Notes under the pieces: generated by a model
What the model was told of the DNA's origin: nothing
Seen by the model: only the letters and a program-made list of their open reading frames with translations
Database searches by the model: none
DNA from: Phycisphaerae bacterium
GTDB taxonomy: Bacteria; Planctomycetota; Phycisphaerae; Sedimentisphaerales; Sedimentisphaeraceae
Direction: 5' to 3'
Assembly: GCA_027078365.1 (NCBI GenBank)
Contig: JALWYQ010000034.1
Coordinates: 477 to 64,476, forward strand
DNA: 64,000 nt
Part shown: positions 1 through 64,000 of the stretch, one piece after another
How positions within the stretch are numbered: the stretch's first letter is position 1
How the letters are laid out: each line of letters begins with the position of its first letter
Made by a program: the position numbers and the translations under genes

Positions 1-1852
1 CACCTGATTCATCTAATGTGATTTTAGGCAAACGAATCTCTTGCCAATCATGATCGCTAATCTTTAGCTTATACAATGTAGGGCTATCCATATCTATCTT
101 GGCAACATGTGGATATTCAGGCATTACATCATTCGAAAGCCATGATAGCCAAGCAGAGAATCGTTTCTGTTTACTTTCACTAATACCCTGTTCAAACCAC
201 CAATCGCCCATTACATCATCAGTCCAAAGACCTGCGACACTCACATGCATAAAGTTTGAATCAGACTTCCACATATAAGGATGTTCACCTGTGATTTTTG
301 ATAATAAAGGATCCAACGATCGATCATATATTTCTTTTACTCCTTCAGAACTTGATAAATCAACCCATCGCCATTGTTCATTAGGAGGAGGAAAATAGCC
401 TACCCAGATACCAAATTGAGATTTGTTTGGATTGTCTATCCACCTTGGCCGATGCCCAGCCAATGGAGATATAGAAAATGCTGTAGCAATCCTTTGGGTA
501 GAATCACAATATTCCATTACCGCCTTCTCATCACCAGACCAATAATCATAATCACCCCAAGTAACTGGCACAGATCTAAAGTCGAAGATAACAAACAATC
601 CTAGAAGCGGGACTAACCCTAATGGGAAGATATGTCCTTTGATAACTGCAATGATTATAGCTAAAGTAAGCATGATCCAAATAACTGGCAATATACCAGC
701 AAACAATCCACCAGACCTCAATCTCTCTACAAATTGCAGCACATGTGGTTGGTAAATAGCAAAATTTGCCAAGCTAGTGCTATCTCCATACAAAACAATT
801 CTTCCTCTTCCAACAGCCCTGCTACCAGAAATTATTCTACGCCCAACACCATCATCAGAAGTAAATGATAGAGGTCCAAAGAAATTTGAATCAGAGTAAT
901 CAGACAATTCATTAATCCACCTAGCGGACATTTGGGGCCACAATAGAGAACCATACTGAATGTTAGATGTCTTTACACAACAATTTTTACCCATATTGAC
1001 AGACGCTTTCAATTGCGGCTCTAGAGGAAAAAAGGCAGAATTAGACGTTGAACAACCTAGACTTGATAAGAGTTCATTTACAACTTTCGCATGTCCAAAT
1101 AAATCCGTGTGGTCAGTTACTATAATTAATCTTCCACCATCTCTAACCCATTCTAGCAACTTACGTATGGATGTCTGATCCAAAGGGCGTGTTGGCGTTA
1201 TTATCCATGCTTCAGAATATTCTCGACTAATCTTATCTGGAGTAATAATTTCTGCCATTAACAAACTTTTTAACTCTGAATAACCATAAGACTTCTCAAT
1301 ATTCAATTTATTTACATCTGTAAATGGTATGTCCGCTCTTGCCCATTCACCAGAATCAATAAATGCCGTCTTTCCCTTGAAACGTGGAATAAAATAAACG
1401 AAGCATAAGGTTCCAATGAGTACAATGGATAGAATGTAAATATTTTTTTGACATGTAATAGATTTTAGCTTTTGATGGTTATAAATATTGGGCAACGCTA
1501 TTGCAAAAAAAATCAAAATTACAGTTTGTAAATCTCTATCTTGGAAAAGCCAAACAAAAGAGGCTATAGGTAATAAAGCTACCCAAATATGCCCTCTAAC
1601 ATTATGAGGCTTCACTATTTCTTTAAGAATAAATAAAACTATAGCAGGTAGAATAACTGCCCAAACACTTTGACTGGAAGCTACAAAACATAGCAACAAT
1701 GCTGTCATGAAAGTAAATATCGACATCTCACGAGCAAAAGAAAACTTAACCCCGAAAATAGAGAGAAAACCGGCAATCAAAACTGCCAATGAAAATTGAC
1801 CGAAAACTGAACAAAGTACAATACTTAATATTATTCCAATGATGCTAGCCAT
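1..1852 (-). CDS. Polytopic membrane protein with a large soluble domain (possibly DUF4350/GldG-like). Partial: the 3' end lies beyond the left edge.
   Basis: Absent from the ORF track because it runs off the window. I read the minus-strand frame occupying plus triplets 2-4 ... 1850-1852 and found no TTA/CTA/TCA in 617 codons. ATG at 1852-1850 (MASIIGIILSIVLCSVFGQF...). The N-terminus is hydrophobic helices. A soluble region follows with LLEWVRDGGRLIIVTDHTDLFGH and GRGRIVLYGDSTSLANF, then another TM block (LFAGILPVIWIMLTLAIIIAVI). The start overlaps the upstream gene end by 22 nt. Confidence 0.8.
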   Translation of the reverse strand, partial: MASIIGIILSIVLCSVFGQFSLAVLIAGFLSIFGVKFSFAREMSIFTFMTALLLCFVASSQSVWAVILPAIVLFILKEIVKPHNVRGHIWVALLPIASFVWLFQDRDLQTVILIFFAIALPNIYNHQKLKSITCQKNIYILSIVLIGTLCFVYFIPRFKGKTAFIDSGEWARADIPFTDVNKLNIEKSYGYSELKSLLMAEIITPDKISREYSEAWIITPTRPLDQTSIRKLLEWVRDGGRLIIVTDHTDLFGHAKVVNELLSSLGCSTSNSAFFPLEPQLKASVNMGKNCCVKTSNIQYGSLLWPQMSARWINELSDYSDSNFFGPLSFTSDDGVGRRIISGSRAVGRGRIVLYGDSTSLANFAIYQPHVLQFVERLRSGGLFAGILPVIWIMLTLAIIIAVIKGHIFPLGLVPLLGLFVIFDFRSVPVTWGDYDYWSGDEKAVMEYCDSTQRIATAFSISPLAGHRPRWIDNPNKSQFGIWVGYFPPPNEQWRWVDLSSSEGVKEIYDRSLDPLLSKITGEHPYMWKSDSNFMHVSVAGLWTDDVMGDWWFEQGISESKQKRFSAWLSWLSNDVMPEYPHVAKIDMDSPTLYKLKISDHDWQEIRLPKITLDESG

Positions 1853-3357
1853 TTTCTCCAATCCTGCCTAGCGGGACTACCAGTTCCCAATACGATCACA
1901 CCGTCAATTGTTGTCCAAGCTCCAGAATCTAAACCATCCACAAAAACTCTACGAGCATCGATAATGTTCTTGATATTTCCAAGCGGTATAGTGTCAATCT
2001 TAACAGTATGATCATTTAAAAAGATCGTTGCACCTTCACATGCAACGACTACCTTTTCAGTAGATTTAACACAAGTTTTTTTTCCTGGACCTACAATAAG
2101 CAGTACAGTCCCATCATTTCCTAGTGTATAAGGGAATCCACTATCTATGACTGTTCGCAACACACCTGATATTTTTGAAGGCTCGTGTGGATTATGAATT
2201 TTACCAACAACTCTTATATCTCCATCAATTCTTTTGTTAGTAAAAACAATAATAAAGATGAATATTAAAAATATAAAAATCCAACTTACATATCTTTTCT
2301 CATTAAAAAGGGTGGCTAATAGAAAGAGAATATTGATAAATCGATATTCACGACTGCCATAAACAATTTCTAAAATACCACTTTTCTGATAATTAGCTAA
2401 TCGATCTACGAAAGGATCTGAGTCATTAATATAAATTGCACCATTGCGTTTAATGATCAACGGTTCCAACGTACCGTTCACAAAACTTCCCAAGATCAAT
2501 TTTCCAGTCCTTGAAAGGCTCCCTCCGATATTAGAAATCCAAAGACCATCATCCGAAATTGCAGCTAGCATATATTGGTCACCAAACATTTGGTTGTTAT
2601 GCCAAGGTCTTGCTTGTTTAATATTATAAGGCTTTATTACAGAATAGTCAGTATTGTGATATTGATCATGGTCAACTAAAATTATAGGAAAATCAGACTT
2701 GTTGTGTCCCGAATGCTGAATTAGGCTTGTAATTCCAATCTGTCCACTTACATTGTTGTAATCTACAAGCTCGCCTTGTAGTATTTTCGCTAAAACTCTG
2801 CCGTGTCGATAACCGTAGGATAAGTTTGTATTGTTTGCAATTTGAACTTCTCGCCTTGGTTGTATCAATGAAATAAGAGTAATCACAATACAAGCCAATA
2901 GTAGAAAATAGTAGATATACTTCGGGCATAATCTAACAACGATCATCAAAATGAAAAAGCATGCGAAGCAAATTACAGGAATATTTATCCAAGATCCCAA
3001 CTCAGATATCTGAATAATCCACAAGATCAATATCACACAACCAAAGTAGTTTGATAATGTTTTTTGCTTAGAAATCTGTGAAATAACAAATACCCAAAAC
3101 CCATAAAGGTAGGTGGCAGGCCACAATACAGCTAGGATAGCAACACAAAAAACAACTTTAACAAACGCAGGATAGCAATGATTAAGAAAACAAAACCACA
3201 GAGCCCCCCCTAACAATAACAAGCAGGAGATATCGAAAACAAACTTATTCCCCAATCCACGAGATAATATTAAGGAGAGCAATAAAGAAATCAGACAAAG
3301 AAAGCCAACGACTTCAAATTTACTTTCTTTGTCTGAAACTTGAATTTCATCATTCAT
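1831..3357 (-). CDS. Polytopic membrane protein, unknown function (508 aa from the first ATG)
   Basis: ORF track gives 1831..3474, but its first 39 codons are a TTG-initiated out-of-frame reading of the 12-bp repeat, (LLYW)n. The first ATG (MNDEIQVS) at 3357-3355 shares a base with the TAA of the upstream peptide gene (TAATG). Multiple hydrophobic helices in the N-terminal half and a further TM block (WIFIFLIFIFIIVF). Confidence 0.75.
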   Translation of the reverse strand: MNDEIQVSDKESKFEVVGFLCLISLLLSLILSRGLGNKFVFDISCLLLLGGALWFCFLNHCYPAFVKVVFCVAILAVLWPATYLYGFWVFVISQISKQKTLSNYFGCVILILWIIQISELGSWINIPVICFACFFILMIVVRLCPKYIYYFLLLACIVITLISLIQPRREVQIANNTNLSYGYRHGRVLAKILQGELVDYNNVSGQIGITSLIQHSGHNKSDFPIILVDHDQYHNTDYSVIKPYNIKQARPWHNNQMFGDQYMLAAISDDGLWISNIGGSLSRTGKLILGSFVNGTLEPLIIKRNGAIYINDSDPFVDRLANYQKSGILEIVYGSREYRFINILFLLATLFNEKRYVSWIFIFLIFIFIIVFTNKRIDGDIRVVGKIHNPHEPSKISGVLRTVIDSGFPYTLGNDGTVLLIVGPGKKTCVKSTEKVVVACEGATIFLNDHTVKIDTIPLGNIKNIIDARRVFVDGLDSGAWTTIDGVIVLGTGSPARQDWRKWLASLE

Positions 3358-3707
3358 TAATTGCAACCATAAGAACAACCAGTAGAGCAACCAGTAGAGC
3401 AACCAGTAGAGCAACCAGTAGAGCAACCAGTAGAGCAACCAGTAGAGCAACCAGTAGAGCAACCAGTGGAGCAACCAGTGGAACGAGCCATTTCATGCGA
3501 TGTACCACTTTTAATTATATCATTAGCCATAGCGCTTCTAGATGTATTAGCATTTAACTGTCCACTCATTTCGAAAGATTGAGCAGCCGCAGGAGAGCTA
3601 AATGAAGCAGACGCATGCGCATTGTCTGGACTGAACAAATTAAATTGAGGAAATGCAAAGAATATCGCACATACTACGATTAGAGCAAAAACTAGATTAA
3701 CTTTCAT
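3357..3707 (-). CDS. Small secreted or anchored peptide (116 aa) with a C-terminal (STGC)9-SYGC cysteine repeat
   Basis: ATG preceded by AGGAGA at about 8 nt. N-terminus is MKVN plus a hydrophobic core plus AHA-SAS (signal-peptidase-like site). The rest is Ser/Ala/Thr/Gly-rich and ends in ten C-x3 units. The stop overlaps the next gene's start (TAATG). A consensus-like promoter lies upstream. Confidence 0.7.
   Translation of the reverse strand: MKVNLVFALIVVCAIFFAFPQFNLFSPDNAHASASFSSPAAAQSFEMSGQLNANTSRSAMANDIIKSGTSHEMARSTGCSTGCSTGCSTGCSTGCSTGCSTGCSTGCSTGCSYGCN
3363..3483. repeat. 12-bp tandem repeat (unit caaccagtagag), 7 perfect plus 3 degenerate copies
   Basis: Read directly. Perfect units at 3376-3459, variants at 3363-3374, 3460-3471 and 3472-3483. 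Encodes the (STGC)n tail on the minus strand. Confidence 0.95.
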
Positions 3708-3755
3708 TGTCTAATTCTCCTATAATAACCATCATGAACTGATTTCGTCCCCCAT

Positions 3756-3783
3756 ATTGTAGCATCAAAACGCAACATGTCAA
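3756..3783 (-). promoter_or_regulatory. Sigma70-like promoter TTGACA-16-TACAAT for the peptide operon
   Basis: Reverse complement of 3756-3783 reads ttgacatgttgcgttttgatgctacaat. It lies about 50 nt upstream of the ATG at 3707. Confidence 0.5.
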
Positions 3784-4028
3784 TGTTTATCTTGAATTAA
3801 AGAAACTATGATAATTAGATGCACCGAGAATGCAATAGTAATATATGTCATCATAGTTTTCAGTTATCACGCCGGAGATTACCATCCCTAATTGTGTAGC
3901 AACAAATAAATTCAATAAGCTTTGACTTAATCCATATTTAATGTTATATAAGCCCCCCTTTGTAATATTTGCGCATACAATCTGCAAGCATTACCAATGT
4001 CAATAAAACTTAAACGGAGTACAGCGAT

Positions 4029-5576
4029 TTGGAAATAAGTAAATACAAAAACGATCTTCTCTCGGGCTTAACTGTTGCGTTAGCATTAGTTCCAGAAGCG
4101 ATTGCGTTTGCCTTTGTATGCCACGTCTCGCCGATGATTGGTTTATATGCTGCATTCATAATGGGCTTAACAACTGCAATCCTAGGCGGTAGGCCTGGAA
4201 TGATATCAGGAGCCACTGGTGCTATTGCAGTTGTGCTTGCAAGCTTAGTTCTTGAGCATGGGGTCGAGTATCTTTTCGCTACAGTCTTATTGATGGGTAT
4301 CTTCCAAATCTTAGCAGGACTATTACGACTTGGTAAATTTGTTAGGATGATTCCACACCCCGTTATGCTTGGCTTTGTTAATGGCCTTGCAATCGTTATA
4401 TTTATTGCTCAGCTTGGTCAGTTCAAAACCGGAATAGGCGCAGAAGCAACTTGGCTATCAGGCAGAGACTTATATCTAATGTTAGCCTTAGTCGCCTTAA
4501 CAATAGCAATCTGCTATATCCTTCCAAAAATTACAAAAGCAATCCCAGGCTCTCTAGCTGGAATTATAATAGTTACGATTATAGCGATAGTTCTCGATAG
4601 AACTGGAATCTACCACACAAGAAACGTCCTTGATTTTGTACAGATGTTGGACCCACAAATCAAAACACTAAAAGGCGGGCTTCCAAAATTTCATTTTCCA
4701 CAGGTCCCTCTAAACTTTAAAACTCTAGAAATAATCTTGCCATACGCTGCGATTGCAGCAGCTGTTGGGCTTATCGAATCACTACTAACCCTAACCCTTA
4801 TCGACGAGATTACCCAAACACGTGGTAAAGGCAACAAAGAGTGTATTGGTCAAGGAATCGGTAATGTACTATGCTCTTTATTTGGTGCAATGGGCGGTTG
4901 TGCAATGATTGGCCAAAGTATGATTAACATCAAATCCGGTGGGCGTACAAGACTCTCCGGCATAACAGCGGCTATTGCCCTACTCGGCTTTATTGTAATT
5001 GGTTCAAGTGTAATACAGATTATCCCAGTAGCCGCATTGGTTGGAGTGATGTGTGTCGTTGTTATCAGCACCTTCGAGTGGTCTAGTCTTCGTATTATGG
5101 GCAAAATACCACGCTCAGACGCCTTTATTATTGTCCTTGTTTCGTCGGTGACAGTATTCAAAGACCTAGCAACAGCCGTATTTATTGGTGTGATTGTTTC
5201 TGCACTTGTATTTGCTTGGAAAAAAGGCTCTCAGATTGAAATTCATTCAGAAATCGACCAAAAAGGCTCAAAGGTGTACAAACTGCGAGGTCAACTCTTC
5301 TTCGGGTCAACTCGAAATTTTGTAGATTTATTTGACCCTGCAAACGATCCAGATGACGTGATTATCGATTTTCACTATGCAAGAGTTCACGACCATTCTG
5401 GAATTGAGGCTATCAACACTCTAGCAGAGAGGTACACCAAACTAAATAAGAAGCTACACCTAATAGATCTCAGCCCAGAATGCTCAGAGCTTTTAAATAC
5501 TGCCGCAGAACTTGTTGATGTTAAAGTGTATGAAGATCTAAAGGATTGGCATATCGCTACTGATAAGCTCGCATAG
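4029..5576 (+). CDS. SulP-family anion (sulfate) permease with a C-terminal STAS domain
   Basis: 515 aa with a TTG start. N-terminal LSGLTVALALVPEAIAFA motif, about 10-12 hydrophobic helices, and a C-terminal soluble STAS-like region (KVYKLRGQLFFGSTRNF...IIDFHYARVHDHSGIEAI). Confidence 0.9.
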   Translation: MEISKYKNDLLSGLTVALALVPEAIAFAFVCHVSPMIGLYAAFIMGLTTAILGGRPGMISGATGAIAVVLASLVLEHGVEYLFATVLLMGIFQILAGLLRLGKFVRMIPHPVMLGFVNGLAIVIFIAQLGQFKTGIGAEATWLSGRDLYLMLALVALTIAICYILPKITKAIPGSLAGIIIVTIIAIVLDRTGIYHTRNVLDFVQMLDPQIKTLKGGLPKFHFPQVPLNFKTLEIILPYAAIAAAVGLIESLLTLTLIDEITQTRGKGNKECIGQGIGNVLCSLFGAMGGCAMIGQSMINIKSGGRTRLSGITAAIALLGFIVIGSSVIQIIPVAALVGVMCVVVISTFEWSSLRIMGKIPRSDAFIIVLVSSVTVFKDLATAVFIGVIVSALVFAWKKGSQIEIHSEIDQKGSKVYKLRGQLFFGSTRNFVDLFDPANDPDDVIIDFHYARVHDHSGIEAINTLAERYTKLNKKLHLIDLSPECSELLNTAAELVDVKVYEDLKDWHIATDKLA

Positions 5577-5643
5577 GACCAAGCCAGTTGCATTTATACA
5601 CGCAAGACTGATTAGTTTTTATCTCTCAAGAATAGATTGGTTA

Positions 5644-6705
5644 TCATAAATTCTCTCTTTGCCATTCCTCGTGTGCATAAGAGAGCCAAAAACCAACTAC
5701 AGAACCGATTGAGCCAAAAGCAACCATCTGAACTGGAAGAATTCCGGCAGATGGTTTTAGCAAGAATGAAGGCGGAAAGTTTGCCAGCAAATACTCAATA
5801 TTAGATGTATTAGAGGCAAAAAGCATCGTAATAAATACAACTAAGCCGCTTGCAATAATTGGAACGATATAGTGTACTTTCAAAAAGTGGCGAGACAGAT
5901 ACGTAGCGAGCCCAAATGAAACTAAGACTCCAAAACAGATCTGTCCAGTATAGGCTTGTCTTACAACTGAAAATACATCTTTAGCAACGATAACTCTAGC
6001 TCCAAGCGCTAGCAAATTAACACCTAGAATAGCTATCACAACTGAAGCGACAAATGATATCGTAATATTGGTTTTGTTTGTCTGCAACCAAATCTTACGT
6101 AATGTTGAAACTCTAACATTGATATTAGCCCCAACAAACGCAACTAAAACAATACCAAGCCACACAAAACCTTCCCAAGCTAAGGATTGGTAAATATTGT
6201 GTATCTCAATAGGACTTTTAGTATAGTCAATATGAACTGTAAGCAAACCGCTTCTGACCGCACAAATTGACAGAGCAAGTACCGCTCCGCCAAAAGCAAA
6301 CTCTTGAGATTTATTACCGAATGTCAGATTTAGAAAGATTGCTGTAAGAAAAACAATGAGACTAAAAAGTAAGAGACGCTTAAACGGCAATGTCCCAAAT
6401 ACCAGAGAAAGCGGTTCTTGTGGACTAGGTGTAGATATTAGCATCCATCCAACAAAGCCAATCGTAGCCGTAGCGATAGAAATAGCAAATAACACTTTTA
6501 TCTTAACTAACGCCGGAATATCCGATACTGGTCCAAAAAACAAAAGTAAAATTGCCGTAGCATATGCCACGGCAGCCTTAGATAGGCCAAACGAATACTC
6601 CATATCATAAACACTCTTATTAGAGGCCATTGTCACTATATACGAAACAATCACCAATACAATCAGAGATATTGCAATACCTGCAATTCTAAACACTTTA
6701 GGCAT
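5644..6705 (-). CDS. Polytopic membrane protein, unknown function
   Basis: 353-aa ORF, about 10 hydrophobic helices, no recognised motif. Confidence 0.65.
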   Translation of the reverse strand: MPKVFRIAGIAISLIVLVIVSYIVTMASNKSVYDMEYSFGLSKAAVAYATAILLLFFGPVSDIPALVKIKVLFAISIATATIGFVGWMLISTPSPQEPLSLVFGTLPFKRLLLFSLIVFLTAIFLNLTFGNKSQEFAFGGAVLALSICAVRSGLLTVHIDYTKSPIEIHNIYQSLAWEGFVWLGIVLVAFVGANINVRVSTLRKIWLQTNKTNITISFVASVVIAILGVNLLALGARVIVAKDVFSVVRQAYTGQICFGVLVSFGLATYLSRHFLKVHYIVPIIASGLVVFITMLFASNTSNIEYLLANFPPSFLLKPSAGILPVQMVAFGSIGSVVGFWLSYAHEEWQRENL

Positions 6706-6935
6706 AATATTACTTCCTGCTAAAAGGCTTCTTACATTCTACACAAGTGATAAAATAGCAATCCTATCAGGTAGCGTCAAACAAATTACCAATCAATACA
6801 ACAGATAGGTAGTTATCGGCATATACCACGCAGTTATGACAAAAAAAACAAAGCAATCAAGCTATATTTTGCTTGATTTTAAGACGGATTATGATAAATT
6901 ACCGCTTCTTTACGAGGCTATGATTTCTCGTATGG

Positions 6936-7008
<73 letters not shown>

Positions 7009-7020
7009 CTTATATACTAA

Positions 7021-7057
7021 AAGACCCTACTAACGGATAGTTAATAGGGTCTTTTTT
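7021..7057 (+). terminator. Intrinsic terminator after tRNA-Lys
   Basis: Stem aagacccta / tagggtctt followed by a T-run. Confidence 0.6.
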
Positions 7058-7146
7058 ATTTGATGCATTTGTTTAAGCTAAGCACACATAGACAAGTTTT
7101 ACAAAAAACTATCGTCACCTCACACAATCAGCAACTTTGCAAATCT

Positions 7147-7485
7147 CTATTTATCATCTTTATATTTGATTGCCACCCCACTAGTCCAGAGCTTGCCATT
7201 TGAATCTATACCTGAAGACCCCAGAACAACCGCATCAGCACCCAGTGGAGCACATTTAGCTCTCAGAGAATTGTGCATCTTAGCCGTTTCATTAGTTTCC
7301 CAGTCTTTGGTTGTGACAGTCGCAATTTCTGTAAACGGCTTAGTTGGAACGGTTACCAGAACCTCAATATCCGACGGATTTGTAGGTTTAAAATACCCCT
7401 TGGCTGTTTTAGTTACAGTAACAGTTGCACAACCCGCAACAACTAACATAAGAGATACCATTAAAATCAAATTTATTTTCTTCAT
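7147..7485 (-). CDS. Small lipoprotein, paralogue of 7497..7859
   Basis: MKKINLILMVSLMLVVAGC lipobox. The ATG at 7485 is preceded by AAGAGG at 5-6 nt. An alternative ATG at 7500 overlaps the upstream stop (ATGA). The C-terminal half (LGADAVVLGSSG...AIKYKDDK) parallels its neighbour. Confidence 0.7.
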   Translation of the reverse strand: MKKINLILMVSLMLVVAGCATVTVTKTAKGYFKPTNPSDIEVLVTVPTKPFTEIATVTTKDWETNETAKMHNSLRAKCAPLGADAVVLGSSGIDSNGKLWTSGVAIKYKDDK

Positions 7486-7496
7486 AATAACCTCTT

Positions 7497-7859
7497 TCAT
7501 TTCTTATCCTTGTAGATAATTGCAGTTCCGAGTAATCTATCGTATGATTTTGATTCTCTATCTTTTCCTGCCCAAACTTCATCTTTTGAATAGTTGCCGC
7601 CAACAGGCACTACAATAACTGCATCGGCACCTATCTGAGCAGCTCTCTCTCTTAGGTAGCTCACTGATGCATTCTTAGCTTGCAGATCTGCAATAACAGT
7701 ATAATCCTCTTGCGGAGCCTGACTCAATACTTGTACTTCTTTAGCATCTCTAGGCACGAGCTGATGGTTCAAGTAATATCTATTTGCCTCATCAGAAACG
7801 CAGCCAACAAGCGGTAAAACAGCAAAGGCCACTAACAATATCACTAATTTCAATTTCAT
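7497..7859 (-). CDS. Small lipoprotein
   Basis: MKLKLVILLVAFAVLPLVGC lipobox, GGAGA Shine-Dalgarno, 120 aa. IGADAVIVVPVGG...AIIYKDKK resembles the downstream paralogue. Confidence 0.75.
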   Translation of the reverse strand: MKLKLVILLVAFAVLPLVGCVSDEANRYYLNHQLVPRDAKEVQVLSQAPQEDYTVIADLQAKNASVSYLRERAAQIGADAVIVVPVGGNYSKDEVWAGKDRESKSYDRLLGTAIIYKDKK

Positions 7860-7970
7860 TGATATTTCTCCAAATAAAAGTTATCAATGGTGATACTATA
7901 AGTCAAAGCAGAATTATGTCAAAGCTTTATATCACTTTTCCATAATTAATAATATAAGCCAGTCTCAAGA

Positions 7971-8582
7971 TCACTCTAGTGGCTGCGCATCTAGGATTCT
8001 TTTAGATTTAGGCATCAAAATAAAGCGATATGTGGTGTTTGCACGTAAATGACCAGCAAAAGAGTAGGCATAGGAATAGCCTTTCTTATTAATAATGGCA
8101 CTTTGTGAGTAAAAGAATGCAACCCCAAACAGTGCCGATGGATGAACTGGCCTTGCCTCAACTATTTCAAAATCTGCCGTTTTAGCCACCAGAATATCGT
8201 AAGTCTCTCTCCAAGCAATTACGTCCATATATGCGAAAACAAAACTACCTACAAATAAAGAAATTCTAAGGATTTTACGCACACGCTCTTTGGCCTTTTC
8301 AAAGCCAGGTTTGTTTAGTTTCGTCCACCTTGGTATTAGCTTCATCTTCTTCGATAACGATTTATAGAGCATGTATGGAACCAAAAGCGTATTAACTATA
8401 TTATCTGCAAACAACCTTGCAATGTGAGGCTCAACAACATGGCTTTTCAAGAGAAGAAACGGAAATATAAGCACGACAAAGGTTACCAAAGTCCTTTCCG
8501 AGTTTCTCTCAAGACCAACCCTTGGTTCTTTAACGTAGGTGTCGGGATCCAATACCAGCCATTCATCAAGATATTTAAACAT
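7971..8582 (-). CDS. Two-TM membrane protein, candidate immunity protein for the RHS C-terminal toxin
   Basis: 203-aa ORF starting 18 nt after the RHS stop, with an AAGGA Shine-Dalgarno. Hydrophobic segments LVTFVVLIFPFLLL and ISLFVGSFVFAYMDVIA. The immunity role is inferred from position only. Confidence 0.6.
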   Translation of the reverse strand: MFKYLDEWLVLDPDTYVKEPRVGLERNSERTLVTFVVLIFPFLLLKSHVVEPHIARLFADNIVNTLLVPYMLYKSLSKKMKLIPRWTKLNKPGFEKAKERVRKILRISLFVGSFVFAYMDVIAWRETYDILVAKTADFEIVEARPVHPSALFGVAFFYSQSAIINKKGYSYAYSFAGHLRANTTYRFILMPKSKRILDAQPLE

Positions 8583-8600
8583 TCAATACATCCTTAACTA

Positions 8601-11600
8601 CTATTTACTACCTGCGCCGCTATAGCGATTCTCAAGACCGCTAGTAACGCCTTCCAATACGATGCTAGGAGAGTCCTCTATGAGACCTGCCGCTATAGAT
8701 TTAAAGAAGGTCTTTGCCCTTATATGTTTTATCAAGCCTCTGCTTGCCTTTGTTAAGACTGCCTTTCTAACTGCCATCCAACTACCCCTGCCAATACTAA
8801 TACGCGGCAGCTTTAATGCAGGAATTCTAATTGCTCCCAATAGAAATCCTTTAGCTGTATCACCAAGAATCCCTTTAACGTTAAAGTCTTCCCGTTTTCC
8901 AAGCCCCCAATCACGAGTATTTCTAAGTAATGCGCGAGTTCCACCGCCAACAGCACCGGCAACCATAGGACCTGCATAAAGGAGGGTTTCTCCAGATGCC
9001 GCTCCACTAATCGCCGCTATCGCATAATCACTCCAATCACTTGGCTTATCGTCTAACAGATCTTCAATGCCCTGCGATATTAAGCCTCCAATTGCTCCAA
9101 CCGAAGCGAAGATTGCATCGTCAATCCCAAACCACTCTCCTAACGGATCGTTAAAGTTGGTTGGGCTATTTCCACAATACACATACCAGTTCATTCCATC
9201 GGCATAGCCGATTGGATCTGTCTGCATAAATCGCCCAATCTTAGGATTGTAGATTCTTGCACGATAATTGTAGAGCTTAGTGCTGCTATCGTATCTTCTC
9301 GCTGTAAACATATATGGATTGCCAACAGCGGAAGCATCAATAAGCTCGCCCCAAGCATTGTAAATACTCGTATTGCCAAATGCGTCATACGAATACTTCT
9401 CCACAATCTGCGCAGACGAATCGGTTAGAGCTACAACACTACCAAGTGCATCGTAATGATAATAATATTTCTTTTCTAAAGAACCGTCATACTCAATCAT
9501 TACTATCGGTTCATCCACCGCTGGACCATAGATAAATTTACGTAAAATACGGTACGAACCATCATTTTCTTTAACATATTCTGCGATAATATCGTTGCCA
9601 TTATAGACAAAGTAAATCCGCTGATTTCCCTTAGTCTGCGCAACTAACCTAGAGAGATAATCATACTGATACGAAACGATTAAATCTTGATTGTGCCAGA
9701 TTTCTTTTAGTCTGTTCTGGCTATCATAAATGTATCTATAATAGCCATCATCAGTAAGATTCCCTTTAATATCGTAAGTTAATGCAACATTGGCGATTGA
9801 ATCGTATTGATTAAGGCAGTTATCACTTACATAATTGATTGCGACTGATCCATCATCAACGGTTACTCGATTACCAAGAACATCGTATGTGTAACTAGTT
9901 TGAGAGGCATCAGAATTATGCTCTAACAAGAGTCTATAGTTGCTATCATATTCATAGCTAAAAGATTCCAGACCGTTGATAGTTTTGCTCAACCTTAAGC
10001 CAACATTGTCATATGTGTAATCAAATGACATCGCAAATCCGCTATCAAGCAAAGATTCGTTACTGATATTTATTAAACGATTTGCAAGATCAAAATTATA
10101 CGTTGCAACCGACGAATCAGCCAAGACAACCTGTTTGCGCCGTGAGAGTTCGTCGTAAGAGTATTTGGCAATTTCCTCTCCGTTATCGTCTTTGATTGAA
10201 ATAATTCTGGACATTGCATCGTAGCCAAATTCAACATACGATGCGTCTGGATAGATTAGCTTACTAATCCTATTTAGCTTATCATACTCATAGGAGACTT
10301 CAAAACTCACAGGGTCTATACTCCTCGTGCATCTGCCTAGTTTGTCATAGTCAAAGTGAGCAATAATTACCCCATCTTCTCTGACATTTACAAGCCTACC
10401 AGCTATATCATATTCGTATTGGTAGGAAAAATCTGGAGATGTCTTCGAGATAAGCCTATCTCTGGAATCGTAACTAAATGTAATAATATCTCCAGCTCTA
10501 TTTCTATAACGCAATGGATTTGAGTTTTTATCATACTCGAGAATCTCTTCCTTGCTCTGGTCTGGGTATATAGTCTCAATCAAACGGCCAAAGCCATCAT
10601 ACCTATAGTTAGTACGATTCCCCTTGGCATCCTCAATGGCAATTAATTGCGCATCCGCATCGTAAAATCTATGAGTCTCTGCTCCTTGTGCATCTATGGT
10701 AGTCTCTAGTAAGGAAGGCCGAGTATATGAGAATGTTGTCACATTTCCATTTGCATCTATCTGCTTCTCTAGAGTTTCGTTTTCGTTGTAAAGTGTTTCA
10801 CGCTCATTCCCTAAAGAATCTCTTATCTTAATGATATTATCCAGCATATCGTAGTAATATTGAGTAACTTGATTCTCTGTATCATCAAAATCACCAAGCT
10901 GAGCTTGAGTGCAGCAGAGCTTTTGATTTTTGTTGTAATCAAATTTCGTGATATACCCCAGAGCAGTCTTGATTTGCAACAGTTCTCCAAGGGCATCGTA
11001 TTGATACTCAACGGCATCTCCCATACAATTCTCTACACGGCGAACGTTACCGTAGACGTCGTATTCAAACGATGTCTCAATGTTATTGCAATTATTGTCT
11101 TGGCCATAATCGAATATAACTTTATGCAGCCTGCCAAAATTTTCAGGCTCACTCTCGTCTTGATAATACAGGTATTTTGTAACAACGCCATCGCTTGATG
11201 TGATCGTTTCAATCTGCCCATACTCGTTGTAACTAAACTTAACAGTCGCCGAAACCATTTCGCCATCAACCAAAGTCTCTGGATAGGTGATTTGAGTGAG
11301 ATTGCCATTGTCGTCATAGTTGTAATAAATCGTAGAGCCATTAGGCTTTGTTACAGAAGCGATTCGATTGAAATGCTCTGGGCAATACGAATAAAACGTT
11401 GCGCAGACATTTGGATTATCTGCTTCGTTAGGGTCACTAACTTTAGTCTTAACAAACACAGCTCTAAGGCGTCCTTGGCTATCGTATTGATAGTCTTTGC
11501 ATCTTCCTGACGGAGAGACCTCTCTACTGAGCAAGAGATTTTCCGTGTAGAAATAACTCGTCTTGAATGAGTTTGGATCTTGGGATAAATCTTTAGCAAA

Positions 11601-13088
11601 GACAGTCTTACTCTGTAATTGACCAGAGTCACTGTATTCATATAACGTCTTAAAGCCTTGCCTATCTATGTAGGTAACAATATTAGAATCATTGCCCGAA
11701 TAGTCAAATCTATGGATTCCATCACCTTCTCGCTGTGATTGGATGCGGCTATTTCTGTATCTATTTTCTAGATAAACGTCTCCATTTGGGTCTGTTATTG
11801 AGACAATTCGATGGTCGTAATCATATGAATATTTAGTCTGCAAACCAGACGGATATTTTGCTGTGGCTGGCGTCGTTGTGCTTATTAAATCGTTTGTATC
11901 TGGATCGTACGAATAAGACCACACTCTATTTGTTGATTCGTCCGTCACAGATTCCAGCAGTCCATCATCATTGTAAGAAAGCGTTATTTCCCTTTGCAGA
12001 TCATCAATTATCTTAACGAGCTGATACTCAAACGCAACTACACAACGCCTGTCAGTTAATTGTCCATCAGAAGATGCTTGCAAATATTTAGATCTGCCAA
12101 TAATTTCACATTTCTTATCGTTACCATTTTCATCTTTGCGATAAACAAATCGTAGAGAATTATTATTTGCATCTTTTATTGACGATAAATTACCGTTTGA
12201 GTCGAAGGAATATCGATAACCATCTTTCTTGACAAGTTCATACACGCCATTATCGTTTATCTCTATATAATTGCTCAAGTCTTGGATTCTTGTGAAGACA
12301 TTTAGCTCTTGATTATCTCTGTGATATCTATATCTTGAACCTTGCCCATCTAAAAGAATCAATGTATTGGGATCGCTGAGCTTGCGCAGCTTAATGTTGT
12401 ACGACATGTCCCAGCCGTAACCAAATTGAGAATTGTACTCTCTGCGACTTGCGTAGGTTCTCTTGAAGATAACTGGCATCACTCTGCCCTGTATCTCAAA
12501 ATCTGTTACAGTTCTGCCGTACTCGCCATTTTTCATGTAAACAGGGTCTGCTGCAATTGCTGGCATAATCTTGTTTTGTGTCGCCGCTGGCTCTGGTGCC
12601 GAATCTATCAGTGAAACAAGTGAATCCTTGTACTCTTTGAACAAATCGTCAAATTCAGCCTTATCTGCCCCATCTGGAAAATACTCTTTTAGAAAACTCT
12701 CAATGTTGCCACTTGCGCTATCTTGAATAAGGTCTAAGACAAGCTCTCTCTCCATTGGGTTTGCAAAAGTCTTGCCAAGAATTCTGTTATAAAAAGATTC
12801 TGGATCGCTACTTGAATAATGACAACTTTCAAATGCAAAACACTTCATATCCGTGTAATACGCAGGACTCTTCCATCCAGAATTCGGCACATATTTATAC
12901 ATTATATAATCGTTTTCGTAACCGCCATTATCTCCATAGTCTCCTGAATAACAGATTATATAAATCCAAGTGTTGCTTGAGACCTCAACAACTACCTCAC
13001 CATTTTTGAGCCTATCAAAACAAGTTATTCCAGAATAGGCATTAACTGCAAATAACAGCAAAAATACTACAAAGATATTTCTTTTCAT
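8601..13088 (-). CDS. RHS/YD-repeat protein with a Sec signal peptide and a C-terminal polymorphic toxin domain
   Basis: Dozens of YD-type repeats (YxYDxxGNL/R: YSYDAFGN, YTYDVLGNR, YEYDKLNR ...). The RHS core ends at RFMQTDPIGYADGMNWYVYCGNSPTNFNDPLGEW (DPxG...DPxG motif), followed by a 176-aa unrelated tail. Signal peptide MKRNIFVVFLLLFAVNAYSG. The ATG at 13088 has GGAG 7 nt upstream. An alternative ATG is at 13103. Confidence 0.92.
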   Translation of the reverse strand: MKRNIFVVFLLLFAVNAYSGITCFDRLKNGEVVVEVSSNTWIYIICYSGDYGDNGGYENDYIMYKYVPNSGWKSPAYYTDMKCFAFESCHYSSSDPESFYNRILGKTFANPMERELVLDLIQDSASGNIESFLKEYFPDGADKAEFDDLFKEYKDSLVSLIDSAPEPAATQNKIMPAIAADPVYMKNGEYGRTVTDFEIQGRVMPVIFKRTYASRREYNSQFGYGWDMSYNIKLRKLSDPNTLILLDGQGSRYRYHRDNQELNVFTRIQDLSNYIEINDNGVYELVKKDGYRYSFDSNGNLSSIKDANNNSLRFVYRKDENGNDKKCEIIGRSKYLQASSDGQLTDRRCVVAFEYQLVKIIDDLQREITLSYNDDGLLESVTDESTNRVWSYSYDPDTNDLISTTTPATAKYPSGLQTKYSYDYDHRIVSITDPNGDVYLENRYRNSRIQSQREGDGIHRFDYSGNDSNIVTYIDRQGFKTLYEYSDSGQLQSKTVFAKDLSQDPNSFKTSYFYTENLLLSREVSPSGRCKDYQYDSQGRLRAVFVKTKVSDPNEADNPNVCATFYSYCPEHFNRIASVTKPNGSTIYYNYDDNGNLTQITYPETLVDGEMVSATVKFSYNEYGQIETITSSDGVVTKYLYYQDESEPENFGRLHKVIFDYGQDNNCNNIETSFEYDVYGNVRRVENCMGDAVEYQYDALGELLQIKTALGYITKFDYNKNQKLCCTQAQLGDFDDTENQVTQYYYDMLDNIIKIRDSLGNERETLYNENETLEKQIDANGNVTTFSYTRPSLLETTIDAQGAETHRFYDADAQLIAIEDAKGNRTNYRYDGFGRLIETIYPDQSKEEILEYDKNSNPLRYRNRAGDIITFSYDSRDRLISKTSPDFSYQYEYDIAGRLVNVREDGVIIAHFDYDKLGRCTRSIDPVSFEVSYEYDKLNRISKLIYPDASYVEFGYDAMSRIISIKDDNGEEIAKYSYDELSRRKQVVLADSSVATYNFDLANRLINISNESLLDSGFAMSFDYTYDNVGLRLSKTINGLESFSYEYDSNYRLLLEHNSDASQTSYTYDVLGNRVTVDDGSVAINYVSDNCLNQYDSIANVALTYDIKGNLTDDGYYRYIYDSQNRLKEIWHNQDLIVSYQYDYLSRLVAQTKGNQRIYFVYNGNDIIAEYVKENDGSYRILRKFIYGPAVDEPIVMIEYDGSLEKKYYYHYDALGSVVALTDSSAQIVEKYSYDAFGNTSIYNAWGELIDASAVGNPYMFTARRYDSSTKLYNYRARIYNPKIGRFMQTDPIGYADGMNWYVYCGNSPTNFNDPLGEWFGIDDAIFASVGAIGGLISQGIEDLLDDKPSDWSDYAIAAISGAASGETLLYAGPMVAGAVGGGTRALLRNTRDWGLGKREDFNVKGILGDTAKGFLLGAIRIPALKLPRISIGRGSWMAVRKAVLTKASRGLIKHIRAKTFFKSIAAGLIEDSPSIVLEGVTSGLENRYSGAGSK

Positions 13089-13114
13089 AATAATCTCCGC
13101 CATAGTTAAAGGTC

Positions 13115-15226
13115 TTAGTTATAAACACCAATTTGAGTAGTCAAAGACTCTCTCATCCCTACAAATCTAACACGCACATCGTAGAGCCCTTGCAAGGTAG
13201 GTAAGCAATCATTGAAATCACGACCATACCAGATGCAACTGTTGGAGCCAACACTTGCCTGAGTAGTTGTCGATAAAACGATTTTGCCTGATGGGTCTAT
13301 AAATTCAATCACGACCTGTGCGTCTGTGCTACTTCTGTAGAAAACTCGCGAGCATTCGCCAAAACTCGTTATAATTCGATATGGATTACAGATTGCATCT
13401 GTAATCGTATTCTCATAATCCAAATGACAATCAATTGATGCCTGCATTTGAGATGACTTGAGTGTAAACGTTATCCTATAATCACCGCGCAAAGCTATGA
13501 GACCAGATGAATCTCTACCATCCCAAGAATATGTATTCTTGCCCGATGAGACAGTAATATTTTCATTTAAGATAAGATCTCCTGTGTCTAAGGACTCAAT
13601 CTTCACTGTTGCGTCAGAATTTAAATTCGACCAATACTCAACTATTACACTTTGATTTTCAGTAGAATTGAAACAGGAATTGACAGCAGAAATATTGAGA
13701 ATTCTAGCATCAACATCTGTGAATTCGCAAGGATTATAACCATATAGATATTCGCTTAGATTATCAAAGTCATCACCATCTAGAGGATTGTTCGAACCGC
13801 AACCATCGGACGCAGAATACTCGAGACTAGAAAAATACTTTAACTCCCATGCATCCAAGAGAGAGTCGTTGTCGGTATCTGTGGACTCTGTCGCTTGAGC
13901 AGTATTTGCGTAATATCCAATATTAGCCCTACCTCCGTTTGGGGATGGTTCATTCGAGAAATCCGACCACGGGCTTGCCGCATCAATACATAGAGAATCG
14001 CTGCGCAAATGATAATCTGAATTTATATCCACAAAGTTTGGCGCATCACTAAATACTGCAACGCCTGTGTTGTAAACGTACGTCCTAGAACCCTTTACGA
14101 GAGTAGACTCAAGACATGAATAGAGAATATCTCCGTGATAATTGTAGAGGTCTCCATAAGTACTACGACTACCGTTGTTCCATATAATACAATTTTCGAT
14201 AGTATCAATATTGCCATCAATGCCGTAGTGTTTGTTGTTTACTACGGTAGAATTGCGCAAATAAGTTTTTTGGCCATCTTGGGCATCTAAAGCAATAATT
14301 CCTCGATAAGAGCTTAAGTATGTGCTTCTGCAACCATTACCGCTGATCAAACAGTTCTGAGCATGTATAATTCCTCTAACACCAACCCCTTGATTACGCT
14401 GAATCCTAGAGTTTTTGATAAATAGATTCACACCACTGTTGATACCATACCAGCTATTATCACTTACATCGCAATTCTCTAACCAAATAGAGCCACCATC
14501 AAGCATGTAAATACCATTGTGGTTATTTCTTAATTGAGAATTACTTAAGCTAAGTTCAAGTTTATTTGAATAGGACCCTGCCGATATACCAGTGGTGTTA
14601 CCTTCTAGCCTCGAATTGCTTATGTTAGTTTTGCTTTTCTGGACAAGAAAAACCGCTTTGCTTGAACCTAAAAGGCTAAGCCCTTGTATATCTAAATCGC
14701 ACTTATTAATTTCAATTATATTGCCATTTGGAGAACGCAATATTGTATTTGCAACACAGTCAGAATCTAACGGATTAACGCTTCTTACTGTTAACTTTCT
14801 ATAATCACTCGGAGTGATAGACGCCCCTTGATAATCGCCTCTAGTGAGAACTATTGTGTCTAAATTCTGGCTATGGTCAAAAGTCTCTTGAAGCGTATGA
14901 TACCATACACTCATGTCTCTAGTGATATAGATACGATTTTCTTTGTCTTGCCATTTCCAATTCTGGGAAAGGATTGACAAATCAACATAATCTATTCTTT
15001 TATCATTGTTGAAATCGCAAGCCTGATCGTAATTGCTATCTCCAACCTTACTTGGCATCGCCTGTGTGAAAATAACCAAGTCATCTAAGTTTACACACAA
15101 GTCTCCCGTTAAATCCCCTGCGACACCGCTATCTGCACCAAATGAAACTAATGGCAAGATTGCGATGGTTGAGACTAAAAAGACAACCAACATTCTTAAA
15201 TTTCTAAAGCAAAAAACTCTTTTCAT
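13115..15226 (-). CDS. Secreted multidomain protein: dockerin-like Ca-binding repeats, right-handed beta-helix (PbH1) repeats, two FlgD-Ig-like C-terminal domains
   Basis: Signal peptide. GDLTGDLCVNLDDLVIF...DFNNDKRIDYVDLSIL (dockerin/EF-hand-like). Repeats of the type NSRLEGNTTGI, NCDVSDNSWYGI, NSRIQRNQGVGV, NCLISGNG. YHLRSDSLCIDAA...PNGGRANIGYYA end motif. TDTDNDSLLDAWE. Then YSWDGRDSSGL..GDYRITF and CIWYGRDFN..GLYDVRVRF. Stop lies 11-26 nt before the RHS start. Confidence 0.85.
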   Translation of the reverse strand: MKRVFCFRNLRMLVVFLVSTIAILPLVSFGADSGVAGDLTGDLCVNLDDLVIFTQAMPSKVGDSNYDQACDFNNDKRIDYVDLSILSQNWKWQDKENRIYITRDMSVWYHTLQETFDHSQNLDTIVLTRGDYQGASITPSDYRKLTVRSVNPLDSDCVANTILRSPNGNIIEINKCDLDIQGLSLLGSSKAVFLVQKSKTNISNSRLEGNTTGISAGSYSNKLELSLSNSQLRNNHNGIYMLDGGSIWLENCDVSDNSWYGINSGVNLFIKNSRIQRNQGVGVRGIIHAQNCLISGNGCRSTYLSSYRGIIALDAQDGQKTYLRNSTVVNNKHYGIDGNIDTIENCIIWNNGSRSTYGDLYNYHGDILYSCLESTLVKGSRTYVYNTGVAVFSDAPNFVDINSDYHLRSDSLCIDAASPWSDFSNEPSPNGGRANIGYYANTAQATESTDTDNDSLLDAWELKYFSSLEYSASDGCGSNNPLDGDDFDNLSEYLYGYNPCEFTDVDARILNISAVNSCFNSTENQSVIVEYWSNLNSDATVKIESLDTGDLILNENITVSSGKNTYSWDGRDSSGLIALRGDYRITFTLKSSQMQASIDCHLDYENTITDAICNPYRIITSFGECSRVFYRSSTDAQVVIEFIDPSGKIVLSTTTQASVGSNSCIWYGRDFNDCLPTLQGLYDVRVRFVGMRESLTTQIGVYN

Positions 15227-15528
15227 GGTAATTCCTCAAACAAGACATAATAAAATACGTAATCTTGAGTGAAGAATATTACAGTATTTACCTGAGCAAA
15301 TCAACCACTTTTTATTCGGATTTTACCTGTCGTTTAAAGAAAACTATTGCTTATTAAGCTGAGGAGGTGGATCTGATAAGAAAAGAAATCGGATTTGGAG
15401 GCTTTAAAAGCTGCTATTAGCCCTGTCAGGGCTTAAATGAGAGGTCTATGAGATATTAAACGTTGAGAATGTTTGCAAGGGAACTGCTAGAGCCAAGTTA
15501 AAAGCTAATTACAGCAAAAGCGACTAAC

Positions 15529-16158
15529 TTACTTTAAAGCTAGAGCCTTAATAACAACAAACGCCCCATCACCAAAACCATCTTTGACCTGATTTTGTGA
15601 TTCTGGAATTAAAGTTTGCTTGAAGCTTAGTTCGCCAAAACCAGCAGAATCAAGCTCGCTAGATAGCTGCGCAGTTGAATAGAATGTTGCATCTTTATAG
15701 AAGTGACTCTTCTCTCGATTCTTGATGTAGCTCTTTGCTAAGCTACTGTCGGCGTCGACAAAACCAACAATTATGTATCCACCAGATTTCAAAACTCTAA
15801 ATGCTTCTTTAAACGATTTTTCAACGTCATCAACAAAGCAGATAGTAGTAACAAACAAGACAAAATCAAACGTACAATCGTCAAATGGAAGTGCTTCAGC
15901 AACGCCGTCAACAACATCAATACCAAGTGCTCTGGCCTTCTTTGCCATTTCATTAGACGGCTCAACCCCGACGGTAATTCCAAGTGGTTTGGCAAACTTT
16001 CCTGAGCCAACACCAACCTCTAGCCCAAACAATCTTTGAGTCCCAATCATCTGACGCAGGGCATCTAGTTCACTTTTGTACGCCTCTTGGTGTCTCTCAA
16101 ACCAAAGGTCGTATCTGTCGCTATTATTTTCAAACGCCTCTATCTTTGCCATAGTCAC
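15529..16158 (-). CDS. Class I SAM-dependent methyltransferase
   Basis: Motif I LEVGVGSGKF, then FDFVLFVTTICFV and LKSGGYIIVGF (Methyltransf_11-like). Confidence 0.85.
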   Translation of the reverse strand: MTMAKIEAFENNSDRYDLWFERHQEAYKSELDALRQMIGTQRLFGLEVGVGSGKFAKPLGITVGVEPSNEMAKKARALGIDVVDGVAEALPFDDCTFDFVLFVTTICFVDDVEKSFKEAFRVLKSGGYIIVGFVDADSSLAKSYIKNREKSHFYKDATFYSTAQLSSELDSAGFGELSFKQTLIPESQNQVKDGFGDGAFVVIKALALK

Positions 16159-16249
16159 GCTAGTTTCAGTGGCTAGTGGTTAGTGGTCCAAACCCCATCG
16201 CCACCTTCATTATCTCCACGCTCTGCATGGTGATTTTTTAAAGGTACTA

Positions 16250-16615
16250 TTAGAAAGTTAAAACTTTATCGCTCTCAATCACCCACTGCGCCAACTCTGG
16301 CATTGTAGATTTTTGAGCACCTTCAAAATAAGGATGATTTCTATGCAAACCACAACGCGCCATACATGTACCACAGACCTTAACATCAACACCTTTATCA
16401 ATAAGCTCTTTTAGCATTTGTGATAAATCTTGATCATAATCTCGGGGCGGCTTGCAAACACTACGTGCCATATCAACAGAATCATTCATCAAAAAGATTC
16501 TTACATTCGCACCAGACTCTAACAGCATGTTAGCCAAACGCAACCCATTCCAAGTTACATCAGTATTGTCATACGGTTGACGGTTAAAGATAATTAGAAT
16601 GTCCATAAACTTCAT
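16250..16615 (-). CDS. DsrE/DsrF-like family protein
   Basis: 121 aa. ILIIFNRQPYDNT...VRIFLMNDSVDMA...VKVCGTCMARCGL pattern typical of small DsrE-fold proteins. Confidence 0.7.
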   Translation of the reverse strand: MKFMDILIIFNRQPYDNTDVTWNGLRLANMLLESGANVRIFLMNDSVDMARSVCKPPRDYDQDLSQMLKELIDKGVDVKVCGTCMARCGLHRNHPYFEGAQKSTMPELAQWVIESDKVLTF

Positions 16616-16650
16616 TTACCGATTAATATTGACTCTTGTTAAGATACCCA

Positions 16651-17298
16651 CTACTCAAGAGGCTTATGGCAGAACCACCAGTCGAAACACTCGTAATCCT
16701 CTTTGCGTTTTTTTGCATCGTCAACATTTGTTGCCGGTGGAACGATTATTCTATCACCAATCAATTCGTTATTTGGCCAGCCCGCCGCTAATGCACCCTG
16801 CTCATCAGAGATTTGCAGCGCTTTAACCGCACGAACAACCTCATCTATGTTACGGCCAATCTCCTGCGGATAATACATTATCAAACGCACTTTACCTTCT
16901 GGATCAACGATAAAGACTGCACGAACGGTATTGGTACCCTTGCCGCGATGAAGCATTCCAAGCTTCATCGCGACAGAATCGTTCGCCGCAACAATCGGGA
17001 ATTTTATCTCAATATCCAGCTCTGACTTTATCCACTCAACCCATTTGATATGTGAGAAAACTTGATCAATAGACATACCAATAAGTTTGCAACCAAGCTT
17101 TTCAAACTCGTCGTAGCGTTTTTGAAAAGCTACAAACTCTGTTGTACAAACTGGTGTAAAATCAGCAGGATGGCTAAACAACACAAACCAACTCCCGCTG
17201 AGATCGCTAGGAATATTCATTGGTCCATGGGTCGTTTGAACACTTAAGTTTGGAAAATCATCTCCGAGAAGTGGCATGTTAATTTTAGCTTCTTCCAT
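16651..17298 (-). CDS. Peroxiredoxin, Prx6-subfamily type with a C-terminal CxDWWFC
   Basis: Peroxidatic site [15 protein letters not shown]-terminal [11 protein letters not shown] (C-x5-C). Confidence 0.92.
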
Positions 17299-17438
17299 AT
17301 CTACTCCCTTTCAAAAAGTTGGCATTGAACAACAATCTCAATTGTACCCTAGAGCTATCGCAATGCAACTACAAAACCCCAAAGCAGACACTTCGGTTAA
17401 CCACCACTTAAATCAGTAAGGATTGGCTCAAACGAATA

Positions 17439-18140
17439 TTAGCCTCTTATCTCTTTGATTACATCAATTCCAAGATCATTCAAGTTTGCCACAACAATAT
17501 CAGCTTTACCAGAAAGTTCGTCTTTGCTGTAGCTATTGGTAACTGCTATTGTTGCCATATTGGCAGCCTTTGCAGATTCTAATCCCCAGTGAGAATCTTC
17601 AATCGCAACACAATCTTGACCGCAAAGATTCAAACCCAACTTCTCGTTAATCTGCTTGAGCGCCAAGAGATAGCAATCTGGAAACGGCTTGCCATTTTCA
17701 ACATCTTCAGCCGTTACAATAGTAGTAAATCTCTCAAGTAGGTTCTCCCCGAACTTTGGCACTGCCGCTTTAAATACGGTTTCAATATCCAATAATGCCG
17801 CCCCACTACAAATTGCCACCGGTATAGAATTATCTCTTAGAAGATTTAGGATATCAAGAACTCCAGAAAAAACGACACCCTCTTTCTCAGCCAATTCACT
17901 AAAAACGGTTTCTTTCTCCTTAACAAGGCTAGCTACCTGCTCTGCACTGAGAGACAAACCATTATTATCACTTACATGCTCATAGCATTCTTTATCTGTG
18001 TAGCCGAGATATTTATCCCAATATATCTGCTTTGTAAACTCCACATCAAATTTATCCAGAGTTATCTTAAACGCTTTAAAATGCAAAGTTTCCGTATCTG
18101 CGAGTATTCCATCAAAATCAAAAATTACGGCGCTAGCCAT
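17439..18140 (-). CDS. HAD-superfamily hydrolase (beta-phosphoglucomutase-like subfamily IA)
   Basis: Motif I VIFDFDGILADTE. Motif II CSGA. Motif III/IV KPFPDCYL...IEDSHWGLESAKAANM. Confidence 0.85.
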   Translation of the reverse strand: MASAVIFDFDGILADTETLHFKAFKITLDKFDVEFTKQIYWDKYLGYTDKECYEHVSDNNGLSLSAEQVASLVKEKETVFSELAEKEGVVFSGVLDILNLLRDNSIPVAICSGAALLDIETVFKAAVPKFGENLLERFTTIVTAEDVENGKPFPDCYLLALKQINEKLGLNLCGQDCVAIEDSHWGLESAKAANMATIAVTNSYSKDELSGKADIVVANLNDLGIDVIKEIRG

Positions 18141-18158
18141 GTTATTCTCCTGCTTTAT

Positions 18159-18698
18159 CTATGAACTCTTTTTATATGAATTAAACCAAGCCCTTTGTGT
18201 AAAATCCTTCTTAGGCGGTTGAGAAACTTCCTTAGCAGCAACGCCGATAGGTAAAATAATCCTAATCACCTTGCTGTCAGATAAACCGATTAAGTCACTA
18301 ATCTTCTTATTACGCTGAGGATCACGAATCCAACCATCAACCCAGACGGAAGCATAACCTAGGGCAGTAATTGCCAAAAGCATATTCTCTGTCGCAGCAG
18401 CACAATCTTCAATCTCAAATGCAAGACCTTCATAAACCGCTGGGGGCTCTTTGTTTACAATGCAAGCAATATACGCCTTCGCCTGCTGCATCGCTTGATT
18501 TGACGGATGCATTTGGGATATTTCTTTTATTGTATTTTTGTCGTCAATAATTACAAACTCAGTTGTCTGACAGTTCTTACCAGATGGGGCAAGCATACCA
18601 GCTTCAACTATTCTTACCAAATCCTCGCGGCTAACATCTTGGTCAGTATAGCCATATCTGTAACTATGACGTTTTCTAAAGGCTTCAAAAACTTCCAT
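18159..18698 (-). CDS. Nitroreductase-family protein
   Basis: AFRKRHSYRYGY...APSGKNCQTTEFVII signature. I prefer the first ATG, MEVFEAF at 18698. The longer track ORF to 18785 adds a non-conserved, cysteine-containing extension. Confidence 0.8.
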   Translation of the reverse strand: MEVFEAFRKRHSYRYGYTDQDVSREDLVRIVEAGMLAPSGKNCQTTEFVIIDDKNTIKEISQMHPSNQAMQQAKAYIACIVNKEPPAVYEGLAFEIEDCAAATENMLLAITALGYASVWVDGWIRDPQRNKKISDLIGLSDSKVIRIILPIGVAAKEVSQPPKKDFTQRAWFNSYKKSS

Positions 18699-18926
18699 AA
18701 AATCTCTCCAAAACTCTAACTGCAAAATACAAATGTTAGGGTACTTTATATTAATAGAGCTACAAGTCAAAGATAAAACTACCAATATAGCCTATCTTAG
18801 AAGCTAGAATGAAAGTTTTTTTAATATATCTACAAAAACTAGACGATTATGGTATCATATCCCCAATGTTCCAGACTTGGCATTGGCTAGCTAAATACAT
18901 ACTCATTAGAGTTTTAGGAGAAATCA

Positions 18927-20258
18927 ATGTTTGCGCAACCACCACAGCCCTCAGAACTAACAAATTTAGAGATAGATTCGCTTGGCAAAGCAACCTACGA
19001 CTCAAATTATTTCAAAAATGAGGCGTCATACACACCTGACGACTCAAGAATTCTTTGCTACACGAGATTGAGCGATATAGAGTTATGCAAAAAACTCAAC
19101 ATTGCCGAGCCGACATTTGAACTTGCCGGACCAAGGGCAAAACTATTCTTTAATCCAACAGAGGTAACCTGCGCAGTAGTATCCTGCGGTGGTCTATGCC
19201 CTGGCCTAAACGATGTAATACGAGCAATAACCCTCACATCGCTTTGGCAGTACAAGGTCAAAAAAGTTTATGGTTTTCGTTACGGCTACGCAGGACTCGG
19301 CGCAAACCCACCAGAAGAACCAATTGAGTTAACCCCAGAGGCTGTAGATGATATTCATCACAAAGGCGGAACCATACTGGGCTCTTCGCGTGGACCACAA
19401 CCAGAGAAGGTAATAGTTGAGACACTGCTAAAATATAAAGTTGATATTCTCTTCGTTATAGGTGGAGATGGAACGTTAGCCGGCGGCTACGATCTTGCAA
19501 ACGAGATTAAATCCCAAAATCTACCAATTTCGGTTATTGGAGTTCCCAAGACAATAGATAACGATATCTACTGTTGCGAAAGGACTTTTGGATACTCTAC
19601 AGCTGTATCCGAAGCAACAAAGGCAATATTTTCTGCGCATACCGAAGCAAAAGCGGCTGTCAACGGTATTGGATTGGTTAAGCTAATGGGTAGGGATTCA
19701 GGATTTATCGCAGCTGGGGCAACTTTATGCAACAATGATGTGAACATTTGCCTTCTCCCTGAAGTACCGTTTGAACTCGAAGGTGAAGACGGTTTGCTAA
19801 AAAAACTAGAAAAGAGGCTCAAATTTAAAAACCATGCGGTGATAGTTGTAGCAGAAGGAGCCGGACAAAACCTCTTTGATGCTCAGGAGAAAAAGAAAGA
19901 CGCTTCTGGCAATATACTCCACCAAGACATCGGACTGTTTCTAATGGAGAAAATTAAAGCATACTTCAAATCTGTCAATACAGAGATATCTATAAAGTAT
20001 ATTGACCCAAGCTACACAATCAGAAGTTGCCCTGCCAATGCAGACGACTCTGGTTTCTGTACTCTACTTGGCGAAAACGCCGTACATGCTGCGATGGCAG
20101 GCAAAACAAACATGTTTATTGGCAACTGGAACGACTCACTCACACACGTCCCACTTGCAATGACATTTAAAAAACGTAAGAAACTCTCTAAAGATGGTCA
20201 AGTACTACGCACAATACTTAGGACAACAATAAATGTAGCTAAAAAGCCTATGCAATAG
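18927..20258 (+). CDS. pfk: 6-phosphofructokinase, long PfkA-family clade (phosphoryl donor uncertain)
   Basis: GGLCPGLNDVIR, IGGDGT, PKTIDNDI, MGRDSG motifs. GGDGT is ATP-like, while the Lys in PKTIDND is shared with PPi enzymes. AGGAGA Shine-Dalgarno. Confidence 0.9.
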   Translation: MFAQPPQPSELTNLEIDSLGKATYDSNYFKNEASYTPDDSRILCYTRLSDIELCKKLNIAEPTFELAGPRAKLFFNPTEVTCAVVSCGGLCPGLNDVIRAITLTSLWQYKVKKVYGFRYGYAGLGANPPEEPIELTPEAVDDIHHKGGTILGSSRGPQPEKVIVETLLKYKVDILFVIGGDGTLAGGYDLANEIKSQNLPISVIGVPKTIDNDIYCCERTFGYSTAVSEATKAIFSAHTEAKAAVNGIGLVKLMGRDSGFIAAGATLCNNDVNICLLPEVPFELEGEDGLLKKLEKRLKFKNHAVIVVAEGAGQNLFDAQEKKKDASGNILHQDIGLFLMEKIKAYFKSVNTEISIKYIDPSYTIRSCPANADDSGFCTLLGENAVHAAMAGKTNMFIGNWNDSLTHVPLAMTFKKRKKLSKDGQVLRTILRTTINVAKKPMQ

Positions 20259-20324
20259 CAAATTGTTAGAAGAAAAGACGGAGTCAATCGTGGCACAAAA
20301 TGTCGCATAAATAGTCACAGTTAA

Positions 20325-23300
20325 TTACTGTCTTGCCACGGAGTCTTTATTGGAATTGACCTTTATTGACACATTCTCTTGCTCTTTCGTTCCATCTTCT
20401 GAGGTGATTGTTAGTGTTATGAGGTGATCTCCGACCACAAAATTATCTTTAGAGAATTTTCTAGCTCTACTCAGCACTTCTTTACCTTCTTGCCACTTGT
20501 AAGAGATAGGCTTCTTACCATCTTTTAATTTGGAGTCAGCCTCAAAAGCAACAGTCTCTCCAAGAGTAAAATCCTGTTTCGTTGGAGATTTAACAATCGA
20601 ATTCTTCTTTTGTTTTGGTAATACGGTAACGTTGAGAGTATCCCTAGAGATAGCCCCTGAATTATCCGTCACTGTTAAAACAATCTCATGAGTTCCAACT
20701 GCAAAATCATTCTTCTCAAATATTGATTTAGAACTAAGAATCTTTGACCCCTCTCTCCAAACATAGGATACTATCGTACCATCCTCATCAAAACTTCCAT
20801 CGCCATTAAATGTCACTGCTTTGCCTTCAGTTACCTTTTTATCTTCGCCTGCATTGGCAACAGGAACTTGGTTAGGAACTGGCTTTACCACAACTACAAG
20901 CTTATCATGCGCTACTGCACCATCATTGTCCATCACTGCCAACGTTATCGTATGTTTGCCAACAGGAAAATCACTGACTGAGAAATTTGGACTATCACAA
21001 AGAACGGTATCTCCCTCGCTCCATTGATAAGAAACAATCCAACCGTCTTCATCAAAACTATTATCACCATAGAATATTATGGTATCACCCTCGAAAATCT
21101 CTTGATCAGAACCAGCGTATGCATGCGGAGCCAAATTAGGTATAGGTCTAACCAATATATTCACCGTATCTTCGGAGTCCATACCAAAGCTATCTATCAC
21201 CCTCAACTGTATTGAGTGGCGACCAACTGAAAGATCATCAATTTCAAAGACAGCTTCATCGCTTAGTAATTCTTCCCCCTCAAACCATTGATATGAAACT
21301 ATTTCTCCATTGCTAACCCAACTCTTCGTTGCATCTAGGGTCACAACATCTCCTTCAAATACCATCTTATCAGGGCCTGCTTCAGCAACAAGTTTAACAT
21401 TAGTATTCTCATGCACATCAACATCAAAAACATAAATTCTTGCTGGACCATCATCGTGCAAAGTCAGTGTAACCTTATGTTTACCAAGAGAAAAATCACT
21501 CTTAACAAAAGCCTTGTCTTTACTTAATAATTTATCGCCCTCTCTCCACTCGCAAGAAACATTTGAACTTGAAAAATCAGCATTAACATCAGCAACATCA
21601 AAGACAACATCATCTCCTTGAATCGAATCTATTTTGCGATCTACATTCTTTCTCAATCCATACGGCATTGACAAAACTCTAACAGAAGGAGCAGAATATA
21701 CCACAGAACTACTAGCCTCACCATTAATCTTCACCAACACTGAATCCACATCAGTTGCACCATCATTATCCGTAACAGTAAGAATCAATGTGTGAGTACC
21801 AACAGAAAAATCGTCCTTGGTAAAGCTTGGTGAATTACTAATAACATCTGTTCCATCTTTCCATTCATAAGATACTATAGAGCCATCATTGTCTCTGCTC
21901 TGACTAGCATCAAGAACAACATCTGAACCAAAGTCAACTTCTTGATCACTGCCAGCATCAGCGATTGGAGCACCATTGATAGTAATAACTACTGTGTCTG
22001 CATCGGTTAAACCACCGTCATCAGTAACAGTCAAAACAATTGTATGAGTACCAACTGTAAAGTCGCTCTTGTTGAATGTCGCACTAGTTGAAAGAACGGT
22101 AGCACCCTCTTTCCACTCATACGAAGCTATTGAGCCATCAGCGTCAGAGCTGCCTGATCCATTGAGACTCACTATCTCACCCTCATTAACTTCTTTATCT
22201 GCACCAGCGTCGGCAGTCGGCGCACCGTTTACTGTAATTACAACTGCGTCTGTATCAGTTAAGCCATCATTATCTGTTACAGTTAGAACAATAGTATGAA
22301 CTCCAACCGTAAAATCACTCTTGTTGAAAGTTGAGCTAGTTGAAAGGATTGTCGCGCCTTCTTTCCACTCGTAAGAAGTTATTGTACCGTCTGCGTCAGA
22401 GCTACCAGTTCCGTCGAAACTTACAGTTGCACCATCATTGACATCTTGATCTACGCCTGCATTGGCGACTGGAGCTCCACTATTCGCATTAACTTTAATA
22501 ATAACCGTGTCAGTATCGCTCAATCCATCATCATCAGTAACTGTCAAGACAATAGTGTGAGTACCGACGGCAAAGTCACTCTTGTTAAACGTCGCCGAAG
22601 TACTCAGGATCGTCGCTCCTTCTTTCCATTCGTAAGATGCGATAGTACCATCTGCGTCAGAGCTGCCTGTACCGTCGAAGCTTACGGTTGCGCCGTCATT
22701 GACGTCTTGATCTGCGCCAGCATCAGCAGTCGGAGCACCATTGACTGTGATTACGACTGTATCTGTATCGGTCAATCCATCATCATCGGTAACAGTTAGA
22801 ACTATCGTATGAACGCCAACCGTAAAATCACTCTTGTTGAATGTGGCTGAAGAACTTAAAACCGTCGCTCCTTCTTTCCACTCGTAAGAAGCGATTGTGC
22901 CATCTGCGTCGCTACTGCCAGTTCCGTCGAAACTTACAGTTGCGCCATCGTTAACTTCTTGATCTGCACCGGCGTCAGCGGTCGGTGCTCCGTTAACTGT
23001 GATAACGACTGTGTCTGTGTCTGTTAAACCATCATCATCGGTGACAGTTAGAACTATCGTATGAGTACCGACTGTAAAGTCGCTCTTATTAAATGTTGAG
23101 CTAGTTGAAAGAACCGTCGCACCTTCCTTCCACTCGTATGAAGCGATTGTACCATCCGCATCAGAGCTGCCTGTACCATCGAAACTTACAGTTGCGCCGT
23201 CATTGACCTCTTGGTCTGCTCCAGCGTCAGCAGTTGGAGCTCCGTTGACTGTTATCACTACTGTGTCGGTGTCAGTCAAACCGTCATCATCAGTTACAGT

Positions 23301-26300
23301 CAAGACGATTGTGTGAACTCCGACTGTAAAATCACTCTTATTAAATATTGAGCTAGTTGAAAGAACTGTTGCGCCTTCCTTCCACTCATACGAAGCTATT
23401 GTGCCATCTGCGTCAGAGCTACCAGTACCGTCAAAACTAACGGTTGCACCGTCATTAACATCTTGGTCTGCGCCAGCATTGGCAGTCGGAGCTCCATTAA
23501 CTGTGATTACAACTGTGTCGGTATCAGTCAAACCATCATCGTCTGTTACGGTCAGAACTATCGTATGAGTACCGACTGTAAAGTCGCTCTTATTGAATGT
23601 TGAGCTAGTTGAAAGAACGGTAGCACCTTCCTTCCACTCGTAAGAAGCGATAGTTCCATCTGCATCGCTACTGCCTGTACCATCGAAACTTACAGTTGCG
23701 CCGTCATTGACGTCTTGGTCTGCGCCAGCATCAGCGGTTGGTGCACCGTTGACAGTAATGACTATTGTATCAGTATCGGTTAGTCCATCATCATCGGTAA
23801 CTGTCAAGACGATTGTGTGCGTACCTACCGTAAAGTCGCTCTTGTTAAACGTAGAATTTGTTGAAAGAACGGTAGCCCCCTCTTTCCATTCATAGGATGC
23901 GATAGTACCATCTGCATCGCTACTGCCAGTTCCATCGAAACTAACGGTTGCGCCATCATTAACCTCTTGGTCTGCTCCAGCGTCAGCGGTTGGAGCTCCA
24001 TTGACTGTGATAACGACTGTATCAGTATCAGTTAGTCCGTCATCATCTGTAACAGTTAAGACGATTGTGTGAACGCCAACGGTAAAGTCGCTCTTGTTAA
24101 ATGTGGCTGAAGAATTTAAAACCGTTGCCCCTTCTTTCCATTCATACGATGCGATTGTGCCATCAGCGTCGCTACTACCAGTTCCATCAAAGCTAACGGT
24201 TGCGCCATCATTAACTTCTTGATCGCTTCCGGCATCGGCAGTCGGAGCTCCGTTAACAGTTATTACAACTGTGTCAGTATCTGTCAATCCATCGTCATCT
24301 GTAACTGTTAAAACTATCGTGTGAACTCCAACTGCAAAGTCACTTTTATTGAATGTTGAACTAGTCGAAAGAACCGTCGCACCTTCCTTCCACTCGTATG
24401 AAGCGATAGTTCCATCTGCATCGCTACTGCCAGTTCCATCAAAACTTACTGTATCACCGTCATTAACGTCCTGATCTGCGCCGGCATCAGCGGTTGGAGC
24501 ACCATTAACAGTTATTACAACTGTGTCAGTATCAGTCAATCCATCGTCATCTGTTACAGTTAGAACGATGGTGTGTGTACCAACCGTAAAGTCGCTCTTG
24601 TTAAACGTTGAATTTGTGGAAAGGATCGTTGCTCCCTCTTTCCACTCGTAAGAAGCTATTGTGCCATCTGCGTCAGAGCTACCAGTACCGTCAAAACTAA
24701 CGGTTGCACCGTCATTAACATCTTGATCTGCGCCAGCATTGGCAGTCGGAGCTCCATTAACTGTGATTACAACTGTGTCGGTATCAGTCAAACCATCATC
24801 GTCTGTTACGGTCAGAACTATCGTATGAGTACCGACTGTAAAGTCGCTCTTATTGAATGTTGAGCTAGTTGAAAGAACGGTAGCACCTTCCTTCCACTCG
24901 TAAGAAGCGATTGTGCCATCAGCATCGCTACTGCCTGTTCCATCAAAGCTTACTGTATCGCCATCGTTAACTTCCTGATCTGCGCCAGCATCGGCAGTCG
25001 GAGCACCGTTTACTGTAATTACAACCGTGTCAGTATCAGTTAAACCATCATCATCTGTAACTGTCAAGACGATCGTGTGAACGCCAACCGTAAAATCACT
25101 CTTATTGAAAGTTGAGCTAGTTGAAAGAGTAGTCGCTCCTTCCTTCCACTCGTAAGAAGCGATTGTACCATCTGCATCGCTACTGCCAGTTCCGTCAAAG
25201 CTAACGGTTGCGCCGTCATTGACGTCTTGATCTGCGCCAGCATCAGCAGTCGGAGCTCCGTTAACAGTTATTACAACTGTGTCTGTATCAGTTAGTCCAT
25301 CATCGTCTGTAACAGTCAAGACGATCGTATGAACGCCAACCGTAAAATCGCTCTTATTGAATGTTGAGCTAGTCGAAAGGACTGTCGCGCCTTCTTTCCA
25401 CTCGTAAGACGCGATAGTACCATCCGCATCAGAGCTGCCAGTACCATCGAAACTCACAGTTGCGCCGTCATTGACCTCTTGATCTGCGCCAGCGTCAGCA
25501 GTTGGAGCTCCGTTAACTGTGATTACGACTGTGTCTGTGTCTGTTAGACCATCATCATCTGTTACGGTCAGAACTATCGTATGAGTACCGACTGTAAAGT
25601 CGCTCTTATTGAAAGTAGAACTAGTTGAAAGGATTGTCGCACCCTCTTTCCATTCATAGGATGCGATCGTACCATCTGCGTCGCTACTACCAGTTCCATC
25701 AAAGCTTACGGTTGCGCCGTCGTTAACTTCTTGATCGCTTCCGGCATCGGCAGTCGGAGCACCGTTTACTGTGATAACGACTGTATCAGTATCAGTTAGT
25801 CCGTCATCATCTGTAACAGTTAAGACGATTGTGTGAACGCCAACTGTGAAATCGCTTTTATTAAATGTTGAGCTAGTTGAAAGAACTGTTGCGCCTTCCT
25901 TCCACTCATACGAGGCGATTGTGCCATCAGCGTCGCTACTACCAGTTCCATCAAAGCTTACGGTTGCGCCATCGTTAACCTCTTGATCGCTTCCGGCATC
26001 GGCAGTCGGAGCACCGTTTACTGTAATTACAACCGTGTCAGTGTCAGTCAATCCATCATCATCTGTGACAGTTAGAACTATCGTATGAACTCCGACTGTA
26101 AAGTCACTCTTGTTAAATGTGGCTGAAGAACTTAAAACCGTCGTTCCTTCTTTCCATTCGTAAGAAGCGATTGTGCCATCAGCGTCGCTACTACCAGTTC
26201 CATCAAAGCTAACGGTTGTGCCGTCGTTGACGTCTTGGTCTGCGCCGGCGTCAGCAGTCGGAGCACCATTGACAGTGATTACAACTGTATCTGTGTCTGT

Positions 26301-29300
26301 CAAACCGTCATCATCGGTGACAGTTAGAACGATTGTGTGAACTCCAACCGTAAAATCGCTCTTATTGAATGTTGAATTTGTGGAAAGGATTGTAGCGCCT
26401 TCTTTCCACTCGTAAGAAGCTATAGTACCATCCGCATCAGAGCTGCCAGTACCATCGAAACTTACAGTGTCACCATCGTTAACCTCTTGATCACTTCCGG
26501 CATCAGCAGTCGGTGCTCCGTTAACAGTTATCACAACTGTGTCAGTATCTGTTAGTCCATCATCGTCTGTTACAGTTAAGACGATCGTATGAGTACCGAC
26601 TGTAAAGTCACTCTTATTAAAAGTTGAACTAGTTGAAAGAACCGTAGCTCCCTCTTTCCACTCATACGAGGCTATTGTGCCGTCTGCATCGGAGCTACCA
26701 GTTCCATCAAAGCTTACGGTTGCGCCATCGTTAACCTCTTGATCACTTCCGGCATCGGCTGTTGGAGCTCCATTGACTGTGATAACGACTGTATCAGTAT
26801 CGCTCAATCCATCATCATCAGTAACAGTTAGAACTATAGTGTGTGTGCCAACAGTGAAATCACTCTTATTAAAAGTTGAACTAGTTGAAAGAACCGTCGC
26901 ACCTTCTTTCCATTCATACGATGCGATTGTGCCATCAGCATCGCTACTGCCTGTTCCATCAAAGCTTACGGTGTCGCCATCGTTAACGTCTTGATCGCTT
27001 CCGGCATTGGCAGTTGGTGCACCGTTGACAGTAATGACTATTGTGTCAGTATCGGTTAGTCCATCGTCGTCTGTAACAGTCAAGACGATTGTGTGCGTAC
27101 CAACGGTGAAATCACTCTTATTAAAAGTTGAACTAGTTGAAAGAACCGTAGCTCCCTCTTTCCATTCATAGGAGGCGATAGTGCCGTCCGCGTCGCTACT
27201 ACCAGTTCCGTCGAAGCTAACGGTTGCGCCGTCATTGACGTCTTGGTCTGCACCAGCGTCAGCGGTCGGTGCTCCGTTGACTGTGATTACGACTGTGTCA
27301 GTATCTGTCAATCCGTCATCATCTGTTACAGTTAAGACGATCGTGTGAACTCCAACGGTAAAGTCGCTCTTGTTAAATGTTGAGCTAGTTGAAAGAACTG
27401 TAGCACCTTCCTTCCACTCGTATGAAGCGATTGTACCATCCGCATCAGAGCTGCCTGTACCATCGAAACTTACAGTTGCGCCATCGTTAACCTCCTGATC
27501 TGCGCCAGCATCGGCGGTTGGTGCTCCGTTGACTGTAATTACAACTGTATCTGTATCGGTCAATCCATCATCATCGGTTACTGTTAGAACTATCGTATGA
27601 GTACCGACTGTAAAGTCGCTCTTATTAAATGTTGAGCTAGTTGAAAGGACGGTAGCACCTTCCTTCCACTCGTAAGAAGCGATAGTTCCATCTGCATCGC
27701 TACTGCCTGTACCATCAAAGCTTACTGTATCGCCATCGTTAACTTCCTGATCTGCGCCAGCATTAGCAGTCGGAGCACCGTTTACTGTAATTACAACCGT
27801 GTCAGTGTCAGTCAATCCATCATCATCTGTAACTGTCAAGACGATCGTGTGAACGCCAACCGTAAAATCACTCTTGTTGAATGTAGAATTTGTTGAAAGG
27901 ATTGTAGCTCCTTCTTTCCACTCATACGAAACTATTGTGCCATCTGCGTCAGAGCTACCAGTACCGTCAAAACTAACGGTTGCGCCATCATTAACTTCTT
28001 GATCGCTTCCGGCATCAGCGGTTGGTGCGCCATTGACTGTAATGACAACTGTATCAGTATCGGTTAAATCGTCGCTATCTGTAACGGTCAAGACGATTGT
28101 GTGAACTCCAACTGCAAAGTCACTTTTATTGAATGTTGAACTGGTTGAAAGAACTGTTGCTCCTTCTTTCCATTCGTAAGATGCGATTGGGCCATCAACA
28201 TCAGAACTGCCAGTACCATCAAAACTTACAGTATCGCCATCGTTGACTTCTTGGTCGCTTCCTGCGTTGGCTGTTGGATTGTGATTTACTCGCTCATCTC
28301 CAGAAACCATATTTGTTACACGGTCTTGAATTTCTCCTTTGCTTAGAACTCTATTTTCGATACTAAATTCATCTATAACATAGCTATCACAATCAGATAA
28401 GTACCCACCTAATTTTATTTTACTATTAGCGTTGTCTTTAACGTCCCAACCAGTAACATCAATAAGGTATTTATCTTCTGCTATTAGATTTCCACTTGAA
28501 TCAAACTGGCGCAGGCAACATTCCTCTACATCTAAATCAACCGTAAATGCAAAGTAAACCCAGTCATTTCTGACGTAAGAGTTTGTATCCGTTGACGATT
28601 CTAGTCTACCACCAACTCCATCATCATAGAAAAACATTCTGGCTCTACCACTAATACCAGGCGCGAACCAAACAGATGCATAGTCATTGTCGTTACCAAT
28701 TTCAAATAACTTTGCAGCAACATAATCTGTTCCTACAATCTTAAACCAGCATCCAACTGTAATACCACCAGATGTCTGGCTCGTATAATCAACGTTACCA
28801 TCTCCTGCATCAAATGTGATATTATCCCCATCAGTGTCAAATGATAAAGCATTGTTTGATGGGCTACTTCCCGCAAAGAATCCCGTAGCGGTTATAGGAT
28901 TAGTCAAGGTTGCTATCTTTGAGCCTATAGCATAATCATCATTATCTAAATTGATGTCCCAGCTGGAAGTGTCGTTAAAGTGCGCTAGAAAAGTCAGAGG
29001 ATCTTCCTTGTCATGAATCCTTACAACAACGTCATCTGTATCAGAATTGCCTTCATCATCGGTAACGGTCAATGTTATAATATGAGTCCCAACAGCAAAA
29101 TCGCTCTTATCAAAAGAAGAAGCAGAACTTAAAGTTGTTCCATTCTCTTTCCAAACATAAGAAGCGATAGAACCATCTGCATCACTACTTCCGCTAGCAT
29201 CAAGCGTTACATTTGTACCAACTAAAACTCCTTGATCATCGCCGGCAACAGCAACGGGAGTACCGTTTGGCAACAGTTCATAATTGTTTACCATTCTATG

Positions 29301-32300
29301 CACACGGGATTCAATTTCTGTCTGTGTAAGAACCCTATTATCAATAGAAAACTCATCCAACACATATCTATCAGCACTTGCTATATAATCACCAAGTTTA
29401 ATCACACTGTAAACATTATCCTTCACATCCCAACCAGTTACAGTAACAGAGAAGACATCCGTAGCAATGAGGGTGCCACTAGAATCGTATTGACGTAAAG
29501 TACATTCTTGAGAATCTAAATCAACTGTCAGAGCAAAATAGACCCAAGTATTTCTAATATATGAACTGGTATTCGTAGAAGATTCTTGGTAACCACCAAC
29601 TCCATCATCATAAAAATATACTCTGGCAATACCTTCGTTACCAGGAGCATACCACAGAGACACATAATCGTCATCATTACCAATTTCAAATAACTCTGCA
29701 CCAAGATAGTCGTTACCAATAATTTTCAACCAACAACCTACTGTAATACCTCCAGATGTCTGGTTTGTATAGTCAACATTTCCGTTAACTGCGTTAAATG
29801 ATATATTGTCATACCTAGCTACAAAAGAAAGTGCATTATTGGATGGAGTGCTTGTAGAGAAAAATCCTTCATAAGCTTCTGGATTAATGCATGTAGCTGT
29901 TCGTAAGCCAAATGCATAGTCATCGTTATTTAGATTAATATCCCAACTAGATGTGTCATTAAAGTGATCTAAGAAAGCGATTGTATCAGAGCTAGCACAA
30001 ACATTAACTACAATTTCATCTTTATTTATTGCTCCACCATCGTCAATTACAGTCAAGGTTATTGTGTGAGTTCCAACAGAAAAATCACTTTTATCAAAGG
30101 TAGAACTAGTTGAGAGTACAGTTGCCCCTTCCTTCCACTCGTAAGAAGAAATGCTTCCATCGCTATCACTACTGCCAGTTCCATCAAAACTTACTGTCTC
30201 TCCATCCATTACTTCTTGGTCTGCGCCAGCATCGGCAACTGGTATATCATTGCTACCTCTGAGTTCATTGCCATTAACCATATCAGTCACACGTGTTTCA
30301 ATCTCTGCTTGGCTAAGAACACGATTATCGAGAGAGAGCTCATCCATCCAAAAGTTATCAGCGTCCTGCTTGTAATTTATCTCTATCAGCGATGATGCCG
30401 AAGTTACGTCCCAACCGGTAACAGTTATAGCTCCTGTATATGGAGCAACGATAGAATCTCCATTGTTATCATATTGGTATATGGTGATTTGCGAATTCGC
30501 AAGGTCAACAGTAACGGCAATATAGATACTACTTGTAACACTAGAAGATGTATCAGTTGAAACAGTTACAGTTGTTAAATCATCATCATCCTTGAATGCT
30601 GCAGTCCATTTTCCAGTGCCTGTATAACCAAAATTTATCTGAATATAATCAGAAAAATCGCTGTTGTGTATTGTCACTGGTTTGACTGAAAGGTTTGATC
30701 CATCAAACGCACACCAAAAACCAATGGTCATTCCACCATCACTTGGGCAACTAACATTGCCATCATCGGCTTTGAACTTCAAAACTTCCGTATCCTGTGC
30801 ATAGTAACACCTATTTGCTGGGCTACTATTTGCAAAGAAACCAGTATCCCACGAAGGAGAATCTACAGATACTATCGCTTCCGTACCAGCTGCATAGTCA
30901 CCATTAGCAGTATTAATATCCCAACTAGAAGAATCATTGAAATGATCTAAGAAAGTTATTGAGCTGTATCTAGCGTCAATAGTTACAACGACCGTGTCTG
31001 TATCTGTTGCACCATCATCATCAGTAACTGTCAACGTAATAGTGTGAGTTCCAACAGAAAAATCACTCTTGGTAAAACTTGAAGAAGAACTTAAGACTGT
31101 TGCACCCTCTTTCCATTCATAAGAAACTATAGACCCATCAGAATCGCTACTTCCAGTTCCGTCAAGGGTTATGCTATTTCCATATTCCACTTCTTGGTCT
31201 GCACCAGCATTGGCAGTTGGAGCTATATTGTCGGCTAAGATTTTGATAGTAGATTTACTTGGATTCCCACTAATAGCAGAACCAAAGCTATCACTTTGGT
31301 CTAAACTGTTGCTATCGACTACTTCGTCTGTATCAGCAAAATCAGTCTCCACCGAGCCTTGAATATCGCCATTTGCGTCTGTTGCAATATCAGTTTCTTC
31401 AAGATATTGAAGAATTGACTGCCTCTGTTTTGTAATAACCCCAACATAGTAATCAAGATAATTAGATTCTTGCAATGTAAACTGATGCATTGTAGCTAAT
31501 GTATTGTCTCTCACAGGAGCATCAACTCTATTTTCAACATCATCACTGCAATCTACAACAGAAATATCTGAGAGGTCTTGCCCCTCTGGAGTGGAAAAGA
31601 CAACTAGCCTAGTTGGCTTATCAGTTGCTACAGACCAAGTATCGTCAATGTGAGTGATTGAAGTAATCACAGGTAAGTCAAAATTCAGATAATCAGGTTT
31701 GGCAGTTGCTGATAAAACAACATCTACCGTCTCGCTTTGTTTGTTAAATGCAACCTCAATTATAAATAGGTCTGTATCTATCTTGCGCAAACTAACTGCA
31801 CCAGAAGCGGATAGGTCACAGCCACTAAGTGAAGTATCTGAAGTATCAAGCTCTATTGCAATAGGAACTGTGAATATATCAACCAATCTTGCAGGGACAA
31901 TATTAGGGTCGTCACCAGCCACTTTCCAGTAGCTCATCATCCACTCTGGCACATCATAAGAAACGGAGATTCTCAAAGCCCCATCTTCATCGACAAGGCT
32001 AACAGAACTAATATCTCTGAGCCAACGATATTGCATCGCCTCATCCGTAGTAACACACCCTACTGACTCGGGCTGTGAATCGATAGTGGCCCGTGCATAT
32101 CTACTAAAGTCATAGAGTTTGACATACTGTGGATTATCATTCCAAAATGCATAATCCTCATACCAGCCACCGTTCTGGATTTCTCTACCTAGAAAGTCCA
32201 TAGCCAATACATATCCATCGTAAGAATCGTAACCGCCGCCATCGTATATTGCTGGATCAGAATCCATACGGGTTGTTAGTTTATAATTCGTATATATTGA

Positions 32301-32912
32301 CGGGTCTGTGAGCGATTCGTATTGAGTTCCGCCAGTATCGCGACCGCAAGCGCCAAGCAAGTATGTATCTATGTATGATTCATACTTTGGTGAGTCATTC
32401 TGGTATGAACAAGTTGCTGGAAAAAGACCGAAAACTCTTCTATGCCAGCTAACCTGATACTGCATAAGCTCATCAATATTATCAAAATCTACGTAATCAA
32501 ATGTCTTTATCCCTGCAATTCCATGATCGCTTTTAGTGTTTGTATCACAGGATTGCATCTCAACACTGTATTTGAGCCTAGCAGTCTGATTGATATCTTT
32601 TTGTTCATCTAATGAGAGATAACCATCGTAGCCTATTTGCCAAGGATCAGTATTAACCGTGAATTCTAGATTGAATTTAAATGCACAGGCCTCTCCGTAG
32701 TAAACGGATTTTAATGTCGGAACTGACGTAGAATGAGAAAAGCTAGAATCAAAACCGTGATAATGATTGCAGACCGCAACACTGCCAGCACGTAACGGTA
32801 CCGGTAGTAATAGAAATACCGCTACAATCATCAAAAATTTGATAACCGAAACTAGCAACCTCTCTTCACTTCTTTTTTTTTCATCACCAAATTTATAAAA
32901 AATTGTTAACAC
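20325..32912 (-). CDS. Giant secreted surface/adhesin-like protein (4195 aa): unknown N-terminal region, three PKD-LamG modules, then about 31 further PKD-like domains
   Basis: Single uninterrupted ORF. N-terminal hydrophobic signal (FLMIVAVFLLLPVPLRAGS). PKD signature (DGTGSSDxDGxIxSYEW...GxHTIxLTVTDDDG) about 34 times. LamG/Laminin_G_3-like blocks ending DE(F/L)S(I/L)(D/E)NRVLSxxEI. GTG start at 32912 is uncertain; the first internal ATG is at 32831. Confidence 0.9.
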   Translation of the reverse strand: MLTIFYKFGDEKKRSEERLLVSVIKFLMIVAVFLLLPVPLRAGSVAVCNHYHGFDSSFSHSTSVPTLKSVYYGEACAFKFNLEFTVNTDPWQIGYDGYLSLDEQKDINQTARLKYSVEMQSCDTNTKSDHGIAGIKTFDYVDFDNIDELMQYQVSWHRRVFGLFPATCSYQNDSPKYESYIDTYLLGACGRDTGGTQYESLTDPSIYTNYKLTTRMDSDPAIYDGGGYDSYDGYVLAMDFLGREIQNGGWYEDYAFWNDNPQYVKLYDFSRYARATIDSQPESVGCVTTDEAMQYRWLRDISSVSLVDEDGALRISVSYDVPEWMMSYWKVAGDDPNIVPARLVDIFTVPIAIELDTSDTSLSGCDLSASGAVSLRKIDTDLFIIEVAFNKQSETVDVVLSATAKPDYLNFDLPVITSITHIDDTWSVATDKPTRLVVFSTPEGQDLSDISVVDCSDDVENRVDAPVRDNTLATMHQFTLQESNYLDYYVGVITKQRQSILQYLEETDIATDANGDIQGSVETDFADTDEVVDSNSLDQSDSFGSAISGNPSKSTIKILADNIAPTANAGADQEVEYGNSITLDGTGSSDSDGSIVSYEWKEGATVLSSSSSFTKSDFSVGTHTITLTVTDDDGATDTDTVVVTIDARYSSITFLDHFNDSSSWDINTANGDYAAGTEAIVSVDSPSWDTGFFANSSPANRCYYAQDTEVLKFKADDGNVSCPSDGGMTIGFWCAFDGSNLSVKPVTIHNSDFSDYIQINFGYTGTGKWTAAFKDDDDLTTVTVSTDTSSSVTSSIYIAVTVDLANSQITIYQYDNNGDSIVAPYTGAITVTGWDVTSASSLIEINYKQDADNFWMDELSLDNRVLSQAEIETRVTDMVNGNELRGSNDIPVADAGADQEVMDGETVSFDGTGSSDSDGSISSYEWKEGATVLSTSSTFDKSDFSVGTHTITLTVIDDGGAINKDEIVVNVCASSDTIAFLDHFNDTSSWDINLNNDDYAFGLRTATCINPEAYEGFFSTSTPSNNALSFVARYDNISFNAVNGNVDYTNQTSGGITVGCWLKIIGNDYLGAELFEIGNDDDYVSLWYAPGNEGIARVYFYDDGVGGYQESSTNTSSYIRNTWVYFALTVDLDSQECTLRQYDSSGTLIATDVFSVTVTGWDVKDNVYSVIKLGDYIASADRYVLDEFSIDNRVLTQTEIESRVHRMVNNYELLPNGTPVAVAGDDQGVLVGTNVTLDASGSSDADGSIASYVWKENGTTLSSASSFDKSDFAVGTHIITLTVTDDEGNSDTDDVVVRIHDKEDPLTFLAHFNDTSSWDINLDNDDYAIGSKIATLTNPITATGFFAGSSPSNNALSFDTDGDNITFDAGDGNVDYTSQTSGGITVGCWFKIVGTDYVAAKLFEIGNDNDYASVWFAPGISGRARMFFYDDGVGGRLESSTDTNSYVRNDWVYFAFTVDLDVEECCLRQFDSSGNLIAEDKYLIDVTGWDVKDNANSKIKLGGYLSDCDSYVIDEFSIENRVLSKGEIQDRVTNMVSGDERVNHNPTANAGSDQEVNDGDTVSFDGTGSSDVDGPIASYEWKEGATVLSTSSTFNKSDFAVGVHTIVLTVTDSDDLTDTDTVVITVNGAPTADAGSDQEVNDGATVSFDGTGSSDADGTIVSYEWKEGATILSTNSTFNKSDFTVGVHTIVLTVTDDDGLTDTDTVVITVNGAPTANAGADQEVNDGDTVSFDGTGSSDADGTIASYEWKEGATVLSTSSTFNKSDFTVGTHTIVLTVTDDDGLTDTDTVVITVNGAPTADAGADQEVNDGATVSFDGTGSSDADGTIASYEWKEGATVLSTSSTFNKSDFTVGVHTIVLTVTDDDGLTDTDTVVITVNGAPTADAGADQDVNDGATVSFDGTGSSDADGTIASYEWKEGATVLSTSSTFNKSDFTVGTHTIVLTVTDDDGLTDTDTIVITVNGAPTANAGSDQDVNDGDTVSFDGTGSSDADGTIASYEWKEGATVLSTSSTFNKSDFTVGTHTIVLTVTDDDGLSDTDTVVITVNGAPTADAGSDQEVNDGATVSFDGTGSSDADGTIASYEWKEGATVLSTSSTFNKSDFTVGTHTIVLTVTDDDGLTDTDTVVITVNGAPTADAGSDQEVNDGDTVSFDGTGSSDADGTIASYEWKEGATILSTNSTFNKSDFTVGVHTIVLTVTDDDGLTDTDTVVITVNGAPTADAGADQDVNDGTTVSFDGTGSSDADGTIASYEWKEGTTVLSSSATFNKSDFTVGVHTIVLTVTDDDGLTDTDTVVITVNGAPTADAGSDQEVNDGATVSFDGTGSSDADGTIASYEWKEGATVLSTSSTFNKSDFTVGVHTIVLTVTDDDGLTDTDTVVITVNGAPTADAGSDQEVNDGATVSFDGTGSSDADGTIASYEWKEGATILSTSSTFNKSDFTVGTHTIVLTVTDDDGLTDTDTVVITVNGAPTADAGADQEVNDGATVSFDGTGSSDADGTIASYEWKEGATVLSTSSTFNKSDFTVGVHTIVLTVTDDDGLTDTDTVVITVNGAPTADAGADQDVNDGATVSFDGTGSSDADGTIASYEWKEGATTLSTSSTFNKSDFTVGVHTIVLTVTDDDGLTDTDTVVITVNGAPTADAGADQEVNDGDTVSFDGTGSSDADGTIASYEWKEGATVLSTSSTFNKSDFTVGTHTIVLTVTDDDGLTDTDTVVITVNGAPTANAGADQDVNDGATVSFDGTGSSDADGTIASYEWKEGATILSTNSTFNKSDFTVGTHTIVLTVTDDDGLTDTDTVVITVNGAPTADAGADQDVNDGDTVSFDGTGSSDADGTIASYEWKEGATVLSTSSTFNKSDFAVGVHTIVLTVTDDDGLTDTDTVVITVNGAPTADAGSDQEVNDGATVSFDGTGSSDADGTIASYEWKEGATVLNSSATFNKSDFTVGVHTIVLTVTDDDGLTDTDTVVITVNGAPTADAGADQEVNDGATVSFDGTGSSDADGTIASYEWKEGATVLSTNSTFNKSDFTVGTHTIVLTVTDDDGLTDTDTIVITVNGAPTADAGADQDVNDGATVSFDGTGSSDADGTIASYEWKEGATVLSTSSTFNKSDFTVGTHTIVLTVTDDDGLTDTDTVVITVNGAPTANAGADQDVNDGATVSFDGTGSSDADGTIASYEWKEGATVLSTSSIFNKSDFTVGVHTIVLTVTDDDGLTDTDTVVITVNGAPTADAGADQEVNDGATVSFDGTGSSDADGTIASYEWKEGATVLSTSSTFNKSDFTVGTHTIVLTVTDDDGLTDTDTVVITVNGAPTADAGADQEVNDGATVSFDGTGSSDADGTIASYEWKEGATVLSSSATFNKSDFTVGVHTIVLTVTDDDGLTDTDTVVITVNGAPTADAGADQDVNDGATVSFDGTGSSDADGTIASYEWKEGATILSTSATFNKSDFAVGTHTIVLTVTDDDGLSDTDTVIIKVNANSGAPVANAGVDQDVNDGATVSFDGTGSSDADGTITSYEWKEGATILSTSSTFNKSDFTVGVHTIVLTVTDNDGLTDTDAVVITVNGAPTADAGADKEVNEGEIVSLNGSGSSDADGSIASYEWKEGATVLSTSATFNKSDFTVGTHTIVLTVTDDGGLTDADTVVITINGAPIADAGSDQEVDFGSDVVLDASQSRDNDGSIVSYEWKDGTDVISNSPSFTKDDFSVGTHTLILTVTDNDGATDVDSVLVKINGEASSSVVYSAPSVRVLSMPYGLRKNVDRKIDSIQGDDVVFDVADVNADFSSSNVSCEWREGDKLLSKDKAFVKSDFSLGKHKVTLTLHDDGPARIYVFDVDVHENTNVKLVAEAGPDKMVFEGDVVTLDATKSWVSNGEIVSYQWFEGEELLSDEAVFEIDDLSVGRHSIQLRVIDSFGMDSEDTVNILVRPIPNLAPHAYAGSDQEIFEGDTIIFYGDNSFDEDGWIVSYQWSEGDTVLCDSPNFSVSDFPVGKHTITLAVMDNDGAVAHDKLVVVVKPVPNQVPVANAGEDKKVTEGKAVTFNGDGSFDEDGTIVSYVWREGSKILSSKSIFEKNDFAVGTHEIVLTVTDNSGAISRDTLNVTVLPKQKKNSIVKSPTKQDFTLGETVAFEADSKLKDGKKPISYKWQEGKEVLSRARKFSKDNFVVGDHLITLTITSEDGTKEQENVSIKVNSNKDSVARQ
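21970..28280. repeat. Tandem array of about 25 units of 252 bp (84 aa), each encoding a near-identical PKD domain
   Basis: Period verified by eye (22741 versus 22993). I counted 25 consecutive units of the type NGAPTADAG(A/S)DQ(E/D)VNDG(A/D)TVSFDGTGSSDADGTIASYEWKEGATVLSTSSTFNKSDFTVG(T/V)HTIVLTVTDDDGLTDTDTVVITV in the translation. Confidence 0.9.
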
Positions 32913-33436
32913 TACGTGTTTCCCATCTCACAGATTCCCCATATCCATTACCCAATATCTACCCTAAGAAAGGTCTTGATACTTGATAAGACCTTGACAA
33001 ACAAAGACTTAAAGAAGCAATACAAATCAGGAAACTCTTCATTAATTGCCCCTGATCAACAAAAATCTCAATTTCTCTGTTTGATAAAGCCTTATTAAAA
33101 AAAAAGAGACGTCTTTGTCTCTTATCTCTAGCAAAAAACCTTGCTTGAGAGCCAAATTATAAATCTTAGCGGTTCTCGTTAGTTTACCTAGAGCGATATT
33201 GACTACCCTTACCATGTATTTGTCGAATAACTACAATGGCAATTTAATCAATAAATTGGGTATTTAGCCCATATTCACTATTTTGAGTATTATCCGCAGA
33301 ATCGTTATTTCCCTTCTTTTACAACAAATATCACATAACAGAGCTACTATATTGCCCTCTAGTCTTGACAGGTCCACCGCTAGTACTTATTATTGCGGGC
33401 TTAATTATAAACCTTTTAGATAATTGGACTTGTATA

Positions 33437-36286
33437 ATGTCAGAGAAAAAGAATTACCGCAAAACGCTAAATTTACCTAAAACTGCATTTGCAATGAAAG
33501 CAAACCTTACCCAGCGTGAGCCGCAAATACGCAAAAGCTGGGAAAAGCAGAAGATGTACGATACAATTCGCGCACAAAGAGAAAATGCCCCCAAATACAT
33601 ACTCCACGACGGCCCTCCATACGCCAACGGTGATATACACATGGGACATGTTATCAATAAGGTATTAAAAGATATTGTCCTAAAATACAAGACGATGCTC
33701 GGTTACGACACGCCTTACATCCCAGGCTGGGACTGCCACGGACTTCCTATCGAAGTGAAGGTTATGGCTGAATTGGGTGAGAAGGCTTTGGATATGGATA
33801 AACTAGAAATCCGTAAACGATGCCAAAAATACGCAAGCAAATACGTCAAGCTACAATCAAAACAATTTAGCGATCTCGGCGTCTTTGCTGATTACAAAAA
33901 TCCATACCTCACCATGAAACCATCTTACGAAAGGGGTATTTTAGAGGTATTTGCAGAGCTAGTCGAGCAGGGAATAGTCTATAAACAGCTCAAACCAATC
34001 CATTGGTCAATCGGCTGCGAAACTGCTTTAGCAGATGCAGAACTAGAGTATAAGGATATTAGCTCACCTAGTATCTATGTTAATTACCCTGTTGATGCCG
34101 ACACAAAAGCCAAGATGTGCGAGCTAGGCCTTTGCAATCAAGACGAGGAAAACGTCTATTTTATGATTTGGACAACAACTCCTTGGACTCTGGTTGCAAA
34201 CTTAGCGGTGGCTGCGCACCCTTCTATCGAATATACCTCGCTTAGATACGATATTGGCGGCAAAAAATGTGTCTCTATTGTAGCGGCACAAAGAGCTGAA
34301 GCAATAGCGAAAGCTCGCGGGCTTGAAGAAGGTCAATACTCAATTTCCGACGTTAGAGTCAGGGGAGAGGAGCTAGAAAAGCTAAGATATAAACATCCAT
34401 TCGTCGAGAAGAACCCTACCGAAAATGATGCATATTTTGTAATAAATGCACTCTACGTTACTGTTGAAGACGGAACAGGGCTCGTTCACATTGCCCCAGG
34501 CCACGGTAGCGACGACTATATGGCTGGTCAATCCTATGGGCTATCGATATATTCACCTGTCGTCGATAACGGCGATTACGATGAGACCGTACCAGAGTTT
34601 TTAAAGGGTCAAAATGTACTCAAGGTAGATCCAGTTGTTATTGAAAAACTAGAAGATCTTGGCCTACTATTCGCAAGAAAAGACATTCTCCATAGCTACC
34701 CGCATTGCTGGCGTAGCAAAATGCCTGTGATATTTAGGGCTACAGAACAGTGGTTTATCAGTGTTGATAAGAAAGTTGCAAATCGAGGTAAATCTCTGAG
34801 GGAACTAGCGCTAGATTCGACATCAGATGTTAAATGGATTCCAGCTTGGGGCGAAAAGAGGTTGCGTGGAATGCTTGAGTCTCGACCTGACTGGTGCATT
34901 AGCCGCCAAAGGGTCTGGGGATTGCCAATCCCAGCATTCTACAACTCTAATGGAGATACGCTACTAACGGCAGAATCTGTCAGGGCTACGGCGAAATACA
35001 TTGGAGAAAAAGGCTCAAACGGCTGGTTTAGCGATTCTCCAAAAGAAATACTCGGCGAAGACTTCAAACTTCCAGAAGGATTTAGCTGGGACGACTTACA
35101 CAAAGAAGAAAACATCTTTGACGTTTGGTTTGAGAGCGGTTGTAGCTGGCATAGCGTTGCAAAAGCAGCCGGTTGGGATGTTCCTGTTGATCTGTACCTA
35201 GAAGGTAGTGACCAACACAGAGGCTGGTTCCAACTATCCATGTTGCCAGCACTTGGCGCAACCGGCAAACCTCCCTTCAAGAGCGTTCTAACTCATGGAT
35301 TTACTGTTGACGCCAAAGGAATGAAACAGTCAAAATCGCTAGGCAACTATGTAAATGCCCAAGAGGAAATCCAAAAGTACGGCTCTGACATATTGCGTTT
35401 ATGGGTTTCAAGCGTAAATTACCAAGAAGATATGCGCTGTAATGATGAAATAATTGGCAGACTCCAAGATGCGTATAGAAAAATCAGAAACACCTTGAGA
35501 TATCTATTTAGCAACATAGATGATTTTGATCCTACAACTCAAGCAGTAGCGACTAAAGATATGGTTGAGATTGACCGCTGGGCACTCTCTCAATACAAAA
35601 AACTCATAGAGCACGTCTTAGCTGCATACGAGGATTTTGCGTTCCATAAAGTCTTCTCATTAATCTACAACTTCGTAACGGTAGATATGAGCAATATCTA
35701 TATGGATGTTTTAAAAGACAGACTCTACTGCGACGCCAAAGAAAGCCAGTTGCGTAGAAGCGCCCAAACAACAATGCACATTATCCTTGATGGCTTAATC
35801 AGACTCATTTCTCCAATATTGGTTCATACTGCAGAGGAAGCTTGGGGCAATTTGAAGTTTAAAAGCCAAGACGTAGAGACTGTTCACCTAGCATTAATGC
35901 CAAAGGCTGACTCTGTGGATATCGATAGCAGTAATGATGCAAAATGGGATATAATCCTTGAAATTCGTGACGAAGCATTGCGCAGCCTAGAAGCTCTAAG
36001 AGAAGCGAAAGAAATCGCAAGCAATCAAGAAGCTATGATCGTTGTAAGTAGCAATAACCAAGAAATCATGGAAGCTCTAGAAATGATTGGCGAAGAGCAA
36101 TTCGCCTCACTTTGCATCATAAGCGAAGCAAAGTTCGAAAAAAGCGATACAGACACAGTAATCAAAGCAAGCAAATCTCCACATAGTAAATGCGAGAGAT
36201 GCTGGAATTACTTACCTTCAGTAGGCTCAATAAGCGAGAGTCCTGACTTATGTCAAAGATGCGCAGATGTTGTAAATTGCTCATAA
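33437..36286 (+). CDS. ileS: Isoleucine--tRNA ligase
   Basis: MSEKKNYRKTLNLPKTAFAMKANL start. HMGH (HIGH) motif, KQSKS (KMSKS) motif, CP1 editing insertion, C-terminal zinc knuckle CERCWNY...CQRC. I prefer the ATG at 33437 over the TTG at 33365 used by the track. Confidence 0.95.
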   Translation: MSEKKNYRKTLNLPKTAFAMKANLTQREPQIRKSWEKQKMYDTIRAQRENAPKYILHDGPPYANGDIHMGHVINKVLKDIVLKYKTMLGYDTPYIPGWDCHGLPIEVKVMAELGEKALDMDKLEIRKRCQKYASKYVKLQSKQFSDLGVFADYKNPYLTMKPSYERGILEVFAELVEQGIVYKQLKPIHWSIGCETALADAELEYKDISSPSIYVNYPVDADTKAKMCELGLCNQDEENVYFMIWTTTPWTLVANLAVAAHPSIEYTSLRYDIGGKKCVSIVAAQRAEAIAKARGLEEGQYSISDVRVRGEELEKLRYKHPFVEKNPTENDAYFVINALYVTVEDGTGLVHIAPGHGSDDYMAGQSYGLSIYSPVVDNGDYDETVPEFLKGQNVLKVDPVVIEKLEDLGLLFARKDILHSYPHCWRSKMPVIFRATEQWFISVDKKVANRGKSLRELALDSTSDVKWIPAWGEKRLRGMLESRPDWCISRQRVWGLPIPAFYNSNGDTLLTAESVRATAKYIGEKGSNGWFSDSPKEILGEDFKLPEGFSWDDLHKEENIFDVWFESGCSWHSVAKAAGWDVPVDLYLEGSDQHRGWFQLSMLPALGATGKPPFKSVLTHGFTVDAKGMKQSKSLGNYVNAQEEIQKYGSDILRLWVSSVNYQEDMRCNDEIIGRLQDAYRKIRNTLRYLFSNIDDFDPTTQAVATKDMVEIDRWALSQYKKLIEHVLAAYEDFAFHKVFSLIYNFVTVDMSNIYMDVLKDRLYCDAKESQLRRSAQTTMHIILDGLIRLISPILVHTAEEAWGNLKFKSQDVETVHLALMPKADSVDIDSSNDAKWDIILEIRDEALRSLEALREAKEIASNQEAMIVVSSNNQEIMEALEMIGEEQFASLCIISEAKFEKSDTDTVIKASKSPHSKCERCWNYLPSVGSISESPDLCQRCADVVNCS

Positions 36287-36310
36287 TTGACTCCAAACTA
36301 AGACAAAAAA

Positions 36311-36341
36311 GCCAAGCCAATTCATCGGCTTGGCTTTTTTT
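36311..36341 (+). terminator. Intrinsic terminator after ileS
   Basis: gccaagcc-aattcatc-ggcttggc followed by T7. Confidence 0.75.
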
Positions 36342-36530
36342 ATAGATTTAATTGCTATTAATCTTTGGTCACCGTTATCCGCAATTTCCGAAGCCATGCA
36401 ATATTCGCGATAAAACTCGTAACAAAAAAAAACGTGAGAAGAATTTTGAGTAAAACAACTCAAAGTGAATAAAATTAACCGCCCCTAGGGCCCAATAACA
36501 ACGTTCTTCGCTCAACGCACCAGAAAAGCT

Positions 36531-36559
36531 TTGCAATTAGAGTCTATTAGCGATATTAT
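36531..36559 (+). promoter_or_regulatory. Sigma70-like promoter TTGCAA-17-TATTAT for PEP-CTERM paralogue 1
   Basis: Read directly. The same architecture recurs at 37421 and 40038, each followed by (T)(A/T)GGAC. Confidence 0.45.
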
Positions 36560-36679
36560 TGGACTCTGAAAGGAAATCAATAGTAGGAAAAAGGAATTAC
36601 TAACTAAAATAAGGCAATCACTAACAAATTCATCTGGTGAGGGTCTTGAACACTAATCCATCAATCGGAAGGAAGAAGC

Positions 36680-37225
36680 ATGAAGAAGGTCTTACTTGTA
36701 GCCCTCTGCGCTGCGCTAATTAGTACTGCATCCGCAACAACCACCCTATCAGGCACATTCTCAAAAGCAACGGGAGATTTCTCGAAGGCAACTTGGGAGT
36801 ATACTAACTCAGGGGACAGTTTTCTCTTGAAAGGTTACGGCCCAGAAACAACAGATCCTCAACTCGTATGGACTGTCGCTGGAGACATAGACGCTAGTAA
36901 CGTAGAAATAACTCTACTACCTGCAGGTAACTGGGATCCTCTATATGATGGAACCTACACCGCAGACGCAGCAGAATTCACAGACTACGGCTCATTTAAA
37001 CTCTTAATGACAGCAGCAAGCGATGCTGGTCAAAAGAGTTATAATGGCACTCTATACGACATCACAATTGAATTTCAGGCACAAAGCTGGGTCGTTGGTG
37101 ATTATGATGCCAATGAATTCACAAACGCAAGAATTGCCCTTACCGGCAATCCAGTTCCAGAACCAGCCACTATGGCTCTTTTAGGTCTCGGCGGGTTGTT
37201 TATTGCAAGAAGAAAACGTAACTAG
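36680..37225 (+). CDS. PEP-CTERM-anchored secreted protein, paralogue 1 (181 aa)
   Basis: Signal peptide MKKVLLVALCAALISTASA. C-terminal VPEPATMALLGLGGLFIARRKRN (PEP motif, TM helix, basic tail). Family motifs TWEYTNSGDSFLLKGYG, AEFTDYG, FQAQSWVV. Confidence 0.88.
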   Translation: MKKVLLVALCAALISTASATTTLSGTFSKATGDFSKATWEYTNSGDSFLLKGYGPETTDPQLVWTVAGDIDASNVEITLLPAGNWDPLYDGTYTADAAEFTDYGSFKLLMTAASDAGQKSYNGTLYDITIEFQAQSWVVGDYDANEFTNARIALTGNPVPEPATMALLGLGGLFIARRKRN

Positions 37226-37272
37226 AAAGTTTTGATCCAAATAAAAACTTGATAAAAAACGCTTTTAAAAGT

Positions 37273-37304
37273 TCCTCTCGAGGTTTTGAGAGGAGCTTTT
37301 TTTT
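37273..37304 (+). terminator. Intrinsic terminator after paralogue 1
   Basis: tcctctc-gaggtttt-gagagga, then gc and T8. Confidence 0.6.
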
Positions 37305-37420
37305 GAGGCTAAATAAAACTCTAAACCACTTTAACAGCTACAGTTGCAGTATAAAAAGTCAATCGGTTGCCTCACCCGAGGTAATCCTAGTAATTACAAT
37401 TAAAAACTACCATTTTTTTC

Positions 37421-37449
37421 TTGCTATAAAAACCGCTTCGTGCTATTAT
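37421..37449 (+). promoter_or_regulatory. Sigma70-like promoter TTGCTA-17-TATTAT for paralogue 2
   Basis: Read directly. Followed by tataggac, as at 40061. Confidence 0.45.
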
Positions 37450-37571
37450 TATAGGACCGTGATAGGAGGTCGCGGAGAAGTAGTAAAGGGAGTAAATTAA
37501 CTAATTGAGATAAGTAGCTAGTCGTGCGCTATCTTATCGGACACTAATCCATCAATAGGAAGGAAAAGAAA

Positions 37572-38192
37572 ATGAAGAAAGTATTGTTAGTAGCGCTTTT
37601 GTGCACAATGGTAGGCATCGTTTCAGCATCAACAACACCTCTAGAGGATTCACCTTATTACACTGATTCAGGAGTCTTCTCTCTTGCAAATGGTGGCTTC
37701 TCATCAATGACTTGGGCGTACGATGACAGCAACAAAGACTCATTTACGCTTAAGGGTTATGGTTTTGCTGATTCATCAACACCTACTACAAATCCAATCT
37801 GTGTAATTACAGGTGATCTAAGTGCAAGTAACATTGTATCTAACGTTTCAGTTGTATTAAACAATGCACTCGCTGTAGGCGTATGGAGCGACCTTTACAA
37901 TGGCACATACACTATAGCAGAAGCTGAGTTCACTGATTACGGAATGTTTAGATTACTTATGACTGCTGGAGCAACTACAGAAGGTGAGACAGCGAACCAA
38001 ATAGTATACGATGGACAACTTTACGATAGAGGACTTGAGTTCCAAGCTCAAAGTTGGGTTGTAGAGGATTACACCGCAGGAAACTTCACTAACGCACAAC
38101 TTACAATCGCTAGCGTTCAAGTTCCAGAACCAACTACAATGGCGATTCTTGGCTTTGGTGGTTTACTTGTTGCGATGAGAAGAAGGAAATAA
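37572..38192 (+). CDS. PEP-CTERM-anchored secreted protein, paralogue 2 (206 aa)
   Basis: Signal peptide. C-terminal VPEPTTMAILGFGGLLVAMRRRK. Shares TLKGYGFAD, YNGTY..EAEFTDYG and FQAQSWVVEDY with paralogue 3. Confidence 0.88.
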   Translation: MKKVLLVALLCTMVGIVSASTTPLEDSPYYTDSGVFSLANGGFSSMTWAYDDSNKDSFTLKGYGFADSSTPTTNPICVITGDLSASNIVSNVSVVLNNALAVGVWSDLYNGTYTIAEAEFTDYGMFRLLMTAGATTEGETANQIVYDGQLYDRGLEFQAQSWVVEDYTAGNFTNAQLTIASVQVPEPTTMAILGFGGLLVAMRRRK

Positions 38193-38218
38193 GCAATTAT
38201 AACTTGCTATTTAAAAAA

Positions 38219-38252
38219 GGGCTTTTTTCAGCGATGAAAAAGCCCTTTTTTT
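38219..38252 (+). terminator. Intrinsic terminator after paralogue 2
   Basis: gggcttttt-tcagcgatg-aaaaagccc followed by T7. Confidence 0.75.
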
Positions 38253-38566
38253 ATTGTTTGCATTATTATTTTTAGGAAAACTTGACATACAAATCTATAT
38301 AGCAATCGCAGCTACTCTGTTTAGACTAGTCCATTACTCTTGAATTTTATCTTTTTCACACGAAAAGTGCGTTTTTTAAGGTCAGAATTGAATATTATCG
38401 GATTTTTATTCATTTTCCCTTGAAAATTTATAATCGAGTTTTACCATTTATAGTGAGGTGGAGGTGATTGAAAAGGCATGAGTTTATCGAGTGAATCACA
38501 AATGAGCCTTCAGATGGAGGTGCTGTTGGCTCGAATGCTAATCAATCAAATAGGAAGGAAAAGAAA

Positions 38567-39190
38567 ATGAAGAAGATGCTTTTTACCTTGGCTCTGTGCG
38601 CTATTTTTAGCGTGGCAACCGCAACACCAACCCCTCTTGGAAATTGTCCAGATTATAACGCGGGAGTTTTTACTATTGAAAATAGTGGATTCTCGTCAGC
38701 TACCTGGACATATGACGACACGAGTAAAACATCATTTACTGTCAAAGGTTATGGTTTTGCCGATACTGCATTAACCGTACCAACTACAGACCCAATCCTT
38801 GAGGTTACAGGAACTCTATCCGGTGGCAGTGTTGCAAATGTATCTCTAAAGCTAGACAACACTGGTGCCATAGGCGTCTGGGACGACATCTACAACGGCA
38901 CATACGTTGTAACAGAAGCTGAGTTCACTGATTACGGTGACTCATACAAACTACTCATGGTCGCTGCTGGCGCTGGAGAAGATGAAACAGCTAATCAAGT
39001 CGTCTACAATGGATGCACCTACAAAAGAGGTTTTGAATTCCAAGCTCAAAGCTGGGTCGTTGATGATTATGACGATAATCAATTAACTAACGCACGCCTT
39101 GCGCTAACTAGCAAACCTATCCCAGAACCGGCAACTTTGGGAATTCTAGGACTTGGTGGCCTAATTATTGCGATGAGAAGACGCAGATAA
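38567..39190 (+). CDS. PEP-CTERM-anchored secreted protein, paralogue 3 (207 aa)
   Basis: Signal peptide. C-terminal IPEPATLGILGLGGLIIAMRRRR. No clear terminator before paralogue 4 (93-nt gap). Confidence 0.88.
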   Translation: MKKMLFTLALCAIFSVATATPTPLGNCPDYNAGVFTIENSGFSSATWTYDDTSKTSFTVKGYGFADTALTVPTTDPILEVTGTLSGGSVANVSLKLDNTGAIGVWDDIYNGTYVVTEAEFTDYGDSYKLLMVAAGAGEDETANQVVYNGCTYKRGFEFQAQSWVVDDYDDNQLTNARLALTSKPIPEPATLGILGLGGLIIAMRRRR

Positions 39191-39283
39191 TCTTATTTTT
39201 TCTTAAGTTACTCAGGCGATTATAGGCAAAATATCGCCAAGAATCCTTAAAATCTAATCTACCATCAAAGGGAAGGAAACGAA

Positions 39284-39787
39284 ATGAAAAAGCTATCTTT
39301 ATTACTATTATGTGCATTAGTTGTTGGTGTAGCTTCAGCGGCTACTTTCACCCTAAACAAAGGTGAGGGAATTTATGATTTCTCATGGGCAAGCTGGGAG
39401 TACACTAACTCAGGCGACAGCTTCTTGCTAAAGGGATTTGCTGCTGGCGACCCAAGTACACAAGTTTGGGAAGTAACAGGTGATATCGCTACAGGCGATC
39501 AAGCAACTAACGTTGTGATAGATCTGTTCTCAAATGGTCCATGGGACGTAGCTTACGCTGGAACATACTACGCAACCAATGCTCTATTCACCGACTTCAA
39601 AAAGTTTAGAATCATGCAAGCTGCAGCAAATGATGCCACAGTTAGCTTTGAAGGTCAAAGCTGGATTGCTTCAGGTGATTATGCCAATAATGAATTTTCT
39701 CGCGTGCAGATTATAGTTCCAGAGCCAGCTACAATGGCACTTCTAGGTCTTGGTGGCTTGCTTGTTGCCGCAAGACGCAAAGCATAA
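39284..39787 (+). CDS. PEP-CTERM-anchored secreted protein, paralogue 4 (167 aa)
   Basis: Signal peptide. C-terminal VPEPATMALLGLGGLLVAARRKA. The N-terminal half is nearly identical to paralogue 5. Confidence 0.88.
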   Translation: MKKLSLLLLCALVVGVASAATFTLNKGEGIYDFSWASWEYTNSGDSFLLKGFAAGDPSTQVWEVTGDIATGDQATNVVIDLFSNGPWDVAYAGTYYATNALFTDFKKFRIMQAAANDATVSFEGQSWIASGDYANNEFSRVQIIVPEPATMALLGLGGLLVAARRKA

Positions 39788-39813
39788 GCACTCGCAAGAA
39801 AAAGATAACTAAA

Positions 39814-39845
39814 AGGACTCTCCAGCGATGAAGAGTCCTTTTTTA
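39814..39845 (+). terminator. Intrinsic terminator after paralogue 4
   Basis: aggactct-ccagcgatga-agagtcct followed by a T-run. Confidence 0.7.
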
Positions 39846-40037
39846 TTGACTAAGCTAACATTCTAGGCCACTTGCCTAGAGTAAAATAATGAGCTAATGG
39901 TCACAGCCAATTGAAATACGCTAAAAAGAGCATCTTTCAAAATGCCTCTTAATAAAAAAAACTTTCCTTTTTAACTGCAAAAACCCGCCTTAAAGGCCTT
40001 AAAAACGGGTTTTATCGGCACTAACCCTAAATTTTAT

Positions 40038-40066
40038 TTGAGATAGCATTAAAATTTAATTATTAT
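40038..40066 (+). promoter_or_regulatory. Sigma70-like promoter TTGAGA-17-TATTAT for paralogue 5
   Basis: Read directly. Followed by aggac. Confidence 0.45.
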
Positions 40067-40133
40067 AGGACACACAAGGTATTACTAAAGAATTACTAAT
40101 CTAACCATCAATCAAAATAGGAAGGAAAAGAAA

Positions 40134-40637
40134 ATGAAGAAATTACTACTAGTGTTGTTATGCGCAGCAATTGTTAGCGCAGCTTCAGCGGCTACTTTCA
40201 CCCTAAACAAAGGTGAGGGAATCTATGATTTCTCAAAGGCTACTTGGGAATATACCAACTCAGGTGACAGTTTCTTGCTAAAAGGCTTTGCTGCTGGCGA
40301 TCCAAGTACACAAGTTTGGGAAGTAACAGGCGATGTTGCTGGAAACAACCAAGCTACTAATGTTGTTATCAATCTATTCAACAATGGCCCATGGGATGCT
40401 TCTGACGCTGGCATATACAATGCTGATGATGCTCAGTTCACTGACTATGGAAATCAATTTAGACTTCTAATGACTGCTGCAAGCAATGCAGACGTAAGCT
40501 TCGAAGCTCAAAGCTGGGTTGTTGATGATTATGCAGCTAACGAGTTTACTCGCGTACAAATCGTTGTTCCAGAGCCAGCTACAATGGCAATTCTAGGTCT
40601 TGGTGGTTTGCTAGTTGCTGCAAGACGCAAAGCGTAA
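40134..40637 (+). CDS. PEP-CTERM-anchored secreted protein, paralogue 5 (167 aa)
   Basis: Signal peptide. C-terminal VPEPATMAILGLGGLLVAARRKA. Confidence 0.88.
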   Translation: MKKLLLVLLCAAIVSAASAATFTLNKGEGIYDFSKATWEYTNSGDSFLLKGFAAGDPSTQVWEVTGDVAGNNQATNVVINLFNNGPWDASDAGIYNADDAQFTDYGNQFRLLMTAASNADVSFEAQSWVVDDYAANEFTRVQIVVPEPATMAILGLGGLLVAARRKA

Positions 40638-40664
40638 GAAAGATAAAACAACAAAACACTCAAA

Positions 40665-40697
40665 AGGACTCTTCAAAATGAAGGGTCCTTTTTTTTA
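40665..40697 (+). terminator. Intrinsic terminator after paralogue 5
   Basis: aggactctt-caaaatg-aagggtcct followed by T8. Confidence 0.65.
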
Positions 40698-40753
40698 TAG
40701 TCATCATTACCGCCAGCAAGAAATCCTATTCTGTGCCCCTAGCATCCTTTGCG

Positions 40754-41653
40754 TTAATCTTTCCTGAAATGCGGCAAATCAGGCTCTATATGAACAATAA
40801 TATTCATTGGCCTTTGCATATGGCTGCGCAAATCATCTTCTAGATTATCTGAAATTTCATGCGCCAACGTAACTGAGATATCTGGGTCAACTAGAATATG
40901 CAAATCCAAGAATAGCTCTCGCCCTACACTTCTAGTACGCAATTTATGCCACTGCTTAATGTGCTTGTTAGAGCTAATAACAGTTTCAATCTCATCGATT
41001 ATATCTTGATCTACAGCGCAATCAGCGAATTCTCTGATACAGGATTCAAGAACTTTCATAGCTGCAAGAATCATCATAAAACCAACAGCTGCTGTAGCAA
41101 ATCTATCGCCGTACTCAAATCCCAGACGTAGCGAAATTAACCCGACCAAAACCGCTACCGAACTGAATGCATCAGACCTATGATGCCAAGCATTAGCATA
41201 CAGCGCTGCGCTATGAGTTCTCTTGGCAACCGCCCTTGTTTTTCTGTAAAGCCATTCTTTGGAAATAATCGAAGCTATTGCCACCCAAATCGCTATTGGT
41301 CTGACATCTTCAACTTCATGATTAACAATTGATAGAGCAGATTTGGCTATCATTGCGCAGCCAAGCAAGAATAAAACAATAGCAATAAATAAGCTAGCAA
41401 AAGTATTGTACCATTCATGCCCATACGGGTGCTTATGGTCTGGTTCTCTAGAAGAGAGTTTTGTACCAAGAATGACAGCTGCATCAGTTACCAAATCACT
41501 AAAAGAGTGTATGCCATCACTCAATAGAGCCATTGAACCAGAGAAGAAACCAATTACAATCTTACCAATACCAAGCAATACATTTACCAGTATTCCAAAA
41601 AGATTGATTCTTAGTATCAGCTTCTCTTGGATAGCCTTTATATCGTTATCCAT
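40754..41653 (-). CDS. Cation diffusion facilitator (CDF) family metal efflux transporter
   Basis: Six TM helices. SGSMALLSDGIHSFSD and HHRSDAFSS metal-site motifs. C-terminal cytoplasmic domain (LHILVDPDISVTLAHEI). Confidence 0.9.
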   Translation of the reverse strand: MDNDIKAIQEKLILRINLFGILVNVLLGIGKIVIGFFSGSMALLSDGIHSFSDLVTDAAVILGTKLSSREPDHKHPYGHEWYNTFASLFIAIVLFLLGCAMIAKSALSIVNHEVEDVRPIAIWVAIASIISKEWLYRKTRAVAKRTHSAALYANAWHHRSDAFSSVAVLVGLISLRLGFEYGDRFATAAVGFMMILAAMKVLESCIREFADCAVDQDIIDEIETVISSNKHIKQWHKLRTRSVGRELFLDLHILVDPDISVTLAHEISDNLEDDLRSHMQRPMNIIVHIEPDLPHFRKD

Positions 41654-41668
41654 CGCAACATTCTCAAT

Positions 41669-43045
41669 TTAGCTAGCTAAAACGCTATCACAGATATCTC
41701 TGGCCTGTTGCATATACTTTTCAAGGGCTTCACTACTGTCAGCCTCAGCGATAATGCGCATAATTGGCTCTGTGTTGCTACCACGCAGATGAATCCAGCC
41801 ATCGCTAAAATCAAAACGATACCCATCTCTGGTATCGACAGTAGCATCTGTAAAGACTTCTTTTGCCTTCTCAAGAACGACGGCAATCTTGTCTTTATCA
41901 ACTCTAAATTTATCTTTAGCCATTATGAATGTAGGAATATCCGCTACTATTTCCTCAAGACTCTTGCCTTGGTCGGCTATTAAATCAAGAACTAACGCCA
42001 TAGCAACTAAACTATCGCGAACCGGTCCAACGCGCAAGTCAATAACACCGCCGTTACCTTCTCCGCCAATTACACATCCGTTTTCTACCATAGCACCAGC
42101 TACGTTTGCCTCACCAACAGGCGTTCTAATAACCTCTCCACCATTTTCCTCTGCCAAAACGTCAATCATACGCGAAGTAGATAGATTTGCAGCAGCTTTG
42201 CCCTTGCTTCTACTAAACACAAGCTTAGCGGCAAGAGCAAGGGTGAACTCTTCTCCAATGTAATTTCCTTTAGAATCTACGATAGCAAGCCTATCAGCAT
42301 CTGGGTCTTGCGCAAAACCAATATCTGCGCCAACTTCCTTAACCTTCTCGCAAAGTGTAACGAGATTTTCTTTAGTTGGTTCTGGAGTATGTGCGAAGAT
42401 TCCTGTTTGCTCTAGGTTCATTCCAATGACTTCGCAACCAAGTTGTTCTAGGAGGTTCTTACCAATACGCCCACCTGCACCATTGACGCTATCTAAAACA
42501 ACCTTGAGCTTTCTATCTCTAATAGAGGCCACATTACAAATCTTCTTAACCTTCTCAATATGGACAGAATCGGTTGTCGTATCGGTCTTAATGCGACCAC
42601 AATCAATACTTGGGGTTAGCTCAAAATCTTTATCAAAATAGGATTGTCTAATCTTTGTTGCAACATCTATAGGTGGTGCAATGCCATCATCAAGTAACAA
42701 CTTTATGCCATTGTATTGGATTGGGTTATGAGATGCCGTAATTACAATACCACCAGCACAACCAAGTTCTCGAATCATAATACCAACACATGGAGTTGTA
42801 ACGATGCCCAAGAGAACAACATCAATACCAACTGCGCAAAGGCCAGAAGCAACAGCAGACTCAATCATCTCGCCAGATGGACGAGAGTCCCTACCAACAC
42901 AAACTCTAAGCCTTTCTGAACTATTCTTTTTTTTCTTTATATAGTTTCCAAATGCACTCGCATATTCAGAGGCGATTGATGGTGAAAGATTTTCTCCAAC
43001 AATTCCGCGCATTCCACTGATACTTATAATTAACTCTTCTGCCAT
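41669..43045 (-). CDS. Alpha-D-phosphohexomutase family enzyme (phosphoglucomutase / phosphomannomutase / GlmM-like)
   Basis: SGMRGIVG. Phosphoserine loop TASHNPIQYNGIK. Mg loop FAQDPDADR. Sugar loop GGEGNGG. Phosphate loop RGSNTEP. Confidence 0.85.
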   Translation of the reverse strand: MAEELIISISGMRGIVGENLSPSIASEYASAFGNYIKKKKNSSERLRVCVGRDSRPSGEMIESAVASGLCAVGIDVVLLGIVTTPCVGIMIRELGCAGGIVITASHNPIQYNGIKLLLDDGIAPPIDVATKIRQSYFDKDFELTPSIDCGRIKTDTTTDSVHIEKVKKICNVASIRDRKLKVVLDSVNGAGGRIGKNLLEQLGCEVIGMNLEQTGIFAHTPEPTKENLVTLCEKVKEVGADIGFAQDPDADRLAIVDSKGNYIGEEFTLALAAKLVFSRSKGKAAANLSTSRMIDVLAEENGGEVIRTPVGEANVAGAMVENGCVIGGEGNGGVIDLRVGPVRDSLVAMALVLDLIADQGKSLEEIVADIPTFIMAKDKFRVDKDKIAVVLEKAKEVFTDATVDTRDGYRFDFSDGWIHLRGSNTEPIMRIIAEADSSEALEKYMQQARDICDSVLAS

Positions 43046-43062
43046 CAGACTAAACTCCTATG

Positions 43063-44772
43063 TTAGAACTTTCTAGAACGCTCTAAAACATCCCTTAATT
43101 TCTCTACAACTTCAGTAACTTCCTTTTCTTCCAGCGATAAAATATCACGCAATGCCTCACCAATATGTGGCAAGTACGTCTGGATGTAGCTACGTTTTGA
43201 AAGCTCTTGCTTTATTCTTTTTTGCCTTCTAACGTGCTGGCCAAGCTTGCGCCCACATTCTTGAACGGCAAGTTTGATTTCCTTTATAATCTCTGGATAA
43301 TGCGCAATGGCCTCTTTACTTTCTGATGTAAATGGAACCCACACACTCGCAATGTGAACCATAAGCACCATAGGACCACTCGGCAATGCCCCCCTACTCT
43401 GACTTATGCCATAATTGCGCCAATTTGTATCTACTACCGCTTTGTAGATGGCACCTCCAGATTGTTGATAAAGCAGAGGCACACGGTTGGCAATACGCTT
43501 TAATTGCATAAGTGGTGCCCTATCATCATCGTCTTTCTTTTTAGCTTTTGGATCCTTTACACCATAAGCTAGCGCAGCTTCTATTAAAAACGGATTGCCT
43601 CGATACACTGACGGACGTCTCGTACAGGTTGCGTAAAATTCTGCATCAACTACCCTGCGCAGCCCTTCTTCAAGACGCTCTTCTCCAATCGGGCCAATAC
43701 AACTTGTACTTGGTGCCATAATCTTGGTTTCATTGATTGATTTATGCAACGCCTCAATCTCTTGAAGAGTTGCTTTGGATGGCTTCAACTGCAAGCTAAG
43801 ATTGGCATTCTTAGTTATTTGCTTTGCAAGATTGGTGCTAACTCTTGAAAAATCTTCATGTAAAAACTGAGGTATCTTCTTTGCCTTACTCTCACGCGCC
43901 ATCTTGAAAAGCATTCCAAGTTCGACACCGTAAGGGTGAGGTTTAATCTCAACAGGAATAAAAGGAAGCTCACTACTTTGGCGTTTGTACTCATGGCACA
44001 TTCCATCTGGTGAATAATAGATTATTGTCGCATGTGGATTTGCCATTGCAGTCTGAGAGATATACTCATCAACGCTTTGCTTGCCCTTTAAATATTTACC
44101 CTCAAGGGTTATAACAACTTGAGTACCTGTCGGTAAATCAAAATCACATTCAGAATCCATAATAACATCTGGTTTGTTTTTAGATGTATCAATCTGAACA
44201 TGACAATGATAAGCTGGCTTATTAGGTGACGTTCGTGAGATAACTTCAACTGGCTCGCCTGTTGTAATTAAACCATACATACCAGCAGCACTAATTCCTA
44301 TTCCTTGCTGGCCACGACTCATCTTTAGAGAGTGAAACTTGCTTCCATACAACAGTCTTGCAAAGATATTAGGAACTTGCCTTTTAACAATACCAGGACC
44401 ATTATCCTTTATTGTTATCTTATACTTGTTATCTGTGAGTTGCTTTATAATGACTGTGATATCTGGCAGAATGTGCGCCTCTTCACAGGCGTCAAGTGCA
44501 TTATCTACCGCTTCCTTTACGGTAGTTAGTAACGCCTTGCGGGGATTATCAAAGCCGAGGAGGTGCCTGTTTTTCGCAAAGAACTCACTAATACTGATAT
44601 CACGTTGCTTAGTAGCCATAGACTCGGCCGTTGCACCGCTTCTCTTCTTGGGCTTACTTTTTGCTTTTTGTTTCGGTGTTGTCTTAGTCTTTTCTGTATG
44701 TTCTTGGCTAACTTCTTCACTATCAAACGCAAAACCAAGCTGATTTACATCATCAACTTTTCTTACTGCCAT
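43063..44772 (-). CDS. top6B: DNA topoisomerase VI subunit B (archaeal-type GHKL ATPase)
   Basis: ISEFFAKNRHLLGFDNPRKALLTTVKEAVDNALDA (N-box), IKDNGPGI...FARLLYGSKF (G1), KPHPYGV, RIANRVPLLYQQ, HIASVWVPFTSESKEAIA. These line up with the Sulfolobus Top6B sequence as I recall it. It carries an extra, roughly 55-aa Lys-rich N-terminal tail. Confidence 0.88.
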   Translation of the reverse strand: MAVRKVDDVNQLGFAFDSEEVSQEHTEKTKTTPKQKAKSKPKKRSGATAESMATKQRDISISEFFAKNRHLLGFDNPRKALLTTVKEAVDNALDACEEAHILPDITVIIKQLTDNKYKITIKDNGPGIVKRQVPNIFARLLYGSKFHSLKMSRGQQGIGISAAGMYGLITTGEPVEVISRTSPNKPAYHCHVQIDTSKNKPDVIMDSECDFDLPTGTQVVITLEGKYLKGKQSVDEYISQTAMANPHATIIYYSPDGMCHEYKRQSSELPFIPVEIKPHPYGVELGMLFKMARESKAKKIPQFLHEDFSRVSTNLAKQITKNANLSLQLKPSKATLQEIEALHKSINETKIMAPSTSCIGPIGEERLEEGLRRVVDAEFYATCTRRPSVYRGNPFLIEAALAYGVKDPKAKKKDDDDRAPLMQLKRIANRVPLLYQQSGGAIYKAVVDTNWRNYGISQSRGALPSGPMVLMVHIASVWVPFTSESKEAIAHYPEIIKEIKLAVQECGRKLGQHVRRQKRIKQELSKRSYIQTYLPHIGEALRDILSLEEKEVTEVVEKLRDVLERSRKF

Positions 44773-44842
44773 ACAACCAAACTCCCTTTTGGAAAAGCGG
44801 TGCTACCTTTTAGTAGATGGCACCGTTTGATTCATTTCATTT

Positions 44843-46432
44843 TTAACTTAGATTGCAGAGGTAGAGCTTATTGACAAAATCCAATTCTTTCAACTCTGCA
44901 ATAGCATCACTATCGAGAGTCTTATCAAGATTGACAGCTAAGATTGCCGTTCCTTTTTCTGTGTTATGACCAACACCCATTGTGCCAATATTAACCCCAT
45001 ACTTGCCACAGATACTACCGACAGCACCAATAACACCTGGCTTATCCTCATTATAAATTACCATAACCGGACCAGCTGGAGCAAACTCAAGTAGGAAATC
45101 ATCAATAGCAATGATACGCATAACATCTTGAGCGTAAACAGTTCCTGTTATCTTGCGTGTAACTTTATCAGTTGTAACTATAGCGGTAAAGCTCGAAGAA
45201 ACTCCCTTTGCCTTATCGTTTTTCATCTCATCAATGCTAATTCCACGCTCTTTAGCAAGAACACCAACATTGACCATATTTACAGGAACATCAAAACTTG
45301 GCTCAAGCAAACCTATCGAAAAGGCCGTAGTTACAGCAGAAACATCTTTAGTTGCTATTGAACCACGATACTCAAGTTTAATGTCTTGGATTTGTCCTTC
45401 AACGATGCTATTCATTATATTACCAATACGTTTGGCTAGATCTGCATAGGCCAAAACCTTTTGCGGTATAGAAGCTCCCATAGACGGAGCATTAAGAGCA
45501 TTTTGAATTGGGCCACCCTTAATTGCATCAGCCAAAATCTTTGCCGCTTCTACGGCAACTTCAATCTGCGCTTCTTGTGTACTAGCTCCGAGGTGAGGAG
45601 TTACGACACAGTTTGGTGCAGTTGAAAACCCTGTATTCTTAGGCGGCTCTTCGTTAAACACATCTAACGCAGCACCAGCAATCTGACCTTCTTCAAGTGC
45701 CTTGTAAAGCGCATCTTCATTTATAATACCACCACGTGCGCAGTTTATAATACGAGCAGTAGGTTTCATCATTTTGAACTGCTCGGTAGAAATCATATTT
45801 GTTGTCTGCTCATTTCTTGGCACATGCAGAGTGATGTAGTCGGCTACTGCATAAATATCCTCTGGAGACTTTGCAACTTCAACGCCCAAATCAATTGCAG
45901 TTTGAGGCACAGCGAAAGGATCATAACCAATAACTTTCATATTAAAGCCAAGAGCCATCTTAACGACAGCCATTCCAATTCTACCAAGCCCTATAACTCC
46001 AAGCGTTTTTGAATTAAGCTGATTACCCATATACTTCTTGCGATCCCAAGCACCCGCCTTTAGACTTGTACAAGCAGGAACTATATTTCTACTAAGAGAA
46101 AGCATCAGTGCCATAGTATGCTCTGCCGCACTGAGAGTATTTCCACCAGGAGTATTCATTACCAAAATACCCTTGCGTGTCGCTGCAGGGATATCAATAT
46201 TATCCACACCAACTCCAGCCCTTGCAATGCCCTTTAGTTTGCCACTATTTTCAAGAACCTTTGCTGTTACCTGAGTTGCACTGCGGATAATCAAACCATC
46301 ATAATCACCAATTATCTCACAAAGCTCATCTTCGCTGATACCAGTTTTAACAACTGGTTCAAAACCATCCATAGAGGCTATGAGATCTATACCTTCCTGC
46401 GCTAACTTATCAGTGATAAGTATCTTAAACAT
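44843..46432 (-). CDS. serA: D-3-phosphoglycerate dehydrogenase, long form with ASB and ACT domains
   Basis: MFKILITDKL start (GGAG Shine-Dalgarno before the ATG at 46432; an alternative ATG is at 46444). NAD motif GVIGLGRIG. Catalytic ARGG...DV...EP..HLGAST. C-terminal ACT-like region (VMVIYNEDKPGVIGAVGSI). Confidence 0.92.
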   Translation of the reverse strand: MFKILITDKLAQEGIDLIASMDGFEPVVKTGISEDELCEIIGDYDGLIIRSATQVTAKVLENSGKLKGIARAGVGVDNIDIPAATRKGILVMNTPGGNTLSAAEHTMALMLSLSRNIVPACTSLKAGAWDRKKYMGNQLNSKTLGVIGLGRIGMAVVKMALGFNMKVIGYDPFAVPQTAIDLGVEVAKSPEDIYAVADYITLHVPRNEQTTNMISTEQFKMMKPTARIINCARGGIINEDALYKALEEGQIAGAALDVFNEEPPKNTGFSTAPNCVVTPHLGASTQEAQIEVAVEAAKILADAIKGGPIQNALNAPSMGASIPQKVLAYADLAKRIGNIMNSIVEGQIQDIKLEYRGSIATKDVSAVTTAFSIGLLEPSFDVPVNMVNVGVLAKERGISIDEMKNDKAKGVSSSFTAIVTTDKVTRKITGTVYAQDVMRIIAIDDFLLEFAPAGPVMVIYNEDKPGVIGAVGSICGKYGVNIGTMGVGHNTEKGTAILAVNLDKTLDSDAIAELKELDFVNKLYLCNLS

Positions 46433-46471
46433 TTCATTCTCCATCTATCAATGCAATAATAGCTATATCGA

Positions 46472-47128
46472 TTACCATTGACCAATTGAGTGGTCAACCT
46501 TCTCTTCTAATACCTTGTAATGTATGCTCTGGCAGTCGTAAAGATCTCGCACTACGCAATGACCTGCTGCTGCAGAGAGCCTATCAGATATCTTATCTTC
46601 ACCCTTAGCCGCTTCAACATTAAGCTCAATATCTTTGCCCTTACCCTCAGCAGGCCAGAGCTTGACTTGATCTTTAACATCGAAAACAGCCCAGCTAACA
46701 ACCAAAGAACCGCTATAATAACCTGCCGTTGGCAATTCGTAAAGACTATAATCAGCAATAGTTACAACGATAACGATATCCGCTTTCAGCAATTTTCCTA
46801 TCTGATATGCGCTCAATAGTCCATAATTTGGCACAGAATTTCTCAGCTTTGCAACGTCTTTGTATTTGACAATATCTTTGACTTTTAAATGGTCTTTAAG
46901 CTGAGACGATACTGCTTTGGTAATCTTGTAATATAAGTTTGCCGTTGCGCTACCCCTGCCGGGATACTCAACAACAACTGCATATTTAGACTTCTTAAAT
47001 GCAGACATATCCACCTTTGCGGGCTCTACCTTGTGAACACCATTGGGAGATGCCACAATCGATATGAGTTGGCAACCACCAGATGCGATTGTTAATAACG
47101 CCAAGAATAACAGCTTACATTTTTGCAT
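46472..47128 (-). CDS. Lipoprotein, unknown function
   Basis: LLFLALLTIASGGC lipobox, 218 aa. Confidence 0.65.
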   Translation of the reverse strand: MQKCKLLFLALLTIASGGCQLISIVASPNGVHKVEPAKVDMSAFKKSKYAVVVEYPGRGSATANLYYKITKAVSSQLKDHLKVKDIVKYKDVAKLRNSVPNYGLLSAYQIGKLLKADIVIVVTIADYSLYELPTAGYYSGSLVVSWAVFDVKDQVKLWPAEGKGKDIELNVEAAKGEDKISDRLSAAAGHCVVRDLYDCQSIHYKVLEEKVDHSIGQW

Positions 47129-47136
47129 ATTTACTC

Positions 47137-47595
47137 CTACATCTTCGCTAATGCTCTAGAGAGCGTGACCGCCCAACCGCCGAGCAAAACAATAATTCCA
47201 ATTAGGATAACGTATCTGACAGGGATAGCCAACAGCCGACAATATATAAATCGCAAATCTACGCCCAAAATAATCAGAAATGAACACAACCACGCAAATA
47301 CAAGCAATACACAGATAAACGCCGCCGCTGGTTGTAAATAAAACGCCTGCGAGAAATCCCCTGCGACAAAGCTACAAACAGAGCGAGTCATACCGCAGGT
47401 TGGACAGGGAACGTGGTATCTCTGCTGTATTCCACATATACCAAACATTCTTTGCGCATCTAAAATTCCATTATTGAAACACCAAGCTACGAGAAAGAAG
47501 CCGCTAATTGCTATCATTACGACAGCAGCAACAGCTTTTTCATGGGCTCTAGTACAATTACTCTTAATAGAAGATTTGCTTCTTTGGTTCATCAA
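47137..47595 (-). CDS. DUF2752-like membrane protein
   Basis: CPTCGMTRS motif between TM helices, typical of DUF2752 as I recall it. 152 aa. Confidence 0.65.
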   Translation of the reverse strand: MMNQRSKSSIKSNCTRAHEKAVAAVVMIAISGFFLVAWCFNNGILDAQRMFGICGIQQRYHVPCPTCGMTRSVCSFVAGDFSQAFYLQPAAAFICVLLVFAWLCSFLIILGVDLRFIYCRLLAIPVRYVILIGIIVLLGGWAVTLSRALAKM

Positions 47596-47689
47596 AGATA
47601 AAATAGCACATTCGTATTAACTGTCAAGCTATATCGGAGAGCTTAATGCCATATTGAGATAGTTAAAAAACTTTAGAACTGAGTTTAGT

Positions 47690-48505
47690 ATGCAATTGAA
47701 TAAAACACAATTAACACAGATGCTTAATGTCGCACTAGAAGCGGCTAAAATAGCGGGCAATCAAGCTCTTTTAGCCATTGACACCACTGATATCTCCATA
47801 AAAAATGGTGACGAAATAGTTACCCAGATGGATCTTATCTGTCAAAAATTAATTATCGACCACATCATAAAGCACTTCCCAAACGACGGCATAATAGCCG
47901 AAGAGACGAACGAAGGCGAGATACTAAAACAGAAGCCCCAAAATGGCTCGGATACTTGGTGGGTGATAGATCCAATAGATGGAACAAACAATTATGCACA
48001 CAAGATAATGGACTTCACCGTCAGTATCGCTGCAACCAGTGGCGGTGAACCAGTACTTGGTGTTATATATGCCCCAGCAACCAATCTCTCATTCACCGCC
48101 ATAAAGGGAGCTGGAGCAAAATTAAACTCAAAGCCTATCACAGTTAGCAATGAAGAACTAACCAAATTCTCCCACATTGCTGTTGGCAGCCATTTCTCTA
48201 AAGACCACCAAGCCAGCATAATCAAACTCTTAGAGATGGTTAAATTTAGAAATCTCGGCTCAACCGCACTGCATCTAGCATACGTAGCAAACGCCTCTTT
48301 GATTTGTAGCCTAAGCAATCAAGCAAAGCTCTGGGACATTGCCGCCGGCGTAATAATAATTGAAGAGGCTGGAGGAAAGGTTACAGATTGGCACGGAAAA
48401 GCAATTTTCCCAATAGATGAGGCAAGCTACAACAAAGAAAATTACCGCCTAATCGCAACTAACCAAACAACACATTCTAAAATACTTAATCTTCTAAGGA
48501 AATAG
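47690..48505 (+). CDS. Inositol monophosphatase family protein (SuhB/CysQ-like)
   Basis: EE...WVIDPIDGTNNY and WDIAAG motifs. Confidence 0.88.
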   Translation: MQLNKTQLTQMLNVALEAAKIAGNQALLAIDTTDISIKNGDEIVTQMDLICQKLIIDHIIKHFPNDGIIAEETNEGEILKQKPQNGSDTWWVIDPIDGTNNYAHKIMDFTVSIAATSGGEPVLGVIYAPATNLSFTAIKGAGAKLNSKPITVSNEELTKFSHIAVGSHFSKDHQASIIKLLEMVKFRNLGSTALHLAYVANASLICSLSNQAKLWDIAAGVIIIEEAGGKVTDWHGKAIFPIDEASYNKENYRLIATNQTTHSKILNLLRK

Positions 48506-48512
48506 CAACACT

Positions 48513-48860
48513 ATGACATACAACAACCAAGAAATCTACGAGCTTCTAATTGAGTGTAGCAAAAACAACGACGCCTTACGTTGGAATAAATATCGTCAAG
48601 AAAACCCCAACATCCTAATCAATCTAAGTGAGACCAAACTTGCAAGGATGCAGCTTAAAGAATTCAATCTTTCCAACATCAACTTTGAAGGTTGCGATAT
48701 GTGCAATGCAAAACTCCAAAAAGCCAACCTAAACGGTGCAAACCTCACGAACGTCAATCTATCAAATGCCAATATCAAAGGCGCAGATCTCAGAAATACA
48801 AATAAAACAAACACCAACTTTCAAATGGTAAAACTAGATCAAAACACAAAGATGAAATAG
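48513..48860 (+). CDS. Pentapeptide-repeat protein
   Basis: ANLNGANLTNVNLSNANIKGADLRNTN tandem A(D/N)LxX pentapeptides. Starts 7 nt after the IMPase stop. Confidence 0.8.
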   Translation: MTYNNQEIYELLIECSKNNDALRWNKYRQENPNILINLSETKLARMQLKEFNLSNINFEGCDMCNAKLQKANLNGANLTNVNLSNANIKGADLRNTNKTNTNFQMVKLDQNTKMK

Positions 48861-48950
48861 AATTGAGGTTCCTGTGCTGAACCCTTTGGGTTGGTTGCGG
48901 ATGCCTCTGTTTCTCATCTTATCGCAAGGGGAAACTAAGCAACCTGCGAG

Positions 48951-48984
48951 TACAATAATTCAACTAACAATTGAAATTATTGTA
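48951..48984. promoter_or_regulatory. Near-perfect inverted repeat (tacaataattcaa N7 ttgaaattattgta) upstream of ahcY; candidate operator or RNA hairpin
   Basis: Read directly. The arms differ by one extra T. About 105 nt upstream of the ahcY ATG. Confidence 0.3.
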
Positions 48985-49076
48985 TTCACTCAAATACAAC
49001 CAAAGACAATGTTGATAATAGGACGATACTAGTGATAATGTGATATATGACATTGTATTTAGTAATCCTTTAATAG

Positions 49077-50519
<1,443 letters not shown>

Positions 50520-50542
50520 TTTGAGAATAAAAGCTAAATCAA

Positions 50543-50574
50543 AAGGGTGAAACTTGCTGTTTCGCCCTTTTTTA
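50543..50574 (+). terminator. Intrinsic terminator after ahcY
   Basis: gggtgaaac-ttgct-gtttcgccc followed by T7. Confidence 0.7.
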
Positions 50575-50622
50575 TTGGTTGACAAAGATACGTGTTAGAG
50601 CATCTCCCAAATAGCATGCATA

Positions 50623-50660
50623 AAAAATACGGGGTAGAACCCACGGCTCTACCCCGTATT
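50623..50660 (-). terminator. Intrinsic terminator after the acyl-CoA dehydrogenase gene
   Basis: Minus strand reads atacggggtagag-ccgtggg-ttctaccccgtat followed by T6. Confidence 0.65.
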
Positions 50661-50698
50661 TAAGCTTTGTCAGTAAGATAAACAAGCTAACTTAGTAA

Positions 50699-52486
50699 TT
50701 AAACTTCCGTTTGAGCTGCGCCAGCAAGTTCATCAAAATTCTCAAGAGATGATACCGAACCACTCATGATATTCTTAGACCACGCTTCAATATTAGGGCT
50801 ATTGTGCTCAATGTAGCGTTTAGCAATAGCTGCTTTGCGTTGTTTCATGCTAACTTTCTCTCCATTAGCCGAATCAACTTGCATATCATACTTACTACTA
50901 GCCTGTGAAACAAAGAGGTAACCAATAATAATCTTAGCCGCCATATCTACAAGCTTTGCACCGTATAGATCCATATACTTAACGCCTTGGTCTTTAACAA
51001 AGGCCGCTGTTTCTGATAGGATTTTGGCATCTTTAGCTAAGATTTGTAACAACTCTTCAAACTCTGGTGCAAACTCACGACTAGCCAATTCTTCAATATA
51101 TTTTTCTGCAGTACCATTAGTAACACCTCTAACGGCAGCAACAATCTGAAGTTGGCTAGTACCCTCATAAATGCTAGTGACCCTTGCATCACGATACAGA
51201 CGCTCAGCTGGATAATCACGCATAAACCCACTACCGCCAAGCACCTGAATACAATCATACGTAACCTTGTTACTCATTTCACTAGCAAGGTACTTACTCA
51301 TAGGCGTAAGCATTGCAGCGTAGCGTTTTATCATACGCTGTTTCTTCTTAGTCTCTTTCTTGAGCTCTTTACTAGCTTCTGGGTTGTTTAGTATTTTTTC
51401 ATTACCAACTTCATGATCCACAACCCTACAAGTTTCGTAAAGCAGAGCCCTGCATTCTTCAACTGCAATCTTCATATCGATTAGCATATCACGCACAGCA
51501 GGAAGCTGATCGATTGGTGCCCCAAACTGCTCACGAGTAGAGGCAAAATCGCGTGCAACTCTGTAAGCACCTTCAGCAATACCAACCGATTGAGAAGCAA
51601 TACCTATACGTGCACCGTTCATCAGAGCCATTACATAGGTTACAAGTCCACGCTGTCTCTCGCCTACAATTTTACATGGCGTATTATCGTAGAAAACCTC
51701 ACATGTAGGAGAAGCATGTATGCCTAGCTTATCTTCTATACGTCTTATCTTTATAGACGGGTCGCTATCACAGACAAACAAGCTAAGCCCAAGTCCGCCA
51801 CTACGGTCTGGCTCGCTCTTTGCAAGAACAAGATGAACCTCGCCGCAACCGTTTGTTATAAAACGTTTAACTCCGTTTAGATACCAATTGCCCTGCGCAT
51901 CCTGAAATGCCTTGACCTTAACATTCTGCAAATCGCTACCGGCCTCTGGCTCAGTTAAAACCATTGCACCAGTTTTCTTACCCTTTGCCAAATCGTAGAG
52001 ATATTCATCCTTAATCTCTTCGCTAGCAAATGCGTTTAGAGTCTCGCCAATGCCTTGCAAACCAAATATATTCATCAAAGCAGCATCACCACGGCTAATC
52101 ATCTCATTAGCAACAGCAAGCATCAAACCCGGAAAATTAAGACCTCCGTATTTGTGCGGCAATGTCATTCCCATCACCTCAGCCTTGGCAAGTTTGTCAA
52201 GGATTTCATACATTCCATCAGGACGTAAAACCTTGCCATCTTCAGTTAGCCTGTTGCCCTGCCTATCCATAGCCTCACTACGAGGTGCAACGAAATCGCC
52301 GCACAGCGAACCAAGTGAATCTAGCACTAGAAAATAATTCTCTATCGCCTCGTCAGCGTTTTTAGGAGCATAATCACAGTCCTTCGCACTACTGTAATCA
52401 CCTTCCATAAGATCTGCGAGTGTTGCTAGATCCATGCTCTTTAGCAAAAACTGAATATCGTCATTATCTCTAAAAAAGTTTGCCAT
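50699..52486 (-). CDS. Acyl-CoA dehydrogenase, long form (595 aa) with a C-terminal extension
   Basis: ACAD fold motifs GAMVLTEPEAGSD, KRFITNG, YEGTSQLQ. An extra helical region of about 150 aa at the C-terminus. Confidence 0.9.
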   Translation of the reverse strand: MANFFRDNDDIQFLLKSMDLATLADLMEGDYSSAKDCDYAPKNADEAIENYFLVLDSLGSLCGDFVAPRSEAMDRQGNRLTEDGKVLRPDGMYEILDKLAKAEVMGMTLPHKYGGLNFPGLMLAVANEMISRGDAALMNIFGLQGIGETLNAFASEEIKDEYLYDLAKGKKTGAMVLTEPEAGSDLQNVKVKAFQDAQGNWYLNGVKRFITNGCGEVHLVLAKSEPDRSGGLGLSLFVCDSDPSIKIRRIEDKLGIHASPTCEVFYDNTPCKIVGERQRGLVTYVMALMNGARIGIASQSVGIAEGAYRVARDFASTREQFGAPIDQLPAVRDMLIDMKIAVEECRALLYETCRVVDHEVGNEKILNNPEASKELKKETKKKQRMIKRYAAMLTPMSKYLASEMSNKVTYDCIQVLGGSGFMRDYPAERLYRDARVTSIYEGTSQLQIVAAVRGVTNGTAEKYIEELASREFAPEFEELLQILAKDAKILSETAAFVKDQGVKYMDLYGAKLVDMAAKIIIGYLFVSQASSKYDMQVDSANGEKVSMKQRKAAIAKRYIEHNSPNIEAWSKNIMSGSVSSLENFDELAGAAQTEV

Positions 52487-52525
52487 ACCTTATCCATTCC
52501 TTGTCAACGGTTTAACCTAAGCAGC

Positions 52526-53557
52526 TCAATTAGCCTTGGCCTTTATTGCTTTAATCATCATTGGGATAACTTCATTGAAATCACCAACAATCTTGTAATG
52601 GGCAATATCAAAAATTGCAGCATCTGGGTCTGTATTGATTGCGATAATCTTCTTGCTGTCCCACATACCGGTCTGATGCTGAAGCGCACCGCTTATACCC
52701 ACTGCAATGTAAAGACTTGGTCTAACTGTTACGCCAGTAGCTCCAATCATATGCTCTTCACTAATATAGCCAAGATCTACTGCAGGCCTTGTTGCGCCAA
52801 CAACGCCTCCGAGTGCATTTGCAAGATCCCAGAGGAGCTTGAATTTTTCCTTACTGCCAATACCCGCACCGCCAGCAACAACAACATCACTGCCCTTTAA
52901 ATCCACAGTCTTTTCTGTAACTAGCTCATCAAGAATCTCAACGACAAGGTCTTCTTTGCTTAAATCAACCTTATGCTCTATGGTCTCACCTTTTCTGTTG
53001 CGGTCGAGCTCAGGCATCTTCATAACACCCTCGCGAACCGTAGCCATCTGAGGCCATTTGTCGTAATTGATAATAGTAGCAATAACATTGCCACCAAACG
53101 CTGGGCAAATCTGCAAGAGAATATCATCGTAGGTCTTGCCAGTTGCCTTGTCCGTATGAGAGCCAATCTGTAAGTCTGTACAATCAGCAGAGAGACCTGC
53201 ACCAAGTCTTGCAGCAACTCTAGGTGCAAGATCGCGGCCAACAGATGTCGCGCCAAACAGAATTATAGAAGGGTTGTATTTGTTCGCTATATCGCAAAAA
53301 ACCTTTGAATACGAGCTCACCTGATAATGGGATAGAAGCGGGTCTTGACACATGTAAACCTTATCGCTTCCGCAGCAAATCAAACGCTCATCAAGGCCGG
53401 CAATATCGCTTCCAATAACAACCGCCCCAACCTTAACGCCAAGTTCGTCTGCAAGCTCTCTAGCTTTACCAACAAGTTCAAGCGAGGTGTCTTCAATTTT
53501 AGAACCAAGAGATTCTACAAAAACCCAGACATCACCCTTTTTATTAACATCAACCAT
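52526..53557 (-). CDS. etfA: Electron transfer flavoprotein alpha subunit
   Basis: VVAGGAGIGS...FKLLWDLANALGGVVGATRPAVDLGY...GATGVTVRPSLYIAVGISGALQH...IIAINTDPDAAIF FAD-binding signature. I prefer the ATG at 53557 (MVDVNKKGDVWVFVE). Confidence 0.9.
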   Translation of the reverse strand: MVDVNKKGDVWVFVESLGSKIEDTSLELVGKARELADELGVKVGAVVIGSDIAGLDERLICCGSDKVYMCQDPLLSHYQVSSYSKVFCDIANKYNPSIILFGATSVGRDLAPRVAARLGAGLSADCTDLQIGSHTDKATGKTYDDILLQICPAFGGNVIATIINYDKWPQMATVREGVMKMPELDRNRKGETIEHKVDLSKEDLVVEILDELVTEKTVDLKGSDVVVAGGAGIGSKEKFKLLWDLANALGGVVGATRPAVDLGYISEEHMIGATGVTVRPSLYIAVGISGALQHQTGMWDSKKIIAINTDPDAAIFDIAHYKIVGDFNEVIPMMIKAIKAKAN

Positions 53558-53599
53558 ATTAAATCCTTTTAAACACGCCATATGCGTAATGATCAACTT

Positions 53600-54451
53600 C
53601 TAGTTAATTGAATGGTCTTCTATAAGTTCTTTGACCATCGCCGAGATACCCTCTTGTGTTGGGGAGATTTCCTTAACCTCCTTAGCCTCGAGAATAACCT
53701 TTTGTGTCCTATTGATTTTTGTAGGAGACCCCTCAAATCCAACACGACTAAGATCCACACCCAACTGGTCCAAATCGTATTGCTCGATTAGGAGATTCTT
53801 CTCCTTTAACTCATTCACATCGCCATCATAGTTAGCCGCAGTTGTAGCATTCTTATACTTCATAAGTCTAGTCGCAGCTCCAACTCGAGGCTCATTAGCT
53901 TGGTCTGTAACGGTCAATAAGCAAGGTAGCGGAGCTTTAACATCCTGCCAGCCATTATCCAAAACTCTCCTAGCCGTTATTGAATTACCATCAACTCCCT
54001 TGAGCTCACCGACACATGTTATTTGCGCAGCATCTATAAACTCAGCAATCTGCGGCCCAACCTGTGCGGTTTCTCCATCGATTGAATGACGACCACAAAG
54101 AACAATATCAGCTCCAACCTTCTTGATTGCGCAGCTAAGTATATGACTTGTCGCAAGAGTATCGCTACCAGCGCATCTACGGTCTGTTACAAGAATAGCA
54201 TTATCTGCTCCGCGGTAAAGTGCTTCACGCAAAACTTCAGTAGCCTCAGGCAATCCCATAGAAATAGCCGTTACCGTTGCTCCAAATTTCTCTTTAATCT
54301 CCAAAGCAACCTCCAACGCATGGAGATCATCAGGGTTCGGTATTGAAGCTAGCTTACTGCGATTTACAGTACCATCATCATTCATCGCATCGCCAGTAAT
54401 AGCCCTAGTATCAGGAACCTGTTTAATCAAAACTACGCACTTATAAGACAC
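53600..54451 (-). CDS. etfB: Electron transfer flavoprotein beta subunit
   Basis: VVLIKQVPDT...NPDDLHALEVALEIKE...LVTDRRCAGSDTLATSHIL...DIVLCGRHSIDGETAQVGP pattern. Confidence 0.9.
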   Translation of the reverse strand: MSYKCVVLIKQVPDTRAITGDAMNDDGTVNRSKLASIPNPDDLHALEVALEIKEKFGATVTAISMGLPEATEVLREALYRGADNAILVTDRRCAGSDTLATSHILSCAIKKVGADIVLCGRHSIDGETAQVGPQIAEFIDAAQITCVGELKGVDGNSITARRVLDNGWQDVKAPLPCLLTVTDQANEPRVGAATRLMKYKNATTAANYDGDVNELKEKNLLIEQYDLDQLGVDLSRVGFEGSPTKINRTQKVILEAKEVKEISPTQEGISAMVKELIEDHSIN

Positions 54452-54739
54452 TAATGCCTCCTTGTTTAGCTAGAAACACAATATTTATCCATAATCCCGC
54501 CTAGTTTAGCTTTTTTACGCTTTAAGTCAATAAAAAAGCCATAGTTAATCGCCCGCTACTGCGCCGAGTCAGAGGCTAGTGCATTGATGTCTCTGGTTTA
54601 CTTGCAAGTAACTATGAGCAACTTCGAAACAGACGCCCCTACTCGATTATTTTTTTCGTTGCATTTTTAGTCGCTCCCCCCTAGTATCAGCGAAGATTGC
54701 GAGGCTCACAAGCAAAGCTAAACTATCAAGGATCAACCC

Positions 54740-55012
54740 ATGAAACACAAAATTCTAACAAATAACACAAAAATTTTATGGTGGATTCAAATAGTGGTTG
54801 CAGGCATGTATTTGTTGGCAGCTTTCACTGTCGATGCTAATATGCAATTACCAAATCTAAGCTATAAAACTTCAGCATTTGTCATTGCCGGCTTAACCGC
54901 TTTAGGTGCTCTTGATGCAATACTGCTGCTACTAACTGACAAAAAACGAAGATGGATTAGTCTGCTATTGCTCCTTCTGTACTTGTTCTTCTCTGCCCCT
55001 GTTTTTGCTTGA
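54740..55012 (+). CDS. Small membrane protein (90 aa, 3 predicted TM helices)
   Basis: ATG with an AAGGA Shine-Dalgarno. Three hydrophobic segments. No recognised motif. Confidence 0.5.
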   Translation: MKHKILTNNTKILWWIQIVVAGMYLLAAFTVDANMQLPNLSYKTSAFVIAGLTALGALDAILLLLTDKKRRWISLLLLLLYLFFSAPVFA

Positions 55013-55186
55013 TTAATCTAAATCGCCATGCTGTGCCATAATATTGCAACTGAGTGAGAATTAAAGAAGCACAGAATCTCTTCTTAAATCTTCCCCTTTT
55101 GTTGATTGTTGGTCTAAATCGATTACTGTTTCTTTTATCTAGTCTTTGCCACCAAACCCAGCGCCGCGTTTGATACTATTTGCTAT

Positions 55187-55726
55187 TTAATCTACCTTAG
55201 ACTTAGCCATATCTTTTGGGTTCCGAGTCCGTGTCTTTCTTAGCATAATGTCAATCAGTTCCTTATACGCATCTTCGCTATTTACACCATGTTTATCTAA
55301 GATTGACTCAATACAAACGCTAGTCTTCTTAGCAATAGGTGCCTCCCAAATACCAGACCTTATATTGTCACCTCTAATAATAATGTCTTCACAAACACCT
55401 TCTTCATATACTTTAATTTCAAAAGTATTTGCAATTAGCACATCAAGCGGCAACCATACACCACCGATTGCAAGACTATCCGCAAATTGATTTATTTCCT
55501 TCTTGTCATTTAACACTACTAACGTTCTATAGTCTTGAGGACTATTTATGAAATACACACGAAATTCAACTTTTTCAGCCGTTCTGATTTTGGCTCTAGT
55601 CTTATTCAATTTAATGAATAAAACCGTTTGGATTACCAAAAAGAGTAAAGCCAGAGAAACAATACAAATCTTTGCAATTCTTTTTATCCTGTTTAATTTC
55701 ATAACGACCTCATTTCTTAATGTCAA
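55187..55726 (-). CDS. Hypothetical N-terminally anchored protein (179 aa)
   Basis: One TM helix (IVSLALLFLVIQTVLFI) then a soluble domain. No recognised motif. Confidence 0.5.
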   Translation of the reverse strand: MTLRNEVVMKLNRIKRIAKICIVSLALLFLVIQTVLFIKLNKTRAKIRTAEKVEFRVYFINSPQDYRTLVVLNDKKEINQFADSLAIGGVWLPLDVLIANTFEIKVYEEGVCEDIIIRGDNIRSGIWEAPIAKKTSVCIESILDKHGVNSEDAYKELIDIMLRKTRTRNPKDMAKSKVD

Positions 55727-55985
55727 TACAGTGCCATCTCCACAGTATAGGAACGGTTATATTTGTAAACCGAATGTAATAAAGTTTTCGGATATAACCA
55801 CACGCTTTTGTAAACCTATCGCATCTGCTAGCAAGCTGACGCAGACATTCTTCATTCAGTTCAATACCACAAGCATGTAGAATCAAAGTGGCACTGCAAC
55901 ATAGCTCACTACACAGAATTACACAAGCCCCAATCATTGTAATGAATCTGAGTAAGAGTGCCATCAGAATTTCTCTTGGCAACAA
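55710..55985 (-). CDS. Hypothetical Cys-rich small protein (91 aa), weak call
   Basis: TTG start, nine Cys, overlaps the downstream ORF by 17 nt. Could be non-coding. Confidence 0.3.
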   Translation of the reverse strand: MLPREILMALLLRFITMIGACVILCSELCCSATLILHACGIELNEECLRQLASRCDRFTKACGYIRKLYYIRFTNITVPILWRWHCIDIKK

Positions 55986-56182
55986 CAGCCTCCACCACCC
56001 CTAAAATCAGTAACCAGATACCGCCCACTACCACCAAAGGTGTGCATAGTACTTCTCCGGCTGCGCCGTATTGGTCGTCTGCTAAACTACGCTCTGCGAA
56101 TCCTTAACTCCTGCAAAATAAAATATTCTTGCACCATTTGATTTCTATATTGCGACGCCTTCGGCCTTTAGCGTTAAAGCAA

Positions 56183-58603
56183 TTACAAATCGCAATCATC
56201 TGGATCTGCGTATCCGCATGAGAGCCACTCGGCTGCGAATATTGCGAAGTCATCCATATTAACCTTGCAATCACCATTGAAATCCATCCGCGATGGGTTC
56301 ACACAAACTGGATCTGGCTCTGGTGGATCATTAGGGTCGGGGCCGGACGAGCTCCCCATACTTGCAAACTCACTTCCGCCGTAGGCTCCGATATTTATCC
56401 TGCCTCCATTTGGATTTGGCTCATAGAGAATATCATCTTCAGGGTCTCCTGCGTCAACGCATGGGCTAGTAACCGAATCATGCTCCCAGCTACCAAGAGT
56501 TTCATTCCAGCGACCATACTCACTTTGCAAGTGATAATCACCGCTTATCCATGATTCGCCACCAATATAGCCTAATGCCGCAAAACGTGGGTTGCTATAG
56601 ATATCTCCAACCTTTGCATAATTATCATAGAAATTGCCTCCATCATTGAGCCAAAAACAGTTATAGCTGTTATCGCTCGCGCCATAAATACCTCTGCCAT
56701 GATTGTAAGCGAGAATATTATTCTTAACTACTCCGCTACAGTTTGCTACGGCATTGCCAGTATTCTCAACGATGGTGTTATTGATTAATGCCGTACAACT
56801 ATCAACACCATCGCTTCCATTGGCGGCTATGAGATTATTGGTAAGAGTTCCATTAAAAGAGGCTACTCCCTTACCAAGATTAGCCGTGATTGTATTTGCT
56901 TTTATTGAGCCTGAGCCTCCGCTTATTCCATCGCCATGGTTTTGTGAAATGTTATTCTTTTCGATTGTCGCATCACATGATGAAAGCCCAACTGCATTTC
57001 GAGAAATCTCATTTTCATAGACTAGCCCAGAGCATAAACGCAGACCGTTTCCTGTGTTGTCCGTGATTGTGTTATTTCTGATATCGCTACTGCATTGGTA
57101 AATGGCATCGCCACTATTGCCAGTGATGGTGTTGCATGTTATGTATGCCTCACAATCTTCTATTGCATTGTAAGAACAATTTCTGATTGCGTTACTCTCG
57201 ATTATTCCACCGACTCCAATTATGGCGTTATAAGTATTGAAAAAGGCGTTTTGCTTGATCAATGGGAAGGCGGAGTAGCTCCCCTTAATCGCATTAGCGC
57301 AATAACTAAAAACATTGCCAATGATTGTCGGACCACTTGCATAACATACCAGCTCAGGAGCTGGATTAGTTGTGCCAAAATCTGGACTACTTACACCAAA
57401 TATGGCATAAACATCATAATTGTCTGCCCCATTATAACCGCAAACAACAACATCACCCCAAATACTTGGAGAGTATTGATAGGATTCGTCTTCCCAGACT
57501 TTAAATTCTTCTCCAGTTGATATGCGATAGCCATAAATATCTCCACCATCGCTTCTTTTGTCCTGCCAAACAACAACATCACCCCAAATGCTCGGGGTGT
57601 CTTGATCGTAATTGTTATCACATACGACAAATTCCTCATCAGTTGCTATGCGGTAGCCATAAATATCTTTATTGCCACTTCTTTTGTCACGCCAAACAAC
57701 AACATCATCGCAGACACTTGGAGAGGATTGGTCAAGACTGTTACCGCAGATTACAAATTCCTCACCAGTTGAAATACGATAACCATAGATGTCATTATTG
57801 CTACTCCTGTAATCCTGCCAGACAACAACGTCATTCCAAATACTCGGAGAGGATTGAGAAGAGCTATTATTGCAAACTACAAACTCCTCGCCAGTTGATA
57901 TATAATAGCCGTATATATCATTATTGCCGCTTCTATTATCAACCCAAACAACAACATCACCCCAAATACTTGGAGACGATTGATTGGAACTATTGTCACA
58001 GACTACAAATTCCTCGCCAGTCGATATGCGATAGCCATAGATATCGTTATTGCCACTTCTATTGTCTCGCCAGACAACAACATCACCCCAAACACTTGGA
58101 GAGGATTGATCAAAACTGTTGTCGCAAATTACAAATTCCTCACCAGTTGAAATGCGATAGCCATAGATGTCATTATTGGCGTTTCTATAATCACGCCAAA
58201 CAATGATGTCTCCTGAGACGCTTGGATAATATTGATCGAAGCTATTATCACAAATTGGCCATGTAAAACTTCCACCAGTTGCAAGGGTAAAACCTGTAAG
58301 AATCGAATCTGAATCTTCCGAGAAGTCAAAAGTAACAGTGCCTTTAATTATCGTTTTTTTAACGATATCAGGGTCGCTAGGGTCTAGGCTTGTCAATGTA
58401 ATAGCCCTGCTGTTAAAATGCACGTTCTCTGTGTATGTACCCGGAAAAACCGCAACTGTATCTCCGTCCCAAGAATAGTTAATCGCTTCTTGAATTGTAG
58501 TGAAATCTCCACTGTTATCTTTTGCAACTGTAATTGTCTGGGCAAACAAGCAAGATGATAGTACGATTAAAAATAAAACGTAGGTAAGTAGACGTTTTCT
58601 CAT
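56183..58603 (-). CDS. Secreted protein: beta-helix cap, 6-7 blade propeller-like repeat, PbH1 beta-helix repeats, C-terminal dockerin-like segment
   Basis: Signal peptide MRKRLLTYVLFLIVLSSCLFA. 42-aa repeat GDVVVWRDNRSGNNDIYGYRISTGEEFVVCDNSxxQSSPSIW about 6.5 times. Repeats NAIRNCSYNAI, NTITGNSGDAI, NTITDNTGNGL and similar. GDYHLQS...SPCVDAGDP...PNPNGGRINIGAYGG. C-terminal DFNGDCKVNMDDFAIFAAEWL. Confidence 0.85.
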   Translation of the reverse strand: MRKRLLTYVLFLIVLSSCLFAQTITVAKDNSGDFTTIQEAINYSWDGDTVAVFPGTYTENVHFNSRAITLTSLDPSDPDIVKKTIIKGTVTFDFSEDSDSILTGFTLATGGSFTWPICDNSFDQYYPSVSGDIIVWRDYRNANNDIYGYRISTGEEFVICDNSFDQSSPSVWGDVVVWRDNRSGNNDIYGYRISTGEEFVVCDNSSNQSSPSIWGDVVVWVDNRSGNNDIYGYYISTGEEFVVCNNSSSQSSPSIWNDVVVWQDYRSSNNDIYGYRISTGEEFVICGNSLDQSSPSVCDDVVVWRDKRSGNKDIYGYRIATDEEFVVCDNNYDQDTPSIWGDVVVWQDKRSDGGDIYGYRISTGEEFKVWEDESYQYSPSIWGDVVVCGYNGADNYDVYAIFGVSSPDFGTTNPAPELVCYASGPTIIGNVFSYCANAIKGSYSAFPLIKQNAFFNTYNAIIGVGGIIESNAIRNCSYNAIEDCEAYITCNTITGNSGDAIYQCSSDIRNNTITDNTGNGLRLCSGLVYENEISRNAVGLSSCDATIEKNNISQNHGDGISGGSGSIKANTITANLGKGVASFNGTLTNNLIAANGSDGVDSCTALINNTIVENTGNAVANCSGVVKNNILAYNHGRGIYGASDNSYNCFWLNDGGNFYDNYAKVGDIYSNPRFAALGYIGGESWISGDYHLQSEYGRWNETLGSWEHDSVTSPCVDAGDPEDDILYEPNPNGGRINIGAYGGSEFASMGSSSGPDPNDPPEPDPVCVNPSRMDFNGDCKVNMDDFAIFAAEWLSCGYADPDDCDL
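57397..58262. repeat. 126-bp (42-aa) coding tandem repeat, about 6.5 copies, diverged at the DNA level
   Basis: Periodicity is visible in both the translation and the nucleotides (recurrent ccataaatatc / ccatagatgtc ... acaacaacatcacccca). Confidence 0.85.
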
Positions 58604-58777
58604 TTTCCACCCCTTAGAATTCTTCTAGCGATAAATTGCACATACAGGAGTTAATACCTCCCAATACAGTCCCATAATATCAAATTCCAAATCTAAAACA
58701 AGTGAAATCGTTATGGGGGTATCTTTTGTGGTTAGAGGGGTCATAAATGCCATTTACGGGATTATGCCTCAAATCTT

Positions 58778-58858
58778 GCCCCGTGGGGGCGATCCCTTTG
58801 TAACCCCGAAGGGAATAAAACGCCCCAGCATCTAGCCCCGTGGGGCGATCCCTTTGTA
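58778..58858. repeat. Two copies of a 24-25-nt GC-rich motif gccccgtgggg(g)cgatccctttgta, each containing a CCCC-GT-GGGG hairpin
   Basis: Copy 1 is at 58778-58802, copy 2 at 58835-58858. They differ by one G. Confidence 0.85.
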
Positions 58859-59274
58859 GCAATGCAACATACAAAAAGCCGATTAGCTCCGTTAGGTGCG
58901 ACATCTTAATGCTATCTTGCGTTCATTTTAGAGAAGATGAAATATGTTGGAATGTGGCTAATGCCGCAACTATTTAACATCGGACAGCTTGCGCTACCGC
59001 GCTAAGCGAAAAACGTTTATTTGCAATGAGAGATTGAGAAACGCTTGTAAAGGGAAACTGTACTGAACGATTTGCGGAGCTGGGGCTCCGCGTTCCCAGG
59101 ACTTCATGTTCTTCATAACAAAAAAGGTTTTAGGGGTTTATAAAATAGGCGGTTCTAATCCTCTCCCGCTCCGTTTGCGACTCTAGCGTCCTTTTGCGTT
59201 CTCTTGCGTTAAAGCAGTTGCAGTTAAAGGTTTTTGCAATAGCTTTTCATCTGCGTTTATCTGTGCTTGCCCTG

Positions 59275-60687
59275 TTAAGATTTTAAAAGACCAAAATAGT
59301 CATGCGCATTATTGTAGCAGATGTCTTTGAGCATATTTCCGATTAGGTCGAAGTCTTTTGGCAAAAGCCCTGCTTCTATATCATTGCCTAGCATGTTAGA
59401 CAATATACGCCTAAAGTATTCGTGTCTTGAGTAGGAAAGGAAACTTCTTGAGTCTGTTAGCATTCCAACAAATCTGCTTAGAAGCCCCATGTTGGATAGT
59501 GCGTTGATTTGTTTTTCCATGCCATCTTTTTGGTCTAGGAACCACCAACCAGAGCCAAACTGAATTTTACCCGCGACCGTACCATCTTGGAAGTTTCCAA
59601 TCATCGTAGCGATAATCTCGTTATCAGATGGGTTGATGTTGTATATGATTGTTTTTGGCAGGCTGTTAGTTCTATCGAGCCTGTCCAAGAATTTCGCTAG
59701 AGTTGCCGCAATCGGAAAATCACCAATTGAATCAAAGCCAGTATCAGCGCCTATAGATTCAAACATTCTGGTGTTATTGTTTCTCATTACGCCAAGATGT
59801 AGTTGCTGAGCCCAGCCGGCTTGAGCGTCCATAACGGCAAATTCATACATCATTGCCGATTTGAATTTTAACTGTTCTTGATGGTCAAGCTCTTTTGCGC
59901 TGCGCAGCTTGGTGAATATAGCGTCAATTTCTTTCTGGGTGTAATCTTCCGCGTAGAGAGTCTCAAGGCCGTGGTCGCTAATGCGCGTGCCATTCTCGTG
60001 AAAGAACTTATGCCTTATTCTCAAAGCATCGAGGTATGTTTGGAAGTCAACAATATCAACATCGCTAACGCTGGCGAGCTTATCAATCCAAGCGTTAAGC
60101 GCCGCAACATTCTCGGCCGCCATCGCCCTGTCTGGTCGCCAAGTTGGGCATACCTTTACGCTAAAATCGCTACGGGCAATCGCAATATGATGCTCAAGCG
60201 AATCGGTTGGGTCGTCGGTAGTGGCGACAACCTTGACGTTTGCCTTTTCAATTAAAGCTTTTGCCCTAAAACCATCGGTCGCTAAAAGCTCGTTTGCCCT
60301 TGCGTAAATCTCTTCGGCAGTATCCAACGATAGCAATTTATCCTTAATCCCAAACGGATTGGCGAGTTCTAGGTGAGTCCAATGATACAGCGGGTTGCGC
60401 AAGCAATAGGGAATAGTATAGGCCCATTTCTGGAACTTCTCCCAATCACTTGCGCAGCCAGTGCAGTATTCTTCACTAACACCATTAGTTCTCATTGCGC
60501 GCCATTTGTAATGGTCACCGTAGAGCCAAATCTGTGTTAGATTTTCATATTTCTTATTTGTAGCAATATCTTCTGGATTGAGATGGCAATGATAGTCGTA
60601 AATCGGCATATCTTTGGCATACTCGTGGTATAATCTTCTAGCCGAATCACTCTGCAGTAAAAAATCTTCATGTATAAATTCTGCCAT
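59275..60687 (-). CDS. uxaC: Glucuronate isomerase
   Basis: MAEFIHEDFLLQSDSARRLYHEYAKDMPIYDYHCHL N-terminus and overall length (470 aa) match UxaC. Confidence 0.92.
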   Translation of the reverse strand: MAEFIHEDFLLQSDSARRLYHEYAKDMPIYDYHCHLNPEDIATNKKYENLTQIWLYGDHYKWRAMRTNGVSEEYCTGCASDWEKFQKWAYTIPYCLRNPLYHWTHLELANPFGIKDKLLSLDTAEEIYARANELLATDGFRAKALIEKANVKVVATTDDPTDSLEHHIAIARSDFSVKVCPTWRPDRAMAAENVAALNAWIDKLASVSDVDIVDFQTYLDALRIRHKFFHENGTRISDHGLETLYAEDYTQKEIDAIFTKLRSAKELDHQEQLKFKSAMMYEFAVMDAQAGWAQQLHLGVMRNNNTRMFESIGADTGFDSIGDFPIAATLAKFLDRLDRTNSLPKTIIYNINPSDNEIIATMIGNFQDGTVAGKIQFGSGWWFLDQKDGMEKQINALSNMGLLSRFVGMLTDSRSFLSYSRHEYFRRILSNMLGNDIEAGLLPKDFDLIGNMLKDICYNNAHDYFGLLKS

Positions 60688-60721
60688 TGCCAGATCTCCA
60701 GATATTTAGAGGTTCCCTTTC

Positions 60722-62173
60722 CTAAACATCGTAAGTTGATGCGCTTGTTGAACCGCCCTTGCCCGTCCAGTTTGTGTGGAAGACTTCGCCTCTTGGCTTA
60801 TCAACGCGTTGATAAGTGTGGGCTCCAAAATAGTCTCTCTGAGCTTGGAGGAGGTTCGCTGGAAGACGCTCACTTCTATAACCATCGTAGTAAGATAGAG
60901 CCGCACTCATTGATGGGGTTGGAATACCCGCTTGGATAGCAGTAGATAGCACTCTGCGCCAACCGTCTTGAGCCTTTGTAATCGCATCTGTAAAGAATGG
61001 GTCGAGTAAGAGGTTCTTAAGCTCTGGGTTTGCATCAAAAGCCTCTTTAATCTTGCCAAGGAATACCGAACGGATAATACAGCCACCGCGCCACATCAAC
61101 GCGATTCCGCCGTAATTTAAATCCCAGCCGTACTCTTTAGCCGCTTCGCGCATCAGTTGATAACCTTGAGCGTAACTAACGATTTTTGAGGCGTACAATG
61201 CTTGACGCAAATCTTCAAGGAAGCTAGCTCTGTCAACTTCAATCTTAGAATCAACCGCTGGTAAAATCTTAGATGCTTCAACGCGTTCGTCTTTGAGCGC
61301 AGATAGGCATCTTGCAAAAACTGACTCAGCAATCAATGTTAGAGGCTGGCCTAGATTTAGAGCCTCGATACCTGTCCATTTACCAGTTCCCTTTTGACCG
61401 GCAGTATCTAGAATTAAATCTACTACTTCTCTGCCCTCTTCATCTTTATAGCCAAGAATGTCTCTTGTAATCTCGATTAGGTAAGAGTCTAGTTCTGTCT
61501 TGTTCCACTCGGCGAAAACGTCGTGCATCTCTTGGTTAGTCATTCCAAGCAAATCACGCATTATTTGGTAACACTCGCAGATTAGCTGCATATCGCCGTA
61601 TTCGATACCGTTGTGGACCATCTTAACAAAGTGACCCGCACCGCCTTGACCAACCCACTCGCAACATGGCTCGCCAGAATCTGTATGTGCAGCTATTTTT
61701 TGGAAAATCGGAGCAACCGCTTCCCATGCCTTAACAGATCCACCCGGCATAATAGATGGCCCCTTAAGAGCACCTTCTTCACCACCAGAAACACCGGTAC
61801 CGATGAACAACTTACCTTTGCTTTCAACGTACTCTACTCGTCTGATTGTGTCTGGGAAGTGGCTGTTGCCGCCATCAATAATAATGTCGCCATCTTCAAG
61901 GTGAGGCAAAACTTGATCAATAAACGCATCAACAACTGCGCCTGCCTTAACCATGAGCATTATCTTACGCGGAGTAGAAAGGCTCGCAACCATCTCTTCA
62001 ACACTATGACAACCTACAATGTTTTTGCCCTTAGCGCGACCGTTGATAAAGTTGTCCACTTTAGAGACTGTTCTGTTAAAACAAGAAACACGGAATCCCT
62101 TGCTCTCCATATTCAAAATGAGATTCTCTCCCATTACCGCCAAGCCTACAACTGCTATATCTGATTTTGACAT
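60722..62173 (-). CDS. gnd: 6-phosphogluconate dehydrogenase (decarboxylating)
   Basis: MSKSDIAVVGLAVMGENLILNMESKGF..., GGNSHFPDTIRR, GTGVSGGEEGALKGPSIMPGG. Closely parallels E. coli Gnd. I prefer the ATG at 62173 over the TTG at 62191. Confidence 0.95.
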   Translation of the reverse strand: MSKSDIAVVGLAVMGENLILNMESKGFRVSCFNRTVSKVDNFINGRAKGKNIVGCHSVEEMVASLSTPRKIMLMVKAGAVVDAFIDQVLPHLEDGDIIIDGGNSHFPDTIRRVEYVESKGKLFIGTGVSGGEEGALKGPSIMPGGSVKAWEAVAPIFQKIAAHTDSGEPCCEWVGQGGAGHFVKMVHNGIEYGDMQLICECYQIMRDLLGMTNQEMHDVFAEWNKTELDSYLIEITRDILGYKDEEGREVVDLILDTAGQKGTGKWTGIEALNLGQPLTLIAESVFARCLSALKDERVEASKILPAVDSKIEVDRASFLEDLRQALYASKIVSYAQGYQLMREAAKEYGWDLNYGGIALMWRGGCIIRSVFLGKIKEAFDANPELKNLLLDPFFTDAITKAQDGWRRVLSTAIQAGIPTPSMSAALSYYDGYRSERLPANLLQAQRDYFGAHTYQRVDKPRGEVFHTNWTGKGGSTSASTYDV

Positions 62174-62236
62174 ATCTAAATTCCCTATCAATTAATTATT
62201 AGTTAGAGGTTTTTTCTAAATTCTATTTCATATTGA

Positions 62237-63475
62237 TTACGCATCAGCCAAAAGCTGAGCAAACTTTTCTACAAGCTCGCTATCCTCGCCCTGCCAGAGC
62301 CATTCTAGGAGTTTGGTTATTTTCTCTTTGTCTAGTTCTTCTGGGGCAAAACGCAATTCTTGAACGACTTCGTTCTCGTCAGCGTTCTTTAAGAGATATT
62401 TGAGCCCATCTTTAGCACCACGCGCCATTTCTACCGGCTCAATACCTGCTTCTAGAGCGAGCTTCATAGCTCCAAATATTCTATCACGAGCGCTTAGTTT
62501 TCTCTTTGGATCTCTAGCCGCACGAGCAACAGCATCGGTTAGAAATGGGTTTGTCATTCTATCTAGAAGATCATCAGCATAGGCAGTGAATCCTTCTTGC
62601 GTGAATAGCTCATCGCCAAGCGATGCGTATTTATGGATAAGCCCAGCACCGGATACATTGATAAACGCCCTGCGAGCAATATCCATCAGCTCTTTATCAC
62701 CGCGCAGTTGGTCCATATTCTCATAACCTTTTTGTGCGCCTAGGTAAGCAAGCATTGCGTGGATTGCGTTGTGACCAAATAGCTTTGCCTCTTCAAATGG
62801 AAGTAAATCGCTCTTTTGCGCAAACACTTCAATACCAGGTGTAAAGTCTGTCAAATCAACCTTTGTTACTAAAATCTTATTGAACTCTTCAACAAGAAAC
62901 GCCTTCATAAAGTTCGGTGTTATTGTCTTTAGAGATTTCTCTTTTATGATTGTTTCATCAGTCGTAACTTGGCTCATCTTGCCAATAACAGTATTGAGAA
63001 ACTGCACCTTAGATTTTGGGATATCTACATACTTAGCAACAGCCTCTTCAAGCAGCTCGGCTGCATGGTTATTGTTTTCTGCTGCATAAGCAATCTTTGC
63101 ATCGACTGTACTATCTTTAATTCCCGCCGCAATCAGCTTGGCAACACTGCTTTCACCGAGGTCGTAAAAATTAACGCTTGGCAAAGATGTTACAATCTCA
63201 GTAGCATCCTTTAATGCACTTATCAATTGGGCTTTATCTTCTTGGTTAGTTGGATTGAAAATCTCAATACCATCTATCTGCTCAGTGATAACACTCTCAC
63301 TCGTTGCAACGTTCACATAGTATGTGCCATTATTATCTCTAATCGCATCAACAAGATTCTGATCTACCTCTGCGATAACTATTCTCTTAAAGTTTTTGCT
63401 TCTAAACGCCTCAGCAGCGAAAAGACCGCTTTGGATAGGACCAAAGCCAAAACCAACAAATACATGTTCTTTCAT
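62237..63475 (-). CDS. Mannitol-dehydrogenase-family oxidoreductase (polyol or sugar-acid reductase; substrate unknown)
   Basis: N-terminal Rossmann-like GFGFGPIQSGLF. C-terminal ARAARDPKRKLSARDRIFG parallels the MtlD segment [20 protein letters not shown]. Confidence 0.75.
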   Translation of the reverse strand: MKEHVFVGFGFGPIQSGLFAAEAFRSKNFKRIVIAEVDQNLVDAIRDNNGTYYVNVATSESVITEQIDGIEIFNPTNQEDKAQLISALKDATEIVTSLPSVNFYDLGESSVAKLIAAGIKDSTVDAKIAYAAENNNHAAELLEEAVAKYVDIPKSKVQFLNTVIGKMSQVTTDETIIKEKSLKTITPNFMKAFLVEEFNKILVTKVDLTDFTPGIEVFAQKSDLLPFEEAKLFGHNAIHAMLAYLGAQKGYENMDQLRGDKELMDIARRAFINVSGAGLIHKYASLGDELFTQEGFTAYADDLLDRMTNPFLTDAVARAARDPKRKLSARDRIFGAMKLALEAGIEPVEMARGAKDGLKYLLKNADENEVVQELRFAPEELDKEKITKLLEWLWQGEDSELVEKFAQLLADA

Positions 63476-63518
63476 TCGAATAAACCTTTAAATGTAAAAT
63501 ATTAATCTAGATGGTCTC

Positions 63519-64000
63519 TTAGTTAAACCTACCCTTATACGCCCAAAGTCCCATGCCGGGATTTGAGATGTAATATATTTTTTCTCCATCAACATCGTTA
63601 AAGCCGTCTTTGAGTTTTGATGGGTCGTATTTTTTACTCATACTCTCAAGGTCGCCATACTTAAAATTCACGCTCTCTATCTCTTCTTTTGATAGATTAC
63701 CAGGACAATAGGTAATGTTAAACCTGTCATCGCTAGAACCATGCATCAAGTGAGCTGCTGCGCTTAGATTTTGCTGGAGGTCTTCTTGGGTTTCAACTAG
63801 CTTGCGTATGTTCTCTGTGCCAATATAGCCATATTTACGAATTAGCCTATCAATCTCTTTATCTTCGCCAAACTCAGCAAGACCCGGTGCTAAAACAATA
63901 AGCTCGCCACCATCAGCCATCGCCATACGAGTTCGATAAATGCTCTTATTGCCAAGCCACGTACTCTTGAACTCTTCTGGTTCCAGATACACGACAACTT
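63519..64000 (-). CDS. C-terminal part of an unidentified protein; the ORF continues past the right edge
   Basis: The track ORF starts at a GTG at 63992, but the frame stays open to position 64000. No motif I can name with confidence. Confidence 0.7.
   Translation of the reverse strand, partial: VVVYLEPEEFKSTWLGNKSIYRTRMAMADGGELIVLAPGLAEFGEDKEIDRLIRKYGYIGTENIRKLVETQEDLQQNLSAAAHLMHGSSDDRFNITYCPGNLSKEEIESVNFKYGDLESMSKKYDPSKLKDGFNDVDGEKIYYISNPGMGLWAYKGRFN

What the first reader, a model, noticed from the sequence alone, without database searches (positions are those of the whole stretch)
3357..3707. 116-aa peptide ending in (STGC)9-SYGC: ten cysteines at exact 4-residue spacing after a signal-like N-terminus
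- The repeat is built only of Cys, Ser, Thr and Gly. These are the residues enriched in azol(in)e (TOMM/heterocycloanthracin-like) and lanthipeptide cores.
- Each unit offers Ser/Thr two to three residues upstream of a Cys.
- However, the N-terminus looks like a Sec signal peptide (hydrophobic core plus AHA) rather than a RiPP leader, and no modification enzyme is visible in the window.
- Alternatives are a periplasmic or surface thiol-rich metal-binding (metallothionein-like) tail, or a persulfide-carrying tail.
Basis: partly seen in the sequence, partly recalled or inferred. Interest (0 to 1): 0.65.

Follow-up and report, generated by a model that had tools for sequence, protein, structure and literature searches.

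The report
Exported cysteine-ladder peptide with two membrane partners
This is a real, conserved gene for a small exported protein whose tail carries a cysteine at every fourth residue, and it always sits next to two uncharacterised membrane proteins, forming a three-gene unit found in several bacterial phyla (gut bacteria included) whose function nobody has described.

Summary
Window 3357-3707 (-) encodes 116 aa: a signal-like N-terminus, an FSSPAA motif, then R-(STGC)9-SYGC-N. The unit count (10) is assembly-dependent, because another scaffold of the same locus has a 100-N gap inside the repeat.

It is not a chance repeat ORF. 116 relatives share the architecture, and SxGC units are kept through many synonymous codons.

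In every context that could be read, the peptide (A) lies beside two polytopic membrane proteins:
- B, 508 aa, window 1831-3357 (-), stop/start overlap TAATG. It has no Pfam family.
- C, 670 aa, window 1-1852 (-), cut by the window edge. It has a GldG/DUF4350/IFT52-GIFT-like domain.

Across 20 loci only A, B and C recur. Hosts include Phycisphaerales, Verrucomicrobia, an Akkermansia MAG, Bacteroides, Prevotella, Brocadiaceae and Bacteriovoracaceae.

No YcaO, radical SAM, lanthipeptide or MNIO enzyme is in the window, and none recurs across the related loci. The TOMM and lanthipeptide reading is therefore not supported.

A sister sub-family usually carries an adjacent TlpA-like periplasmic thioredoxin. 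This points to reduced thiols working in the envelope.

My best guess, at low confidence, is a periplasmic thiolate ladder (a buffer for soft metals or other thiophiles) handled by the B-C complex. The module matches no described system.

The parts
3756..3783 (-). Sigma-70-like promoter candidate for the cassette: TTGACA, 16 nt, TG-extended TACAAT. It lies about 49 nt upstream of the ATG.
   Evidence: It matches 11 of 12 positions and is the best match in window 1-4400. This is a consensus match only, and the number of matches in the region equals the shuffle expectation.
3717..3721 (-). Shine-Dalgarno-like AGGAG, 9 nt upstream of the ATG of gene A.
   Evidence: Read directly from the sequence.
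3357..3707 (-). Gene A: a 116-aa exported cysteine-ladder peptide. Residues 1-32 are a putative signal peptide ending AHA. FSSPAA is at residues 36-41. Arg75 precedes ten SxGC units at residues 76-115. The last residue is Asn.
3585..3602 (-). Codons for the conserved F-S-S-P-A-A motif at the start of the mature protein.
   Evidence: Alignment A3: F36 and A41 are invariant, A40 is nearly invariant, and G49 of the following 'SGD' is invariant.
3363..3482 (-). Tandem array of ten 12-nt units encoding (STGC)9-SYGC.
   Evidence: The copy number is uncertain, because L008 has a 100-N gap in this array.
1831..3357 (-). Gene B: a 508-aa polytopic membrane protein (= P0117). It has about 7 N-terminal TM helices, a soluble alpha/beta domain, a TM hairpin and a C-terminal beta domain. 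Its start overlaps the stop of A (TAATG).
   Evidence: It has no Pfam or NCBIfam family.
1..1852 (-). Gene C: residues 1-617 of a 670-aa polytopic membrane protein (= P0129), cut by the start of the window. It carries a GldG/DUF4350/GIFT-like domain with invariant DHTDLFGH and GDST..NF motifs. It overlaps B by 22 nt.

Best explanation
Gene A is the small exported component of a self-contained three-gene envelope module, A-B-C.

Shown:
- A is a conserved protein with an N-terminal hydrophobic signal-like segment, a conserved F[SA]SPAA..S[YF]..GD motif near the mature N-terminus, a variable linker, and an Arg-bracketed ladder R-(S-x-G-C)4-10-R/N/K.
- It is encoded immediately upstream of two membrane proteins, B and C. 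C has a non-catalytic-looking GldG/IFT52-GIFT/GH42-domain-B type fold, and B has a weak match to the same kind of domain.
- Only these three genes recur between loci.

Inferred:
- A is exported by Sec and cleaved after AHA.
- The soluble domains of B and C face the periplasm. This rests on the positive-inside pattern of their loops.
- B and C form a complex that docks the FSSPAA end of A and leaves the flexible Cys ladder free in the periplasm.
- The ladder works as reduced thiolates, either as a metallothionein-like sponge or buffer for soft metals or other thiophilic or oxidising species, or as the acceptor for something B-C delivers.
- In the sister sub-family a dedicated TlpA-like periplasmic reductase keeps the thiols reduced.

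The module is probably horizontally mobile cargo.
For: Family and selection:
- 116 homologues share the architecture.
- Synonymous-codon diversity under an invariant S-x-G-C shows purifying selection on the Cys frame.

Linkage:
- A-B-C are adjacent and co-oriented in L001, L003, L005 and L010-L022.
- All-vs-all comparison of ORFs in 20 loci finds only A, B and C shared.
- In the window the A stop overlaps the B start (TAATG) and B overlaps C by 22 nt.

Partners:
- The C model (pLDDT 90) matches the IFT52 GIFT domain and the non-catalytic domains of GH42 enzymes at E about 2e-5.
- C hits DUF4350 and ABC_transp_aux.
- B aligns weakly with the same region of C (hhalign E 5.7e-5) and weakly resembles class-I glutamine amidotransferase folds.

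Envelope thiol chemistry:
- A thioredoxin-fold gene with an N-terminal anchor and a WCAPC motif lies directly beside the cassette in 4 of 6 sister-family contexts.

No cytoplasmic RiPP enzymes:
- None was found in the window, and only A, B and C recur across the related loci.

Mobility:
- Integrase, transposase or primase genes flank the cassette in many loci.
- The cassette region has the lowest GC of the window, 0.35-0.37 against about 0.41.
Against: - No metal-binding, redox or expression data exist.
- B and C carry many invariant polar residues. In B these include H230, D312-S313-D314 and H391-E392-S394. In C they are D247-H248-T249-D250, H254 and D357-S358-T359. This looks more like active or ligand sites than passive scaffolds, so A may be a substrate rather than a sponge.
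- B and C have no conserved Cys pair for a thiol relay.
- The x position is patterned along the array: Thr-rich at the start, Val/Tyr/Met-rich at the end. The array is bracketed by Arg. A simple sponge does not need either feature.
- Cys-x3 spacing with Gly/Ser is not the CxC/CxxC pattern of classical metallothioneins.
- The window sub-family has no adjacent thioredoxin.
- No metal-resistance genes are consistently linked.
- Topology and signal cleavage were not computed with dedicated predictors.
Confidence: 0.35

Rival explanations
1. A is a substrate that B and/or C modify in the periplasm. This would be a new, ATP-independent post-translational pathway. B-C would attach or deliver a group to the Cys thiols or neighbouring Ser residues (a cofactor, lipid or glycan). 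The logic is loosely that of system II cytochrome c maturation: two polytopic membrane proteins plus a TlpA/ResA-like reductase acting on reduced Cys.
For: - A, B and C are strictly linked, and only these three genes are conserved.
- Many invariant His, Asp, Ser and Glu residues lie in the B and C soluble domains, and invariant Trp, Gly and Pro residues lie in the B membrane domain.
- A TlpA-like reductase is adjacent in the sister family.
- The conserved FSSPAA motif could act as a recognition (leader-like) element.
- The patterned, Arg-bracketed array suggests a defined substrate.
Against: - Neither B nor C resembles any known transferase, GT-C enzyme or heme lyase by sequence or fold.
- The fold of C is known mainly as a non-catalytic module.
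- No donor-synthesis genes are linked.
Confidence: 0.22
2. A is a structural or adhesive envelope protein. Its Cys ladder would form intermolecular disulfides, giving a keratin-associated-protein-like cross-linked matrix or tether. B-C would act as its membrane anchor or assembly platform.
For: - The tail is exported, low in complexity and rich in Gly, Ser and Cys, with variable unit number.
- The hosts include PVC bacteria.
- B and C look like scaffolds.
Against: - Many hosts are anaerobes from gut, fen or groundwater, where periplasmic disulfide formation is limited.
- The linked thioredoxin is of the TlpA/Redoxin (reducing) type.
- A is small and has no anchoring motif.
Confidence: 0.15
3. 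A is a classical RiPP precursor whose Cys and Ser residues are modified in the cytoplasm before Sec export by enzymes encoded elsewhere. Candidates are TOMM azoles at G-C-S, Ser-to-Cys lanthionines, radical-SAM thioethers, or MNIO thiooxazoles as in bufferins.
For: - The G-C-S and S-x-G-C motifs are chemically suitable.
- Sec-signal RiPP precursors do exist (bufferins and oxazolins, PMC12452194 and PMC11626156).
- There are weak sub-threshold hits to the Cxxx radical-SAM target models TIGR04117/04118.
Against: - No YcaO, LanB/C/M, radical SAM or DUF692/DUF2063 gene was found in the 64-kb window, and only A, B and C recur across 20 related loci.
- The contexts listed show none adjacent either.
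- The bufferin-type precursors described in PMC12452194 were collected as genes that precede an MNIO gene, in clusters that mostly also encode a DUF2063 partner.
- The NCBIfam scores of 7-19 bits are far below the 35-50 bit cut-offs.
Confidence: 0.1
4. A is a multi-core precursor that B/C, acting as peptidases with a class-I-amidotransferase-like fold, cut into many tetrapeptide thiols (for example CSTG or STGC). These would serve as a ribosomally made low-molecular-weight thiol buffer in phyla that lack glutathione.
For: - The array is a perfectly periodic 4-residue unit with variable copy number, bracketed by Arg.
- The class-I amidotransferase-like fold also occurs in serine and cysteine peptidases (my own knowledge: families S51, C56).
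- There are conserved Ser, His, Asp and Glu residues in B.
Against: - There is no recognisable catalytic triad geometry or peptidase family hit.
- There are no spacer or recognition sequences between units.
- This is pure inference.
Confidence: 0.05
5. The ORF is a non-functional by-product of a 12-nt minisatellite.
For: - The units are nearly identical at DNA level in the window.
- The gene was not called in the ENA annotation of the same locus.
Against: - Conservation across phyla with synonymous substitutions.
- A conserved N-terminal domain.
- Conserved synteny.
- A promoter-like site, a Shine-Dalgarno-like sequence and a translational-coupling overlap.
- The missing gene call is explained by the N-gap.
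Confidence: 0.01

Closest known systems
Cxxx-repeat radical-SAM target peptides (NCBIfam TIGR04117 'Cys-Xaa-Xaa-Xaa repeat radical SAM target protein', TIGR04118 'AC3_0185 family rSAM-modified Cys-rich RiPP', TIGR04114)
   Same: These are small proteins whose C-terminal part is a tandem ladder with Cys at every fourth residue. They are the only family models that give any signal at all.
   Different: - Scores are 7-19 bits against cut-offs of 20-50 bits.
- The window peptide itself does not hit them at E <= 1.
- The window family has a Sec-type signal and the FSSPAA domain.
- No radical SAM gene is in the window or recurs across the related loci.
Bufferins and oxazolins (Sec-exported, Cys-containing periplasmic copper-binding RiPPs made by MNIO/DUF692 + DUF2063; PMC11626156, PMC12452194)
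   Same: These are small Cys-bearing proteins with a Sec signal peptide instead of a leader. They act in the periplasm. The oxazolin precursors have repeated Cys motifs (EGKCG).
   Different: - No MNIO, DUF2063 or DoxX gene is next to A in any locus.
- A has no DUF2282/BUF-type domain or NCBIfam hit.
- The partners here are two GldG-like membrane proteins.
Metallothioneins and periplasmic copper-storage proteins (Csp1-type)
   Same: These have a high density of Cys with Gly and Ser, no obvious enzymatic fold, and plausible thiolate ligand arrays. Csp1 is also exported. This comparison rests on my own knowledge.
   Different: - The strict Cys-x3 period with invariant flanking Gly and Ser differs from CxC/CxxC clusters or a helical bundle.
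- The module includes dedicated membrane partners.
- There is no sequence similarity to either family.
Microcin B17 / heterocycloanthracin-type TOMM precursors and class I lanthipeptides (nisin ring B, T-P-G-C)
   Same: The G-C-S and S/T-x-G-C motifs are the kind that become thiazole-oxazole pairs or i-to-i+3 (methyl)lanthionine rings. This comparison rests on my own knowledge.
   Different: - No YcaO/McbBCD or LanB/C/M/KC/L enzymes were found.
- A has a Sec signal rather than a leader.
- The linked proteins are inferred to be periplasmic, where ATP- or tRNA-dependent chemistry cannot run.
GldG / ABC_transp_aux / DUF4350 / IFT52 GIFT-domain proteins (comparison for partner proteins C and B)
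   Same: - C hits DUF4350 (27-39 bits against a 30.4-bit cut-off) and ABC_transp_aux.
- C superposes on the IFT52 N-terminal GIFT domain (TM-score 0.59 on the target) and on GH42 domain B.
- C gives a weak GldG hit.
   Different: - No GldA/GldF-type ABC ATPase or permease is linked.
- B and C have an about 7-helix N-terminal membrane domain and an extra C-terminal beta domain that GldG lacks.
- The GldG equivalog score is 21 bits against a 390-bit cut-off.
System II cytochrome c biogenesis (CcsB/CcsA with ResA/CcsX)
   Same: This is a resemblance of logic only: two polytopic membrane proteins with periplasmic domains, plus a TlpA-like reductase, acting on reduced Cys of a Sec-exported protein. 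The description of system II is from my own knowledge.
   Different: - A has no CxxCH motif.
- B and C have no ResB or CcsA family hit.
- The thioredoxin is linked only in the sister sub-family.

Membership tests
Cxxx-repeat radical-SAM-modified peptides (TIGR04117/TIGR04118/TIGR04114) | The protein scores above the curated cut-off of the family HMM. | tested here: not met
   The window peptide gives no hit at E <= 1. Relatives score 7-19 bits against cut-offs of 20-50 bits.
Cxxx-repeat radical-SAM-modified peptides (TIGR04117/TIGR04118/TIGR04114) | A radical SAM/SPASM maturase gene lies adjacent. | tested here: not met
   No Radical_SAM hit was found among the window ORFs. None is listed in the gene neighbourhoods. 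Only A, B and C are shared by 20 loci.
Bufferin/oxazolin-type MNIO RiPPs | The precursor gene is followed by MNIO (DUF692) and DUF2063 partner genes. | tested here: not met
   A is followed by B and C (no Pfam family, and DUF4350) in all loci. No DUF692 or DUF2063 appears in any listed neighbourhood. The defining gene order is taken from PMC12452194.
Bufferin/oxazolin-type MNIO RiPPs | The precursor has a Sec signal peptide and Cys residues exported to the periplasm. | tested here: inconclusive
   The N-terminal K/R plus hydrophobic core plus AxA-type site is conserved in the alignment. No SignalP-type predictor or experiment was available.
TOMM (YcaO-dependent azol(in)e peptides, e.g. microcin B17, heterocycloanthracins) | A YcaO cyclodehydratase (with E1-like partner and dehydrogenase) is present in the cluster. 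| tested here: not met
   No YcaO hit was found in the window ORFs or in the neighbourhood tables.
Lanthipeptides (classes I-V) | A dehydratase/cyclase (LanB+LanC, LanM, LanKC, LanL or LxmK/X/Y) is present in the cluster. | tested here: not met
   The same scans as above found none. The conserved partners have no such domains.
Metallothionein / copper-storage proteins | Sequence-family membership (Pfam or NCBIfam metallothionein or Csp models). | tested here: not met
   The peptide and five relatives give no hit.
Metallothionein / copper-storage proteins | Stoichiometric binding of soft metal ions by Cys thiolates. | not testable with these tools
   This needs purified protein, ICP-MS and native mass spectrometry.
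GldG / ABC_transp_aux (for partner C) | The protein scores above the cut-off of TIGR03521 (GldG) or PF09822, and is linked to GldA/GldF ABC components. | tested here: not met
   The GldG hit is 21 bits against 389.85. PF09822 scores 15-34 bits against 34.7. No ABC transporter genes are conserved nearby.
DUF4350 (PF14258) domain proteins (for partner C) | The protein scores at or above the Pfam gathering threshold of 30.4 bits. | tested here: inconclusive
   The window C scores 27.4 bits, which is below threshold. L003 C scores 31.9 and L006 C scores 38.8, both above. Precomputed PF14258 hits exist for most homologues. The fold match to GIFT/GH42 domain B supports the assignment at fold level.
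Known anti-phage defence systems (PADLOC) | Any of A, B or C hits a PADLOC model. | tested here: not met
   No hits at E <= 0.1.

The most novel reading that the evidence does not exclude
A-B-C is a previously undescribed periplasmic peptide-processing system. Two GldG-like polytopic membrane proteins recognise the FSSPAA end of a Sec-exported precursor and chemically act on its Cys ladder, by covalent modification, attachment of a cofactor, lipid or glycan, or cleavage into small thiol peptides. They would do so without ATP. The system would be spread by mobile elements among PVC bacteria, Bacteroidota (including gut Akkermansia, Bacteroides and Prevotella) and others.
Probability: 0.25. Interest if true: 0.85.

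Novelty: categorically new. Interest (0 to 1): 0.68.

Why it matters
If the module does what its anatomy suggests, it would be a new way for bacteria to deploy a dense array of thiols outside the cytoplasm. That includes human-gut Akkermansia, Bacteroides and Prevotella lineages and many uncultured PVC bacteria.

Why this matters:
- Exported poly-cysteine peptides are rare. The few known ones (bufferins, oxazolins, methanobactin-like products) have turned out to be important for metal stress and virulence.
- This family has different partners, with no MNIO, radical SAM or YcaO enzyme. It would reveal either a new metal or redox buffering device or a new periplasmic modification chemistry.
- It would give a first functional handle on two uncharacterised membrane-protein families, B and the DUF4350/GldG-like C.
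- It shows that such genes are easily lost in assembly and annotation. The same locus in a public scaffold has an N-gap in the repeat and no gene call.

Tried and rejected
- Known families: Pfam and NCBIfam scans of A, B and C gave nothing above threshold. PADLOC gave nothing. Rfam found only the tRNA.
- One relative (P0052) carries a precomputed PF27846 hit that the local Pfam copy does not hold. I could not identify it.
- A fourth conserved gene: the small genes after C (112-128 aa in L001, L003 and L008) and the 353-aa gene of L003 are not related to each other. The 353-aa membrane ORF at window 5644-6705 has the same length only by coincidence.
- L003 gene D is a partial duplication of the C-terminal part of its own C gene.
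- B as a GT-C glycosyltransferase, heme lyase or other known membrane enzyme: Foldseek against PDB found nothing significant (best E 0.25).
- C as a glycosidase: the fold matches cover only the non-catalytic domains of GH42 and GlmA-type enzymes. A profile search of PDB sequences was empty.
- Plasmid-borne copies: none in PLSDB for either type of C.
- Phage-borne copies: one IMG/VR contig (L028) carries the cassette, with a longer A variant. This is not enough to call the module viral.
- Literature: no paper contains the GCSxGCS strings, and nothing links DUF4350 or GldG to Cys-repeat peptides.
- SulP transporter next to the cassette (window 4029-5576): it is divergently oriented and not conserved in other loci, so I rejected it as part of the module.
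- Lipoprotein reading of A: there is no consistent lipobox across the family (alignment).
Full report
**1. The observation**

The minus strand of window 3357-3707 carries an ATG-to-TAA ORF of 116 codons. Its sequence is MKVNLVFALIVVCAIFFAFPQFNLFSPDNAHASASFSSPAAAQSFEMSGQLNANTSRSAMANDIIKSGTSHEMA-R-(STGC)9-SYGC-N.

- The tail is encoded by a 12-nt tandem repeat of 9.8 copies at 3363-3479.
- It is the only long Cxxx ladder in any frame of the window.
- The two other ORFs listed across the repeat (LLVA and LLYW frames) are artefacts of the same repeat.
- An AGGAG lies 9 nt before the ATG.
- The best sigma-70-like match of the region is TTGACA-16-TGnTACAAT at 3783-3756 (-), about 49 nt upstream. This is a consensus match only.

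One caveat concerns the copy number. An independent public scaffold of the same locus (L008, ENA) has a 100-N gap inside the array, and no gene was called there. The unit count of 10 is therefore assembly-dependent.

**2. It is a real, selected gene family**

A search of 5.8 billion protein clusters returned 116 proteins at E <= 0.01, nearly all 90-130 aa. They share one architecture:

- a K/R plus hydrophobic N-terminus;
- in the window's sub-family, F[SA]SPAA..S[YF]..GD a few residues after an AxA-type site;
- a variable linker of about 25 residues;
- an Arg followed by S-x-G-C units.

Statistics over the 116 members:

| Feature | Value |
|---|---|
| Units per protein | 4-10, median 7 |
| Unit position 1 | Ser in 97% |
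| Unit position 3 | Gly in 92% |
| Residue before the array | Arg in 97 of 116 |
| Residue after the last Cys | Arg in most |
| Variable position x | Thr-rich in the first units, Val/Tyr/Met-rich in the last |

In 14 other loci the units are written with TCN and AGY Ser codons, all four Gly codons and both Cys codons. The Cys frame is therefore under purifying selection. The near-identity of the window's units reflects recent expansion or homogenisation.

Variants without Gly exist: TNSC units in Prevotella-like proteins and CST[SR] units in L028. The constant core is Cys followed by Ser or Thr at period 4.

**3. The surroundings: a three-gene module**

The stop of A overlaps the start of a 508-aa ORF (TAATG). 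I call this gene B (window 1831-3357, = P0117). B is overlapped by 22 nt by a third gene, C, which runs off the start of the window (window 1-1852, residues 1-617 of the 670-aa P0129).

The order A-B-C recurs widely:

- It is found in metagenome contigs L001, L003 and L005.
- A scan of species-representative genomes with the C profile found loci in a Phycisphaerales MAG (45% identity), two Verrucomicrobia MAGs, Bacteroidales, Bacteroidaceae and Bacteroides MAGs, Brocadiaceae, Kiritimatiellia, Bacteriovoracaceae, an Akkermansia muciniphila MAG and a bin labelled Pacearchaeota. A peptide of the A family, with a Cys ladder (degenerate in the Kiritimatiellia locus L019), lies just upstream in each.
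- In a 3.9-Mb Chlamydiae MAG the A gene is truncated next to an IS.
- In a Prevotella MAG, B and C are fragmented.
- All-against-all comparison of every ORF in 20 loci found only A, B and C shared between loci.

B is a rare family. Only 145 clusters among 1.84 billion representatives match its profile.

**4. What B and C are**

B has no Pfam or NCBIfam family.
- Its AlphaFold model (pLDDT 84.7) shows about seven N-terminal helices, an alpha/beta domain, a helical hairpin and a beta-rich C-terminal domain.
- It has no significant PDB neighbour. The best hits are HisH-type class-I amidotransferases at E 0.25.

C is better defined.
- It scores near or above threshold for DUF4350 and weakly for ABC_transp_aux/GldG.
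- Its model has pLDDT 90.3.
- The model matches the IFT52 N-terminal GIFT domain and the non-catalytic domains of GH42 and GlmA-type glycosidases at E about 2e-5.

B and C align weakly over the start of that domain (hhalign E 5.7e-5), so they are probably distant paralogues.

Both carry many invariant polar residues:
- B: EHD, NDSDPF.DR, PHEPS, D..R, GTGSP.
- C: TPT.P, GG.L...DHTDLFGH, GDST..NF.

The charge pattern of the short loops in C is + / + / - / + before the last helix. This places the soluble domains outside the cytoplasm (read by hand). That is an inference, not a prediction from a dedicated tool.

**5. A sister sub-family and a redox clue**

Many of the 116 peptides lack FSSPAA and instead have a GL..PDA-type motif.

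- Their neighbours are a larger C homologue (hmmsearch E 1e-34 to 1e-38) and a second large membrane protein.
- In four of six contexts a thioredoxin-fold gene (Redoxin/AhpC-TSA) lies directly beside the cassette. It is absent.
- The one I could read has an N-terminal anchor and a WCAPC motif, which is the TlpA/ResA type of periplasmic reductase.

This argues that the Cys residues work in the envelope and need to be reduced.

**6. What it is not**

- Pfam scans of essentially all sizeable ORFs of the window show housekeeping genes, an RHS toxin, a 4195-aa PKD giant, PEP-CTERM paralogues and a Topo VI-B-like gene. They show no YcaO, radical SAM, lanthipeptide or MNIO enzyme.
- The same holds for the neighbourhood tables of related loci.
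- The only model resemblance, to the radical-SAM Cxxx-repeat targets, is far below threshold.
- The known Sec-signal RiPP precursors (bufferins, oxazolins, CxxxxC) were collected as genes preceding an MNIO gene, in clusters that mostly also encode DUF2063 partners (PMC12452194). Neither enzyme is present here.
- There are no PADLOC hits, no plasmid copies and one IMG/VR contig with the cassette.
- No paper contains the repeat strings or links DUF4350/GldG with such peptides.

**7. Mechanism**

| Status | Claim |
|---|---|
| Shown | A conserved exported-looking Cys-ladder protein is genetically locked to two membrane proteins of GldG/GIFT-like fold |
| Inferred | Sec export; periplasmic B-C complex; docking through FSSPAA; reduced thiolate ladder acting as a soft-metal, thiophile or oxidant buffer (confidence 0.35) |

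Rival explanations:

| Rival | Confidence |
|---|---|
| B/C chemically modify or load the ladder | 0.22 |
| Disulfide-cross-linked structural role | 0.15 |
| Classical RiPP made by unlinked enzymes | 0.10 |
| Cleavage into tetrapeptide thiols | 0.05 |
| Non-functional ORF | 0.01 |

The invariant polar clusters in B and C, and the polarity of the array, are the main reasons not to be confident in a passive-sponge model.

**8. Mobility**

- Integrases, transposases, primases or resolvases flank the cassette in many loci.
- In the window the cassette lies in the lowest-GC stretch, 0.35-0.37.
- It lies 3.2 kb from a tRNA-Lys gene.

These points fit horizontal spread. No integrase is present in the window itself.

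**9. Verdict**

The RiPP-class interpretations are not supported, and the periplasmic thiol-tail alternative is consistent with the evidence but untested. The A-B-C module matches no described system. I rate it categorically new at the level of the module, with the function still open.

Noticed in passing
L008 8311-8410 (same locus as window 3363-3482): The public ENA scaffold of this locus has a 100-N gap inside the Cys-repeat array, and the peptide gene was not called there. Genes of this family are probably under-reported in assemblies and annotations.
   Followed up: partly
window 8601-13103 (-), with 7971-8582, 7497-7859 and 7147-7500 (-) downstream: A 1500-aa RHS/YD-repeat protein (DUF6531, RHS_repeat) is followed by a 203-aa ORF with no family and two small lipoprotein-like ORFs of 117 and 120 aa. 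This looks like a toxin with immunity-like genes. An RHS gene also follows the cassette in the IMG/VR contig L028.
   Followed up: no
window 20325-32912 (-): A giant 4195-aa protein with about 32 PKD/K319L-like domains. It lies in a stretch of higher GC (0.46) than the rest of the window.
   Followed up: no
window 36680-40637 (+): Five tandem paralogous ORFs of 167-207 aa. The three that were scanned end in a PEP-CTERM sorting motif. This suggests an exosortase system in this organism.
   Followed up: no
window 43063-44772 (-): A topoisomerase VI B-subunit-like gene (Topo-VIb_trans + HATPase_c) in what looks like a PVC-type bacterial chromosome. Neither flanking gene is an A subunit (phosphoglucomutase on one side, PGDH on the other).
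   Followed up: no
window 6936-7009 (+): A tRNA-Lys(CTT) gene lies 3.2 kb from the cassette, and the cassette region has the lowest GC of the window (0.35-0.37). This is a possible old integration site, but no integrase is present in the window.
   Followed up: partly
L003 11842-12180 and 12322-13383: The gene after C encodes a PRQPEQ-repeat protein whose C-terminus duplicates a 32-residue stretch of the neighbouring C protein. The next gene starts with the same signal peptide. This is a local duplication and not part of the conserved module.
   Followed up: partly
L028 3262-4098: In an IMG/VR contig the A gene is 278 aa. It has FSSPAA and a (CST[SR])n ladder without Gly. It also has a C-terminal extension with two repeats of a YW..G..KIHN..C...C.KCGG zinc-ribbon-like motif.
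   Followed up: no
L007 8226-8471 (= L013): In a 3.9-Mb Chlamydiae MAG only the last 50 codons of the A gene remain, beside an IS (DDE_Tnp_1). B and C are intact. DarT/Macro and Mrr genes lie nearby.
   Followed up: partly
P0052: One Prevotella-type relative with TNSC/SNSC units carries a precomputed hit to Pfam PF27846. That model is not in the local Pfam copy, so I could not determine what it describes.
   Followed up: partly

Follow-up and report, generated by a model that had tools for sequence, protein, structure and literature searches.

Few surface proteins of environmental bacteria are as poorly understood as PEP-CTERM proteins. To our knowledge, a function, an acceptor or an outer-membrane route is established for almost none of them, and we know of no organism in which their passage across the outer membrane has been traced. 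Their sorting is described by the PEP-CTERM/EpsH model (Haft 2006, PMC1569441), in which typical genes form single-gene units with long upstream regions, undergo lineage-specific paralogue expansion and share no domain but the tag, while the genome normally carries an exosortase, a polysaccharide-export gene and dozens of tagged proteins (PMC1569441). One member with a working role is PepA, which is RpoN-dependent and keeps exopolysaccharide on cells (PMC9850573). Proteins with other C-terminal tags, GlyGly-CTERM and MYXO-CTERM, are exported via a type II secretion system (T2SS; PMC11980579).

The locus described here lies in an uncultured Phycisphaerae bacterium, within a window of 64,000 nt (the whole stretch of DNA that was analysed), where the interval 36531-40697 holds five paralogous open reading frames, all on the forward strand and neighbouring ileS:

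36680..37225, + strand: gene 1, PEP-CTERM protein of 181 aa, subtype 1
37572..38192, + strand: gene 2, PEP-CTERM protein of 206 aa, subtype 2/3
38567..39190, + strand: gene 3, PEP-CTERM protein of 207 aa, subtype 2/3
39284..39787, + strand: gene 4, PEP-CTERM protein of 167 aa, short subtype
40134..40637, + strand: gene 5, PEP-CTERM protein of 167 aa, short subtype

A first-pass annotation made from the sequence had called these genes five tandem PEP-CTERM paralogues, and this is borne out. All five products score above the cut-offs of both tail models (PF07589, 25.3-31.5 bits against 20.7; TIGR02595, 21.7-26.9 bits against 16), the match reaching the final or penultimate residue in every case, and the tag consists of a (V/I)PEP motif, a Gly-rich helix and an RR(K/R) cluster. 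Gene 1 is 51-63% identical to the other array paralogues, with 44 invariant alignment columns that include the common motifs noted earlier (TW.Y, SF.LKG, FTDY and QSW), and tblastn between copies returns E-values of 1e-10 to 1e-73, well outside chance. The proposed architecture of signal peptide, mature domain of 120-165 aa and tail also agrees with our measurements. Each protein begins with a putative signal peptide, read from the sequence as MKK, 12-14 hydrophobic residues and A-x-A at 17-19, and in the AlphaFold model a helix at residues 3-14 stands apart from the domain. The mature domains comprise 124-164 aa (13.5-17.6 kDa) and are acidic, with a pI of about 4, while aromatic residues make up 13-17% of them and Ser+Thr 15-22%; the gene 3 product has two Cys, which are retained in its orthologues. 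The tree recovers the three suggested subtypes (1; 2 and 3; 4 and 5).

When the tail is removed, the mature domains have no match in Pfam, NCBIfam or PDB sequences, nor any match to a catalytic family in Pfam or NCBIfam; the description of the family as unrecognised thus holds, since no characterised family fits. Structure prediction, which had been recommended as a check, gives a confident all-beta meander (pLDDT 90-97). The region reported as variable between paralogues corresponds in the model to indels in loops and to one hairpin tip. Foldseek searches of two models against the PDB and of one against viral predicted structures found nothing with E < 0.01 or TM > 0.3. The weak neighbours are all binders or carriers built on curved antiparallel sheets (LolA, LpqN, avidins, PYL/START, YceI), and these, together with the aromatic-rich composition, the invariant W and Y residues and the conserved strands with variable loops between them, could be taken to mean that the array proteins are not structural but bind a small hydrophobic ligand or glycan at the surface, as nutrient or cofactor scavengers whose paralogues have diversified in specificity. 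However, every structural match is insignificant (E > 0.04, TM < 0.3), the domain carries no known binding-site motif, and its linked genes include none for transport or catabolism; we regard this reading as quite improbable.

Seven family copies were found in this genome by tblastn and by a profile search with the mature domain, five of them in the array. When 1.84 billion representatives were searched exhaustively with a profile, six matches proved real. The mature-domain family occurs in just two Phycisphaerae lineages of genus rank, and of 401 genomes from the order none outside this genus has it. Comparison of copy number, which the first-pass annotation had advised alongside a family HMM search, gives 7, at least 5, 2 and 0 among close relatives. 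Sister genera have no arrays adjacent to ileS; the one described here is an expansion specific to this genus. Several candidates for distant membership were rejected. P0017, P0018, P0022, P0028 and P0041 have only the signal peptide and tail in common with the family, P0013 is a junk tandem repeat, and the mature part of the C10 protein of this genome is non-homologous (hhalign probability 0.5%). C37 gave a tblastn match; the mature-domain profile search of this genome gave the seven copies only.

For genes 1-4 the sister species has one-to-one orthologues, and dN/dS is 0.05 for gene 1, 0.26 for gene 2, 0.15 for gene 3 and 0.17 for gene 4 at dS of 0.5-1.2; the product of gene 1 is 92% identical to its orthologue, equal to the conservation of ileS. 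This purifying selection shows that the array genes are functional. The notion that the reading frames arose by chance, or are duplicates in decay, and serve no function today is refuted in practice by these ratios, by the intact frames of all seven copies, by a leader and Shine-Dalgarno sequence kept across genera and by the confident fold prediction, and we give it next to no credence.

The elements flanking the genes are as follows:

36654..36679, + strand: conserved 5' leader TAATCCATCAAT-N-GGAAGGAA (Shine-Dalgarno) of gene 1, from sequence comparison
Starts at 37545, 38539, 39255 and 40097, + strand: equivalent leader elements of genes 2-5
36531..36559, + strand: promoter-like site 5' of gene 1, TTGCAA-17-TATTAT, a consensus match only
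37421..37449, + strand: promoter-like site 5' of gene 2, TTGCTA-17-TATTAT, with TG
38420..38454, + strand: two overlapping promoter-like sites 5' of gene 3, from the consensus scan
40038..40066, + strand: best promoter-like site of the region, 5' of gene 5, TTGAGA-17-TATTAT, 10/12
37274..37304, + strand: terminator-like hairpin and T-run 3' of gene 1, read from the sequence and not listed by the scanner
38213..38251, + strand: terminator-like hairpin 3' of gene 2, from the scan
39811..39844, + strand: terminator-like hairpin 3' of gene 4, from the scan and sequence reading
40662..40692, + strand: terminator-like hairpin 3' of gene 5, from the scan

The leader is present in every family member of the two genus-level lineages. 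GGAAGGA lies 4-9 nt 5' of the ATG in all five array genes and could form 7 bp (one of them G-U) with the 3' end of this genome's 16S rRNA, which sustains the earlier claim of strong Shine-Dalgarno sequences. Folding of the leaders against shuffled controls revealed no excess structure, only a weak recurrent UCCAUC/GAAGGA hairpin. The accompanying claim of promoters close to consensus stands in part: candidate sites do precede genes 1, 2, 3 and 5, and those of genes 1, 2 and 5 have a homologous TATTAT..GGAC box in common, in which GGAC comes after the -10 hexamer, but the scan as a whole found 12 sites where 9.8 were expected, which is not above chance. Likewise, strong terminators had been reported, and hairpins do follow genes 1, 2, 4 and 5, but genes 3 and 4, which are 93 nt apart, have none between them. 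Given this spacing without a terminator, genes 3 and 4 are probably co-transcribed, and the array would be transcribed as three or four separate units, with the common leader and Shine-Dalgarno sequence throughout. Measured against the ribosomal-protein set, codon adaptation varies widely: the five array genes span the 21st to 92nd percentile and all seven copies the 21st to 97th. As a proxy for expression these values are mixed, and the first-pass suggestion that the genes encode abundant structural proteins (sheath, S-layer-like or matrix) is at most a conjecture.

There is no exosortase in the window, as had been stated, and a check of the rest of the genome, also advised there, disclosed two (PF09721 matches of 185 and 104 bits), neither with a family member alongside. 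The exosortase on C45 exceeds the 8TM_EpsH cut-off (131 bits against 105.6) and adjoins an EpsE/Wza-like polysaccharide exporter and a TPR protein that is PrsT-like, at 181 bits against a PrsT cut-off of 312. It falls below XrtW (145 bits against a cut-off of 425) and XrtA (140 against 208), and by the latter score and that of the TPR protein the system does not qualify as XrtA-type. The genome encodes about 44 PEP-CTERM open reading frames, several in tandem arrays.

We think it likely that the array proteins, which are small, acidic, aromatic-rich and all-beta, are exosortase substrates destined for the cell surface or for the exopolysaccharide matrix. Judging from the sequence, the signal peptide would direct passage through Sec and be cut after A-x-A near residue 19, and the C-terminal tag, present as a motif, would in the inferred topology serve as an inner-membrane anchor. 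If the PEP-CTERM/EpsH model applies here, one of the two exosortases would then cut at PEP and hand the mature domain to an acceptor; the likeliest enzyme, on the same model, is the generic EpsH-type exosortase beside the polysaccharide exporter and the PrsT-like TPR protein. The expansion of the array fits a requirement for higher dosage, or for a diversity of surface variants, or the two together. Exit from the periplasm might, more speculatively, proceed by way of the T2SS encoded beside one copy of the family.

That copy, the seventh and probably the ancestral one, is found with a second PEP-CTERM protein directly 3' of a GspD-E-F-G-pseudopilin-K-L cluster. The second protein has 289 aa and a GDSGGG motif; its assignment to Trypsin_2 (E 0.0011) falls short of the Pfam cut-off, at 20 against 27.6 bits, and neither NCBIfam nor PDB sequences support it. 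The order of cluster, family member and 289-aa protein is found in this genome and in the sister species, and the second genus-level lineage keeps the arrangement, although there the two genes have changed places and the family member occurs twice; between the two lineages the GspL-like proteins are 61% and the protease-like proteins 63% identical. This persistence, and the published precedent for T2SS export of tagged proteins (PMC11980579), could indicate that the family is one component of a module linked to the T2SS. It would serve the neighbour with the trypsin-like signature as partner, substrate, inhibitor or adaptor and be exported by the adjacent T2SS, in parallel to the rhombosortase/VesB and myxosortase routes, and the ileS array would be an amplified cargo set. 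In opposition to this, the protease assignment is below cut-off and six of the seven copies are located elsewhere. The copy at the cluster is its own transcription unit, insulated by a strong terminator in front and provided with its own leader, and its co-transcription with the T2SS operon was rejected on account of that terminator. Furthermore, in sister genera of the same taxonomic family the cluster is followed by uvrB, with no PEP-CTERM gene after it, and this genome encodes three secretins together with several ATPases of the T2SS/T4P kind, so the link may be inherited synteny only. We know of no instance in which T2SS dependence of a PEP-CTERM protein has been demonstrated. We therefore consider such a module unlikely, and have similarly low expectations of its stricter form, in which the family member and its neighbour with the trypsin-like signature would be dedicated cargo of the adjacent T2SS and the leader would act as a shared post-transcriptional control site.

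The family provides a compact and well-modelled domain of 125-165 aa, seemingly easy to express and without a structural neighbour, that could serve as a test substrate in exosortase biochemistry, together with a clear contrast in copy number and one conserved position beside a T2SS cluster. If the T2SS-cargo reading were true, genomics would gain an initial lead on the outer-membrane crossing of exosortase-processed proteins, by a route that would be the exosortase equivalent of those of rhombosortase/VesB and myxosortase/T2SS.

The array proteins resemble GlyGly-CTERM/rhombosortase (VesB) and MYXO-CTERM/myxosortase substrates (PMC11980579, PMC3237569) in that those proteins also carry a tripartite tag, which is removed by an enzyme within the membrane, and in that one family member and a PEP-CTERM protein with a trypsin-like signature adjoin a T2SS cluster; unlike those routes, the tag and the enzyme class are different, and the T2SS link here is one of adjacency. 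A second comparison is with floc_PepA (NF033554) of Zoogloea and Aquincola, likewise a small secreted PEP-CTERM protein, whose role in retaining exopolysaccharide resembles the kind of role that we propose (PMC9850573). It is the best NCBIfam match to extend past the tail, at 25-37 bits for full-length genes 2-5 against a cut-off of 80, but these sub-threshold scores came from the tail alone and disappear once it is removed, so there is no homology in the mature domain and kinship was rejected. Unlike pepA, the array genes have no -24/-12 site; TGGC-N7-TTGCW, allowing one mismatch, is absent from all five upstream regions. The closest agreement is with the PEP-CTERM/exosortase substrates themselves, with which the array proteins have in common the signal peptide, PEP motif, transmembrane helix and basic cluster, and with whose norm the array agrees in its single-gene units, long upstream regions, lineage-specific expansion and lack of any known domain besides the tag, as does its genome in carrying an exosortase, a polysaccharide exporter and dozens of tagged proteins. 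It departs from that norm in that its upstream element is a leader with a Shine-Dalgarno sequence, in place of the proteobacterial sigma-54/PrsR site, and in that its mature domain is a separate family of two Phycisphaerae lineages. The family is genuine, unnamed and under selection, yet it is an ordinary case of lineage-restricted surface-protein expansion, and its value is incremental because it otherwise conforms to the PEP-CTERM description of 2006.

Five genes downstream of ileS encode small proteins with PEP-CTERM tails, and all share a mature domain:

36680-37225, + strand, gene 1, 181 aa
37572-38192, + strand, gene 2, 206 aa
38567-39190, + strand, gene 3, 207 aa
39284-39787, + strand, gene 4, 167 aa
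40134-40637, + strand, gene 5, 167 aa

The array is flanked by ileS (33365-36286) on one side and a convergent cation-efflux gene on the other, with glmM and housekeeping genes beyond. Two further features of the neighbourhood may be recorded:

20325-32912, - strand, giant ORF of 4195 aa with about 31 PKD domains, divergent upstream of ileS
43063-44772, - strand, 569-aa protein with a topoisomerase VI B-subunit transducer domain and a GHKL ATPase domain, here in a bacterial genome

All five array proteins carry a tail above the gathering score of the Pfam PEP-CTERM model, and likewise for TIGR02595, and begin with MKK, a hydrophobic stretch and then A-x-A. Aligned over their full length, they are 51-63% identical to the product of gene 1 and share 44 invariant columns, among which fall the motifs listed by the first-pass annotation; the whole-length alignment and tblastn E-values between copies of 1e-10 to 1e-73 show that this paralogy is not due to chance, and the earlier description of five tandem PEP-CTERM paralogues is confirmed. 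The mature domains are of 13.5-17.6 kDa and acidic (pI of about 4); aromatic residues make up 13-17% of them, and Ser and Thr together 15-22%. Measured against the part of contig C14 that encodes ribosomal proteins, EF and RNA polymerase, the codon-adaptation index of the seven family genes in this genome spans the 21st to 97th percentile, which speaks neither for nor against high abundance.

The family had been called unrecognised, and we agree. Full-length array proteins give many sub-threshold NCBIfam matches to named PEP-CTERM families, the longest being to the flocculation protein PepA (37 bits at best, with the cut-off at 80), but every such match vanishes once the scan is confined to the mature domains, and homology with PepA was rejected on these grounds. 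Scanned without the tail, the mature domains also match nothing in Pfam, and their profile matches no PDB sequence; the domain is therefore unnamed.

The five mature domains, combined into a profile and searched against all 1.84 billion representative proteins, returned seven matches, six real and one a junk repeat. With an alignment of 14 sequences as query, a word-indexed search over 5.8 billion clusters recovered about a dozen true members; its weaker matches, having the signal peptide and tail alone in common, were rejected. The order was sampled through 401 genomes belonging to 146 genera, and among these the family occurs only in its own genome (seven matches) and in one genome of the same genus (five, from a fragmented assembly), and five other genomes of the taxonomic family, 97-99% complete, contain none. 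In that same-genus relative, Phycisphaerae bacterium isolate S145_28, at least four array genes lie between ileS and the contig end; other genera have unrelated genes downstream of ileS. Within its own assembly (2.29 Mb, 45 contigs, 86% complete), two copies lie beyond the array:

C42:32189-32797, sixth copy, flanked by a MiaB-like gene and glutamate synthase genes
C44:12324-12863, T2SS-adjacent copy, directly 3' of a complete T2SS-like cluster

Phylogenetic analysis resolves four clades: gene 1 forms one, genes 4 and 5 group with the T2SS-adjacent copies, the C42 copy joins genes 2 and 3, and a distant pair is the outgroup, in agreement with the three subtypes first proposed (1; 2 and 3; 4 and 5). 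The sister species has a 1:1 orthologue of each of genes 1-4, and so the array must be older than that split. Values of dN/dS against the orthologues (dS of 0.5-1.2) are 0.05, 0.26, 0.15 and 0.17 for genes 1 to 4 respectively and 0.20 for the T2SS-adjacent copy, with 0.03 for ileS; the amino-acid identity of gene 1 to its orthologue (92%) equals the conservation of ileS. These comparisons indicate that the family genes are functional and under purifying selection. Genes 4 and 5 (39284-40637) and the single sister-species orthologue form a three-way split without resolution in the tree, and since any fifth gene in the sister species would lie beyond its contig end, recent duplication and gene conversion both fit.

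The C44 cluster comprises a secretin, GspE, GspF, GspG, three pseudopilins, GspK, a GspL-like protein and a 173-aa protein, and a further gene lies 3' of the family copy:

G000:C44:13136-14005 (= L010:13136-14005), 289-aa PEP-CTERM protein

A GDSGGG motif and a Trypsin_2 match below threshold mark this protein, and neither NCBIfam nor PDB sequences confirmed a protease identity; beside a T2SS, a protein of this kind recalls the GlyGly-CTERM protease VesB. The arrangement of T2SS cluster, family member and PEP-CTERM protein recurs in the sister species (loci L004, L005 and L006) and in a distant lineage (L007-L009), there with the latter two genes in swapped order and the family member duplicated; the distant GspL-like protein is 61% identical to that of this genome, and the protease-like protein, at the same place, 63%. 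A functional link with the T2SS is weakened because the C44 copy forms a separate transcription unit (the T2SS operon ends in a 20-bp terminator hairpin, and the family gene carries a leader and a terminator of its own), because three further genera of this taxonomic family have uvrB after the T2SS cluster instead, and because three secretins and several T2SS/T4P ATPases are encoded in this genome. The link amounts to no more than an adjacency that two lineages conserve.

Strong expression signals had been proposed for the array, and these fared unequally. GGAAGGA stands 4-9 nt 5' of the ATG in every array gene, as claimed, and can pair over 7 bp (one G-U) with the 16S rRNA, which in this genome ends in GGATCACCTCCTTTCTA; the four-base Shine-Dalgarno core occurs at about 41% of its long ORFs, so the organism does use such sequences. 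Terminator-like hairpins follow genes 1, 2, 4 and 5, but none was found in the 93-nt gap between genes 3 and 4, which are probably one transcription unit. Promoter-like sites precede genes 1, 2, 3 and 5, three of them sharing TATTAT..GGAC, but the promoter scan overall was at chance (12 found, 9.8 expected); no sigma-54 site occurs in the five upstream regions. A sequence of about 25 nt, TAATCCATCAAT-N-GGAAGGAA, is kept directly 5' of the start codon throughout the family, across two genus-level lineages:

36654-36679, + strand, leader of gene 1
37545-37571, + strand, leader of gene 2
38539-38566, + strand, leader of gene 3
39255-39283, + strand, leader of gene 4
40097-40133, + strand, leader of gene 5
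L010:12296-12323, leader of the C44 copy
L007, upstream of 8001 and near 9030, leaders in the distant lineage

This leader is kept whereas synonymous sites of the coding sequences are near saturation. Among all ORFs of 50 aa or more in the genome, GGAAGGA-N4-9-ATG marks the start of only nine, and seven of these are family genes. Folding of the leader RNA gave only a weak, recurrent UCCAUC/GAAGGA pairing, by which UCCAUC may pair weakly with the Shine-Dalgarno sequence. The leader pattern points to shared translational control of the family genes; the genome has a csrA homologue (G000:C31:69154-69309).

The gene 1 mature domain was modelled at a pLDDT of 81 from five sequences, rising to 90-97 for the mature part with 19 sequences. 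The predicted fold is a meander of about ten antiparallel strands with one long hairpin (108-121 and 124-136) and short helical turns, and subtype-distinguishing indels sit in loops and at the hairpin tip. Foldseek returned nothing significant from the PDB (best E 0.04, TM < 0.3) or from viral predicted structures; its weak neighbours are curved-sheet binders and carriers (LolA, LpqN, avidins, PYL/START), a hint at most that the domain may act likewise.

Two exosortases are present in the genome, whereas the first-pass annotation had named a complete lack of them as an outcome that would refute its reading. That on C45, above the generic exosortase cut-off and below every subtype cut-off, adjoins an EpsE/Wza-like polysaccharide exporter and a PrsT-like TPR protein of 1558 aa; the other, weaker scoring and divergent, is on C15 (G000:C15:47703-50799 = L013:7703-10799), directly beside a 737-aa autotransporter with T5SS/PEP-CTERM-associated repeats. 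By motif, about 44 PEP-CTERM ORFs are recognised in the genome. Some of them form further tandem sets, so tandem expansion is a general habit of this repertoire:

G000:C45:50141-54246, tandem set of four
G000:C45:11043-12257, tandem set of two
G000:C15:30024-31459, tandem set of two

The observation made in the first-pass annotation is confirmed and its interpretation is supported in part; that the proteins are abundant and structural is a possibility. We think it likely that the array proteins are ordinary exosortase substrates; they would be secreted and then processed at PEP by exosortase, placing the mature domain on the cell surface or within the polysaccharide matrix, where a genus-specific array would supply dosage, variant surfaces, or both. 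The main features of the array are already known as typical of PEP-CTERM genes, for which Haft et al. described a scarcity of homology with known proteins, operons of one gene each behind a long upstream region, and recent paralogous expansion inside lineages (PMC1569441). A T2SS route for the family proteins is speculative, and by analogy would parallel that of GlyGly-CTERM and MYXO-CTERM proteins (PMC11980579). The nearest functional analogue of the family, though not a homologue, is PepA of floc-forming Betaproteobacteria (PMC9850573; NF033554).
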